A stretch of DNA of 62,588 nucleotides, the filler included, from Sphacelaria rigidula (taxonomy: Eukaryota): the NCBI GenBank assembly GCA_964200075.2. It is 8 parts of 8 records of this genome, joined end to end, with 100 filler letters (N's around TTAATTAATTAA, not from the genome) between each part and the next. Parts side by side here need not be neighbours in the genome. Positions count along the whole stretch, not along the records: positions 23,511 to 31,246 come from CAXNAA020013626.1; 7 more parts are not named here. One strand, 5' to 3'. Below, one piece after another: positions 1 to 62,588 of the stretch. Both the position numbers and the translations under genes were made by a program. Each line of letters starts with the position of its first letter. The first letter of the stretch is position 1. Under the pieces are notes generated by a model, which did not search any database, had not been told where the DNA came from, and saw nothing but the letters and a program-made list of their open reading frames with translations.

Positions 1-335
1 TTCTTCGTAGTTCGCGTGTAATGCAGCTTGAGCCGCCACTCTCCTCTACGCTTGTCGTGGACAAACTTAGGAACCGTGGTCTTCACCCACCGCATAGCGC
101 CTGGCATACGCGAGGTCAGCAGCGAGCTCTTGCAGGGGAGACACTGCTGTGCTGCTGATGCTGCCGTTCGTGACTGTCACTTTCTACAATTGCGCCGCAT
201 TTTTTTTCAGGAATTTCACGAAAATGACCGTTTCATGCGTCAATCGCGCCGCGCTATGACGCGCTGTGATTGGCCGATGACTCTTCAAGTGCAGAACGTG
301 CTCTATGCAGGATTTGGAGAGCTGTAGCTTCTAGG

Positions 336-913
336 TGTGACTTCCCTGATTTCAGCGGTGGTTTCGGATTGACCTACAACGTAGCAGAAGCAGAGTTATG
401 GTCGTCTGACGGATTGACAGCGTCTTGGCCGGCCCAGCTTGTACTATAATGAGGTTACGGTGCTGTATATGGCAAGCACAGGCTCCCTAGGCGAGGCAAG
501 GGGGTCAGTCCTCAGACTGAACGGCCAAACAGGATGATGGGCACCATCTCACACAGATGTGTCCGGGCAATAGCAGAATCTCACGCGTAGGCTATATCTC
601 TTCGTTTTTACTTGGTTCCCACCTTCCAGTATCCGATCAATCAATCCAATCTCACGCTCAGTCAATCAGTCTCACCGGTGATGGAAATCTTTGCTGGAAG
701 AGGGGTGCAGATGGTAGTACCGTGGTGTGGGGCTTCGTTTGTGCAAGGGCAACCCAAGCCGTCACCATGTCTACCATATTCAAATTCATACTCGTACCTG
801 ACCAACTCTGAACAGACCTGCAGTCTTAGAAATACCATAAATGTCATGTAAAGCCGGACTCATCAACGGGTCTGAGGCGGCATGACAATCAGAATAATAT
901 GCTCCTCGTGACA
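336..913 (-). repeat. Putative 3' LTR of the Gypsy element
   Basis: On the minus strand a purine-rich GGGTGGGTTAG (PPT-like) directly precedes TGTCAC at 913-908. The probable end is GTCACA at 341-336; an alternative end lies at 175. No second LTR is present to confirm it. Confidence 0.55.
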
Positions 914-2130
914 CTAACCCACCCAGACGAACCTTTATTACAGCTGCGAGGGTTTTATCCTCAAAGCAGAGAAAACTCAGGTTTTTCTTTACTCGTGAAG
1001 TCATGAGCGTGTCGGCTGAATAAAATATACATATGGAATCACTCCCGTACCCACTCCCACACCTCAAAATAAGGAAAGCATATATTGCTTTGAGGAGCAG
1101 AAAAACTGATTCGAACCGCGGAAGCACAAACTGCTTCTGCGTGCTAACGATCAACGAAGAAGCACAAATCGCTTCGGCGTCCTACTAAAACGAAGGGGGG
1201 AAGCAGGGAGGTACAGCAGAGAGCAGAGCTTCAACCTGGGGGAATCCAAAGAGAAAAACGGGAAGATCAGTATGCGACCAACGCATGTTTGTCGGAAGCA
1301 AAATATGAAAATCGGTGATCCAGCGAGATTGAGCGCCAGTCGGCAGGGGATACTAAAGCTCTAGTAGTCGTAGGTGGTGAGTGGCTCCAGTAGTTCTTCG
1401 ATTGTCGTCCGATGTAGGTAGTCCTGTTGTAGATGTCGTAGAGTAGGGTCATAGTGAAGAAGGGAGGGCAAGAATACTGAAGAAGAGAGGGAAAGTTGCA
1501 GCGAAGGAGCCTGGTTTGAAGCGGTGCGTGGACGTCGTGGGTGTGATCGATGTTGCGCTGGAGACCGCGGCGAAGTCCTTTGGACTTTAGGCGCTGGAGG
1601 CACCAGGATCCGCGCGGTGCAGATGGGCTGGTGATATATAGTGCTGGTCGGAGCTTGAGCTGTATGGGTCCAAGGTCATCGACGAAGCGCACGATGCATG
1701 TGTCGGCAGAAACCAGGTTAGCGGAGTGGGTCTTACCCAACCACCAGAGGTTGTCGCTGCCTTTGAACCAAAGGTAGCTGCCCTTGGGCAGTATTCGCTG
1801 GTTTGCGAAGAACTTCGTCTTACAAGTCTTGGTGGGTACAAGTTTGTAACCATCGGCGACGAAGGGTGGTCCCTGATCGCGGTGAAGTTCGCGGGCTGCT
1901 GTGCCACGACGCATGTTACGATATTTCTTGTTGTGAGCAAGATGTTGGTGTTGAGATTGCGTCCAGTACAGAAGGATTGCACGGCGGTGCAATTGAAGGT
2001 CGGATTCGCGTTCCCAAAACGCTTTCCGGAGACCGTGCCAATGGATCGAGTAGCTGTTGAAATCATACTGTGTAAGTCCGGCAGGCAGGTACTTGGGCAG
2101 GTCGCTTGTATCATGCGGGTTCGTGAAGGG

Positions 2131-2630
2131 TATGAGAAACCGCTCTGGTGCGGGGATAATCGTCCACACAATTCAAGTGCGTGAACAGCAGTCAGTAGCC
2201 CGGTTCAGGCAAATAACAGTAGTAGTGTATAAAGCGTTCTGGTTATCTTTTTGTCATTCGCTGCTTACTCACTCAGTTTACCTCAATCACTTGCACTCTG
2301 TTACTCAATAACACACACTCAATCCCTCTCATTCAACACCACACAAACGCACTCACCGCACACACTTATGCAAACCCCTAGAGCAAGGCACTTTGACAGT
2401 GGGCAAGCCGGAACCAGACCTGACTGGACGACGGTGGGCGGTGCATAGCTCGCTTGTCTGTGCATGAAGTATATTGCACTCGCACAACCTACGTCATTAG
2501 ACATTATTCCTCTTATTGACCATGATAATACTTCGCAACCTCAACACATGGTTGATGTCAACTTGTACCGCACTGGATCTTGCATCAGTGTCGTTCATGA
2601 CTGGGCGTGAGCATCTTCGATCAGCCCCCC
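2131..2630. mobile_element. ~0.5 kb insertion (possible solo LTR) interrupting the Gypsy pol C-terminus
   Basis: Pol reads LLYLDLP..KLRVSAHR (~2632) and resumes at PFTNPHD (~2128). The intervening DNA is non-coding and CA-rich, with a TGTTGAGG start on the minus strand near 2547. Confidence 0.45.
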
Positions 2631-5600
2631 TGTGCGCAGAGACGCGGAGTTTGGTGTCCTTGCCCTGGAAGTCGCGAGGCAGGTCGAGATAGAGCAGTTT
2701 GCCATCAACTGGTTTATCATCCGGTGATGATGGCTATGGTCCGACTGTCAGGATCTTGAATGGTGCTGTCCAGTTGAGGGACAGTCTTCTCTTCAAACTT
2801 GTTTGTTGTTTCGTTGGCTGCCTTGCTGGTGCCTTGGCGGATGGTCGACAAACTGTTGTAGATCCAAACCCAATCACCAACTTTCCAGTTGGGGCATTTG
2901 TGCATGAGGTTATAGAGAGCAGTGTTAGATCTCTCCAGGCGCAAGGCGTTGATAGCGTGTTGTTCGCGCACGAGGGTAAACGCTTTACGTTGTCGAGAAT
3001 GCGCTAGCTCGCGGTAGGATATCTGATCCTGATCCAATCCTTGGTGGCCATCGAACGTGTGTCGCTCGAACGCGGTGATGGGCAGCCGAGGGTAACGTCC
3101 AAGATGGGGATCGTTCGGAGAAAGGCGTGTGGCGGCATTAACCGCGTTGTTGTAGGACAACATGATGTGCAAGAGATGTAGATCCCAGTCATTTTAGTGG
3201 TCATTGATAACCATAGAGACCATCTGGGCCATGGCGCGATTAACTCTTTCGGTACCACCGTTACCGTTCGGGTGGTAGGCGCTTGTTGCATCTTTGCGGA
3301 TGCCCAGGAGCTTGTAAAGCTCATCAGAGAAATCTGAGCAAAATTGCTGATCATTAGTTGAAAGTTGTTGCTTCGGGCAACCGGGGTGCTTAATATAGCC
3401 GTGGACCAATATGTCGGCCGCTCCGGCGGCAGTGAAATCTGCAGCGGTTACCGTGTGCATGGACGCGTGGCGGCTGAAGCGGTCAGTGAAGAGTAAGATG
3501 TAGGTGTTGCCGCGACCTATGGTCCGTAGAGGGCGAAAGTAGTCAAAGGACACAAGGTGGCCTGGCTCGTTGGGGAGTCCCATAGAGATGACGGGCCAGC
3601 GTACTGTCTGCCGTGAAGTCTTTCGGGCTTGGCATTTGAAGCATCGCCGAATCCAGAAACGGGTGGGAATTTCCATGCCAACCCACCAGTAGAAGCGTTC
3701 CAAGAGCGCGAGGGTGCGGGTGACGCCAAGGTGACATGACACATCTGTGTGGAAGCCTTTCATGACCCAGGGGCGCATCAATAATGGGACATATTATATG
3801 CGCGTTGGTTTGTCATCGAGTACTCGTGCGTCTCGTCGTTGAGACGAAAATTGCGCCTGTCAAAGGCGTGGGGCGACGCATGAGTAGTTGTACACCTTCA
3901 TCCGTAAGTAAAAGGGTACCTTTACGCATGAGCTCGTATACGTCAGAAATAACTGGTCGTGGCAGTGTGCCAACCGGGGCCAGAATGGCGGGTGGAAAAG
4001 GGATGGGGCAGTCGAGTTGTAAGTACCGGATGGCTGCGCGACATAGCGATTCCGCGTTTTGTTCGCGAGCCCAATCGCGGTAAGAGTAGCTGGTGAGAAA
4101 CTCGCGTAGTTGACCTATCGCTGGCGAGCTGACCAAACATGGTGGGATAGGCAGCGGGGGAATAGGCGACGGGCCGGAAATGCCGACGTCAATATCTGCC
4201 CACGGAGCAGGAGCTACGTCGTCAGCTCCATGCTGGCGAGCGGAAGATGTTGGTGGCACCGTTATAGGCGGCGGGGCTGTATCAGTGCGCGGCGAAGATT
4301 GTCCGCGGCGCGTGGTGCACGTTGCCAGAGTTTTCGCGGAGCGTTGCGTGCTGGTCCGTGGGACCGGTGCTGCGTGGCTCGTGGAATTTGCAGGTGTTAT
4401 CGGTAGCGGCGGGGCACTCGGGGGGCTAGTGCGGGCGGTAGACCGAGAGCTCGTGTCGTTGGAGATTAGGTAGGTGACCGAAGGTGTCTCCGTGAAGAAC
4501 TTCGCGCGAGTACCGAAAGTGCGGAAATCGACAAAATCAGAGGTAGTGAGCGATGACCCACCCAAGACGGCGTCATATGGTGGAGGGTGAGGCCCTCCCA
4601 TATGCATACCGGTTTCTGGGCGCTGGAGGTCGAGAGCGTAAACGGGTGTTGAAAACCGTCTAATCGCGTAAATTCCAGGTTCATCGGGTTCCGTTAAACG
4701 GCAAGCCGGGCTGGAATCTGCGGCCGTCGGCGGCCGGGGTAGTCGAGAAAGATCAGCGTTCCCGTTAGTTTTGCCTGGACGGTGCTTAATGGTATACTAG
4801 CATGCTGTTAGAAACTCCAACCATCGTTGTACACGCGGGTTGTATTGCCAACCTTGGCGAAATGTTCGAGTGCTCCATGATCCGTATAAATCTCGAAGGG
4901 CACGTGAAACAGATATTGCCGAAGGCGCTTAATGGCCCAGGTGATTACTCTGCCTTCCAGTCCTAGCGGGCTCCAATTGGACTCGTTTGGGCAGGTTGGC
5001 GCGGTTGATATAGAGGATGGGTCGAACGGAGCCATCAACCTGAGGTTGATCCAAAACTCCTGTAGATCCGTTTGTGCTGACGTCAGTGTGGAGTTGGAAA
5101 AGGCAAGAGCAATCATATATTCCCTCCCAACCAGGAAAGCAGAGTACCGGCTTTTCGGTGAGCGTCTTGAGTAATTCGCGGGTGATATTCTCCATATCGG
5201 TTGTGAAGGTAAATACGGCTCCTTTCTTGAGTAACTCAGTTAGGGGGCGAATCCGTTGAGACAAATTCGGCAAAAACTTGCGGTAGTAGGAGAGCCCGCC
5301 CAACAATGAGCGAAGTTGAGAAATATTAGTTGGCATCGGCAAGTCAGTCATCGCCTTGACTTTGCATCCGGATGCAGGCCTGCTGGCGAAACGGAATGCC
5401 CCAGGAAATCCAAGTCAGTCCCACCAAGGCGAGCTTTGGATGGAGACAGTTTCAAATCGTATGTGCGTAGGCGAGAGAGAAATTCTCGTAGAGTGCGGAT
5501 ATGGGCAATAGGTGAGGCATCGAAAGCGATAGCGTCATCCAGGTACATGGTGATGTGCTCGAGGTCCTCGGTGACGCGTTGTATCAAGCGTTGGAAGTAT

Positions 5601-7737
5601 CCCGTGGCAGTGGCGGCGCCTTGTGGCATTCAAAGCCACTCGTAGAATCTGGATAAGGTCCAAAAGGCCGTCCGTGGGACTGTGTCAAGGTGTATGGCAT
5701 TCTGAAAAAATCCAGAAGAGAGGTCGAAGATGCTGAATATTTTTCCTTCGCCTAAGGAGGCGAAGACTTCATCAATGCGGGGAATTGGAAGTTTACCGAT
5801 CACAATCACGCGATTCAACCGTTGATACTTCACGGTTATGCGTATGTTTCTATCCTTTTGGGGACGACCACAAGTGGCGAGGCCCAAGGAGAGGAAGGAT
5901 GTTGTATTTGTCCGCTCCCAAATACGCATCCAAGATGACGTTAACCTTCTTGGTAAGGATTAGGTTTGTCCGGTATGGTCGAGAAGAGATCGGCGGGACG
6001 CCGGGTTGGAGGGCAATCTCAAAGGGCAGCGTTTTGCAATGCCCAAGATCAGTCTTGGATCGGGAAAATCGGTCTTGGTACTGTCGCAGGACATCACTGA
6101 GTTCTCGGATGACTGCCGGTTCCCAGCCGGGCCCATGAAGGTCAAAACCGATGTCGCGCATGTGTGGCGGCAGTTGGTTTCACATTTGCAAGAAGCTATT
6201 CCGAGAATCTGGTGATGAGCGCTGAACACTTTAGCAGGAGGATCGGAATTTGACTGGGCAGGATCCACGGTGTGGACCTGGGGTGGAGTCGCAGAGGGGA
6301 GGTCGAAATAAGGTACATCGACACAATGGACAGACTCCGTCAGAGATGTGACGTTTGGCGCGGCAGGCTCTGTTACGCACGTCTCGAGTGGGATGTGCAT
6401 CAGGGAGCAGCGGCGATTCCTAAAATATCGCCGGGTCCCAAGTTAGCATGACCCGTGAGAGGGAGGAGTTATTGTCCCGCCGAGAAAAAATGTTCTGTGT
6501 CGGCTGGTGCGCCAATACGGGGTAACATTTCGGCAAGAAAATGACCCGTAAGTGCTGGCATGCCATTTCGGCGAACCAGCGCAACTTCTAGAAATCGAGG
6601 ATCGTCGGAGAGTGTAATACCTACGCTACTGTTGTATCGTAGGTGGTAAGCAGCTCCGGTTGCTTGAGTATTCTTCTGGTAGGCCAGGGCGCGGTGGAGT
6701 TTATCAACGTGTTCAAATTTGAATTCTTCACGAGGCGTAGAATGCGGCGATGGTGGTGGAAGCGTGCGGTAGGTTCGTTTATTAAACCGCATATAGTTAT
6801 CTCTGCCCAATAATAGGGCGTGGTGTATAGTGGTGTCGGGGACAATGTATGCCCAGACTGCCAGGCTAGCAGAACGAGTGGTGTTGTGAAAGCATTGCAC
6901 ACTGAGACGTGCGGATTTTCGTGTCGTCAGGGGTGCGGCAGAATCACAGAAACCGCCCCATACTTGAGGTTACGTGGTGGTTTCGCAAGCTGTAGTGGCA
7001 GCACCAGTCTGTTTCATGTGTTGCCATGTTGATTCTCGAATGAATATTTGCGGGCTGCCGCTGTCCGACAAGGATGCGCATTTAGTAGGCGTGGGGTGTT
7101 TGGACCAGAATCGATCGCAATGCGTGTAGTAAAAGTGGCCGGATCCACAGACAATATACCGCCGGCAAGATCCGGACCGTGTTCCGGCAAGGTAAAATGG
7201 TCAGGATCAGCGGGGCTGACAGCAAAAACGCACGGCGGGTGATCCGCCGGTGGGTTAGATTTCTCACCAGAGGAGGGGGTAGACGGCATATTATTTCCAG
7301 GTGTGGCACGGTCAGAGTGACCTGTGACGAACATACGCCGTCACGTTGAGTTGGTGGTGATAATATGAATAATGACTGGGGGCACGGAGTTTCTGGAGGG
7401 TTGTCGATAATAACCGGGGACACGGAGATGGTATCTGCAGGTTTAGAAAGCTGGTGCCCTGGAAGGTCGCTGCTGAATAATGAGAATGTTGTAAAGGCTG
7501 ACAACTGAAACTGAGGCCATTAAAGATGGGGAGTCCCTCAAAAGCAGTGATCCAGCAGTTCTTCCACTGGCTGGCGTCACAATATTGATATTAGTACTAG
7601 TGAGTCATCCTACGATAGGGGGTATTTTGGGCCATTTGATGCTCGAAATTTCGAGTCAGATCGTCGTGGAAAGCAGCAATGGTTGTTCGAACAAGCTTGT
7701 TGTGAATCAATAACGCTCATCCATACTGCCTGACACC

Positions 7738-7837
7738 NNNNNNNNNNNNNNNNNNNNNNNNNNNNNNNNNNNNNNNNNNNNTTAATTAATTAANNNNNNN
7801 NNNNNNNNNNNNNNNNNNNNNNNNNNNNNNNNNNNNN
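7738..7837. other. Artificial contig linker (N44-TTAATTAATTAA-N44); also at 15575-15674, 23411-23510, 31247-31346, 39083-39182, 46919-47018, 54754-54853
   Basis: Seven identical 100-nt linkers carry stops in all six frames and recur every 7835-7837 nt. Confidence 0.99.
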
Positions 7838-7839
7838 CG

Positions 7840-7875
<36 letters not shown>

Positions 7876-8178
7876 CGGGCATTTTGGGGCATTTCTTTCA
7901 CAAATTTCTACTTCAAATCGTCGCCAAAAGCAGCAACGGTTGTTCGAACGCGCTTGTTATTGAAAAGTAATCCCCATTCATGCTTACTGACACCGTCTTT
8001 ACCCAAAAATACAAGTGCGCCGCCAGTGTGTTTGATATTCTCCCCCTCCCTCCCAGCGTAGTATGATCCAAGGAATTCATCGCCGCTGACCGGTGTAGTG
8101 CTACATTATACCCTTAGTCCGGAGGGTCATCATTTGTCTGCCGTAGTAAAAGTAGGTCATACGATATAGCTGACTCAC

Positions 8179-11100
8179 CATGGTGGATCTGTAGCCCATG
8201 TTCCTGAGAGTACGGATGGCGCTAACGCCGCACCAGTCGAACTCCACGCTGCTGCCGATGCGGTAGGTGCCGCTGCCCAGAACCATAACGCCTCCGCCAT
8301 CGCTCTCCACTAAATCAACACGCCAAAGTCACAGCATCGTGAATCAAACACCCAAAGAAGCAAGAACTCGGTGTAAGGTCGCCAAACTGCGGCACCCATT
8401 GCTGATTCCAGTACCGGCCAATCAACAGATGAAAATTGATCGATTGTCGCACTCTAAATGATCGTGCCAGGTAGTCATAATCCAGCCGCGGTCAATTTCC
8501 ACAGGGTGGTCGCATGATGGACGAACCCGAGAAAAGAACAAAGCTGAAACACTCGCCGAAAGAAAAGGAGAGAAAACAGCGAAATTAAAACAAACCAGCT
8601 GAGTAAAATAGGGAAAACTATCATATATTTTGGCCGGCCTTTGCCACATGATTTCGGCAGAACACGTGCTGCGCAGAAACCGCACTCCTACCCAATCATC
8701 AATCGTTGCAAAACAAGAGGCCGTGGGGAAAGACTGCGGATCACGTACTGCGATCTCACTATTTCGGTATGAAACTGCAAATCCATGAGCCCTACGGAAG
8801 CGAGGCACCAAACTGCTCTGCCATAGACCGGCAGGAAGGGGCGCATACACGGAGACAAATATGGAGAATGAGAGCGGAGGAGACTACAGAAGTGGTGAGG
8901 CCCAAAGGATTCAGAGCAGCAGAGCAGGTACAGACACACACCGGGGGAAAATGACCGTTGAGAGAAGAAAGCAATTTCATGAAGAAAATTGATGACGAAC
9001 GTGTACCTGGTATCGAGTTATCAGGATTCAGTAATTTTCCCGCCCTTCAAGGCCTATTTTTGCCCCCCAAGTTCATCTTTGGTAAGGTTTATTTGTTGCC
9101 GCGGGTGGATTTCCTTGTGATAAGTTGGTATCCCACGATGAACTAAAAAAAAAAAACAATCGAACGCCCCTCAAATATCCTTCGACAGGTTGCTTGAAAT
9201 GTCTTGATTGCCTTCAACTGCTTTTTAACTTGATAGTCTTTTCTTTTTTTTGGGGGGGGGGGGAGGAGATTGCAAGACATGTATAGATACATATCTCGTC
9301 GAAGATGCAGCAAAATACACGAAAGGGGATGATACCTCGAAGTCGAGGTCCCGTAATTGAGGTACGGTTCTACACTGGGGTAGCGGGTAGTACACTCCGA
9401 TAGTGCGGTCTATCACGACTCACCGTCATCCTCAGAGCCGTGGTATGTCATGTACAGGTAGTTCGTCTGCGCGGGGTACTCCGCCGCCAGCGTATCGATC
9501 TGCTTCACGGAGGGTACCACTCCGAGCGATTTTCGTGCAGTTCGCACCTGTAATAAAATGTTGAAAATAGAATAAAGAGAAGAGAAAACAACGGACCAAA
9601 TGGGAAAAGGAAGAGAAAACATGAAAGGGTCAGAACTTTCCCTGGCATTTATTATTTGTATGTGACTAAATCAAAATCACCCGTCCTCCTCGTGAAAAAT
9701 GTTGTGTACCGTTTCAAGGGACCCCAGCACCCGACAGTGGAGAGAGATAAACTATTTCATGTGAACGCATGAGTACATGAGAACTTGTGGTGGTGTGACA
9801 AGGATATTCGTGGGTGCCTAGAATTGAAAAACATGTTGCGTTTACACTGGAATCAAGACAAAAAGTCAACAGCACCTGGTATCGCCCACCACCTCTTCAT
9901 ACGATTCCCTCACATTTCGTGAAGTGGTTTTTCATTAACGCAATTCGTATTTCCACTAGACACACCTCATCCTCCGTGCAGTTCATGCGCTGGGCGATCT
10001 GAATGTCGCTGTATCCCAGTTGCTTGGCTTCCAGCATCATTGCCCTTGTGACGGAGGCAACATCAGTGCCCTGTGATGACAATGAATAAAACATAAATGA
10101 TCAGTTGGGGGGGGGGTTATTGTGCATCAGATACCTAACACAACTTCATCCATGTACCATGGGATCTATCGCAGGAGTGATGCTACTGCCTGTTATGTGG
10201 GCTTCATCACAACCGTGCCTCCGGAGGCGGTGAGGAACGGATGACCCTGGCTGGTGCTGCATCATTTCATCAGAGTACTCGATAATGTTTTCGGGCAGGG
10301 CGCCTCGAGGAAGCAAAACGGGGTAGCTCATCAACAACATTTTGAAAAAAAGGAACACATACGCACACCTCCAACATAAACACGCAGGTAGCCGTATCCC
10401 CAGTAGCTTCTGCAGAATGCAACCCACGCAGCCGATATCTTCCCCCCGTGCTACAAATATATGTTCTCCCACGATACACCAACGGAGGCATTTTTCTTAC
10501 AGTCAAGCGCAATTCAAAATACCCGTCGATTTCCTCTGAAAGCTCCATCAAACTCGTCGCCAAATAGTCATCATCCAAGCTTCACCTCTCCTGGGTGGCA
10601 CGCCTCTAGCCAGCCTTTAATGCCGGCAACTCAGAAACTTTTGCTCATCAGCTCGTCTCTGTTATGCGGCCACCACCACAATCGTCAGTGTACCGTGAGT
10701 TCCTTGATGCACAATCCCCGCGTCGCGTGTAAAATCCACGAAAAAGTCATAACTCACCCTTTTCAATGCTTTACCTCGGGCAGTGTTGCGCCGGCCATTA
10801 ATCCGTTTTGTTTTTGTGTAACAGTTGTTCCAGATGTGTTTTTCTCGGGTACGTCCATCATGTGGATCATGAACCTGGCTGGATCATGACTACCTTGGGT
10901 ATCAGTTCAAGTGCGACGATCAATCGATCGTATCATTTAATCATGACGGTGTGAACGCGTCTGTATGTTCGTGGATGACGCCGAATATCACGTGTTTTGG
11001 TGCCCCATTTCTCCAGGGAGTTAAAATCATAGCAAAGAGAGTGACGTTTGGGCTTCTACAGATACTGCACAGATATCCGGTGTTGGTGCTTTCGATGGGA

Positions 11101-14100
11101 CATCTACCGACGACTCGTGCGCTGTAGTAGATTAAAAACTTATGTCATGTGTCATGTTCCACGCACAAGGACAGTCGTCAACTCTAGAGAATATCCTCGA
11201 AGCCCCAGGTGATCCCTCCGCCACCTCCCTTCCTCCCCACACCCGCCCACAACTGTCAACGAGGGACAGACCTGCATGGTTTTGCTGAAGTTAGCAATGC
11301 GCTCGAGTCTCCGGAGGAACCAGTGATCGATCTTGGACACGTTGTGAATCTCGTCAACGGTCATCGAGCCCTCGGCGAGCACCTGCGCAATGGTGTACAC
11401 ACGGAGATCCGTTGGCTTGTCCAGCTCCGTCAGCATCTCCTGTTTAGCTCTGTCATTGTGGTTTTTAATAGTATGGTCACGATCCACGCAACGAAGCAGA
11501 ACGAAAAACAAAACACGACATCGGAGCGGTTTGGAATCAACAATGTTGGGTAGCAAAAAATTAGCAGGTTTCCACTGAAGAACTTGCAGCATCAAAGTAA
11601 GTATGCGCGTGAACAAAATTAGAACGGCAACACAACCTCAACAAGACACGAAAAGTCTTACGAGTGAAGACCACGACGGTACCAACGTAACCTAATGCAA
11701 CGTAGGGAACACCCCCATCACAAGACAAACGCCATTACAAACTAAAACTCGATGGCGCGTCCATCATGCACTATTTAAATATCAATATACGTGCATCCTC
11801 ATCTATTTTTCATCAATCTTTGGTCCATATTTTTTTCATCCATACTAGGCCTCAAACGTCGAGTGGGTGCAATGGTCGCCATCTCCTCCACGAGCTCGGC
11901 AGGCCAACAATGGGTGGTTTTCTCCCTCAGGCGACGCGCGGCACGATACTAGAAGTTGAACGCTGAAATTTTGACAGCAGCTTTTTATGATCGACAAGCA
12001 GAATATCACGTGAGCAGCATATAAAAAATAAAAAAAGAAGTTATGGGGATCTGAAATTTCAGCAAAAACAAGATAATGTCGCAAGTCAAGAAAACCCCCC
12101 CAGAGAATCTACAGCTGCTCACGGGACGAGACGTATAATTTCCTTGGGTGCAAAAGGTCTTCGTGAAAGTTCAGCTCAAGAGTCGTCGAATTGGGCTTTG
12201 CGTGCAACGTTTTGCGTGACGCTGCTGCATCCCACTATTATAATACCGAGTGCGAGGTGATTGCTGACGTGAACCGACCGCATCGAAAAAAAAGGACTCC
12301 GACACACCATCGTCCAGTGACATGTGGCGCACCTCGTATTTTATGCAAGTACAATAGCGCCATCGGTAATACGAGGTCACTCGAACAGCAACGCATTTGC
12401 TTGTCATCAGGTGGGTCTGCAGTTCACAGTGATATGCTTACATCGGGTTCATTCAGAAAACTGGGAAAGCTGTGGTATGAGCAACTTTTAGCAGCTTTTA
12501 AGATGGGATCTTCCAGGGTTAATATTGTCACTACCATCTTGTATCACGCCTGTGTTGATTTTTCCGAGTCCTGTAATATTTCTCCTTTTGCCCCCGCCCT
12601 CTGCACCTCACTGTGGCTAGCTAACTTGTGAACAAGGAAGACGCCCGCTTCAGATTCCCAGTACAGATGTTGGAAGGGACTGGCCAGAGATCGGAACGGT
12701 TTCCAATCTCAAGGCAACAACAACAACAACGGCATCGGCTAGAGAACAAGAAATTTTGTCTGCATCTTGCTATGCGCTATTTTCTCTTATTTTCTACTGA
12801 GAGAGATTCATCGACGTAGGGAGAGTTGTCGACGCTTCGGACAAAAAGGCGTATTCTTGACAGTTTTTCTTGTGTTGTCTTGTACCTGATTCGGCCGTGA
12901 GGCTGGAATCCGTCGATGCCGCTGGGGTCGGTCATGCGCAGCGCTTTTTGCATGCTCTCCTCCCACGTACGGCCGATCGCTGGGGGGGGGAGACAAACAC
13001 GACGGCAAAGTAAAATTGTGCATTACGATCACACGAGAATAAGTGTAGGGTCCACTTTACAGTATATATAAGAACACAGAATATGCCATGTGCACAACAC
13101 CAGATCAATTACACAGAAACACGAAAAATAGACAGGTGTAATATCTTTTAAAAGAGAAGGTAAAACAAAGCAGAAACTCCACGATCACAAAAAGTAACGA
13201 AAGAAGTAGTGAACGAATACAGTATCATTTTCATTTATTTGAAACTTCTGCAGAACTCCATCCATCATGAGAGTCCCCGTGTTCTTTACATTCCTGAGCA
13301 TTTTACTATTAGTTTTTATGTAGCCTGTATTTTGTGCCACGACTTCAAGACCACGGGGCGGGAATTTTCGCGATTGAGCTAGTGTGAGAAACAACAACAA
13401 AAACGCAGGGGAATAAATATGTCAGAAAAAGCAGTTGGAGGCTATCTGCGACACGCACTCACCAGCAAATGTCTCAAGCTGAAGCCACACCACAGAGGTC
13501 GCCGCTACATCACATCCAGTACTTTCGAAAGTCCAACTAGCACTCAAAATTAGGATACAGTTCTCCGAAATCAACCAAAATTTACGTGAAAGAAATGCGA
13601 CCCCACACCTGCAGTCCCAAGAGCTGTATACAGCACTACTGCTGCAGACGATCAGACGTCGCATGCAGCACTTCAGATTTGAACGGGGATTCATCTCTCC
13701 CTCTACACCACTACTACTACAACAACAACAACAACAACAACAATGGATTACCATCGTATGATACAATCTTTCGAAAACAGCTCTTAGGGAGCGTTTCATC
13801 TTTGTTTTGTCTCCGGTATTTGTATCTCGTGACCACGGCTGGGTCCCTGGGGGGTCACTTATAGTGCGACATGCAATCCATCAATCAAAGTCTCCCTTCT
13901 AACCCAGCCTTGACATTGGAAGGGCCGGGGGGCATTTGTTCTTCTCCCACGAGCGGTGCTACAAAAGAGGGCCCGACCTACATGTCGCTTCAGTCTTCCA
14001 CTGTTTCTTCCCTCCTCCTAACTTCGTCGTTATACCCCGTGTTACGTACGTCCATCGTATGACGACGTCTCACTTCTTAGCGGACCAGTCAATATCCAAA

Positions 14101-14347
14101 TAATCGGATACATCAAATCATTTGAATCAAAAAGGAGCGCATCGAACAATCAGTACAACAGGGTAGGAATTGTACGACGGCAGAGCAGAGAGGGACGGGC
14201 GGGTACACAAATGGGAGGGTCCTTACCCATGACTTCTCCCACGCTTGACATGGCAGATCCGATGTTGCTCGACACGCCCTCGAACTTCGATAAGTCCCAT
14301 CTGGGGACCTTAGTCACGCAGTAGTCCAAAGACGGCTCGAAGCATGC
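8179..14347 (-). CDS. CPS: Carbamoyl-phosphate synthetase, synthetase (large-subunit) region; six internal exons of a partial gene (eukaryotic CPS1/CPSIII/CAD type)
   Basis: Phase-consistent GT-AG exons: 14347-14227, 12979-12886, 11449-11272, 10070-9966, 9547-9424, 8309-8179. They translate to [98 protein letters not shown], which are hallmark CPS motifs. Confidence 0.96.
12190..12630 (+). mobile_element. Transposon-derived fragment in a CPS intron, homologous to the relic at ~32440-32710
   Basis: [49 protein letters not shown] aligns with [48 protein letters not shown] on the minus strand of contig 5. Confidence 0.6.
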
Positions 14348-14944
14348 CTGCGGGTTGTTTGGTAGAATAACACGCGGGCTATTGCGGGTCAACTCTAGCC
14401 TTTCGGGATACTCCCGAGGTAGACACCCCGAGTCCTACCGTCAATTTTCCAGACGAAAATGATGCTGATCGAATACTATAGATAGATGGATACCCTTCGG
14501 TGGCGCAAGGGTTTCAACGATCATGACACATCCAGATACTTGTGTTCATTCATGGGATCGGCATCATGTCCAATTTGATTCAGTAATAATTCAGTCATAC
14601 CCGGTTGTTCTTCCGCAAAAAGCCCTTGCGAATGGATGAAGACAGGGCTCATGAAGCGCAGAGTTTCAATAAACCCTTCGGCGCGAGCCATCATATTCGG
14701 AATAACATTGCTGGTTATCGCGACGCTCGACAGTTAAGCAGCTCCTCTCTGGCACCGAGCATCCCCCATGATCACCTTCTTACCGCAACGGGTATCTCGG
14801 GGTCTCCAACGACTTCACTTACGTGTTTTTCCATCCAAGATATCTTCAGTGATGCATCTACGGCCCATCTGCGGTACCTAGGGCTCAGGGATGAGCGTGC
14901 TACTCGTGCATTTTCACCAAAAAACATTGCTGATTGCTCAAAAG

Positions 14945-15080
14945 GAAAAAAAAAAGTGACCGCGGTCCAAGGGGTATCCACGAAACTTTTGCACCATTCC
15001 ACGTGCCTGGGCTGCGTGTACTTGGGTTACAACGCTGAAAACAAAGCCTAGGGATTGATTCGGACGATTCGAATCAAGTA
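14945..15080. repeat. Dispersed repeat; inverted copy at ~17528-17692
   Basis: Shared ~130-nt motif CCAAGGGGTATCCACG..CCATTCCACGTG..GGGCTGCGTGTAC..CAAAGCCTAGGGAT. Confidence 0.8.
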
Positions 15081-15297
15081 GACTAAAATCAAGTAATTTC
15101 CAGACGAATCATTGATTTGTCTGACCCTTGAAACATTGAAATGAGTTGTGATTAGCAGGGGATCACTTGAAAGCATCACACGCCCTTCCGAAGCCTATAC
15201 GTCAACAAATATATGCGATGATGGTGTCATGATCCAATCTCGAAACCCCGCGTCTCTTACAAGCTGGGCCAGCCTAGAGGCTGCATGAACGTTTGCA

Positions 15298-15571
15298 GGC
15301 GGATGCGCCGGCCAGTATTTGGAGTTAGACCCTAAAATTTGGTATGGATAATGCATGGGGCATAATAGAAAATCGTGAAGGAGCACTTTGTGTTTTCTTT
15401 TTTCGTGAGATAAGGGCGTTTCGCTGAAAAAACTTGAAAACTGATAATTGCCCTTAACTCACGAAAAAAAAAAACCTCAATGTGCTCCTCCACGATTTTT
15501 TATTATGCCCCATGAATTATCCATACCAAATTTCAGGATCTAACTCCAAATATTGGCCGGCGCATTCGCCT
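15298..15571. repeat. Foldback/MITE-like inverted repeat (arms ~120 bp); related copy at ~30317-30568
   Basis: GCGCCGGCCAGTATTTGGAGTTAGA..AATTTGGTATGGATAAT.. pairs with ..ATTATCCATACCAAATT..TCTAACTCCAAATATTGGCCGGCGC. The spacer contains GAAAACTGAT in both copies. Confidence 0.85.
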
Positions 15572-16226
15572 TTCNNNNNNNNNNNNNNNNNNNNNNNNNN
15601 NNNNNNNNNNNNNNNNNNTTAATTAATTAANNNNNNNNNNNNNNNNNNNNNNNNNNNNNNNNNNNNNNNNNNNNTGTAATCCTCCGGGTTCTCATCCTCA
15701 ATGAAAAGCACCATCCTCAACATAGATGATCGGCTGTTTATTTGAAAAAATCGGGACTCGTTGCCATAAAAGTGGGTCTTAGGTCGTGTCTTATCGAGAC
15801 AAAAAAAATGAGCGATAAAGAGAAAAGCAACCGAAATAAGCTTGTTGATTGGTCGCTGCGATACCTTCCTCCCAAAGAATAAAGGCGGGGGTGCTCCTTT
15901 TTCGAGGCGGCGGCGCTTTCTTTTCCTGCAAGTGTTCGGTGTGGTGCGCCAGTCGTTGTCAACATCACTATTAGAGTATGACTCATTTTGCACCGAATCA
16001 AATAGATAATGACCGCTATGCGATAATTGCGGACTGCCCGCCGTTCGTGCACGAGGCAAGCAAGAGAACGCCGCGCACATACCGCACCGTCTGGTCGAAG
16101 AGAAAAGCTGAAGGCCACAGGCATTCATTTCCAAACTCAGTGCGGATTTTTTAGCTGCCGAGTGATAGCTCACAGCCTTTCTACACAGAGAGTTTGACTT
16201 GAGGTTGTGTGCTCTTACTTGAGAAA

Positions 16227-19200
16227 ATGGCGGAAGATGCGGGAGACATGGAGGAATTGCGGGAGCAGGATAGGTTCTTGCCTATTGCCAACATTAGCCG
16301 CATCATGAAGAAGTCTCTACCCGACAATGCCAAGATTGCCAAAGACGCCAAGGAGACTGTGCAGGTTTGCGCTATTCCTGTGTGCACCTGCTTCGTCACA
16401 TACGAAGCAAGGGTATACACTTGAAATAATGGGCGGCGTAAAAAACTCGAATTATCTTGATATTTTACAAAAGATGGGCGTCTGCCGGCCTGCGGGAGGC
16501 GCCCGTCCTGGGGCAGGCGCTTGCTGTGAGCGGAAGGTAGTTCATGGCGGGTCGCCCGTTCCGCCGCAGGCATTTGATTCATTGTGCTTGTCCCAGGGAA
16601 TCGCTGTAAGAGGTTTGAGCTTTGTCGGATCTGCTATTATCCCGTACCTGACCTTTTTTCTCTTCGCTTGGTTTCAATCTCTCTAGGAGGTGGGAGTTTG
16701 CTCTGAGTTTGAACGAGGTTCCTCGCTTCGTCACGGATGCCACCCATGTTGTGCCGCTTGCTGCTCAGACGTTGCTCCGCTGGTCTGCCGAGTGAACATG
16801 TGTCCCTCTCTCGACCGTGTCGCATAGTGCGCATAAACCACCGCACGCTCGGCGTCCCCCTTCGTGTAGAGATGTGAGAATGATATGTGTTGAAACCTTA
16901 TATACAACGAACATTGCCGGGATGCACAGCAAGTACAGTAAGAGATTCTCAATGACGACGGTGTATTCAACCCGCCTGCCGCCGGGGCCGCACACTCTGA
17001 GGATGGCTTAATTGTTTCGGCGGCGGCGCCGCTTTGACGGAAACCCCGTGGGCACTCTGCCGTGTACCGTATACCTTATCCAGGATCATGTCTGTGTGTC
17101 TTGCTGTAGCTGTTTTGAGGGTCAGGGTCAGGGTGACAGATTGCAACCACTGGGGGGCAAATATATACGAACACGTGAAAGGTTAGGCCTCCCGTCGTCC
17201 TTCGTGTGTGGCCGGTTCACCGATCGACTACGTATGAGGCCGTGTCTCGAGCCCTTGGACCACGAGGGTAAAGAGTGTCATATATTTTCTTCACTAATGC
17301 CTCCTCAATGGCTGACTCACCCTGACGGTCAAGGGGTTAGGGTTGACCCAATTTTGCAAAAACAAACTCTGCGGCCGCCTCTTATCACAAGCACAAATAG
17401 AACGCTGGAAAACTACCTTTTTGGAGCTTCAGCTGCGTTGTTTCACGCCCTTAAAGAGAGCAAAGTGGATTTCTACACCCGGGAATGCCTTGCTTTCAAG
17501 GGTCGAACAAATAATGATTCGTCTGAAAATTACTTGGTTTCAGTATAATTGATTCGACTCGTACGAATCCATCCCTAGGCTTTGTTTGCAGCGTTGCAAC
17601 CCAGGTACACGCAGCCCNNNNNNNNNCAGACACGTGGAATGGCGCAAAAGTTACGTGGATACCCCTTGGGCCAGCGGTCAACTTTTTTCTCCCTTTTGGG
17701 CAATCGGGCCAAAGAAATCGAGGATTTGGTGATTTGTAGTCGTGATGATTCGTCCTAACCGTGCTTCCTTCACCCGTTGAGACTATTCCAGTACACCGGT
17801 GCGTTTTTTCGGTGGCCGCCGTCTTTTTCTTGGCCAAGCTTGATTTTTCCTCGGAAATCGTTCATCTTTCTCGGAGACTGGTCGAGTCCAATTATTCTTC
17901 GGATTTTATTCTGGACTTGACCAGACTCCGAGAAAAATGAGCTGGGGTGGTCTCCGGGAAAAATGAAAGGTTAGCCAAAAAGAAATGCTGCGGCCACAGG
18001 GAAACGCAAAGGTGTCCTTGAACCGTCTCAATGAGTACAGCAAGGCATTGCCAGGTGTCAAAATCCACCTGGCTCTCTTTTGCGATATAGAACGGCGCAT
18101 GAGCCCCAAAAAGACAGCTTTGCTGTGTTTCTTCTTCTCATTTGCCATAAGAAGCGGTCTGAACAGAGTAATTTCATTGCTTGTTTTGAGCAGTTCTCGC
18201 TACACGTGAAAGAACAACCGATGCAACGAACGGTGACTTGACCGAGGTACAAGACCTGATCCATGTCGCAATTACTTGTAATTTGTTCCGCGGGCCCACG
18301 ATAGTGTAGAAGTTCCTGTATTCACAGCCGCTCTTGCCAGCATTTTGATCTCACGATATCCGTTTCTCAGGCGCGTATAAGAACTTTGAGATCTGCTCAG
18401 TGGAGAATGACCGACACCAAGACTCGCGATTTTGCAAAATGAAAATGGGCGTACAAGATACGCGTGAAATTTTCTTTGTTTTCTTGTTTTGACTGCGCTA
18501 CAGCCACTGAAAACATTGCTCATCGCTTCTCGTTCAGTTCCTGTTGGATCCAACCCGAAAAAAGTATATCGTGCTCAGCCAGCCAAAAGCTACATTCCGG
18601 TGTGTGTGTTGTTGCATTTCGAGTTCTGAAGCTCGTACAGCGTGGTTGGAGTGGTGTGTATACATCCTTGCTCCATGTCTCTAACCGCACCCCTTGGTCG
18701 CCACAAAACACGCCATTATCCCGGTTTTGTTCCCGTTCACCTGCCCGGTCGTGTTTACCCAACCATCAGAGCGTTCCGATCATTCACACGGCTTGAAAAA
18801 ACGACTGCCAAAGAACCGTCAAGGGTTTTATAATTTAGTCGGAAAATCGGATCCCAGTTTCGGGTCAAGACACGGCCCAACTAGGTCTGGAGTGAAAAAA
18901 ATCCACTTTCATTCAATCTTGCTGTACGCCCTTCGGCGACGCCCACTTTCGTATGAGGTGCGAGCGAGAGCAGACACGAGGTTTGTGTTGGAGAATGCGA
19001 GTTTTCTCCGAAGGCGACCACCGTAACGAAATACGGGTTCTTTCTCCAGCTCCACGCTTCGTATCACATCATCCCATCATGGAAACATTGCAGCTTACGA
19101 TGTATTTGATCTGTGGCACTTGTGGTGTATCCGTGTTCCTGTCATGGACACATGGTGCTTTAAAGCGCTGTCATTATTAAACACCCCACAGTAACTGTTC

Positions 19201-20621
19201 TTGAAGTCGATGTTCGCTCGCAAGGTTCCACACCCTGAACAATATGTGATCGACAGGTGCAATAGACGAAAAATGTACTGAGTAAAGTATGGGCCTATTG
19301 CCACTATTTTCGGTCGTCAATACTGTAGTTGCAATAGGCCAAAACTTTACCTGGTACATTTTTCGTCTGTTACATCTATTGACCATATATTATCCAGGGT
19401 ATGCAAGGTTCCCATAGTACTGAAGTTGATCCTCGGGATACAATTCCCGCTGTTGGGTGAAAGCTCGGCAAACGAGAAGCCACCTTGCGAGGTTAACCCT
19501 GTGTCTACACGAGCGAGGTTGTAGGGCAGGATTGAGAGAGGTGGTAAAATGTGTAAAGCACTCACAAGCCGTCCCGGGCGCCATCAACCCTCGGCCGGCC
19601 GGCGGCGGCCCGTCGAGCTTGGCTGTAGGATAGAGAACATATGAAGGTGTTACTAGTTCGCGACGAAGTCGAAAAGTTCGCTTGCAATCAAGGGATTGCA
19701 CATATCTCATTCCGGTACTACACCTGTACCATCCTCCCTTTTGGAATGTAGGTTCAAGTGCGGATAGGAGTCCAGCCTCCACTTTTCAAAGTCGGGGTCG
19801 AGTCTCCCAGCCCCCCCCCCCTCCCCACCTTTTTGGCCTTGGAGAAAATATTGTGTTTTACGCAGTGGTCGAAAACCACCATGAAAGCAGGATGAAGGCC
19901 ACTTGCAAGCAGCTACGTCGGCTGTAGGATTGATCTAACGAATATGCATCCTCCGTTACGTGATATGTTTCTTTTCTGTAGGGAGCAGCGCGGTCTTCAG
20001 GCAATTGCAAAACTCAGTTGCCTCAACGTTTTCCCCACACCACATTAGTTCGATATTTGTGACTCGCGGTCAACTTGTTGCAATCTCAAGAGCATGTTGA
20101 GAATCCATGCTCCTCGTTCAGTAAGATGCTTCCATTCACACGTGAAACGATTTCAACTTCAGAGGCCTGTGAACTTGATAAACTTGGATTTTCAACTCTT
20201 CCGCACCTCTTACAGGATGAAAAAAACTCACGATCAGCAGCATATAATGCATCGTAACGACCAACAAGGTCCCCCCCTTTTCTCTCTCCTTTTTTGGTAT
20301 TGACAGGAGTGCGTATCAGAGTTCATCTGTTTCATCACCTCCGAGGCAAGCGACAAGTGCCAATTGGAGAAGCGTAAGACTATCAACGGCGAAGATATAC
20401 TCTGGGCCATGAGCACCTTAGGTTTCGATAAGTACGTCGACCCACTAAAAATCTACCTCGCGAAGTACCGCGAGTCGGTAAAGGGAGAGAAGCCAGACCG
20501 TAAGGGGAAGGGAGACGACAGAACAGAGGCCATGTCCACGCCGGGTTCGTATCATGGGGCGCCGGGTGCAGGCGGGGCAGGCGCAGGAGGAGGCGGAGCG
20601 GGCATGGTCGGGGGTTTCTAA
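16227..20621 (+). CDS. NFYB: Nuclear transcription factor Y subunit B (CCAAT-binding histone-fold protein), complete, ~150 aa
   Basis: Exon 1 16227-16364 ([46 protein letters not shown]). Phase-0 GT-AG intron of ~3.9 kb. Exon 2 20307-20621 ([51 protein letters not shown], then a Gly-rich tail and stop). Confidence 0.98.
17905..18180. repeat. Dispersed DNA-transposon-like repeat; copy at ~21950-22200, inverted pieces at ~17410-17495 and ~17770-17890
   Basis: Shared GACTTGACC..GGTGTCC(T/T)(T/G)GAACCGTCTCAA(T/C)GAGTACAGCA..GGTGTCAA. Confidence 0.75.
19230..19400. repeat. Two retroposon-type 3' tails in tail-to-tail orientation
   Basis: GACGAAAAATGTACTGAGTAAAGTATGGGCCTATTGC on plus faces GACGAAAAATGTACCAGGTAAAGTTTTGGCCTATTGCAACTA on minus. 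The same tail ends the SINE at 35122-35514. Confidence 0.65.
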
Positions 20622-22249
20622 ATTTGATCACATTCCTGTTGAGTTCATGTTTCCAGTTGCTTGTGGTTGAAGAAATTCGGGGATGTTACCCAGGACTGAC
20701 GGTTGAAGGTGTGTTCGGATTTCTTCCCCCTTCCCACGCCCTTCCTTTCCCTTCGCGCGATTAGGGTTCGACGCGGCATATAGACATACAGGGTACAGCA
20801 AGGCGTTTCTTGTCACAAGTGTTGTTCAGGAGTTGTGTTCGTTTGGGGCTGGTGTACCCCCTTTAGCCCTACGGGGTGGGTTGGGTCAACTCTTCAAGCG
20901 GCCGCAGATGAACACCTGTCATGTTCCAAGTAAATATATTGCCTGTACAACAGATGAGAACCCTTGAAGGTGAAAGGGCTCTAGATGAGGGAGCAAAGTG
21001 GCAGGTAGGTTTCTGATTGCCCCCCCCCCTCCGAAAAGAATAATTGGGAAATCTGATCGGCCGATAGTCCTTGGCCGACTGAGTGATCCGTTGACATTCC
21101 TTACTTGTAGAGAAACCGGAGAATTCGGTGTTTTTTTGTGCTCGAAGGGATGACATGGCGCTCGAGGTACGGAACCCGTAGTTCGCGTATCATGTTGGAG
21201 TGATTCTACGGTAAGGGTGCACTTTTTAGCTCAAGCGGTTTCTGAGGCTGCACACCAAGGCCCAGATGTTTGTCATCGAGAGGGTCCTCCTATAGTGCAG
21301 AGCCTGGAGAAGAAAATTGTGCAGTCATGATGTGTTTTTCAGTTGCTCCGGAGTGTATAAAAAAAGGAAAAATTGTGAAGAGTGTTGGAGGATTTTTTTT
21401 TGTGTCGGGTGTTGGAGTTCGAAAGTTTTTGCTCGTGTGTTCACAGTAGAGCTTTTTCTTGTGGAGCTGCGTTCCGGCATGTATGTAGCAAGTCTAGAAC
21501 ATAAGCGGCTGCTGAACAGTCCACCCCAAACTGTACGCGCTTGAATGGCCATGCGTACCGGGGGTGCCCTTCGATTGAAATCTAAACACCAAGGCAGAAT
21601 AGATGAGACGACAACACCAAGGCAAGGCCGCCAGTGTTGCAGTTGAGTGTTTTTAGCGGGAAGGGATGGAGGGTGGTGATATGCAGCGATTGCCATGCCC
21701 CCCCAAGAACCTCAAGTTATTCTCCAGCACTCCTGGCAACGGAATCTCATAACTAGTTGCGTGCGAACAACCACGTCACTCAGCCAAGAACCGGTGCAAC
21801 GAGATGGTTGGCAAACCAGTACCTGGTCAGCAAGCTGTATGACGTAAGATCCTTTGTTTGGAAGAGCGACGAACCTAGAAACCTGTACACTACGAGCTCG
21901 TTTGTGCTCACTACCCAGAACCCACTCAGCCGCCTCTTCCGAAGTTGTTCATGACTTGACCGGTCTCCAAGGAAAATTAAGGATCTCCGAGAAATATACA
22001 AGTTTTGGTAGGAAAAGAAAAAAAATCGGCCACCGAAGAACGTGAAGGTGTCCTGGAACCGTCTCAACGAGTACAGCATGGTATTCCGAGGTGTCAATAT
22101 TCGCCTAGCCCTCGTTCAGTTCGTAACATGATGCAGAGGGTAAAAATGGCTGTTTTCCATTTCTTTTTCGTTCACCATAAGAAGCGACCTTATCGTGTGC
22201 AAATTTCAACATATCTACCACGGGACAGCGAAAAATCAAAGGATAGTTC

Positions 22250-22430
22250 TGGTCCCGCCGGTTATCGGGGGTCCCGGGGTGCTGGTGAGTCACATGCCCT
22301 GCTGGAACCCTCGATAACTGACGAAATATATAAATCAAAAGGCCCCATGTGTGTGTGCGTTCAAAATCTTCAGTCTTGAATACAATAATCGGCCTAAACA
22401 TTCGCGCTTCTGTGCGATCAAGTGGGCATA
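22250..22430 (+). repeat. Dispersed repeat; second copy at ~28595-28790
   Basis: Shared CCGCC..GGGGTCCC.GGG..CACATGCCCT..GGAACCC..GATAACTG.CGAA..TGTGCGAT. Confidence 0.75.
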
Positions 22431-23244
22431 AAAGGTACCATTTCCCAACTACTTGATTTCAGTATGGAAACGTCTTCAGGAATGGACTAATGCCGGGATA
22501 GCCCCCCTCCCTAGGAAAGAGGCTGACTTATGGAGGCAAAATCTACTACATGTAAATGAAGATGACAAATGCCGAGCACACCGAGCACCGGGAATCCCCA
22601 CGCTTGTGATCGATTTCGCCAATGTCGCTCATATTACTATGGGTGAGTCATGCAGTCTGAAACCAGCTGTCATGTGCTGTAAGATCATTTTCCTCGTGAC
22701 AGGTTTCGAGCTGGCTTTGGGGGGGCTATCGCGGCATTACTCTTTGGTTATCGTCAAAATGGAAAAATCTGCATCAGGTTTCCGAGGTACGCAGCAACAC
22801 GTGTACAAAATTCCTTGGGCCACGCAAAAACGCGTAGTATTTTTGTTTTTAAGGCATATTCATACCGGCTTCCGGGAGTCTTCACACCGGGACCCCCGAA
22901 AACCGGTGAAGAGCGGAGAAGCGTTGAAATGTTCTTCAACAAAATCTTACTAACGGCTAAAACTTGCGGCAGATGACGCTACACGGAGAAAGCCGCAGGG
23001 CACTGTTGCAAGCAACAGTACGATGCGCGTTCAAATATCTTGGCACACGGAACGGCGGAATCGTGAGGGAAAGGTAAAGGGGCAATAGGGAAAAAGAGAA
23101 CAAAAACAACCTAAACGAGAAGAGGAAAAGTCAGAGGAAGCGAAGCCAAAGAATGATTTGCCCTACGCGCAGGCATCAAAATCTGAACGAACGGCTCAAC
23201 CCTGCGGCAAAGAACAGCCGATCATCGAAAGTGAGGATGGGAGT

Positions 23245-23305
23245 GATGCTACGGTAGGGGTGCAGAAATATTTTCTGAGGTTAGAATTGTTAGGAGCCCT
23301 TTTCT
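23245..23305. repeat. Near-identical repeat segment; inverted copy at ~47067-47122
   Basis: GATGCTACGGTAGGGGTGCAGAAATATTTTCTGAGGTTAGAATTGTTAGGAGCCCT. Both copies lie near contig ends. Confidence 0.85.
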
Positions 23306-25137
23306 CATCCAAAACACGACCTATGGAAATATATGAAAGTACTCCAGGATTACTACTCCAATGTGCTGGGAGTATCCCGAATGAATTTTGCAAACGGGAA
23401 TGCCCTGACGNNNNNNNNNNNNNNNNNNNNNNNNNNNNNNNNNNNNNNNNNNNNTTAATTAATTAANNNNNNNNNNNNNNNNNNNNNNNNNNNNNNNNNN
23501 NNNNNNNNNNCCGTTTTTCTCTTTTAATCGTATCATCTACTCTCAATCTCACGAAAACACTGTTGAGTGTGTTCGGTCGTCTGATATACCTCGGATCCAT
23601 ATTTTTCGTGGGATCACCCCCCCCCTGCCGTCTTATTACTCTCTAATGTTACTTTTCTTGCATTGGCAATCAGGTTAGCCAAAAGGTGGTTCATCAACAA
23701 TTTCACGCCTCGCACTTGCTTTTCACTTTCTTGCACTCAATACGTTCATGACTTCGCGTCGAAACCGTGCCACCATAATTCAAACCGTTCCTCTCACGCT
23801 TCCCGTGTTCGAGATCGACAGCCCAGCAACTGTCGCTCCATCGATCCGCTGCTTGGCGCCAGCCCCTCGACGTATCATTTTCAGCTACGCAATCCAATGC
23901 AGCAGCAGTTACTTTGTACCAATCCAAACTACAGAACCTGCTCCCCCAGCGTGCACCCTACATCCTCGTTACACGTATCATTTTCGACAGTCAATTCTTG
24001 AGCTGCTATCAAGTGATGCCACGGTAGGGATGCACGTTTTGGGCCAACACTTGTCTGAGGCTGCGTACTAAGGCCCAGATATTAATCATCGAGAGGCTCC
24101 TACACAACATTGTCGCCTCAGAACAACGAAGCGCACCTCTACTGTGACATTGCTCCATCATATTTCGGCAACTAACCGATAGTTATGGTACTCTGGAGTA
24201 CTTACAGTGTTGTTCCTAATATCCTGGGGTATCGTATAGAATGCTATATGAAGCACCTATGGAGCATTGGCCGAAGTTACCACTCGTTACACCGAATTCT
24301 AGGGCCAGCAAAGTCACCATTTAACAAGACGCACAGCCATGACAGGACCCGCCAAGGCTCACCATCATAACCATGCGACTTGGTAGCACTTCGAACGCCT
24401 CCCGGCGTTGCTCGAACCTCTCAAGATGAGGCACGTGCGGGAGCATTACATCTCGGTACTATATCCACTGCTATCGCTTTAAACATTCGCCTCATTAACG
24501 ACATATATCCGGCGACAGATCCAATATTTCGTCCAAGCGTCTCACCCACAAGGCTTCTATTTACGGTTGAACGAGGACGTTAATGGTTAAACCATATTCT
24601 GTCTCTATAGGTGCAAGAATTCAACACAGCTACCCCTGCGTGAGTATACCCACGCGGGATCTGCAATATATTCCTGAAATCAGTGCGTATGACAATCTGT
24701 GGAAGTAAAAACACATCTCAGGTGGCGGAATGATTCACCGGCGGAACCGCATCAATTGGCAAGTGATCTCAAGTAGTAGATCACATCACAGACAAATGTC
24801 TCAAGCACAAGCAAATGCTCGAGAACACATGACAAGGTTTGTCTGTCGATGACAAACAGACCACAAAAAACACACATTACAATGATCTACAAGAATGATC
24901 AAAGGCAACGTACCATCAGAATCTAAAAGAATGCGCCCAGGGAGCGCTGCCCAGTTTTAGACTACACCCTAGAGTACGTGAGTTGTTCATCGGTCATTCG
25001 CAAGTTTACACTATCCCGCACAACCTCAAAACTGCGCCATGTAGTGAACACGACCGTAGAGAAATAATTATTTAGGACCACGGATTTACGGAAGACACTC
25101 TGCGCAGGAATGCTCAACCAAACACCAATTTTCTTTC

Positions 25138-27454
25138 TCAAGTGCGGTCTTGGACTATTAAACGCAAATTGGAAATTTTGTGTTCCAAAGAGAGGTCTAC
25201 GAAGCCCAAAACTAAAATACTCCACCAAACGAACACCGGGATGACAGGGGCCCAGGTCTTGACGATTTGTTTTCTGGACGAGGTGCCCCAATTGTTGTTC
25301 TTCAAGGTGAATAATGCCACCACTTTAATTGCGGGAAGCGTAGAGAAATACATGAGTGGGTACAGTATGTTGTAAAACACAATGCGGTCACGCCTGAGAA
25401 AGCAGTACACAAATAAACTGCGCAACACAGGTGTCAAAATTGTCATGATCCCGATGGCAATAAGGGACGTCCACGTGCGATAGAAGGAATCCACTAGAAG
25501 AGTTGCAATGAGCAGAACCGGAAACATCAGCCCGTAAAGACTGTCAAACAGGCTGAACATGGAACTCCGATTGAGTGTCGACCACGTGAGCTGGAGGTAC
25601 ATCTCCCGCCAGTAGCTCTTCGACCATCTGCGTAACGTTCATGACCCCAGGACAGCACGCTACAAATAAGACGAAAATCTGGACAGGGGGTGGACGCGAT
25701 GCAGGCGCACTCGACTCGAACATGGTATGGCGGTGGCGAGCGACACTACCAGCGCGTAGGGACATGACTGGGATGACCATTAGATAATAGGTCGAACGGG
25801 CTGATCTCGTAGGCACAATTAACCTCTCGGGTAGAATGCTGGATTGACTCACTGCTGCTCCACTACACTGCACTGGTTCCGAAACCCTTCATGTATTCGA
25901 GAGTGAACACCACACCTTGTCTGCTGTGCCACGAAGCGTGGGTAGGACTGCGGAGTCTCGGTAGCGCCTGCGGACGAGCAAGACACGACACGACACAAAC
26001 AACAAGAGCGAACAGCCGCGGGAGCCAACGAGAAGAGGCGACATGACTGTGAACGGGCGGCTAGTGGTGCCTGGCAAGCGGGAAGTCGACGCTTCAACGC
26101 ATTTCCGTGAAATATCTCACCTGTCGCTTTGTGAGTGTAGACGACTTTCTTCCCCAAAGCAAGAATCCTATTAGTGAGGTTCCTGTCATCCCCGAATGAG
26201 CACTTCACGCCCAAAAAGTGCTGATGCACCCATTCATCCATGGTGTCCACGATCGCCGCCGCTTCGTACATCCCCATTGGCCCTGAAATGCAGTTGACTA
26301 CTCCATGGTACCCCAGGGAAGCTCTCTCGACGTTGAAAGCAATCAAGTACCGGGAAGCAGTGAGCTTTGACAGCCAGTTCGTGGCGTTGAAGATCGTTAA
26401 CTCTCCAGCTACCGCGCCCACATCGGGCCTACCCTTCGTCATGAGAACCATCTCTGCCACAGCCATAGGATCCACTATCGTATCTGAATCGGTGTTGAAA
26501 AAATACTCTGCATCCATCTTCTGGGCCACCTTGAACGCCGAATAGAGAGCTTCCCTCTTCCCTTTATGGGGCTGAGATACCACAAATACGATCCTATGCT
26601 GAAAGGGGAAGGGAACGACTTTAGGAACCAGACGTAGAAAACTCTCATAGTTGTCCTCGAAAGGGTCGGATCGACAATCGATCCTGATGGCTGTCGGGAA
26701 AATTCTCATGGCAATCTCTGCCATCTCTTCGTCATCCTTGTCGTTCCCATCAATGGCGACCACGATCGCCCGGATATTCGAGTACACGAGACGATCTGCG
26801 GACAGGAGGCATCTCTTGAAGTATTCGGGGTCCTCGCGGTACCCCACGACATTTACGGCGACAGGGGGAGTCCAAGCATTCTCCGTGTCTTCTGCATCAG
26901 TCCTCCTGAGACTCTCCACGTAGCGTCGATTGAGAATGGCGAAGCACATCGTAAGGAAGTAATATCCAATGGAGAGACAGCCGTAGCCTGGCAAAAAGAC
27001 GTATCGTACGAGATACGAGGTCAGAACAAAAGCCATCTCGGATGAGTATGTATATTTGGACGGAAGAGTAAAGTATCCAGCAGCGTCAAGTATGATGTTT
27101 ACTCAGGTCGACCACTTATATGTTGCTAAGATGAAAACGATTTTGTGTGTTGTCGGTTCGCATACCTGTGAGGTAGACGAGGCCGTACGCCGAAGTAAGC
27201 GTCCCTCGCACGTACACCATCAGACATCCTACCGCCAGGGAAACAAACAGCGCCCAAACGAACAACGTGGAAACGAAGCGAAAACCCCGCTGCTTCTCTC
27301 TAGGCCCCGTGTAGTCGTTCACGATTTGCGTAGCCACAAGGGGTTGGGATGAGCTGAACGCCGCTTGCCAATTTCTATCGCCCTTTCCGTCGAGCGCAGG
27401 CAATGGCATAACCGTTTCGCCCTCGTCGAAGGTCGAGTACTTCCCCGAGGGCAT
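25138..27454 (-). CDS. HAS: Class I hyaluronan synthase-like processive GT2 glycosyltransferase, intact 4-exon gene, ~565 aa (621 aa if the ATG at 27622 is used)
   Basis: Phase-consistent GT-AG exons 27454(27622)-27166, 26987-26121, 25967-25916, 25627-25138. Two N-terminal TM helices, then YREDPEYFKRCL, IDGN, QPHKGKREALY, DSDT, RYLIAFNVERA, CISGPMGMY, QHFLGVKCSFGDDRNLTNRIL, TETP, QQTRWSKSYWRE (spans intron 3), further TM helices and WGTSSRK. These motifs are colinear with vertebrate and chlorovirus HAS. The polymer product is not established. Confidence 0.93.
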
Positions 27455-29099
27455 GGTCACGCAAGGAGCGAGTGCAGCAGGCGTCGGTAGCTCAGTCACT
27501 AATGGGGTTTTCTCGCCTCTGCCGGACACACATTTCCACCTATTCGTGGTCTTCCCGTTGCAGTTGTCGGCGCGGAGTCCCAGGAAGTCGGATGACTTCA
27601 ATGGAGCTCGTTCTTGATCCATGGTTCAGGCTGGGCCGTAACCAGCAGCAGGCGGAAACACAAGGCAGGGAAGTCGTGAGGGGGGTGAGTGGGGGGCGTT
27701 AAGGCGTGGTTGGTGCCTCCTTCTTGCTCGTACCGACGTTCGTGTAAAATGTTCATTCATACACCTGGGGACTGCATCTTTCAAGGAGTAGTGCGGCGCC
27801 TACAGATCATCGAGACTGTCGAGGGTTCTGAGATGATAAATATTCAAGTTCCGAACCCCCTGGAAACCCTGTGGTGCCGCTTTCCGCTAGTTTAAAGTGA
27901 GACGAGAAGCGGCCGTGTTGCGGGAAAGCTGTGGATATTAGGAGAAAGCAAAACACAAGTGCAACTGTTGACGCGTACGTACGCCAATCGCGTATTTGTA
28001 ATGGACGTAACCCTCAGCTGTAAGGTGTATCTGCCTTTGACGCTCGTATGTCGAAGACTCATACTCTGTCTTGGTGATGGACGGTAATATCAGCTGTTGA
28101 TCGATTGCTGAATCACGAAATGTGTAGCACGGTGCCATGTACCTTCATAAGACGCAACGTAGCGTGATGCCGCTCACGGAATACACAGTGCAGGGGATAT
28201 TTCCAAGGCTTCCTGCACGTGACTGCACCAGCACTTTCCAACGGCGGCGAGGGTAGGGTACGAGTACGTACCCGGAGGTACCCTGAATAGAATGTCAGTT
28301 AGAGTACCCAGTGCCCCGGGGTACGTTGGAATAGGATTTTCGTGGAAGATACGCAATATTCCACGATACCCGGCAGGGTACGGCCTCAAACAAAATCTCA
28401 GTATTTCGGGGTACTCAGGACATCGAGAGCCGAAAATACCCACCACTCTAGAGGCTAGGTTACGCTCATCACCCAAAATTCACTCATCCACATCATATGT
28501 TGACGCCGATTCTTAAAGTTAGATTATACATTTGTACCCATATACGGTGGAACATCAAGAAACCTTCCATGAATGGGGTCTTGCGATATTTGCTTCCGCC
28601 AGTGATCCGGGGTCCCAGGGTCTCGAGGAGCCACATGCCCTTCAGGAACCCCCGATAACTGGCGAATAAAAAAATCGAAAGACCCCGGTTGTGGAAAGGT
28701 TTGCATGTCTCCTAGTACATGCGTGCACAGTTTTAAGGTGTAACTTCGAAACTCGGCGAGAACATGCGCCCTTTTGTGCGATGCAGCGAGCTTGAAACGT
28801 GAGAACTAGTAACTACTTGACCCTAGTATAAAATCGTTTTTTTCGGGTACTGTATGTCCAGCGCTAATGCGAGGGAAGCTGCATCGGGTGTTCAAGTTTC
28901 GCAACCAAAAAAAGGACATTTGTTCCCGGACTACCCCGGGACACATGATTTCACCATTTTTTACTCCGAGCTTTCTGTCAGGGAGGTCGGGGGGCATGAG
29001 GTCGTCCGTATGAACGTCATTTGTCATGGCGTTAGGGCGGGGTGAGTGTTGATTGGAGCTGAAACTGATTTTGATGTTCAACCTCCAGTTTCGAAGATG

Positions 29100-29500
29100 A
29101 TGCAGAGTTTCGGAAAAAGCTTCTTCATTTCAGAGTGCAAATATCTCAGGATCAGAGTGCAGAACAAAATAAAATGGACTCGTCGGGAAAAAGTTGAGGC
29201 ATCTGACGGAGTGGGAAATAATTTTTTGTTGCACTCTGATCCTGAGATATTTGCACTCTGAAATGATAAAAAGGCGTTTTCCGTAACTATCTGATACAGA
29301 GTTTCGCGAAAAGCTTTTTCGTCATTCCACAGTGCAAATATCTCAGGATCAGAGTGCAGAACAAAATAAAATAAGCTCAGGGAAAAAAAGTTGAGGGGAT
29401 GTTGCATTCGACGGAGTGGGGAATAATGTTTCGTTGCACCCTGATCCTGAGATATTTGCACTCTGAAATGACAAAAAAAAGCTTTTTTCCGAAACTATCT
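29100..29500. repeat. Tandem dimer of ~195-bp hairpin (MITE-like) units
   Basis: Each unit has CAGAGTGCAAATATCTCAGGATCAGAGTGCA, a spacer, then TGCACTCTGATCCTGAGATATTTGCACTCTG. Units lie at ~29102-29292 and ~29297-29500. Confidence 0.9.
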
Positions 29501-30316
29501 AATCTCCCAAAGAGTGTATTTCGTGCACATGAACTACTTGCCGTTACCTCTGTAGCCCCTACCAAGTGCCGACAAACAAAGAGTCGTCTAGAGAGGCCAC
29601 GGGGAGGTACGCATTATCGCGCAAGGCAAGCTCCATCAGCCGTGTACGGAAGGTCTGTACCGTGGCCAGAAAAATAAAATAAAAAATAAAACGCTGCTGG
29701 TAACATCGTCGACGTTCAGTATATGCTATTAAACATAGACTTGGGCTGCAGAGTGTGAACACATCGGATGCCCACTAAGAATGTTCGAGAGACCCCTTTG
29801 ATGCGAAATTGAACGTGCAGCCGTGTGCTGCGCACTGTGAGGGGCCTCTGTACTGCCCATACAGACGTGCTCACAGATTGGCTTAGGGTAAACGTCCAAA
29901 CGTTTTCCCCTACTAAACACAGAACGCAAAACTGACCCCATAGAAACATGTTTGGTATCACAGTGACCCCCACGAGCAAGCGAACAGGGTGACGTGGCCA
30001 ATTTTGTTTGCGTCCTTTGACGTGGAGCTGGTATTGAAAATGGTTTTCGGCCGATCAGGTGCCATCAAATTGTTAAACAAAAAATGCGAACCTTCGACAC
30101 AACTTGCACCTAATATTATGACATATCAAAACCTAGTGACCGCCATCAGCTAGGGAAGATAACGCAAACGACAAACTTGATAACGATTGGTGTGATATTG
30201 AGTTATACCCCCGAAACGTGGTACTTCGGCAATGTGAGGTTTTTGCGTCGTAGACTTTCCACTGACTGCGAGCTAGGCCAGCCGAGAAGCGATTCTGCGG
30301 TTTGCAGGCCCAGTAT

Positions 30317-30568
30317 GCAGCCAATATTTAGAGTTGGGCCCTGAAATTTGGTATGGACAATGCATGGGACACAATAATAAAAATTTCCAGTGCACACAAG
30401 TTTGTTTTTTTCATGAGTTAGAGGCATTTTACCGATATCTGAAAACTGATTACTGCCCTTAACTCATGAAAAAAGAATAAAAAAACTTGTGTGCACCGGT
30501 AATTGTTTTATTATGCCCTATTAATTGTCCATACCAAATATCAGGGTCCAACTTTACGTATTGGCCGT
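30317..30568. repeat. Foldback/MITE-like inverted repeat, same family as 15298-15571
   Basis: GCCAATATTTAGAGTTGGGCCCTGAAATTTGGTATGGACAAT.. pairs with ..ATTGTCCATACCAAATATCAGGGTCCAACT..TATTGGCCG. Confidence 0.85.
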
Positions 30569-31346
30569 ATGATGGGCCGTTTAGTGACGGGATCATAAGA
30601 AATTCGGAACAGAATCTAGCAGGCCACTTACCGGCCCACGTTTGGTGTTTGTGTATTAAAACTTTGTGTGGGCTGTGGCTAGGGCATAATTGACGAAACA
30701 AAGTGGGTCAGGTTGTTTTACTCTTATTTCTTCACTGGTTGAGGGCGTTTTAGTATGGAAACCGCCATTGTTTTACGAGAACGCCCGAACCTCTCCCATA
30801 AAAAAAAAACAGAGGGCCCATTTTTTTTTTTTTTCAGCATACCTTTGTGGTTCTATATCCCGAGTTTCAAATTAAAATTCCAACTATTGAGCCAGAAAAT
30901 TGAGATAAGGCCCAGGAGCAGTGTTCATTTCTCCTCAAAACTGCCCCAAAAACCCGAAAAAAGAAAAAAGAAAATAATAATAATGAAAAGGCTGTGTTTA
31001 GAAGCTTTATTATGCACTAGCGGTTCTCCATACGAAATTTTATAGCATAACTCTCGAAAACTGAGACGCGATATCCAGGTTTATCTAATCTAGCGCATCT
31101 GCTCGTAATATACTGATTTTAGTATAGAAACTTATGTGCGCCATATCTCGAGATAGATTACGAATTAGGTGAAGGTGAGGGTATCTATCGTCTTCCCGTG
31201 CTCAAGGGAATGTCCACACCAAAATTCGTCGTCATCCGCTGAATGTNNNNNNNNNNNNNNNNNNNNNNNNNNNNNNNNNNNNNNNNNNNNTTAATTAATT
31301 AANNNNNNNNNNNNNNNNNNNNNNNNNNNNNNNNNNNNNNNNNNNN

Positions 31347-34300
31347 ACATGGGATTTGCCATCTGTACGTAGCATCCAAAACCAACAACTGTCTGTACCA
31401 GAAACCCAACAGACCAGGTCGTATACACCGTATTCTACGGTACATGGACTTCATGGAATATGACCACCTCACCGTCAAAGGGTGGAGTGCTTCATGGACG
31501 TTGTGATTATCGACAGTCAACAATGAGAATGCTCAAATCGGATACCCACACGCTAGATGGGATTGCGGCTGAAAAGTCGAACCGAATGCCTTGTACGTAA
31601 AGGTATACTTGGGAGAACCCTCCATGTCGTGATCATCAGAGCTCATTGAGAAGAAATGAATTGCTTGTCATCATGCTCTTGTCGCCACGTGAAGTAATTG
31701 TCATCAGCTGAAACCTTGAATGCTTGTCGTGGTATTGTGCCCAGCATCCACGAAGGAACGACGGAATCTTCAAGTTCCTAGATAGATTCGACTGCCAAGA
31801 AGGATGAACAAATCCACAGCTGTCAAACCAAACTCTCTCTAGGGCATGCTGCAACCATTTCACCCTGTGCTTGGTGTTGAGCTCTCTCGTGTAACTGTGT
31901 TCGCTGGGCCACTGAGATTTACAGGCAATGCACCACAGGAGCCGGACACGTTAACCGGAATGTTCCAGAACACATTTCTAAATTGGCGTCTTTCCGGACA
32001 GAAAAAACCAGTCAGTTATTTTAGTATTTCGCCCGTTGCTCACCAGATGCGGGCACGCCTTGGCCACCTCCGCGAGCACCTTGGTGGCAGATTTCGCGTC
32101 GCAGCCGAAGTCCGCACGGAATACCATCTGAGCAGAGTGGCCACAAGCAAGTTGCAGCAGCGGTTAGAAACATGCTTGTTGTGCTGTTAACTCTCCGACG
32201 CTTAATCGAGTGGGCATCATTTCGCGGGGGTACAATATGACGATGCCGACGCTTTCGATTTGATTTTAGTACCTCTGCTGTCAAGATCTCGAAATCTTGA
32301 CCGTCAGAGAGTGACAACTTCTGAGGGGGGAAATGTGTCGATGCATGTACACACGTATGACCGAACAGGAGACTGTACCACTGCACGCTATGAGATCACC
32401 AACACTGTGAAGATAACGAGCTGCGCCAGCCGTAAATCTCACATTCGCACATACCATCACAACTTCAAAAGTTTCCCCAATCAATCCGACTTGAGCATAT
32501 CGCTGTGCACTGCAGACCAACCTGGTAACGCACGGCTCTGCCGCTGGTCGATTGGCGCAGTTTTGGCGATCACATCTTTGTACTGCATCAAGTACCGGAG
32601 ACGTCTCATGTCGTTGCGTGATAGCGTGTCTGCAAGACGTTTCGTTTCAAAAATGCGGTGGAAATACGATAGAAAACTGCACCGCAAAGGCGTACGAGCA
32701 CCCAATATGCGCAGGCTAAAGCACGCCCGTATTGCTGTAAGGTGACATCAAGCTCGTCAGCAGCTGCATTATGGAAGAGGACCTCCGAGCCTACTGTCAA
32801 ATTTCACTTCAAGAGGGAGAAGTACTACTTGAAATAGCACTTTCTGCAGTTGGGTCTCCACAGAAGCGGACACGTGCTTTAGACGGGTCTTGAAGAATAA
32901 CCAAAGCCACACTGAGGCGACAAAGACTGCTTCGCGCATGTTTCGGACAGGAGCTCGTACGAAAACCCAGCGATCATCTTTCTCAACTGAAAGGAAATTG
33001 TTCGGTATGGAAAATGAGGTCTACGACGGGAAGCACGTGATACAAGGGGGGAAATGTTGGATCATGCACAATGAAAAAAAATGCCAGATTGTGGGGGGAA
33101 AAGAAATGGTCGTGTCGGGATTCGAATTGATGACCTGTACAGTGTACTGGAGGCTCTTGCATCAGGTCGACCACCGGGGCGCGGCGGTGTTACACAAGAA
33201 GTGCCAGGCTGGGCCCAATTTCGGTACATTTTGGCCGACATTTCACCAGAATCTCTTTCACGGAAGTACCTACAACACATCCGGGGATGCCGTCGTTTTT
33301 CTTCGTTCTCACGGAGTTGTGATCTTCCAGATTTTGCTGAAATTTCAAACCGTTCTAGCTTCCTGTTTGTTCTTTCTTGGCATCTTGAGAAATGTTGCGC
33401 GTGTTGATGATAAAAATGGAGTGTCAAAATTTCAGCGGCTCACTCCTCGCAATTACCACCACCGGACCCCAAAACATTCAGCAATCCCTGTCAGCTGGCC
33501 TAGCTCGTACAGGCTATTTGGTCTGCACTTGAGGATACGTTTCCGTTATCTTTGCACATTCAGAGTAGGACATTTGATAATCAAACGAAACGTGTTGTCA
33601 TTCTCGGCCTGTCTTTTCAGTACGGACGATATCCTAGCAACTCGACATGCCTTCTATACTCGAGTCAGTATAGAACCCACAAAGAGCGTAAACGCGGACA
33701 TTCTTATTTGCCAGTTGTACCCGAATATCCATGCTGCGACGATGCAGGGTACGATTAGCCTGACGTGACTACTGTAGCGACCGTAGAGGTATCCGTCACC
33801 AGAGTTGCCATGGCCAGAATCAACGTCACAAGTGCCACAGAACGCGGGTACGGTTATCGCTGACTCAAATGCTAGGTTTCCGGAACACCGGTCATGCCCG
33901 CAGTGAGACGTTATTGCAACGCCCACACTGTCATTGATAGTCCGACTGGTACATCAGTGTTACTTTCCAGTGTAGGGACGAAGCTCTCAAGAGTAGGGCG
34001 GAGCGTGCACTGCGCCAAGTTGGCAGTGGGTTTGAGTGAGTCGGACCCTCGCACTGCCTTGAGCAAAACTTGCAAACGCTCGGGGCGCAAATACAACATG
34101 ATTGCCACGCGGCAATCCAGCCGAGTCTCCGGGTACTCGCCACACTAACCCGCTTGCGGGGTAACTGTTGGGTCAGGTTTCCTCCTTCGTTCAAGGGGGA
34201 AAATACAAGAATCAGTGTGACCACGGCTGGACAACTGAGGGGTCGCTTAAAGTGCGACAACCAACCAATGAATCCAAGTGTTACTTTCAGACGATTTTGC

Positions 34301-34700
34301 GGCTTTCAATCTAGGTAGCGGAGTCCTTTCCTCGAGATTCATCCTCCTACAGCGCGAGAACAAGACTTGAGAAAATACTTGAAGGTGAGTCGACGGCCTC
34401 AGGGAGTGTTGATTCCATCCTCCAAACAGGAGCAACGCACGTACCGGCGGAGAGGCGGGTTCGTGCTTGGTACTTATGAACTCGTTCCGAAGCGGGGGTT
34501 ATCACAAGAAGTAGGGAACAAGTCATGAGCGGGAAACAGGAAATACCGGAACTGCTAGGCATATCGAAGTGCCGGTGAAAAACCTTGCCCAGAGCATTGG
34601 CCGTGCACTGCAAAAGGCTACGCCTTACCGTATCCTCATCGCCACCTCCAACGCTGCACCTACAGTGAAAAGTCGTGGCTAACTGACGTCATAACAGTTG
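31347..34700 (-). mobile_element. Highly decayed Mutator-like (MULE) relic with SWIM-like finger and Ulp1/C48 peptidase-like tail
   Basis: Frameshifted minus-strand pieces, in order: VLPVVDLIFHTEQFPF..VFVRAPVRNMRE..WLW, then EVLFHNAAA..RALACAYW (MULE core-like), TCLWPLCSDGIPCG (SWIM-like), and ALERVWFDS..NSFLLNEL..GFSQVYLY..ILIV (Ulp1-like). Motif matches are by eye and the bounds are approximate. Confidence 0.45.
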
Positions 34701-35121
34701 CGGGGGCCGGCACAAGACACATCCACTCTGCACTCCTCACTGGGGAACCCTCTGACCGTCAAGATTTCGGCATCTTTTCAAGATGAACATTTACTTGTAT
34801 CTTCCAAATCAAGGCACAAGACTTCGCACATGGAATCCCTGGAAAATAACTCCCGCAGTTCGACGGGTGACTCAACCTAGTTGGAGAGAACCGTAGACAA
34901 GAGGATACGGCATGATGCCACCCGGCCACGAGCCGAACAACGGTCGCCTTCCGCGCAACAGCAGCAGACCGACGAAAAGCACGCCATGTGGCATCAAAAG
35001 CATCAAAAGTATCGAGAGTGTGAGTGGTCACGAGAGCAGTGCACAAACTGGTGGACGATATATGGTCAATAGTTGCGATAGACAGAAATATATTGCGTCA
35101 AGTGTAGCCGTAATCATTACA

Positions 35122-35514
35122 ATAGTTGCAATAGGCCTGTACTTTACGCAATATATTTTTCATCTGTGTGTGTTGTGTTGTCGTCCGATTTATTTTGGAC
35201 GCCGGTCCATAACTTTCGGTACATGTGGGCGCACCAGCCGGGGTCACACAAGAGGAAGGCCAACACGGGAGTTTTTTATTTTATTTTTCCGCCTTCCTTT
35301 TGCGGTGCTGGCCTTTACTTTTCATCGCGAGGATGGTTCAGCATTCCCTTTCCCTCGTCGACCATGGAGTCGATTTTTGTGTACCCACGACGTAGTCGCT
35401 CTCCACTGTTGGGCACTGTGTGGGAAAAAATCCTAGATCGCTCCGAGATTCGAACCCACAGCCCAACCGTCAGAAGGTTTCGAAGGCACCAACTGAGCAA
35501 ACGGGGCGACCGGC
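35122..35514 (-). mobile_element. tRNA-derived SINE
   Basis: The minus-strand head GCCGGTCGCCCCGTTTGCTCAGTTGGT..GGTTCGAATCTC has Pol III box A and box B. The body is shared with 43206-43450. The 3' tail ends GTAAAGTACAGGCCTATTGCAACTA. Confidence 0.75.
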
Positions 35515-35872
35515 TCTGTGTATAGCAACTTTTGACCATACACAGTTTTATCGTTGTCCAGGGTGTGCAATAGTGAAAGTGGAAACGACCGGTAGAAACA
35601 ACCAGAGAGCAAATCGCCACCTCGTGAGAACGGCAACGGCAAATTCACAGATCTTCCGTCTCACCGAACGCACCACGGCGCTTCGCGCTTGATGATTACG
35701 AGCCTGGTCCGGCCAAAACCCGGTGTGCTCCGTCCCGGCTTTGTAGGGGTGCGAGGTCAACGATCTTATGACTACAGCATGCAATTTCATGAGGACACCC
35801 CTCCCTCCGTCCCCCCTACGTGGCATGAAGCACGGCCAGACCCCCCCATCGAGTAACAGTGATCAAAAATAC

Positions 35873-37142
35873 CTGGTCTCCCCCAGACTCCTTGACTCGC
35901 TCCGCCTCTGCCTTGCCTGAATCCACCGCCTGCTTAACGCGATCGTCCATCACCTTCTTCTTGATGGCCTTCGCCTGTAGGTGAGCAGTGTTACGATCAA
36001 TTTCATCGGAGTGTCCACAGTTAGAGTCGAAAACTATATCACCTCTGCGGCAGTGATTCGCATCCTCTCGAAGAACTAAAGTAACCCTACTACCATTACT
36101 TATCCTACCGATAACAATGTCACTCATTTCTTTGTATCAGGACAGGCAGGTGAGAGAGGTAGCCGTTATCATAGCGACGATAAGAATGCTAAGAATGCCA
36201 AGAGAATAAACAAAAGCAGTACTATACTCGCACGGTATCATCGTTTCACACATGGATTATAACGATCGTGACGGTAACGATAGCACTAGCGGCAAGAGCC
36301 AAGACAAAAAAGAGCAAAACATGCACTAATCTGTGATTTCCTGAAGATTAAGGAGGAAGCGTAGGCCGCGCTGGAACTGCAGTGCCCAAGTTGGTGTTTT
36401 TGGGGCGATAAGGACTAGATACCCCGTTTATCAGGGTGTTATTGACCGTTTTTGCTGCAGTAAAGACAGTTTTTCGGCTCTTCCGCGACGAAACGGTGAA
36501 TATTCAGATATATCAATACGTATACAATTCTTCACAATAACGATCGAGATCGTGTTTCCCTCCTATACTGCACAGACCTCAGTCGAGCATTTTCTGCGGA
36601 TGGCCTCTTTTCGGGGGGTTTTCGCATAACATTTTCCATGAGCACTCGAAAGTGCTAGGGTCGATAGTTCGGCAAACTAAGCAGACCGTGCTCAAATCAC
36701 AATGCCCAAGTTGATGTTGTGGGGGCGATACAGAGTAACGACTCCGTTTATCAGGATGGTGTTATCGACCATGAATGGTCCAAGAAACATAGATTTCCAG
36801 CTTTAGCGCAGTGAATAGATGGAATTTCAGAAAAGTAATCATCTTTGAGTCTTCACTTATATGATCGGATCGAGTCGGTCCATCAAAAATACCGAAAAGC
36901 TAGAACCTGGGGTTGCACTTTCGCAGGACACCCGAAGATCGGTCAAGTCTGTAAGTCACTCAATAATGATCGCCGATACTTCTTCTTGAAATGGTTGCCA
37001 AGAGGATGAAAATATCTCCAGATGCGCTTTTTTTTGGCATCCAACAGTCGCTGTGATAGGCGGTGGCAAGCGAAACACATTTGGAAAATATTTGAGAAAC
37101 TGAGAAATTACGAATTCTGCATACTTCTGCCGCTGACTACTG

Positions 37143-37198
<56 letters not shown>

Positions 37199-38870
37199 AC
37201 CTTCTGCACGAGAGTAGCCAGGCGAGTGCGGTAGCCGTTCTTATCCTTGAGAGAAAACGAAGAGGAGTCCAACTCCGCTCCAAGCCGTCGTACCTGAAAC
37301 CACAATGGACACGAAATACGAAATACGAAATACGGAGAATAAAAATAAAATTATCGACGTGAAACACGGCGAATAACAAGTCTGGAGGGCTTCAAGTTCA
37401 CAAATACTCACATCTTTGCCTTCATGTATTTCAGGACCCCCCCCCCCCTCCCACTGCTCCGTCTCGAAAAGGATGCGTGGTCAATGGTCAAACGACTAAG
37501 GCAAGCAACGAATGAATATCCCTCCCTCCTCCACTGTGAGGGTTGGCGTCGGTTGGCGACGACGCTGTAAAATACGCCACTCATGGCGTGAGCTAGGCAA
37601 CCAGGCTATCGTTTTTCGCCTGCGTTTCTTGCGATAACCGTGATGGTGGGCGAGCTACATCATTTTGTGCGGCGTGTAGAACCTCAACTCCGCGCAAACG
37701 GGATGATCGCACGACGTTGTGTTTACATGGTGAGACACCCATGAGGCAATTTCTGGAAGTTCCGATACCAGAAAATGAAGCATCTCACTCGACTCTGTCA
37801 AACATATGCTAGATAATTAGTACGCTTCGGGCCGGATAATCTTGGAAGGATACAGATCACCCTTCGTGCAACTCGTCGAAACACATCACGGCGCTTCGCA
37901 CTCGACGCTTGGTGACTGCGAGCCTAGTCCGGCGGAAACCCGGCATGCTCCGTCGCGACATGGTAGAGATGCAAGGTTAATGGTCTTATGACCACGGCAT
38001 GCATCATGACGAATACACCCCCACATATACACCCCGAAAACGATGCTCAGTCTCGAGAGGGATGCGCTGTCAACGGTCAAACGACCAAAGCAAGCAACGA
38101 ATGAGTACAACGGTCAAACGACCAAAGCAAGCAACGAATGAGTACCCCCCCTTCGAAAACGCCCGAGTTGACGTTTTTCGGCGCAAATGTGACTGCACAC
38201 GAAAAGATTGTAGCTAACCACAGATGCCACCTTCGTGGCGTCCATGTGTATGGATGTCGCTTATTGGAATAAAAACGCTCACAACTTGCGGGCCTTGGGG
38301 GGGGGAGGGGGAGGTCCGTGATGCCACCCGTTCTTGTACGGTTTGCAACGAATACAGAGCTCAGCAATTTACTTTAAAAAATTGTACTCGACACTGTTAC
38401 CCCTATGCGCATCAACACACTACGACGGAATATGTCGTTTACACAGCTGAACGTTCAAAAATAGGTTTTGGTTTTGACGCTCACTCTTAACTTGGAGAAC
38501 AAAAACGTTGCTGTACTACAGTAGTCATGCCACAGAGGCAAAGCGACAAAACGCTTGTATATACATGGCGTGGAAGCACGGTACCGTCACATACCAAGTT
38601 TTTCCCATTCTCTATACAGACAAGTGCCGGATAGATGCGATGGCAACACTTGACCAAAAAACGAGAAATAACAATACTGGAAAGTGACCAATTACTTCGC
38701 ACTCAAGGGAGTGAACTAGACGTTGTCCACACCTCGGTGTCAAGCGCGAGACCCTCGATACCATCCGCCACGTCAAGCTGCGCCGCGAAGGCCTTAGACC
38801 GTTCCATAGCCTCGAGCGCCAGCCGGCGAGTCACCCCGACAATACGCCGTACGCCCTTCGCGATGCCCTC
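35873..38870 (-). CDS. AARS: Alanyl-tRNA synthetase, three internal exons (end of editing/SAD domain and C-terminal helical region); partial gene
   Basis: Phase-0 GT-AG exons: 38870-38733 (EGIAKGVRRIVGVTRRLALEA..), 37293-37201 (VRRLGAELDSS..LATLVQK), 35974-35873 (AKAIKKKVMDDRVKQAV..). EGIAKGVRRI is the AlaRS signature. Confidence 0.85.
37147..37198. repeat. (CTA)n microsatellite at an intron donor
   Basis: About 16 perfect CTA units directly follow the GTTAGT donor of the middle AlaRS exon. Confidence 0.95.
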
Positions 38871-38970
38871 CTGCTCTTTGCCGACGAACGGTGGTGAACG
38901 CACCGAGTTGATGTTATTGCGAGCGCGCGCGCAGGGCGGGTGGGGTAGTGGTGGTGAGGGGGGGTAGGAT

Positions 38971-39072
38971 GTACTCATGATCATGCATGCCATAGTCATG
39001 AGATCATTAACCTCGCATGCCTACAAAGCCGGGACGGAGCACGCTGGATTTTCGCCGGACCAGGCTCGCACT
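38971..39072. repeat. High-copy ~100-bp dispersed repeat (transposon terminus or MITE-like)
   Basis: GTACTCATGATCATGCATGCCATAGTC..CCTCGCAT.CCTAC..GCCGGGACGGAGCACGC. Copies at ~35700-35792 (-), ~37918-38005 (-), 38971-39072, ~50642-50742, 54679-54753, 54854-54918 (-) and 60871-60899 (partial). Confidence 0.9.
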
Positions 39073-39191
39073 CAAACCACCANNNNNNNNNNNNNNNNNN
39101 NNNNNNNNNNNNNNNNNNNNNNNNNNTTAATTAATTAANNNNNNNNNNNNNNNNNNNNNNNNNNNNNNNNNNNNNNNNNNNNCGGGAGGTG

Positions 39192-39222
<31 letters not shown>

Positions 39223-42200
39223 GGGGGGGGTGGGGTGGGGGTGGGGGGGCGGGGGTGTGTGCGGGGGGGGGGGGGGGGGGTGTTACACACCGTCAACGTG
39301 GTCCCGTCGGGTAAAATACAAGACGAGAAACACATGAAACAAAAAAAGTTTCATTGTTCTTTCACCTGACGGGGTCGGAAAAAGTAACGGCGTTCGCCCA
39401 CGGGGTTACCGTAGATTTTGCGCACATGCAACCATCCGACGACAGTGAAAGCTGTTTGCACGTAGAGGGTAGCGAAGAGCTTTGACGTTTGTCTTGAATA
39501 GGGCATGCAGCATGCGCACCGCGGTGGAGGGCGGGGTCCCGCTTCTTACCCTAGCCGATGAAGACTGCAAAGACTAGCAGAGCCAAATGCAAGCTGGCGT
39601 CTGTGTGGCACGTAGCGTTTGGTGCGGGTACCAACAGTTGATCGAACCGCAGAGGGGCTGCAGTAACGCAAAACAACTGCCTGTTGCCGTGTCTTTGTGG
39701 ATTGATAAGAAGGGAACAGAACCATCGACGGTAAACCAGCAAATGCTACACGATAAACTGTCGGCCACCAATGTAGGGTACAGATCTGCCGCTGCGCGTG
39801 TGACGTAACCAAGCCACTACTTTCGTCCGGCTCTGCATGCCGTCTGCATGCCCTCACACTCCATGAGATATCGAGGTCCGTCGCGCATATATACTCGTAT
39901 TTTCCCGCTACATTATACTTCGGTGTCCCTTGCCGTATTCTTGCACCAGAGACAGGTAGCATCAGCGTAAGATTTGAACAAGCGATGTGCAGCTGCAGAG
40001 GAAAAAACTGCAACATCCGAGTGGAATTTCTACGCCACCGTAGCGCACCGCCAACATGCCCCGTCTTGGTAGCGCCCACAGAGGAGCATGTGCGAGGTGT
40101 GAGAGGACGGTGACACAGCGTGCTCATGTCACGGAGTATAACACCAGCGGGCGATGGATGAGATTTTCGGTTTCGATCTCGCACGAGATAAGACCTATGC
40201 ACGCTTCAAAGAGATCCCAGATATCAGAAGATCTCCGCAAGATATTTCGAACTCCGCGAGTTTCTGCGGTGCCAGCCCGGCAGGTTTCAATTTGAACGAG
40301 GTGGAAAAGGCCACCCGCCACCCGTGTTACGATCTGTCGTCGCCAGCCTGTTGGTATAAAAATTTGGTCGGCTGTCTGCATGAAAAAGGTCCAGTCAGTA
40401 CTCTGTACGTGGATCGAGCTGCAGAAGGAAAGAAAGAGAGACACTTACTTTCGTATGAGAGCTGGCAGTCCGGGAAGGCCCGTGAGTCGTCGACTGGGCG
40501 TCCTCGTATTCTGCGAGAGCGTGTTGTAGTGTATATTTTTCATATCGCCACCGTCCTGAGCAGCAACCCTAGCAGCTGCCTTTGATGTGTGTGTGTGCGG
40601 ATTTTATCACAGCATATGGTGTTTCGAATCTGCTTGTATGATGACCGGTGTGTTCAAATCAAGGGTACCCCAAATGCTTCTGAGGGGGGGGGGGGGGGGG
40701 ATCTAGCTAACACTGGTGAATAGTTGAACAGAGTGAATACAACTGTAGTGCTTTAGTAACACCAGTACGGCGCACTAGTAGGAGTTTATTCCCCGATAAT
40801 CGTGATGTAGATACATAAATGGTGCATCGTCGGCCATGTCTCTGGGTTCATATTGCAATATACAGGGCGCATGCTTAATAAAAGTGGCCGCAAAACACAA
40901 GGCTGCCTAGAGGGCTGCTTACAAATGAGTCTGAGAAGTAGGTGAAAGACGTATGAGCAAGAAGATGAAAGATGGTGGTTGAATAATGAAACTACGTCGA
41001 TACGTGTACATAACTAGATACGACGTTGTACGATGCCTGGACGATTTTACATGCCTCGATGCGCAAGCGCCAACTGATCCGACTATAAACACCTTTGCAT
41101 CACAGGGAGGCATATCCGATTTCGTGAGCCTGCCCTCATGCATGTCGTGGACTACTATACTGAGCACGTGAAAAAGTTTCCGTCCCTCTGGACCACTCAT
41201 GTACCAACTCGGATTTCCACATCAAATTTGTCTTCGGAATAATTTTAGCATCGTCAGGAGGATTCACATTTATACTCGGTCACCCTGAGGAACCTTCGTG
41301 AGTTATAACTGCCAACGCCACACACGCACATACTCTCTCCTGGTATGTAGGAAATCTTCCATGATAATAGTGAAGGAGACAGCTGCTGCCTGTTAACTGT
41401 GTCGGTGGTTTTCTTTTTCAGGTTCCTCTTTCAAATCCACAAAGATAATTAGAAATTATTATACTACTGTACAGTCGGTACGTAATCGATACCTTATTCC
41501 AGCCGTAGGAATGAATAGTCATGGCCCAATTTTCAGGCTGGCTTGCTCTGTCTTCCTGCATCATTTATTGAGCCGCACATCAACGAGGTGGGCCTTTTGA
41601 CGGTATGTGCCTGAAGCTTGCACTGAACTAGGTGACTACCTCTGGGATTTGAAGGCATGTAAGTCTTAGCAGTCGCTTTGTCACAGTGTAATGTTTGCAA
41701 TGTATCCCGGAGTCCATCAGGACAACTCATGGTCAGGGCGAACACGTAATGAAAGCGTTCAACAAGGATTTGTGAGGGAAACGAGAAAAAAAAAAAACAC
41801 CAACACGGCCTTCCGTCGTATCGCGTCTCGAGAATCAGAGGATGAGCAAGGACATTGATGGGTCTACGGCACTTCTTATGGTGACGAAATGCTCCTCTTG
41901 TTTTTTTCACTTATTTTCCTGGTTGGTGTCAAACACTACCATGCTGTCAATGTTCCCCCTGAGTTTGAGGAGCAGTCACAAACGGCACCCTTCTGATACC
42001 AGAAAGTGATGCGTCCTGTTTTTGAATCATTTGATCACTTGCGGACACTCGACGGCCGGAAGAGTCCAAATCATTGAAGCGCACGCTTAACAGTACAGCC
42101 GTGCACCAGCAGTCCAGGTGATCAGATTTCACGTTTGCAGCTAGTTTTCATCTCTGGGGAAACCCATGTAGACACGCCGGGTAGTCATGATTTGTCATTC

Positions 42201-43205
42201 ATTCATGCGTAGGCAAAGGACCTTGTTTTCTCACATTAGTTCAAGACCACAGCGATCCTGAAACCACTTGCCCTCTCCACCCTCACCCCGCCCTTCCTAC
42301 GTTTGAGACATTTCAGTACAGAAGAAAAAGTGCGCGAAAAAGGAGGCGCAACGCCCTGTGTTAGAGGCAGCTGGCGGGCTCGCCAAGAAGGTATGTACTG
42401 TAGACATTCGCCCATTTTTGCAGTTTACTGTAGGCACGACCATAGTTGTAGGAGATCCCCTCTCTTCCCCCCCTTCCCTGCAATCTCTGTAGGGTATGTT
42501 GATGAGGGACCCGGGATCGTTTCATGTATCGGATCCATCGTGAGGCATTTTATTCGTCGATCGGAGGTGAGGGAAGTGAGAGTGACACATCGTCCGAGTT
42601 TTTCGTCTGAGAGGGCGGATATCGCCGACGCCTCTCGCTGTAGACGTGGCGTGTCATCGGGTTTCGCTGGATATAATTTGCTTGAGAGGAAGACTGAGTC
42701 TGAGTGCTGTGCACATGTGGGTTGTCACGGATTTTACAGACATCGCAGTGCAGTAGTGCACGTCCGGTCCCCTGCTGCATCCTGTTCCCACTATACACTG
42801 CAGGCAAGACCCAAGGCCACTCGATTGTGACCATTGATTGGCGTCCCCACAAGTGAGTTCTGCCCGGTGCTCAAAGGTATACTGTAACGCTCTTGGTTTT
42901 TCCCAATTCATGGATGACGATGAACCGGCGCTAGGAAATTCATCGACGCTTTGTGTCGAATGTAGTCGGCAGTGGGTCGTGCGCCCCTCGCGGCGAGCAG
43001 GTTGGGAACAGGTCCATCCTGCAGGATAAGGGCCAAGGACGAAATCAAATCACCTCGTGAGGGAGGGGTTGGTGAAGTCACAAGAGCGTGCGAAAAAAAC
43101 ATGCCACACGTGCGGTCCCCGTCCCGTTGAGAAAGAAATAAACAGCTCCCTTAGGGCACTACTGATGTAGCGCGTCGTTCGCCTGAAATGTTTTTCTTCG
43201 CCCTT

Positions 43206-43450
43206 TACTGTGTGTGTTGTCGTCCCATCTATTCTGGGCGCCGGTCTACACCTTTCGGAATTTGTGGGCGCACCAGCCGGGATCACACAGGAGGAAGTTC
43301 AACACAGGAGCTTTTTATTATTTTTATTTGTTTCGAGTACCCCACCTTCCTTCTGCGGCGCTTGCCTTTATTTATTTTTTTATCGCGAGAGGGGTTCAGC
43401 AGTCCCTTTCCCTCGTCGACCGCTAAGTCGAATTTTGTTTTTACTGCAAC
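43206..43450 (-). mobile_element. Headless copy of the tRNA-derived SINE body
   Basis: TGTGGGCGCACCAGCCGGG.TCACACA.GAGGAAG..CCCTTTCCCTCGTCGACC matches ~35170-35385. Confidence 0.75.
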
Positions 43451-43498
43451 CTTGTTATTGGATTACTCCCGTCTCGATACCGGAATCTCAGCGTCGCG

Positions 43499-46400
43499 AT
43501 GGCAGACCTCGGAAACATGGCGAACCGGCTGCTTAGAGCGGCATCGCAGCTGTCTCCCGTTCCTAATAGACATTCCCGCGGCAGTGGCAGAAGCCGTCGA
43601 GAAATTGGACGAGATGACATGCTGAGAGGACCGGTTCCCCCGGGGCCACCGCCGCCGCCACCACCTGGCCGATTCGGTGCTTCTGCTGCCGGGCCCGATG
43701 GAAATGAAGGCATGTGGCCACCTTCCGGTTCACCTTCTTCCTTTGCTCACCGCGATAGGGGAGGCTACAATGATAGCCCGCGAGGCTTCCTTCTTCGCGA
43801 TGACGGCTCGTCGGCGCCCCCGCCGCCGCCGCCGATGGCGCGATACAGCCATCATCGTGATGATTATGGAAATCATTCACTTGGCCGTGAAGACCAGTAC
43901 CACCACCAGCACCCCCACCAGCAAGGAAGATCTCCTCGGTCGTACGGCAGTGGCGGCGGCGGTTCCGCCGACAGGAGTTATGTTGGTGATCAGCGTATGA
44001 GCGTGGATGGAAGTCGGGACTGGGATCGTGAAAGAGGCAATGCTTACCGCCGGAGCAATGGCGACGATAGTGACCACAGGCGTAGTTATCATGGCGGTGT
44101 CGGGGGTGGCGGCGGGTATTCCGGCCGAAGTGGCAAAAATTCTTCCGTATTTAGTTATCACGGAGAAGATTATGGGTATGATCATCACGGAGAAATGGAT
44201 CGCGGCCGCGGAGAAGATTATGGATATGACCATCGCGCAGAAATGGGTGACGGCCGCGGCGCCGTGCGCAGATGGAGAAGCAGCAGCGCCGGGAGAGAAC
44301 GCGACCATCGCAGCTGGGACAGGGGTGGTAGCGCGCAGGCTGATGGTAAAGGGTTGAACGGAAACGGCGTGCACTGGGAACGCGAGTGGCAACGAGATGC
44401 TGGCGGTGCTGGGACCGGGGCCGGGGCTGATGGCGTTGATAACCATCATTACCGTGGCTCCACAAACAACAGAAGGGAGGGCTCGGGGCCTCAGATGCTG
44501 CGGCGACCCGGCGGCGGCGGCGACAACGAAGGGGGCGATGAGGTGATCAGCGTAGATTCTGATTCGCCCGAGGAGGCGCATGAGCATCGGGGTCGTTCTG
44601 ATGCGCGGCAGAAGCGCCAGCACCAGCGGGTATCGCAACCGCTTCCGTCTCAGTCCCCTCCTCCGCTACCTCCTCCTCCCCGGCGACCTCAGTCAGCTCA
44701 GTCCAACGGTGATCGGTCGGTTAGTAGTAGTTGCAGTATTGGTGCGAGAAGTTTACAGACCCCCCCGCCGCAGCAGTCTCAATACCAGGAACACCAGTAC
44801 CAGCGCCAGCAGTTGTCAGAGAAGGCGCCGAGGAAACGAAGCAGAGGCAGCAGCGGCGGCAGCCGCATTTCCGCCACCGCGCAGACGGATATGGACGTAG
44901 AAGCGCCACCGATGTCTCGAGAGCCTCTTGAAATTACAAGCAGGTTGGGAGCGGCAAGCCTGCGGCGGCTAGCTGACCCAGTGGACGCAAGACGGGAGGG
45001 AGTGGCGGCAGCGACGGCGGCTGAGAATGAGGAGCAAAGAGGGGCAACGCGTTTGAAGTGCCCCCATACGAGCTGCCCATTGCACAAGGAACTCAGCTTG
45101 GAGCCTAATGCGATGGCAGCACATCTTGTGTAAGTACTATGGGTGAATAATCATACTTGACGATCCAAGTGGAATATTTTGTTTCACCAAACATGAACTG
45201 ACACAGCGGACGATTGAATATAACAGGGCGTGTAGATTTAGATTGATTGCGCTGCTTGCTAAACTATAGGATCTTCACGATGTTGACTACAATTTTTCTT
45301 CCGATGCGATATCATACGGGTATTTTTTTCATGTTTTTGTGACGCACTACGGTGTGCCTGAGAGTCGCTCACCCTGGAGGAACCACCCATGGATATTCAT
45401 GTCACGTGGATGCTGCTCATCACGTGAACTTGTGCCAAATGACCCATGGTGCACAGTAGCCCACCGAACACCAGCCGAACGCTTCTACGCAAAGTTATGA
45501 TGTACTGGTCACTTTACTGCTTGGCTAAACCTGTTGGCAACGGAAAATAAACTCAGACGGCCCCATATATCGTTGGGCAGTCGATATTCAATCCAGCAAA
45601 AGGTACCCAATATCACCCTCGTTTGTCGAGGCGTTTACGCTTATCCTGAGAGATCTGTCGTAAAACAACACCGTTTTGTGGTAGGTCGCACACTCGGGAG
45701 GCGACGGAAATGCAGAGCATCAGGGGCTACGTCCGCAGCACTGTGGCGGAGGTTCTGCACGACGTGTGCATGGATGTGCTAGTGGCGCCCCCTCAGCGAA
45801 ACTTCGACAAACGACGAATGAACAGGTTTGCTCCTTTCTTCGTTCGTCTGTGGCGTTTTGTTTGCCTTCCGATGGGCTTCTCCAGAGAGACCCGAGCCGG
45901 GCTCGCGTACTGAAACTTACGTCTTGTTCCGTGCTCCTATTTTCGTTCTCCCCGATGGAATGTTTTTTTTTCCATGCAGGACTATGACTCTCCATCGGCG
46001 ATGAGCGTGTGATCGCCATTATTTGCGCACAACCGACTCTCAACGTTTCGATTTTTTGTGTCTTATATACTACGCAGCGCTCTGGTGGGATCTCTGGAAG
46101 GGGGTCTGGGGATGCCGGCCGCGATGCTGGAGACCAAGGTCCTCGGAAAAATCGGCAACCCTGCGATCCGGTGAGTCGGGGGAGACAGGGTTGTTTGAAC
46201 CCCCAACGCTGAACCTGAGCTGAGCCTTAAGCTAACCCCACCCAACCCTCGTGCGTACAAAACATCGTCGCCGTTGACGACAAGTAAGGCTCCGAGCCTA
46301 ACCCTAACCCCATACCCTACCCCAACCCAACGCAACCCAACCCATTTGTATCCATCATCACTATCACCATCATCAACATCAACAACAACAACAACAACAA

Positions 46401-46832
46401 CACGAACGATAATCAAGGCGCTGCGCATACGAGCTGGCGTCCGGCTCGTGCGAGGGCGTGGGCAAACCGGAACATCTCCCGCGCTGCGACATCTGCGGCA
46501 CATGGATGCACATCTCGTGCGGCGGCATATCTATCGGCGGCAGCATCGAACCCGTCGTGGGATGGACACATACCAAGGTCCCTGCCGCCACAGGCGCTAA
46601 CCCCGACGCGGTGGGTGAGACTACGTCGGCCAAAGGCGCGTGCGTGCCGATTATGAAAGAGGAATGTATCTGTCAGGCCTGTGCGCACTCGGCGACGGGA
46701 CCATACGGCCGAGATGGGCCACCTGGGACGGTGTCGGTACTAGCGTCCGGCCGCGGCAAGAGGAAGAGGATGCTGGACTTTCTGGAGAGGGAGGCGGTGG
46801 AGGGGTGGCCGAACGGCGTCTTCGATCTCAAC
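43499..46832 (+). CDS. Protein with a long G/R/D/H/P-rich low-complexity region, a C2H2-like finger and a PHD finger; 3' part cut by the contig end
   Basis: Phase-consistent exons 43499-45129, 45685-45825, 46078-46170, 46418-46832. CPHTSC..HLVSH spans intron 1. RCAYELASGSC..CDICGTWMHISC..CICQAC gives the C4HC3 pattern. An acceptor AG at 43490-43491 means upstream exons may exist. Confidence 0.85.
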
Positions 46833-47149
46833 GTGAGTCCTTTGTCGTTGTTCGTCACATTTTGATTTTTTTTTTACTTGAGCCACCGCGCCCCGGTGGT
46901 GTAATGGTCCGACTGTCGNNNNNNNNNNNNNNNNNNNNNNNNNNNNNNNNNNNNNNNNNNNNTTAATTAATTAANNNNNNNNNNNNNNNNNNNNNNNNNN
47001 NNNNNNNNNNNNNNNNNNCTGGCGTACTTTCACATATTTTCATAGGCCACATTTTGCATGAGATGAAGGGCTCCTAACAATTCTAACCTCAGAAAATATT
47101 TCTGCACCCCTACCGTAGCATCTCTCTGCTGCGCCATTCAAGATCTACC

Positions 47150-48900
47150 AAACACGTTGATGACGAACGGTTGTTGGGGTATCCTCGATGAAGGCCCAAC
47201 GGAGGACATGCTGTTCGAGGTGTCGAGTTCATGTCGATTGCACTTTGCCGAGACAGTCAGTTGAGCTACTTGAGGCCCAGAGTTCACACAGGGCGACAGA
47301 GTCGAGCGGTAGTTTTCGTCTAGATATTTTCGTGTCGGCGTTGTTCGGTATTATTGCTAGCTTTCATACAAAATAAGTTTTCCCTCAGAGGTCTTGCTCC
47401 TTTCTCAATAATGAGGAGTTCTTGATGAGAAAAAAATTGCGTATGAAATTTACATGCATCGATCGGCGGCCACAGAATACAAGTAATTCCTGTGTGACAT
47501 GAGACGACGCGATGCGCTTCCGCCGCCTTCACCAATACGTTGGGTTCGGGTCCAATTGATAATTCTCAATGGCAAGCCTGGCGATACAAGAATATCATCA
47601 CAACATGCCCATATGCCTCCCAGGCGATGGCCAGTGCGCATCGCATAGTATAATAGAGCCTTTTCCCAAAAACAGATTGGTACTCATACGAGTATATACC
47701 ATGGATGTTTCTCAAACCTTGATCGTTACCGCACCCATGAAAAACCTTTCGACATACCCACGTAAATAAAGTAGTGCCGTACATCAACACCGCTCTTGGC
47801 AAACTTCCGGTATGCGTATACCCACGCTACATCATGCATGCAGACGACTTTTATGCACCCTAAAAAGGGGAGCTTCATGCATCTCTTGGCTTGCAACCAG
47901 CTACTGTACCTGACGTTCACTCGTGTGTGCAATCGAAAGTTTTCTTCGGAGATGTAACCCATTCGAAAGTGTTCTTGAGGAGGTGTACCGTTGACAGTCC
48001 TTGGCTGTACTTGTGTCACGCGTGATGCCCATTGCATCCGAACGACAAAGGCGGTGGATGAGCGCTCAGTTTTTGGGCCAAGTTTAACCCAATATTACGA
48101 AAATTTGCTGAGTGCTGAAACTGTAAAAATTAGACATTTCATGGTTCGTTCACCGCCGCGCCATGAAAGTCAAACTGATGGTATGGCAAACTAGTTTGGA
48201 CGGAATAGTGGATTCGAATCTCAACAGCACTTCACGACAGCTCTGTGTTCCCCCTGGCTTCCGTCGTGGGAATCAAACGTGAGTCCACAGAAAATGCGAC
48301 CAAAGTCAACGGACTGCGGAATAAGTGTTGTTCCAGTTCTCGAAATAAAATTGCAGCGTAGGTACCGTGGGAGAAATACGCGGATCTCTCAAGACATGGA
48401 CCCATTCCAACGAAGGGGGGCGTGTATCGAAAGTATTTCCTGCGAGAGAAAAAAGAGTAAATCTCGACAATGGAGACAATATATCAACAGCTTTAATCAA
48501 TAGTTTTGCGACACCAAGTCGTTGCCCTGGAGTCACCAAAGTGCCAACATTTCAGGAAACAAAAAAAACTTTACAGGAGCCGAATTCGTCAAGTTAGATA
48601 TGCTCGATCGCAATCAGAAATTACAACCAAAAACTGAAACACGAACTTTATTCAGCGTTACTCGTGTAGCGTACACTTGAAGGAAACGCTGTCGAATCGC
48701 TTGGCTCCAAGCTGCACTATATGCTCATCATAGCGACCTCCCTGATCGATTATCATGACAGCCATCGTTGAGAAAAATATGACAGCGTTCCGAATCAGTT
48801 CAATCGCGGGATCCTTCAGCAACGCAGGTCCCCAAAAACGAGTCATCGGTTGTCGCCCAGTTTCATGGTCTGTGCCATATCCATGGGTTGACATCCGTTC
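47150..48900 (-). mobile_element. Decayed piggyBac-like transposase relic
   Basis: Colinear, frameshifted pieces: PAIELI..FFSTMAVMIIDQGGRY, FMARR..MKCLIF, KRCMKLP..CIKVVCMHD..HYFIYVG and NLFLGKGSIILCDAHWPSP. They resemble the DDE_Tnp_1_7 consensus blocks (by eye). Confidence 0.55.
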
Positions 48901-49435
48901 AGCCGAACAAATACGACTGCCTGCTCCTGACGAAAACACACACAAGGAAATGAGAGGGCGTTTGGGTGTCACGATAAAGAAGGAGAGTCCTGCGATGTCA
49001 ACCGGCGGAAATCCGCCCTACCCTGGTCCGTGTTTAGCGCGCGCATGAGTGAACCCAGCAAACTCTCAACACTAGCCTCTTCTTTACCGACTATTCCTTC
49101 CCCCTTGCCCCCACTTCCTAACTGCTCATGACCACAACCAAGTTCTTCTTCACCGGTACCATTCGCGACCGCTACCCCGCGCGAACGACGGTGGAGCGTG
49201 CCAACCTCGACTACAGCATTATCTGGAAGTTCTGATGTAAATTGAGCGAATATGTTGGTCTGCGATGCGCTCGTAGAAGGTAATGGCAGCTGCGTGAGAC
49301 AATCATTGTTGATCGCAGACCCGCTAAGATCTAGCGTGGAACATAAGGGTGATGGTGGTGGTGGCGATCGGAGCTCAGTATCGACAACATCTGCGCCAAC
49401 GAGAGACTCGACGGGATGTCGTGCGACGGAACCTG

Positions 49436-51414
49436 TTACACTTGGAGGCTCAGACGGTCTACATAGACGGTGCTGCGACGGGACTCCATCTTGCCCATTT
49501 CGGGGTTCCGTTGGTTTTTCATCGCGATTGTTGCTGACTTGCACGTCTGCCATAGGAGCTGCATCACATTGAGCAGCAGAAGTGGCAGTAGTCCCGGCAT
49601 CTCCGTCCTATGCGTGTCCGGGTATTGCCGGAACGGGGAGGGTATATCGAGAATTAAAGACATGAATCTTCGAAGGGTGTACGAAAGTTCGACGGGGGAT
49701 ACAGTATCTCCTCCGTGATTGTAAACCTATGGACGCACGAAGCAGCCCATTCTTCTGTGTTTGAGAGCACATACCGCTCCATTTAGTAAACGGAAAACAA
49801 CATCCAACTCTAACGATTCACCGCCTTCGACATTGCGGGATTGTCAGATATAAACGTCCGCACACAACCAAAACAAAATGACATGAAATGTCTGTCTATC
49901 ACGGAAAGAGCACCATCTTCAACACCGAAGGACTGTAAGATCTAAAAACATCACCTACATTCACGACCTCCGGAGAGAAAGGCGTGCTACATCACGTACG
50001 TGTACAACAAGTTTGGTCAAATACGAAAAAAACAACCTTCAGTTGAAGATTACTGTGTCGAGCATGAAGTGAATTTCCGAACCGAAACAAATATTATCCG
50101 GAATCGGGGAATATCCCCCTTCAAACACAACAACATTGTGATACATTTTGAAACAGTACTTCAGCTTTCAAACGAAAAGAAAAGACAATAGACGAGACAA
50201 CAGCTCAGTACTCAATTAGCACAAACTCTCAAAAACTCCCAAACCTCACCTCATCCATCGGACCAGCCAAGACGGACAACCCTCGCAGAGCTTTGGCCAG
50301 AAACCCTCCAAGGCTTGCATCATCGCTACCACCATTATCACATCCCTTGACTCCAGCCTTTGCATCCGTAAAATTACTACCGGTATCGCTACATACCGGC
50401 AGCCCCACTTCCATGTCTGACGATCGCATGTGGTCTCCCCCGCTTGCCGAGGCAATCGCGCGGGACTTTGTTTCGGCAGCGGCGGGGGCGATGGCGGTGG
50501 CGGCGACAAATCGAGGTGTTCCTTCGCCAAAGGTTTGTGCCACGCTTTCGTCTGCTAGAAGGTCGCGCTGATTGTATTTTATGCCGATTAGGGTAGGGGC
50601 GGGGGGCATGGGGGTGCAAACGACGCGAGCGAGCAGAGGATGTACTCTTAGTCTTGCACGCCGTAGCCATGGGACCATTGATCTCGCATCCCTACAAGGC
50701 CGGGACGGAGCACGCCGGGTTTTCGCCGGACCGGGTTCGCAATCAATCAACAAGCGCGAAGCGCCGTGAGGTGTTCAGCGAGTCGCATAGAGGATGAGTT
50801 GCATCCTGCTGAGACTGTTCGGCCCGAGGCGTACTGATTATCCTCTTGCACTCGGATGACAGCCTAGAATGAGTTGTTGCATTTTCTGGTATCGCCACTT
50901 CCAGAGACAGCCGCGGCCTACGCACTTTCTCATAAGTGCCTCACCATCACCATTGACCGGGCAGAGGGGGGAAGGGAAAGCCATACTCGACGAAGGCATC
51001 TGGCGTGTTTCATAAATATCGCATTATTCAGGCGTCGATATACGGCATCGTACACCCTTACCGCCGAGCTCACATTGATAATATGGTGGACGCTGTACTC
51101 TAGTCCATCCACCCGTATCGCGGGGTTGCAAAAACCAGAGGTGTCGCCCTCTTGAGTGAAACGAAACACACACTCCCGAAATACACACAATTGTTCTCAA
51201 CCACGATGTGTAATAAATACTTCGTACTGTCATGCCAACTTGGCGCGATTGCCAAAAAATACGACAATGAAAAGATCTCACGCACCGTCAAGACAAAATA
51301 CCGCGTCGGCCTCGTGAGGTCTCCCGCAGACTCCCCGTCCAGCTCCCCCCACACCCCTCCCCCAGTCTCGCTGTAGCCACGCTTGGATGCCCACTCCAGC
51401 ACGTCCTCTCGCCA
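49436..51414 (-). CDS. 3' part of a gene of unknown function (four exons, ~314 aa visible)
   Basis: GT-AG exons 51414-51286, 51150-50945, 50567-50250 and 49726-49436 join in phase (1,0,0) without stops: ..CGRPHEADAVFCLDEGDTSGFCNPAIRVDG..RRLNNAIFMKHARCLRRVW..VELSYTLRRFMSLILD..LSLQV*. No family recognised. Confidence 0.65.
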
Positions 51415-51519
51415 CTGAGGCACGCGCAGCCGTACAAAACTGGAGGAGTGTCGCAGAAAAAGGCGGTGAATGAAAGCAACGTCCGACCAATGCCAGGAAA
51501 ACGTGGGTGCCACGGAGAA

Positions 51520-52090
51520 GTTATGTCAGTTCCGCGACAAAAGCGTATCTTATGGATTGAGACAGCTGAGTGCATGCTCTGGTCATTTTTCGGCATCCGC
51601 AGCCGCACGACACTGCAAATATAAACTTGAAAAGCAAGCAAGCATAGGACGCGGTAGAGACCAGCCGCAGCTTTGTCGGTGTTCTTCGTGTACGTCCTGA
51701 ACATGGCGGATACAGCTGAACCATTGCAGGAGCTTCAAGCCAATGGAACCGACAACAAGAAAAGGCATCGTACAGGTTGTTTGGGTTCGACCACTTTTTG
51801 AGGCTAGTGGCGGACGTCCAGCGCACTTCTCAGTTGTTTCAAGGTAGACATCCTCTCCGTGTAGCTACGCAATACTCGCCCATGTGTTGGTAAATGATCA
51901 AGTGGAATCTGTGGGTGGTAAGACACGTGGCCCAGAACAGTTCAGCCACAAAGCGAACAAATCGTATTTGAACATGAAGATCAAAACCGCAATACGACTT
52001 TTGCATCATTTTGCGGTCGAACATATAGCTTCTTGAAAGCACACACGCCACAGAATACCCGCGGTCATCTACACACGTCCAGAATGGCAA
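51520..52090 (-). mobile_element. Decayed hAT-like transposase fragment
   Basis: LFWATCLTTHRFHLII resembles the hAT FWxPCxAHxLxL motif. It is followed by VRWTS (hAT TRW.S) and WLEAPAMVQLY..MFRTYTK. Confidence 0.5.
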
Positions 52091-52779
52091 ACGCTGGCGA
52101 ACGTTGGAACTTGAACAGTGTGAAAAAGTGATTAATTTTCACTCATCGAAAACGCCCTAGGGCCTTAAAAATCCACACCATTAGAAGGTTTAACAGCGTG
52201 AAACGTCTTGCTACTGACGTGATACAGCATGTACATGTAAAATAATACGTTCGCATGACATCGAAAATTACATCAATATGAAAACGCGTTCCAACCGATC
52301 ATCATTGGGCAAACATACAAACATTTTCCGGAGCATCAAAATATACTGAAAAAAGGTCAACGTAAAAATATGCTCTTGCAGGTGATAATTAAGTAAACGT
52401 AGGAACATTTTCTGGAATAAGAAATCAACATTTCAACATCACACCCACCGGCATCGAAAATTGAGCAATACTCCCTCTGCCCTCCGAAGCAGGTGCGACC
52501 CGAAACCCATACCCTGCTTCGACGGTTGTACCGCTAACACCTGCACACTGCCCTACGATAGTGGAAGAAAGGACGGGCGGGGGGCAGGAAGACAGACCTC
52601 AGGGTGTTAGATGACGCCTGCGCCATGAGGGTACACTCCGGCTATGAATATCAACCTCACGCGATATCATCTCCCTCCACCCCCGACCGTCACACGACCG
52701 CGGATGGTTGTGTTGGGGGAAATCAGACCCGACGATCTAGGTGACGACATAACCACAGGCCTAGAGGAGAGTGTCACAC

Positions 52780-53161
52780 CCTACACGTTAATCTGGAGTT
52801 GGTACGGGCGGACGATGGAAGCCTAAGACTAGCCTACGGGCTGTGTCGATAGCGATGGGCCACAAGCTCAAGCCCCATAGCTGCGGAGTTCTACCAAGTC
52901 ATGGCCTCCAGGCTCAAACCCGCGGCTCCGGAGCTTTAACCAGAGTTGGAACACTGTCACGCAAAACAGGTCCTACACGTTAATCTGGAGTTAGTACGGG
53001 CGAACGATGGAAGCCTAAGACTAGCCTACGGGCTGTGTCGATAGCGATGGGCCACAAGCTCAAGCCCCATAGTTGCGGACTTCTACCAAGTCATAGCCTC
53101 CAGGCTCAAACCCGCGGCTCCGGAGCTTTAATCAGAGTTGGAATACTGTCACGCGAAACAG
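52780..53161 (+). repeat. Two tandem ~192-bp monomers within an RTE-LINE-related 5' region (~52780-53290)
   Basis: Near-identical units start CCTACACGTTAATCTGGAGTT at 52780 and 52972. The unit plus downstream GGACTGGA..GACGCGGGT.GGGACGGCTGCACCCT is homologous to the reverse complement of ~60200-60455. Confidence 0.85.
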
Positions 53162-54959
53162 ATCGATAGAGATGAGACACGAGTTACCACCAGATTCAGC
53201 GGACTGGAGACAGCGATCGACGCGGGTTGGGACGGCTGCACCCTCCCCGTGACACCAAAACACCAGGCATGCGTCCAGAACGACGAAGGATGGATCGGAA
53301 GAGTAGAACAAATGCGTGAACGGTAGATTACGGGGCGAAAACGACCAAAGCGGAGGGCAGAATGGAGAGAAAGATCTGTGGCTGAAGCTAGGTTCCGCAG
53401 CAGGGAGCTTGCAATACCCATCTAAAACGTGCGTGTTACATATAATCCCTCAAGGGACAGAAAGAGGCTGGCCATGTTCTACAGGTTTTTCAAGTCCAAA
53501 ATGACAGAGGTTGTGGCGCTATCGTATTTGAGGAGACGCGTCCACTGGGTAACGCCGAGATCGTTGCCGCGGGATTCTACCTCTTCTGTGAGGCGGAAGG
53601 GGAAAGGACAAAGGGGAAATACCGACGAATAAGAGTCGGGTTGCCGGTCACAAGTCAACCATTCGCTAGGCTACATGGACACAGGCAATCATCAGCGAGC
53701 ACCTCGGGTCGATGATGTCCAACCTGGTAGGCAAGTCAGACGCTCCCATGTTTGTACTTGCCCCTGCTTCTACAGACAACACCCCCAAGTCAAGACAAGA
53801 GAAAAACATGCTGTGGATTGAGTTGGTCGACACCATGAGCAGAGTTCCCAGGAAAGAGCAGCTGCTTCTTCTGAAAACGCTAACGCTAGGAGTGGGTACA
53901 GGGAGAGGAGGAGGATCGTCAAGCATCAGCGGCATGGGGGAAGGGACTCCGGGGTCGGCGGTGGCAATATGATCAGATCACTGAGACGCCCAGGCGACAG
54001 CAGATGTGTCCTGGCCAATGCCTTGTTCGTTACGTTCAAAGGAGGTATGTGGCGTACACTCAACAGCACTGTTCAGTATACCACGGACAAAAGAGGTCTT
54101 GACTACATCATAACAACGCCGCCCTGATCAAGAGCTCACCATCCACCTGCGACCGCCAAAGTCGCAAGACTCAGACGACAAATTCATGTACGTGCGCCGC
54201 AGTTCGACTCTTTGGCATATTCCCAGGCAGTAGACATTGGTGAGCTCCCATGGGCCCTGAGCGCCCTGGGTAGGAGAGCAATAACTTTTGATACTGGCAG
54301 AAGTAGAGCAGCTCGCACGGCTCATAGTCAGCGAGCTCGTGTGGGGAAAACCGGAAGATACTGTCGGTGAATTGGGCCCAAACCGTGCCGATACACGCCT
54401 GAGAGTCGCGAGGAAGGTGACGCCGTCTCCTACCCGACAATCCCGTGAGGGCGGTTCGAGGACGATGCGGTCCGAGCTGAGTTCGAACAGGCCGGAAATG
54501 GTAGGAAGAGGGCGAGGACAACGATGACTGCAGGGTCTAAACATGTCCTCGCCTGGCGCACCTTCCGTGAAGGACGCTCAAGGACGTAATCTAAGCTGGT
54601 TTCGACAGGTGTTCAGACGTGTGTGTGTGCGGGTGAACTGAAGGAGTGCAGCGGAATTGAGGATATGATGAACTGGGTGTACTCATGATCATGCATGCCA
54701 TAGTCTGAAGACCATTGACCTCGTATCCCTACCATGCCGGGACGGAGCACGCCNNNNNNNNNNNNNNNNNNNNNNNNNNNNNNNNNNNNNNNNNNNNTTA
54801 ATTAATTAANNNNNNNNNNNNNNNNNNNNNNNNNNNNNNNNNNNNNNNNNNNNCCCGGCATTGTAGGGATGCGAGGTCAATGGTCTTCATGACTATGGCA
54901 TGCATGATCATGAGTACATCTAAGCGGCTGGTGGTGGCAGCTCACGCAGCAGGCGGCGT

Positions 54960-55400
54960 GACAGCCCTCTACCTTGCGACGGTTGCTAGCATCTACCCAT
55001 GGCGCACGCCGGGGTTTATGTTTGCCACCCACTGGCCGTACACTTTATAGAAAGAGGCAAACAAAGGGGCAGGTCCCTTGGTATGCGTATATGCACATCG
55101 ATGATGCATACTTAGCCAGGTCATTTCGATCTGTGTGGCCAGCACATGACAGCAACAGCAGGCACCGTAGCGACATACACGGCGCTTGCTGTGGATATGT
55201 AAACCCAACATACGTCGTCGCTGACGCACAAGCATCCTACCGGAAGCCGAACAATGAGGTGGTGCGCGAACACTTCGTTGTTCGCGACATGTTCTACCGA
55301 CAGGTGGCGGAACTGTACTCTACTGTACTGTGCAACTACAGGGCTGTACTTACGTACGAAATATTTTCTTGGTGTCCCCGAACATGCAATATTCATCAAA
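54960..55400 (+). mobile_element. Possible MULE transposase fragment
   Basis: PTYVVADAQASY..VRDMFYRQV weakly resembles the MULE P..IMADA..MC.FH block. Confidence 0.3.
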
Positions 55401-56799
55401 GTCTCGCTATAAGTTATTGTGTACTGTGCTGTGTGCGTCCGTCTCCACTGTTGTGTGCTTATCGAGTATGTTTATTGCTTCGGTATTTATCTCCTTTTGC
55501 TATTTTTAGTGCTCAAAACATGTTGCGTGGATTACTTCATTCATTCATACCAATCCGGCAATTTTCGTCGGCGTTGCGAACCACAAGCTGCAATTTCGTC
55601 TTTGCAGTTCGTCGTAGCAAGAAACGGCACCAATTCTTGAAGGACACGTTCAAAATCAAAACGCTCCCGATTTTACACGGAACGTGAAAAACCGCATCCT
55701 ATGGAATAAATCCGCGACGGTTTTGAACACAAGTGATCCCGTCAGCGGGCGGGTGTCTGATCAAAAGGGGCAACACATTTTGAAACCCCGACCAAGATGA
55801 AGTACATATTCAAAATCGGGTGAACCACTATAGAGTGGGATATGCCACGGATTACTTCACTGCGCGGCACAAACACCCTGATGCCCTCTCTCATGTGCTG
55901 CAGCTGTGACTGTACTGTGGTGGGTTCAAACCGTGCGAAGACGGTTTGGTCTCCGCTGGGATTACCCGAGCTTCTGTACTGTTCTTGTCTTTCGTTCTGT
56001 ACAAAATAATTGTAGTCGGCACACAGTGCTGTCTTGTCAAAGTTGGAGATGTCACAGTGTAATTGTCGGACGTAGTGTCTTTCGCAGCGAACGAGGCGAT
56101 TTGTGCTCAGACCTCTAATTCCTGTGCTGTAGCTGATATTGTGGTGTGGTGCGCTTGAACCCCGCGGAGACCGTTCGACCTGCGTTGGGGATTGTCCTAA
56201 CTGCTGGACTGTTATTGTCTCCAGGTCGGTATGAAAATCCTAGTCTTCACGTAGTCCTCTCCATTGTTGACTGATCGGTTGGTTGGCTGTCGCACTTCAA
56301 CTGACCCCCCCGAGGATCCAACCGAGGTCGCATGATACATCTTCAGATACTGTGGAAAGCGTTATGGTGAGGTAGTTGTTCAATCTTCTGCAAAACAGGG
56401 CACCTCGTGCACACATCCATCAAGAAGTCTATCCTGTGGAGATCCCCGTACCCAGGTGCGTTTGAAATCTGTAAGAACCCTCTTATCTACGGTGGGCATT
56501 GCCTGAGCTGGTGCGCTGGTGTTAGGTTCCGGTCTCTACAGAATTGGGGTGGGGGGTGTCTATAAATACAAACTTGAAAAGACACATGATGCCTGCGCAA
56601 CATGTACAGGAGCACAGCCAGGAATATCACAAGGCCACAAGCCGAGTACATGCCAACAACCTATAGGAAAAGACACGGGTAGATCAATATCCGTGTAAGC
56701 CCAGCTTCCTGCACTCATCCCTAGTAGGGTACAAAGCGAGCCACAATCTCGGCCATTTCCATCCTGGACTTCCTGCCAGCTGTTGTTGTTAATGTGTCA

Positions 56800-59700
56800 G
56801 CAGTGATGGCTTGCCGATTGGCGACTCCCGATGCAGCAGTCTCTCGATTGTAGCGGAGGTCCGATTCGCACTTGCCTTCGTATCGCTGCGTCTCCTCAAA
56901 CTCTTCCGCCCCTTCTCTTGATGTCACGATGCCACTCACACATCTTTTTCGCCGCAGTGACCCAATCATGTGCGTCTTCGACACTGACATTGTAGACGGA
57001 CCATTTCCGTCGTGTTCCGTTTCATGGACGAGCCTCTAGTGTACGCAGGTCCCCCTGGAGAATGGTCCCCAAGAGTTTGGGGCGAGGCCAGCCTACTTGA
57101 GACCTCGTGCGGCTAATCGTTCAAACATGATGCGCTATGGGAGACGTGTTTCACCCTGCCGGACAAGGGGCCCAGCGAGCCAGAGCTAACGCTTGCGGAT
57201 AGTGTGTCTCGATACGTTCGCAGTTGGTTATCTCGAGCACATCTCTACGAAAGCGTTTTGTAGTCCATTCGCTCTTTCATGTGTGAGCCAACAACTGGTA
57301 GAAACCGTTTGCGGTGGTGAGTACTGCGCAGACCCTCCAAGTCCTCGGGACACAGCGTCCATGTAGCACATCCATATAGGATAGCTCCCGCTTTAAGCAG
57401 CCGGAGTTTCAGAGGTACCTGGGCGTTGGTTTGATCATGGAATTGGGAACTATACGTTCGCAGGTGTACCCAGGAAGCGCTGGCGCGGCGTTGAATTCCG
57501 ATGGAAATATAGTATATGCACGGACAGCATCGCCGAAGGAAGACAACCTTGGTCGTCTGCATATACAGTCGGCCTGCTTCCTTGAGGTACAACCTAGTCT
57601 CTGCGGAGTTGGGTACTGACCACGGACGCATGGACCCTGTCTTGCTCTCCGATGCCGTCGACTCGAACTCCTAAAATGCCAATACTTACACGACCATCAT
57701 TCCGGCGAGCTCGTCAGGGGATCTCGAGACGATGCCGGTGTTTTCTGCATTTAGCATCCCCTGCATCGCCCACCACACCTTGTCCAGCGGCGTCCCGTTC
57801 AGGAGATGGCTATCCCCACCTGTTGGCGCATCATATGATATACCAAGTCTGAGACGATGGCTGGGTCTGTCATAAACCGTTGTGAGATCACCTTGGCCAA
57901 GGTTGCGCCGATGATGTTGAACGGTAGCGGGGACGAAATACATCCTTGTGTGAGTCCCTGGCAGACGTGGAGCGACGATGACGGTTCATAATTATCCCTG
58001 TACCCGAGCTCGCATGGACCGTGAAACACACGGATGATCTTGATAATCCGTGGCGGGACGCCAAACTGGGCAGGCACTTCCCACAGGAGCGTGTGGTCTA
58101 CGGAGTCGTGGGTCTTTCGCAGATTGATGAAGCACATGATATTGGGGGACAGTGCTCCACCATTCCAACGCTTGTGTTCGGCATACCACGAACATCATGT
58201 CGTTGGTCGATTGTTGGCGCCAATATCCGCACTGCCCCTCCGGGAACGTCCCTGCCTCCTCGCAAAAGCTACCGAACCTATTGACTACGATATCGAGGGG
58301 CACATTACGAACATGAGCCAGGGAAATGCCCCTGTGATTACCACGCTCGGTCCTATCCTTCTTGTGCAGCACTTTGATATTGGCGTCTCTCCACTCCTGT
58401 GTCATCTCGCCAGATGTTCGAACAGCAGCGTGATGGTGTGGAAGTGGTACATATGCTCCGAAGGCTCCCCGACCAACCCAACCTCGAGGAGTTCGGCAGG
58501 TACACCATCCGGGCCCACCGCTTGGCCATTCGCCATATCTGTCAGGGATTCCGCAATTTCACTTGGGTTTAGCGGATCTGCAAGTGACAACGCTCGCGGT
58601 CGTTGCAAGATGTTCTCGATGACGCAGTAGTTGATAGTTACCGAGATGGCATTCAGCAAGGTGGAGGAGTGCCGCTCTGATCATCTAACGAATTGGAACC
58701 TGTGTCCCCAGTAGTTTCCGTACTCGTCCTTATTTACCGCTGTCTCTCTACGTGTCGACCCGCCGAACTCCACCCTCCTTTCAGATGTCTGTGCCATCTC
58801 ATGTCCCCAATTCTAATGTATCGTTCCAGTTCCTCGCATACGCATCCAGGTACCTGTCCCCCCCACCTTGGACCATCTCTTCGAGATTCCTGTACGCTGC
58901 TCGTGATTTGCGCCATGCTGGGTTTCCCTTCGGTCCTATTCGCGCCTTCAACCGCGCTTTTCCCCGCTCATTTCAGGCCCGTTCGAACTCGGTTCGGGTG
59001 GCAGCATCCTCGATCGACCCCGGTATACTGTACGTATCCTCCGGGGCTGACAAGGTGCCACATTCTCAGCGGAGCTCAGGAGTATGTCGGCACAGCTCGA
59101 AGCCATTGCACTGACGGTATCGCCAGTTCTACCCTGCTTGAGCTCGCTCTTGATGAGCCAGGGGGATGCTCACGTCTATCGGTGCCAGACGCTATTGTTC
59201 GCCCATCGATCGGTTTGCGCCTAGTCGGGGTTCGCCGAGATATGTTGCACGCGAAGCGACCAATGAGCCGCACTGAGGCGCACACGATGTTGTGGTCGAG
59301 GTCCGGGATTGGCTGGTTGAAGGTAGACGATAATATTCCGAACAAACCTGCGGTAATACTGCAGAGTGAAAATGTGATCAACGCGTTTTTTGCCTGCGGG
59401 ATGATTCGCAAAATCGCTGAGCTTGTGCGACGTGCCTCCTTTGGGGGGCGGAGGAAATCGTGTCGACTAGGGTATGCCTGTTGTCTGTCCATGTCGTGGC
59501 AGAGAGGTGGCGTTGTTGCCGTTGACTGCGAAGTCCCTGCCGCATACCCTGGCTACCTTACTGTCCTCCTTCCTTGCTTTTGTTGCAGTCCTAGCGTTGG
59601 TGTCGGTGAAAATAATCAGGTGGCCATTGTCGGGAACTCGGTTCAGAGTGCTTCCCAACTCAGTCAAGAACATATACTTATCTTCTCTTGATGTCCATGT

Positions 59701-60480
59701 GTCTATGGAAGCATTGGCAACTACAAGCGTGATAACGTTCGATTCACCCGCCGGGTTGGAAGTCATGAGTCGTTCGCTGACGAAAGCCTGAGTCGAAGCA
59801 GCCTAGTTGATAGACTCCATGATTGCAAACTCGACCCCATGTTGTCGAACCCTTCCCTTGCCCTTCTTCTCCCCGCAGCAGAAGACACCGCATCCCCCGG
59901 CAGCCGAGTCAATCCGGCCAGGTCTCTTTGTTCCCTGCAGTCCGCTCACGTCATAACTGATTACTTGACACTTCTTCAAAACGACCTCAGCGTGGCCAGC
60001 TCCGTTCTTTCCCGTGAGGGACAGTATACGGACGCTGTGGGCCGCAACGTTGAGCTTCCCTATGCACGATATTGGGTAAGCCTCATCTGTATATGTACAT
60101 GATTTGTCCTTTGTTTTTCCCTCCTTCTGCGTCTGCTCGTCCATCTCATCTTACACGCGAGCTCTCTTTTTTATGTTCCGAGTTTTCCTTGGCTTGTCGG
60201 TCGTGGCACTTGCCTTGCGTTTTGGTCTCGCGGAAAGGGTGCAGCCGTCCCGACCCGCGTCTACCGCTAGTTCCAGTCCGCCGAATCTGGCACAAACTCC
60301 AGCATGTCGCATCTCCATCAACATGCTTTCCGTGACAGTGCCCCAACTCCGGATTAACTCTGCAGCGGTGGGGTTGAAGTTGGATCCCGGTACAAAGTAA
60401 ACTTCAACAGCTATAGGGGTGAGCCTGTACTTCAACGCTGTCGACATAGCCCACTGGCGAGAGTGTGTGATGCATCACCG
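56800..60480 (-). mobile_element. Degraded near-full-length non-LTR retrotransposon (RTE-type LINE; APE endonuclease + RT)
   Basis: APE: LNVAAHSVRILS..GLQGTKR, IIFTDTNAR, DLDHNIV. RT: AVGPDGVPAELL, WRDANIKVLHKK..NHRGISL, QCGY, FINLRKTHDSVD, GLTQGCISSPLPFN, with the YADD site decayed to LNAEN. Downstream ILYGCATW. Many frameshifts. Confidence 0.92.
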
Positions 60481-61747
60481 CTGACACCATAAAGATAGTA
60501 GATGTAGAAGTGTTACCGACAACTATCTTTTGGGCATTGCTCTACTACTGGTGTGTACGACCGCGTGCGGATACAGCAGGATGCAAAAATATCCGCAACA
60601 TGCGAAGTCTTCTCGATCCACCGCGCGAGTCGAAAGCCATAACCCAGCTGTTGAACCACCCCCCCCCCCCGACCCCGCCGCCGTCGCCGTCGCCGCGAAT
60701 GAAACAGAAACACGGAAACCCCTCAGTATGCACCTGAAATCTCTGGGTGGTGGAGGGGTCGTTCAATCACGTTTACTCGTGGACGAACAGGAAGAACCAT
60801 GGCTCTGCAACAAATTTTCCTCATTCTTAAACGCCCTCTAAGAAGTGGGACGGGGAGGGGAGGGAAGGGTGTACTCATGATCATGCATGCCATAGTCATC
60901 AGACCGGGGGGGGGAGGGGGGGGGAAGCACATGGGGTCCCTTGAGGTATTTAAATATAGATATGTACGATACCATGGTGGACTGTGCAACCAATTCCAAC
61001 CAATAAGATGGTCGCACGCCTCCGCTTCCGGTCTTTTACTCGAACACGCAATTTCCTGGGAAAACATGTAGCTAATACAGAGAGGTTTCTTAGACCAGCT
61101 GAGAGCCCCTCTCGCCCCCTCCTTCCTGGAAGCTCCTGGACTGTCAGTAGGCAAAAGAGTTCCGAGGCGAACTTCACACGGTCAAAGGGCTAAAGTTTTC
61201 ACCTCTACTCGTTCCAGGAAAGGTCCAACCTTGCGCAACAGCTGGCCGAACAGCCCATATCGTAGAAACCGCGGTGGCTAGTGGGCGGTGTAACTGCTCA
61301 TTAGTCACGGTTGTTGATTGGGCGACCTCAGGTACCCATCGCTAACCATGCAAAACACCAAGCATCCGATGCTGGCCAATGATGACACTCGTGCGAGTTG
61401 GTCCGCGAAAAATCCCAAACTTTTGTCGGCCAACGTTTCTCAACGCAGATCCAGACAAAGCACGTACATGCTCCTTAGTGTGAAGGGAATAAACTGACGT
61501 GGCTCTTTCTCGGTGCCTGCCCGAGTAGGGGCGCTAGGAGCGTGCGAAACGGAGGGTCCCGAAAAGTGCAGAATTGGTGTGAACGAAATATGCGGAAAGT
61601 CATTTGCGCCGCTATTTTAGGGGCACTGTTCTCGCAGATGCGCCGCATAACCGTACACTCGGTGCGCACCGGGGATCATCTTGTGCACCGAGCACAAAGC
61701 TGCGGAAAGGGCGCAGAGCGGTTCGTAGCCCATAGAATTTTTGGGGA

Positions 61748-61779
<32 letters not shown>

Positions 61780-62133
61780 TACGAGGTGAGGGGAGTTGGG
61801 TCATATGAATACCGCTCATAGTCGAAGGAATGCGAATTCGGAACATTTTCCCGCTCGCTCCCGTGCCCAGCCGGTTTGTTAGAGACAGGAGACAAATGTT
61901 GAGACGAAGGTTACGAAGTGAAGCAAGCTCGAGGTCGCTCGGTTTCGCCTGTTTCCTGGGGCCGCCGACTACTCTATGCCGCCACATTCCCCGAAACATT
62001 GTGACGTTTTCTCCCTTTCTCCAACCGTGTCGAACATGAAGGAACCATTTTGCGTAAACGTGTTCTCAAATGAAGCTCAAGACTACCGATGACCGGAAAT
62101 TTTTCACAGGCACCGTAGGTAAGGCCGGATGTT

Positions 62134-62588
62134 ATGGCAAACAGATTTTTGGCCCACGGATTGTTCACTTTTGGGACGTTTGACCCCCCTTTTGATCCCC
62201 AAACAGGTAAAACCGCCAACACACGTCTTGGACACACTCTGCATCACCCCACAGAGACGAGCCTAGTCTGCTTTTCAGATTCGCTTGTCTCCGAGGTTTC
62301 GAGATTGGCCGCTGCACAAAACTTCGTGCGCAAAAATCTGTGCTTGCCGATCCATAGATTATTGGGCAAACTGGCGGGGGTCGGCAAGCACAGATTTTTT
62401 CCCACGAATTTTCGATCAGCGTCCAATCTCGAAACCTCGGAGCCAAGCGAATCTGAAAAGCAGACCTCTCTGTGGGGTGATGCAAAGTGTCCGAGACGTG
62501 TGTTGGCGGTTTTCCCTGTTTGGGGATCAAAATGTGGGTCAAACGTCCCAAAAGTGAACAATCCGTGGGCCAAAAATCTGTTTGCCAT
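62134..62588. repeat. Long foldback inverted repeat (arms ~215 bp, loop ~25 nt) reaching the contig end
   Basis: ATGGCAAACAGATTTTTGGCCCACGGATTGTTCACTTTTGGGACGTTTGACCC.. is mirrored by ..GGGTCAAACGTCCCAAAAGTGAACAATCCGTGGGCCAAAAATCTGTTTGCCAT. Confidence 0.95.

Follow-up and report, generated by a model that had tools for sequence, protein, structure and literature searches.

Characterised hyaluronan synthases (HAS) come from vertebrates, chloroviruses, some bacteria and Cryptococcus, and NodC is a bacterial protein of ∼395-420 aa. Brown-algal walls are described as alginate, fucans and cellulose; to our knowledge a HAS-type polymer has been assayed by nobody in seaweeds. The closest described systems with PDB entries are XlHAS1 (8SMM/8SMN/8SMP) and CvHAS (7SP6-7SPA, 8SNC-8SNE, 9YQ2-9YQ5). 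According to PMC11750622, R287, Y288, F292 and R296 of XlHAS1 adjoin GlcA-2 and the acceptor, the W, T and R of the gating loop are residues that were mutated, and the last membrane helix takes part in channel opening. A processive GT2 of a brown-alga virus, EsV-1-84 ('ESV class' CHS), is integrated in a brown-algal genome and was reported to be transcriptionally silent (PMC5122149).

The window analysed was the whole stretch of 62,588 nucleotides of Sphacelaria rigidula DNA from assembly GCA_964200075.2, filler included. A HAS-like gene was located on the minus strand, running exactly from the ATG at 27622 to the stop codon at 25138, as in the original prediction. The four coding exons spliced in phase, also as predicted, into an uninterrupted CDS of 1866 nt with a single terminal stop; the encoded protein of 621 aa was ∼56 aa longer than the ∼565 aa expected. 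It was letter-for-letter identical to CAM9768150.1 (P0001). The prediction had left open whether the gene was annotated: a gene model was already deposited, as an 'unnamed protein product' of Sphacelaria rigidula without a function name. No paper mentioning the gene was found in the literature, and the Phaeoexplorer supplementary CAZyme tables might list the GT2. Features are given below in the direction of transcription.

27623..27633, minus strand: 5' UTR piece; loose contig ends of 89-255 nt at 27633 in X1, X4 and X7.
27166..27622, minus strand: coding exon 1, 457 nt, ATG at 27622-27620; contigs of X1, X4 and X7 span 27165-27633; encodes residues 1-152 and the first base of G153, covering the disordered N-terminal extension (1-107) and membrane helix 1.
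26988..27165, minus strand: intron 1, 178 nt, GT..AG; skipped in X1, X4 and X7.
26121..26987, minus strand: coding exon 2, 867 nt; membrane helix 2 and most of the GT-A catalytic domain, with GYRED, H293, K296 (GKRE), D319-S-D321 (26482-26490), R365/Y366/F370/R374, C385, C415 and GDDR 418-421 (26182-26193).
25968..26120, minus strand: intron 2, 153 nt, GT..AG; skipped in X1, X4 and X7.
25916..25967, minus strand: coding exon 3, 52 nt; encodes ATETPQSYPRFVAQQT and the first two bases of R459.
25628..25915, minus strand: intron 3, 288 nt, GT..AG; skipped in X1, X4 and X7.
25138..25627, minus strand: coding exon 4, 490 nt including the stop codon at 25138-25140; W460, S463, R466, membrane helices 3-4, interface helix 3, the gating loop WGTSSRK (25270-25290) and the single C-terminal membrane helix.
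24600..25137, minus strand: probable 3' UTR, at least 538 nt; contigs (2092 nt) place their positions 1063-2092 on 24600-25629.

Splicing was read from assembled contigs of runs X1, X4 and X7, which derive from two studies (P1, P2). Contig joints lay at 25627|25916, 25966|26120 and 26986|27165 with CT..AC ends on the plus strand, whereas the DNA run X5 was contiguous and contained 0 of the three joints. X1 and X4 are RNA by guess only and X7 has no record of its kind; the spliced joints themselves are the transcript evidence. On this evidence the gene is transcribed, with exactly these three introns skipped between the coding exons. Because exon 3 ends within the R459 codon, the QQTRW motif is interrupted by intron 3. 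This intron was retained in some 346-nt contigs at a depth of 6-11, compared with 16-30 for the spliced form. An exon 2 acceptor at 27036 was ruled out as out of frame, and exon 2 starts at 26987.

The 3' UTR contigs extended ∼1 kb further, past the compared stretch; the contigs are strandless, so an overlapping neighbour gene is possible within the probable 3' UTR. Position 27633 is probably the acceptor of a 5'-UTR intron with its upstream exon outside the window, in which the first 30 letters of the loose ends had no match at up to 2 or 3 mismatches. Run X4 differed from the CDS at 6 positions, 3 synonymous and 3 non-synonymous. The non-synonymous changes affected residues 29, 90 and 109, none of them beyond the point where the structured part begins, and 0 fell in the catalytic domain or the later membrane helices.

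The full protein was compared by phmmer with 177,635 PDB sequences at E≤1. Seven matches were obtained, 5 of them HAS (XlHAS1, 3.3e-72; CvHAS, 1.1e-68 to 6e-68) and 2 designed repeat proteins (E 0.02); no chitin or cellulose synthase was matched in that search. An AlphaFold model (pLDDT 81, pTM 0.78) was searched with Foldseek, and ranks 1-13 were all HAS, with E-values of 2e-32 to 9e-28 and target TM of 0.74-0.82. BcsA followed at 7e-14 and chitin synthases at ∼1e-12 (TM 0.30-0.44), an 18-order gap in E-value between HAS and the next folds. The nearest ESM Atlas clusters were chordate HAS2, an Ascomycota 'hyaluronan synthase' and a Nucleocytoviricota cluster. Pfam searches of exon 1 alone or exon 4 alone gave no match. 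By sequence and predicted fold the protein belongs to the class I HAS family (CvHAS/XlHAS1 type).

Residues were mapped through the phmmer PDB alignment, with roles taken from PMC11750622 and PMC12987647. Every HAS motif block named in the original prediction was found: GYREDPEYFKRCL, GKRE, RYLIAFNVERA, CISGPMGMY, FLGVKCSFGDDRNLTN, QQTRWSKSYWRE and WGTSSRK. The catalytic motifs D319-S-D321 (DxD), G418-D-D-R421 (GDDR) and Q456-Q-T-R-W460 (QxxRW) are kept, as are Y202/E204 (GYRED), H293, K296, C385, C415, E445, S463 and R466. R365, Y366, F370 and R374 align with XlHAS1 R287, Y288, F292 and R296, and C385, C415, S463 and E445 with C307, C337, S385 and E367; the acceptor collar, the switch-loop and priming-loop cysteines and the IFH1 arginines near GlcA are thus all retained. 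The uracil/UDP contacts of CvHAS (Y91, H174, K177) are conserved. Between interface helix 3 and membrane helix 5 the gating loop reads W572-G-T574-S-S-R577-K578, one G-to-S change from WGTSGRK/R, and the W, T and R mutated in XlHAS1 are present.

Two parts of the predicted model depart from the solved enzymes. The disordered N-terminus of 107 residues is absent from them, and the last membrane helix (TMH6) is missing from the algal protein, in which one helix (585-620) follows the gating loop. After the gating-loop W there are 50 residues with one hydrophobic segment, compared with ∼90 residues and two segments in 3/3 vertebrate HAS checked.

Four trees were built in all, the careful one with IQ-TREE on 44 rows; no CvHAS sequence was included. 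P0033, P0027, P0009, P0167 and P0151 were considered as stand-ins for CvHAS and rejected, all being equally distant from it in the PDB comparison. The Sphacelaria pair was recovered at 100/100 inside a 25-row clade of environmental sequences, itself at 100/100, and the chordate HAS clade was set apart from the Sphacelaria subfamily by 100/100 branches. Three copies were found in S. rigidula. P0001 and P0262 share introns at common positions, those of P0262 being deduced from read-through in P0002. P0412, which lies within the 25-row clade, is truncated and intronless, 81% identical to P0408 and 47% to P0001. Among the best 150 environmental representatives none exceeded 57% identity except Sphacelaria-like fragments. 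The only named sequences met in cluster look-ups for the nearest clade came from S. rigidula and one annelid.

A virus clade containing L007 (on IMGVR_UViG_3300045973_000375) adjoined the 25-row clade in 4/4 trees, with weak linking support (53/41). The L007 ORF is 95.5% identical to P0018; the contig that carries it is 548 kb long and also encodes two NCLDV capsid proteins. Its immediate neighbours encode a YqaJ recombinase, an EsV-1-7 Cys-repeat protein, GDPD and an AP endonuclease, with no sugar-precursor genes among them; one nucleotide-sugar dehydrogenase lies 230 kb away on the contig, too weak for product inference. The environmental members of the 25-row clade we infer to be viral solely because their ORFs lack introns and lie on metagenome contigs, the longest of 121 kb; P0009, P0265 and P0408 are carried by contigs of 121 kb, 66 kb and 61 kb. 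Searches for clade members gave distant loci or nothing: 1 locus among 41 pattern matches in IMG/VR, 0/11 in GTDB genomes and 2 loci among 102 in the JGI contig set. P0019 likewise had no match in IMG/VR.

The nuclear S. rigidula gene probably encodes a processive, membrane-embedded GT2 of the class I HAS family. If it works like CvHAS and XlHAS1, its cytosolic GT-A domain would bind UDP-sugars through DxD and Mn2+/Mg2+, the acceptor-site GlcNAc would sit under W460 of QQTRW with D420 of GDDR as the base, the WGTSSRK loop would shut over the nucleotide, and the beta-linked chain would be extruded through a channel that the membrane helices of the enzyme itself form. GlcNAc is most likely part of the product. 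The tentative first choice is a hyaluronan-like GlcNAc/GlcA polymer, ahead of chitin or chito-oligomers, with a polymer of another kind only slightly less likely than the latter.

Sequence does not discriminate between a hyaluronan-like and a chitin-like product, as the two activities differ at no residue known so far. A synthase of chitin or chito-oligosaccharides within the HAS sequence family, using GlcNAc only with a NodC-like function, is possible but less favoured; such an enzyme might make a wall fibril, or oligomers decorated by other enzymes. NodC (TIGR04242) was indeed the best NCBIfam match, but its 149.7 bits are far under the 550-bit curated equivalog cut-off. Pfam Chitin_synth_2 matched at 36.8 bits, above its cut-off of 27, and precomputed Pfam lists put the same family on vertebrate HAS. 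HAS enzymes prime on GlcNAc (PMC11750622, PMC12987647), chloroviruses carry either hyaluronan or chitin synthases (PMC9614988), and the brown-algal GT23 family is expanded and said to be able to fucosylate chitin oligosaccharides (10.1101/2025.04.25.649966). Against a GlcNAc-only enzyme, the solved chitin synthases had no phmmer match at E≤1 and a fold TM of only 0.3-0.44, and the protein did not group with ordinary chitin synthases in the sequence, fold or tree comparisons; such a grouping is what the original prediction had named as counting against it. Both IFH1 arginines adjoining GlcA in the XlHAS1 channel are also kept (R365, R374). The residues contacting the GlcA carboxylate in CvHAS, K177 and R341, lie in family-wide motifs, and their conservation therefore cannot tell hyaluronan from chitin synthesis.

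Mannuronan, the alginate backbone, had been suggested as another product. The brown-algal mannuronan synthase is described as still unidentified and expected among GT2s in 10.1101/2024.04.23.590721; the electropositive channel arginines are kept, and the Atlas feature search placed an Alg8-named bacterial cluster 13th (score 0.96), a lead only. Alginate is made by all brown algae, yet the named brown-algal matches listed were from S. rigidula only (1/120 listed rows in one search and 2/120 in another, the presence of other brown algae in the databases being uncontrolled), and the UDP-sugar-type contacts are kept whereas alginate synthesis uses GDP-ManA. A role as general alginate polymerase is unlikely for these reasons, and a mannuronan or other homo-uronan synthase is very improbable. 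Still smaller is the chance that the host has no functional gene here, the sequence being a pseudogene in decay, a contig from contamination, or a viral insertion that is silent in the manner of the Ectocarpus EsV-1 chitin synthase (PMC5122149). Giant-virus DNA is integrated in brown-algal genomes, Sphacelariales included, according to 10.1101/2024.02.19.579948, and the intronless, truncated P0412 occurs in the same species. Three spliceosomal introns, however, are removed in contigs from two studies, with positions common to the paralogue P0262, and the ORF is intact with every catalytic residue present. No dense viral ORFs lie nearby: 1/20 long ORFs in the window had a Pfam match, to a retroelement integrase. 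EsV-1-84 is only 16% identical, and in the trees the gene lies outside the groups of animal or fungal sequences, the contaminants that had been raised as a possible objection. The spliced contigs, the PDB and fold matches and the tree together uphold the central claim that the nuclear genome of this brown alga, a stramenopile, contains a HAS-family GT2 gene that is intact and spliced. Probably the gene serves the host as a functional synthase of this family.

The short-tailed subfamily, with one helix after the gating loop, is common to the environmental sequences, lies near a giant-virus gene, and is represented in S. rigidula by two intron-bearing paralogues and one intronless copy; it is on this basis that gene exchange with giant viruses, in either direction, is proposed, with intron gain and duplication in S. 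rigidula to follow. The fuller scenario is speculative: Sphacelaria, perhaps all Sphacelariales, may make a hyaluronan-like matrix polymer through a HAS gene captured from or shared with integrating giant viruses and domesticated by intron gain, duplication and an N-terminal regulatory tail. If true, photosynthetic eukaryotes would gain their first example of a nuclear-encoded hyaluronan synthase, and a living series would run from a provirus copy (P0412) to host genes (P0001, P0262). The gene is a concrete candidate for transfer of a matrix enzyme from giant virus to host or the reverse, and a single genome contains both old copies and a recent one. That a seaweed expresses an enzyme of the HAS family points to a sugar polymer that has not been looked for there, and the gene need no longer be counted as a candidate for the general alginate polymerase.

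Among the known systems, EsV-1-84 belongs to another GT2 family (TM 0.51/0.63 to the algal protein), and the NodC match covers the catalytic core, residues 279-573. The HAS-like L007 gene of an uncultured giant virus has 39% identity across residues 120-598 and the same short form with one C-terminal membrane segment; it differs in being intronless, 487 aa long, without the N-terminal extension and with the gating loop WGTSDRK. CvHAS, like the relatives of the algal gene, is tied to an alga-infecting giant virus. It has the same fold (Foldseek E ∼1e-28 to 1e-31, target TM 0.74-0.80), aligns by phmmer at E 1e-68 across residues 150-599, and shares DxD, GDDR, QxxRW, the acceptor cysteine, R348 (algal R466) and the uracil contacts at ∼29-30% identity. 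The CvHAS gating loop is WGTRGGNAK, compared with WGTSSRK, and ∼78 residues lie beyond the aligned end, compared with 22. Unlike the CvHAS gene, the algal gene is nuclear and intron-bearing and encodes the 107-residue disordered N-terminus; the product of CvHAS is hyaluronan. Vertebrate HAS1-3 have two membrane segments after the gating loop where the algal protein has one. XlHAS1 is both the best PDB sequence match (E 3.3e-72) and the best fold match (8smp, E 2e-32, target TM 0.79-0.82, 27-30% identity in the fold alignment); its channel arginines R287 and R296 and its C307, C337 and E367 are all kept in the algal protein, and its gating loop, WGTSGRK, is nearly the same as the algal WGTSSRK.

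The HAS-like gene was modelled from stop-to-stop ORFs and sequence in the window, which gave four coding pieces on the minus strand.

Coding exons of the HAS-like gene in the spliced model
27622-27166, minus strand, coding exon 1
26987-26121, minus strand, coding exon 2
25967-25916, minus strand, coding exon 3
25627-25138, minus strand, coding exon 4

The CDS is 1866 nt and encodes 621 residues, with introns of 178, 153 and 288 nt, all GT..AG. The spliced product is identical to database protein P0001 (CAM9768150.1, NCBI 'unnamed protein product [Sphacelaria rigidula]'). The feature at 25138-27622 on the minus strand is a real gene. The original prediction had given these coordinates and four exons in phase, both correctly, and every motif block it listed was found in the protein; its length of ~565 residues was too short.

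Eight public sequencing runs contained the stretch, none recorded as RNA, and four of the eight (X1, X4, X5 and X7) were compared. The evidence for transcripts came from assembled contigs, which carry neither strand nor expression level. In contigs from X1, X4 and X7, derived from two studies, each of the predicted introns was skipped precisely, with CT..AC at the intron ends on the plus strand, whereas the deeper DNA run X5 was contiguous over the gene with no intron joint, bearing out the spliced nature first proposed for it. Intron 3 was also kept in lower-depth contig sequence. The spliced contigs continued from the stop codon to at least 24600 and for another ~1 kb beyond that, pointing to a long 3′ UTR. 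X1, X4 and X7 contigs parted from the window sequence at 27633, with 89-255 extra letters beyond. These letters were absent anywhere in the 62.6-kb window and therefore suggest a distant or masked 5′-UTR exon upstream; the loose end at 27633 is most simply a 5′-UTR intron. X4 differed from the window at 15 listed positions within 24662-27575 while X1, X7 and X5 were identical to it, so the public data hold a second allele or strain. Six differences lie in the CDS, three synonymous and three non-synonymous; the latter change residues 29, 90 and 109, none of them beyond the point where the structured part begins.

Pfam matched the protein to generic GT2 families and Chitin_synth_2 and nothing else, and the top NCBIfam match, NodC, scored 149.7 bits where the cut-off is 550 bits. 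In the complete PDB sequence set, with E ≤ 1 as threshold, the full protein matched only the hyaluronan synthases of Xenopus (XlHAS1, 3.3e-72) and Chlorella virus (CvHAS, ~1e-68) and two irrelevant designed repeat proteins, with no chitin or cellulose synthase among them. An AlphaFold model was built from a 50-sequence alignment (pLDDT 81, pTM 0.78). Foldseek ranks 1-13 were HAS structures only (E 2e-32 to 9e-28, target TM 0.74-0.82), followed by bacterial cellulose synthase (7e-14) and then chitin synthases (~1e-12). ESM Atlas agreed with the HAS assignment. In a viral structure library the top match was a 570-aa entry of 29% identity, while the phaeovirus protein EsV-1-84 was just 16% identical.

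Residues were mapped through HMMER alignments to PDB HAS sequences and the available text of PMC11750622 and PMC12987647, and positions were rechecked. All residues singled out in that text are kept in the S. rigidula protein.

Conserved residues of the S. rigidula protein
Y202, H293, K296, uracil/nucleotide contacts
D319, D321, DxD
R365, Y366, F370, R374, acceptor collar and interface helix 1 (IFH1) arginines
C385, switch-loop cysteine; C415, priming-loop cysteine
GDDR 418-421; E445; QQTRW 456-460; S463; R466
W572-GTSSRK-578, gating loop

Several of these are motifs common to the wider family. This conservation predicts a working, processive HAS-type enzyme, not which product it makes.

Relatives were sought with a word index and, exhaustively, with HMMER across 1.84 billion representatives. 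Few close ones emerged; HMMER gave 2771 matches at E ≤ 0.001 and 290 at E ≤ 1e-30. One close relative is a same-species paralogue, P0262 (CAM9871912.1, 476 aa), with 76-78% identity to P0001 in alignments and trees; P0002, the genomic read-through of P0262, is interrupted at the three intron sites of P0001. P0122 and P0156 are fragments from a close relative. Intronless proteins of 490-520 aa and 45-49% identity were found on metagenome and Logan contigs of up to 121 kb. A third S. rigidula protein, P0412 ('partial', 438 aa), was found with P0009, a member of this intronless set, as query. It is unbroken at all three intron sites, truncated before the gating loop, and 81% identical to P0408 (on a 61.6-kb metagenome contig) and 47% to P0001; it may be a recent provirus-borne copy. 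No other brown alga appeared among the named matches listed, in a database whose coverage of their proteomes was uncontrolled; the available part of 10.1101/2025.04.25.649966 lists other brown-algal genomes as deposited assemblies.

An IMG/VR profile scan located 38 giant-virus loci with HAS-like genes. The best, L007 of giant-virus record G001 (IMGVR_UViG_3300045973_000375), was 39% identical to P0001 and 95.5% to P0018, and its ORF at L007:4520-5734 is the closest attributable giant-virus HAS-like gene. The L007 contig is 548 kb with two NCLDV capsid genes. The EsV-1-7 domain is typical of phaeoviruses and brown algae; G001 holds 67 matches to this cysteine motif over ~12 ORFs, including the next ORF downstream from the synthase. 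G001 encodes one nucleotide-sugar dehydrogenase (L047:832-1944, ~127.8-128.3 kb, 370 aa), 230 kb from the synthase and scoring 131.5 bits for the NDP-sugDHase subfamily, under the 189.8-bit cut-off.

Tree rows were picked by query coverage and vertebrate sequences thinned to 5-12. Trees were calculated with FastTree (159 rows; 146 rows including the 38 IMG/VR loci) and with IQ-TREE (quick, 58 rows; careful, 44 rows). The careful tree united the two intron-bearing Sphacelaria proteins at 100/100 and placed them inside a 25-row clade (100/100), which also holds the ~320-aa fragments P0020, P0021, P0023 and P0025 and includes a 19-row clade (98/98) where P0412 is nested (100/99). The L007 ORF fell in one neighbouring clade, with a weak sister link (53/41).

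This is probably a functional gene of the host that encodes a HAS-family synthase. Exchange with giant viruses in either direction, then intron gain and duplication, has an even chance of being its history. No viral island was seen in the window, where one of 20 long ORFs had a Pfam match. That ORF (3197-3793, minus strand, within ~1-7500) matches the integrase zinc-binding H2C2 domain and, weakly, the rve core domain, and is an LTR-retroelement remnant. An open frame at 43427-45133 (plus strand, 568 aa), of very low complexity (poly-Pro, Gly/Ser/Arg/Asp-rich) with no Pfam match, probably belongs, as an exon, to a disordered nuclear protein. Paired 44-N blocks about every 7836 bases (7738-7837, 15575-15674, 23411-23510, 31247-31346, 39083-39182, 46919-47018, 54754-54853; also 17618-17626) look like a masking or scaffolding artefact, not biology.

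A hyaluronan-like product is proposed tentatively, at somewhat under even odds; a chitin-like product is less likely, and some other polymer slightly less likely again. Mannuronan, offered in the original prediction, was judged unlikely because the distribution is narrow and the UDP contacts are conserved. The literature searched yielded no description of a brown-algal gene of this type, and 'hyaluron' does not occur in the main texts of two Phaeoexplorer preprints and a life-cycle preprint.

Chordate HAS are set apart from the Sphacelaria clade by 100/100 branches in the careful IQ-TREE tree. Unlike the solved enzymes, the S. rigidula protein has a disordered N-terminus in the AlphaFold model (residues 1-107), a region 76% conserved in the environmental fragment P0156. 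Vertebrate HAS have two membrane helices after the gating loop, whereas the S. rigidula protein has one, and this short tail is common to all subfamily members checked, the viral member included.
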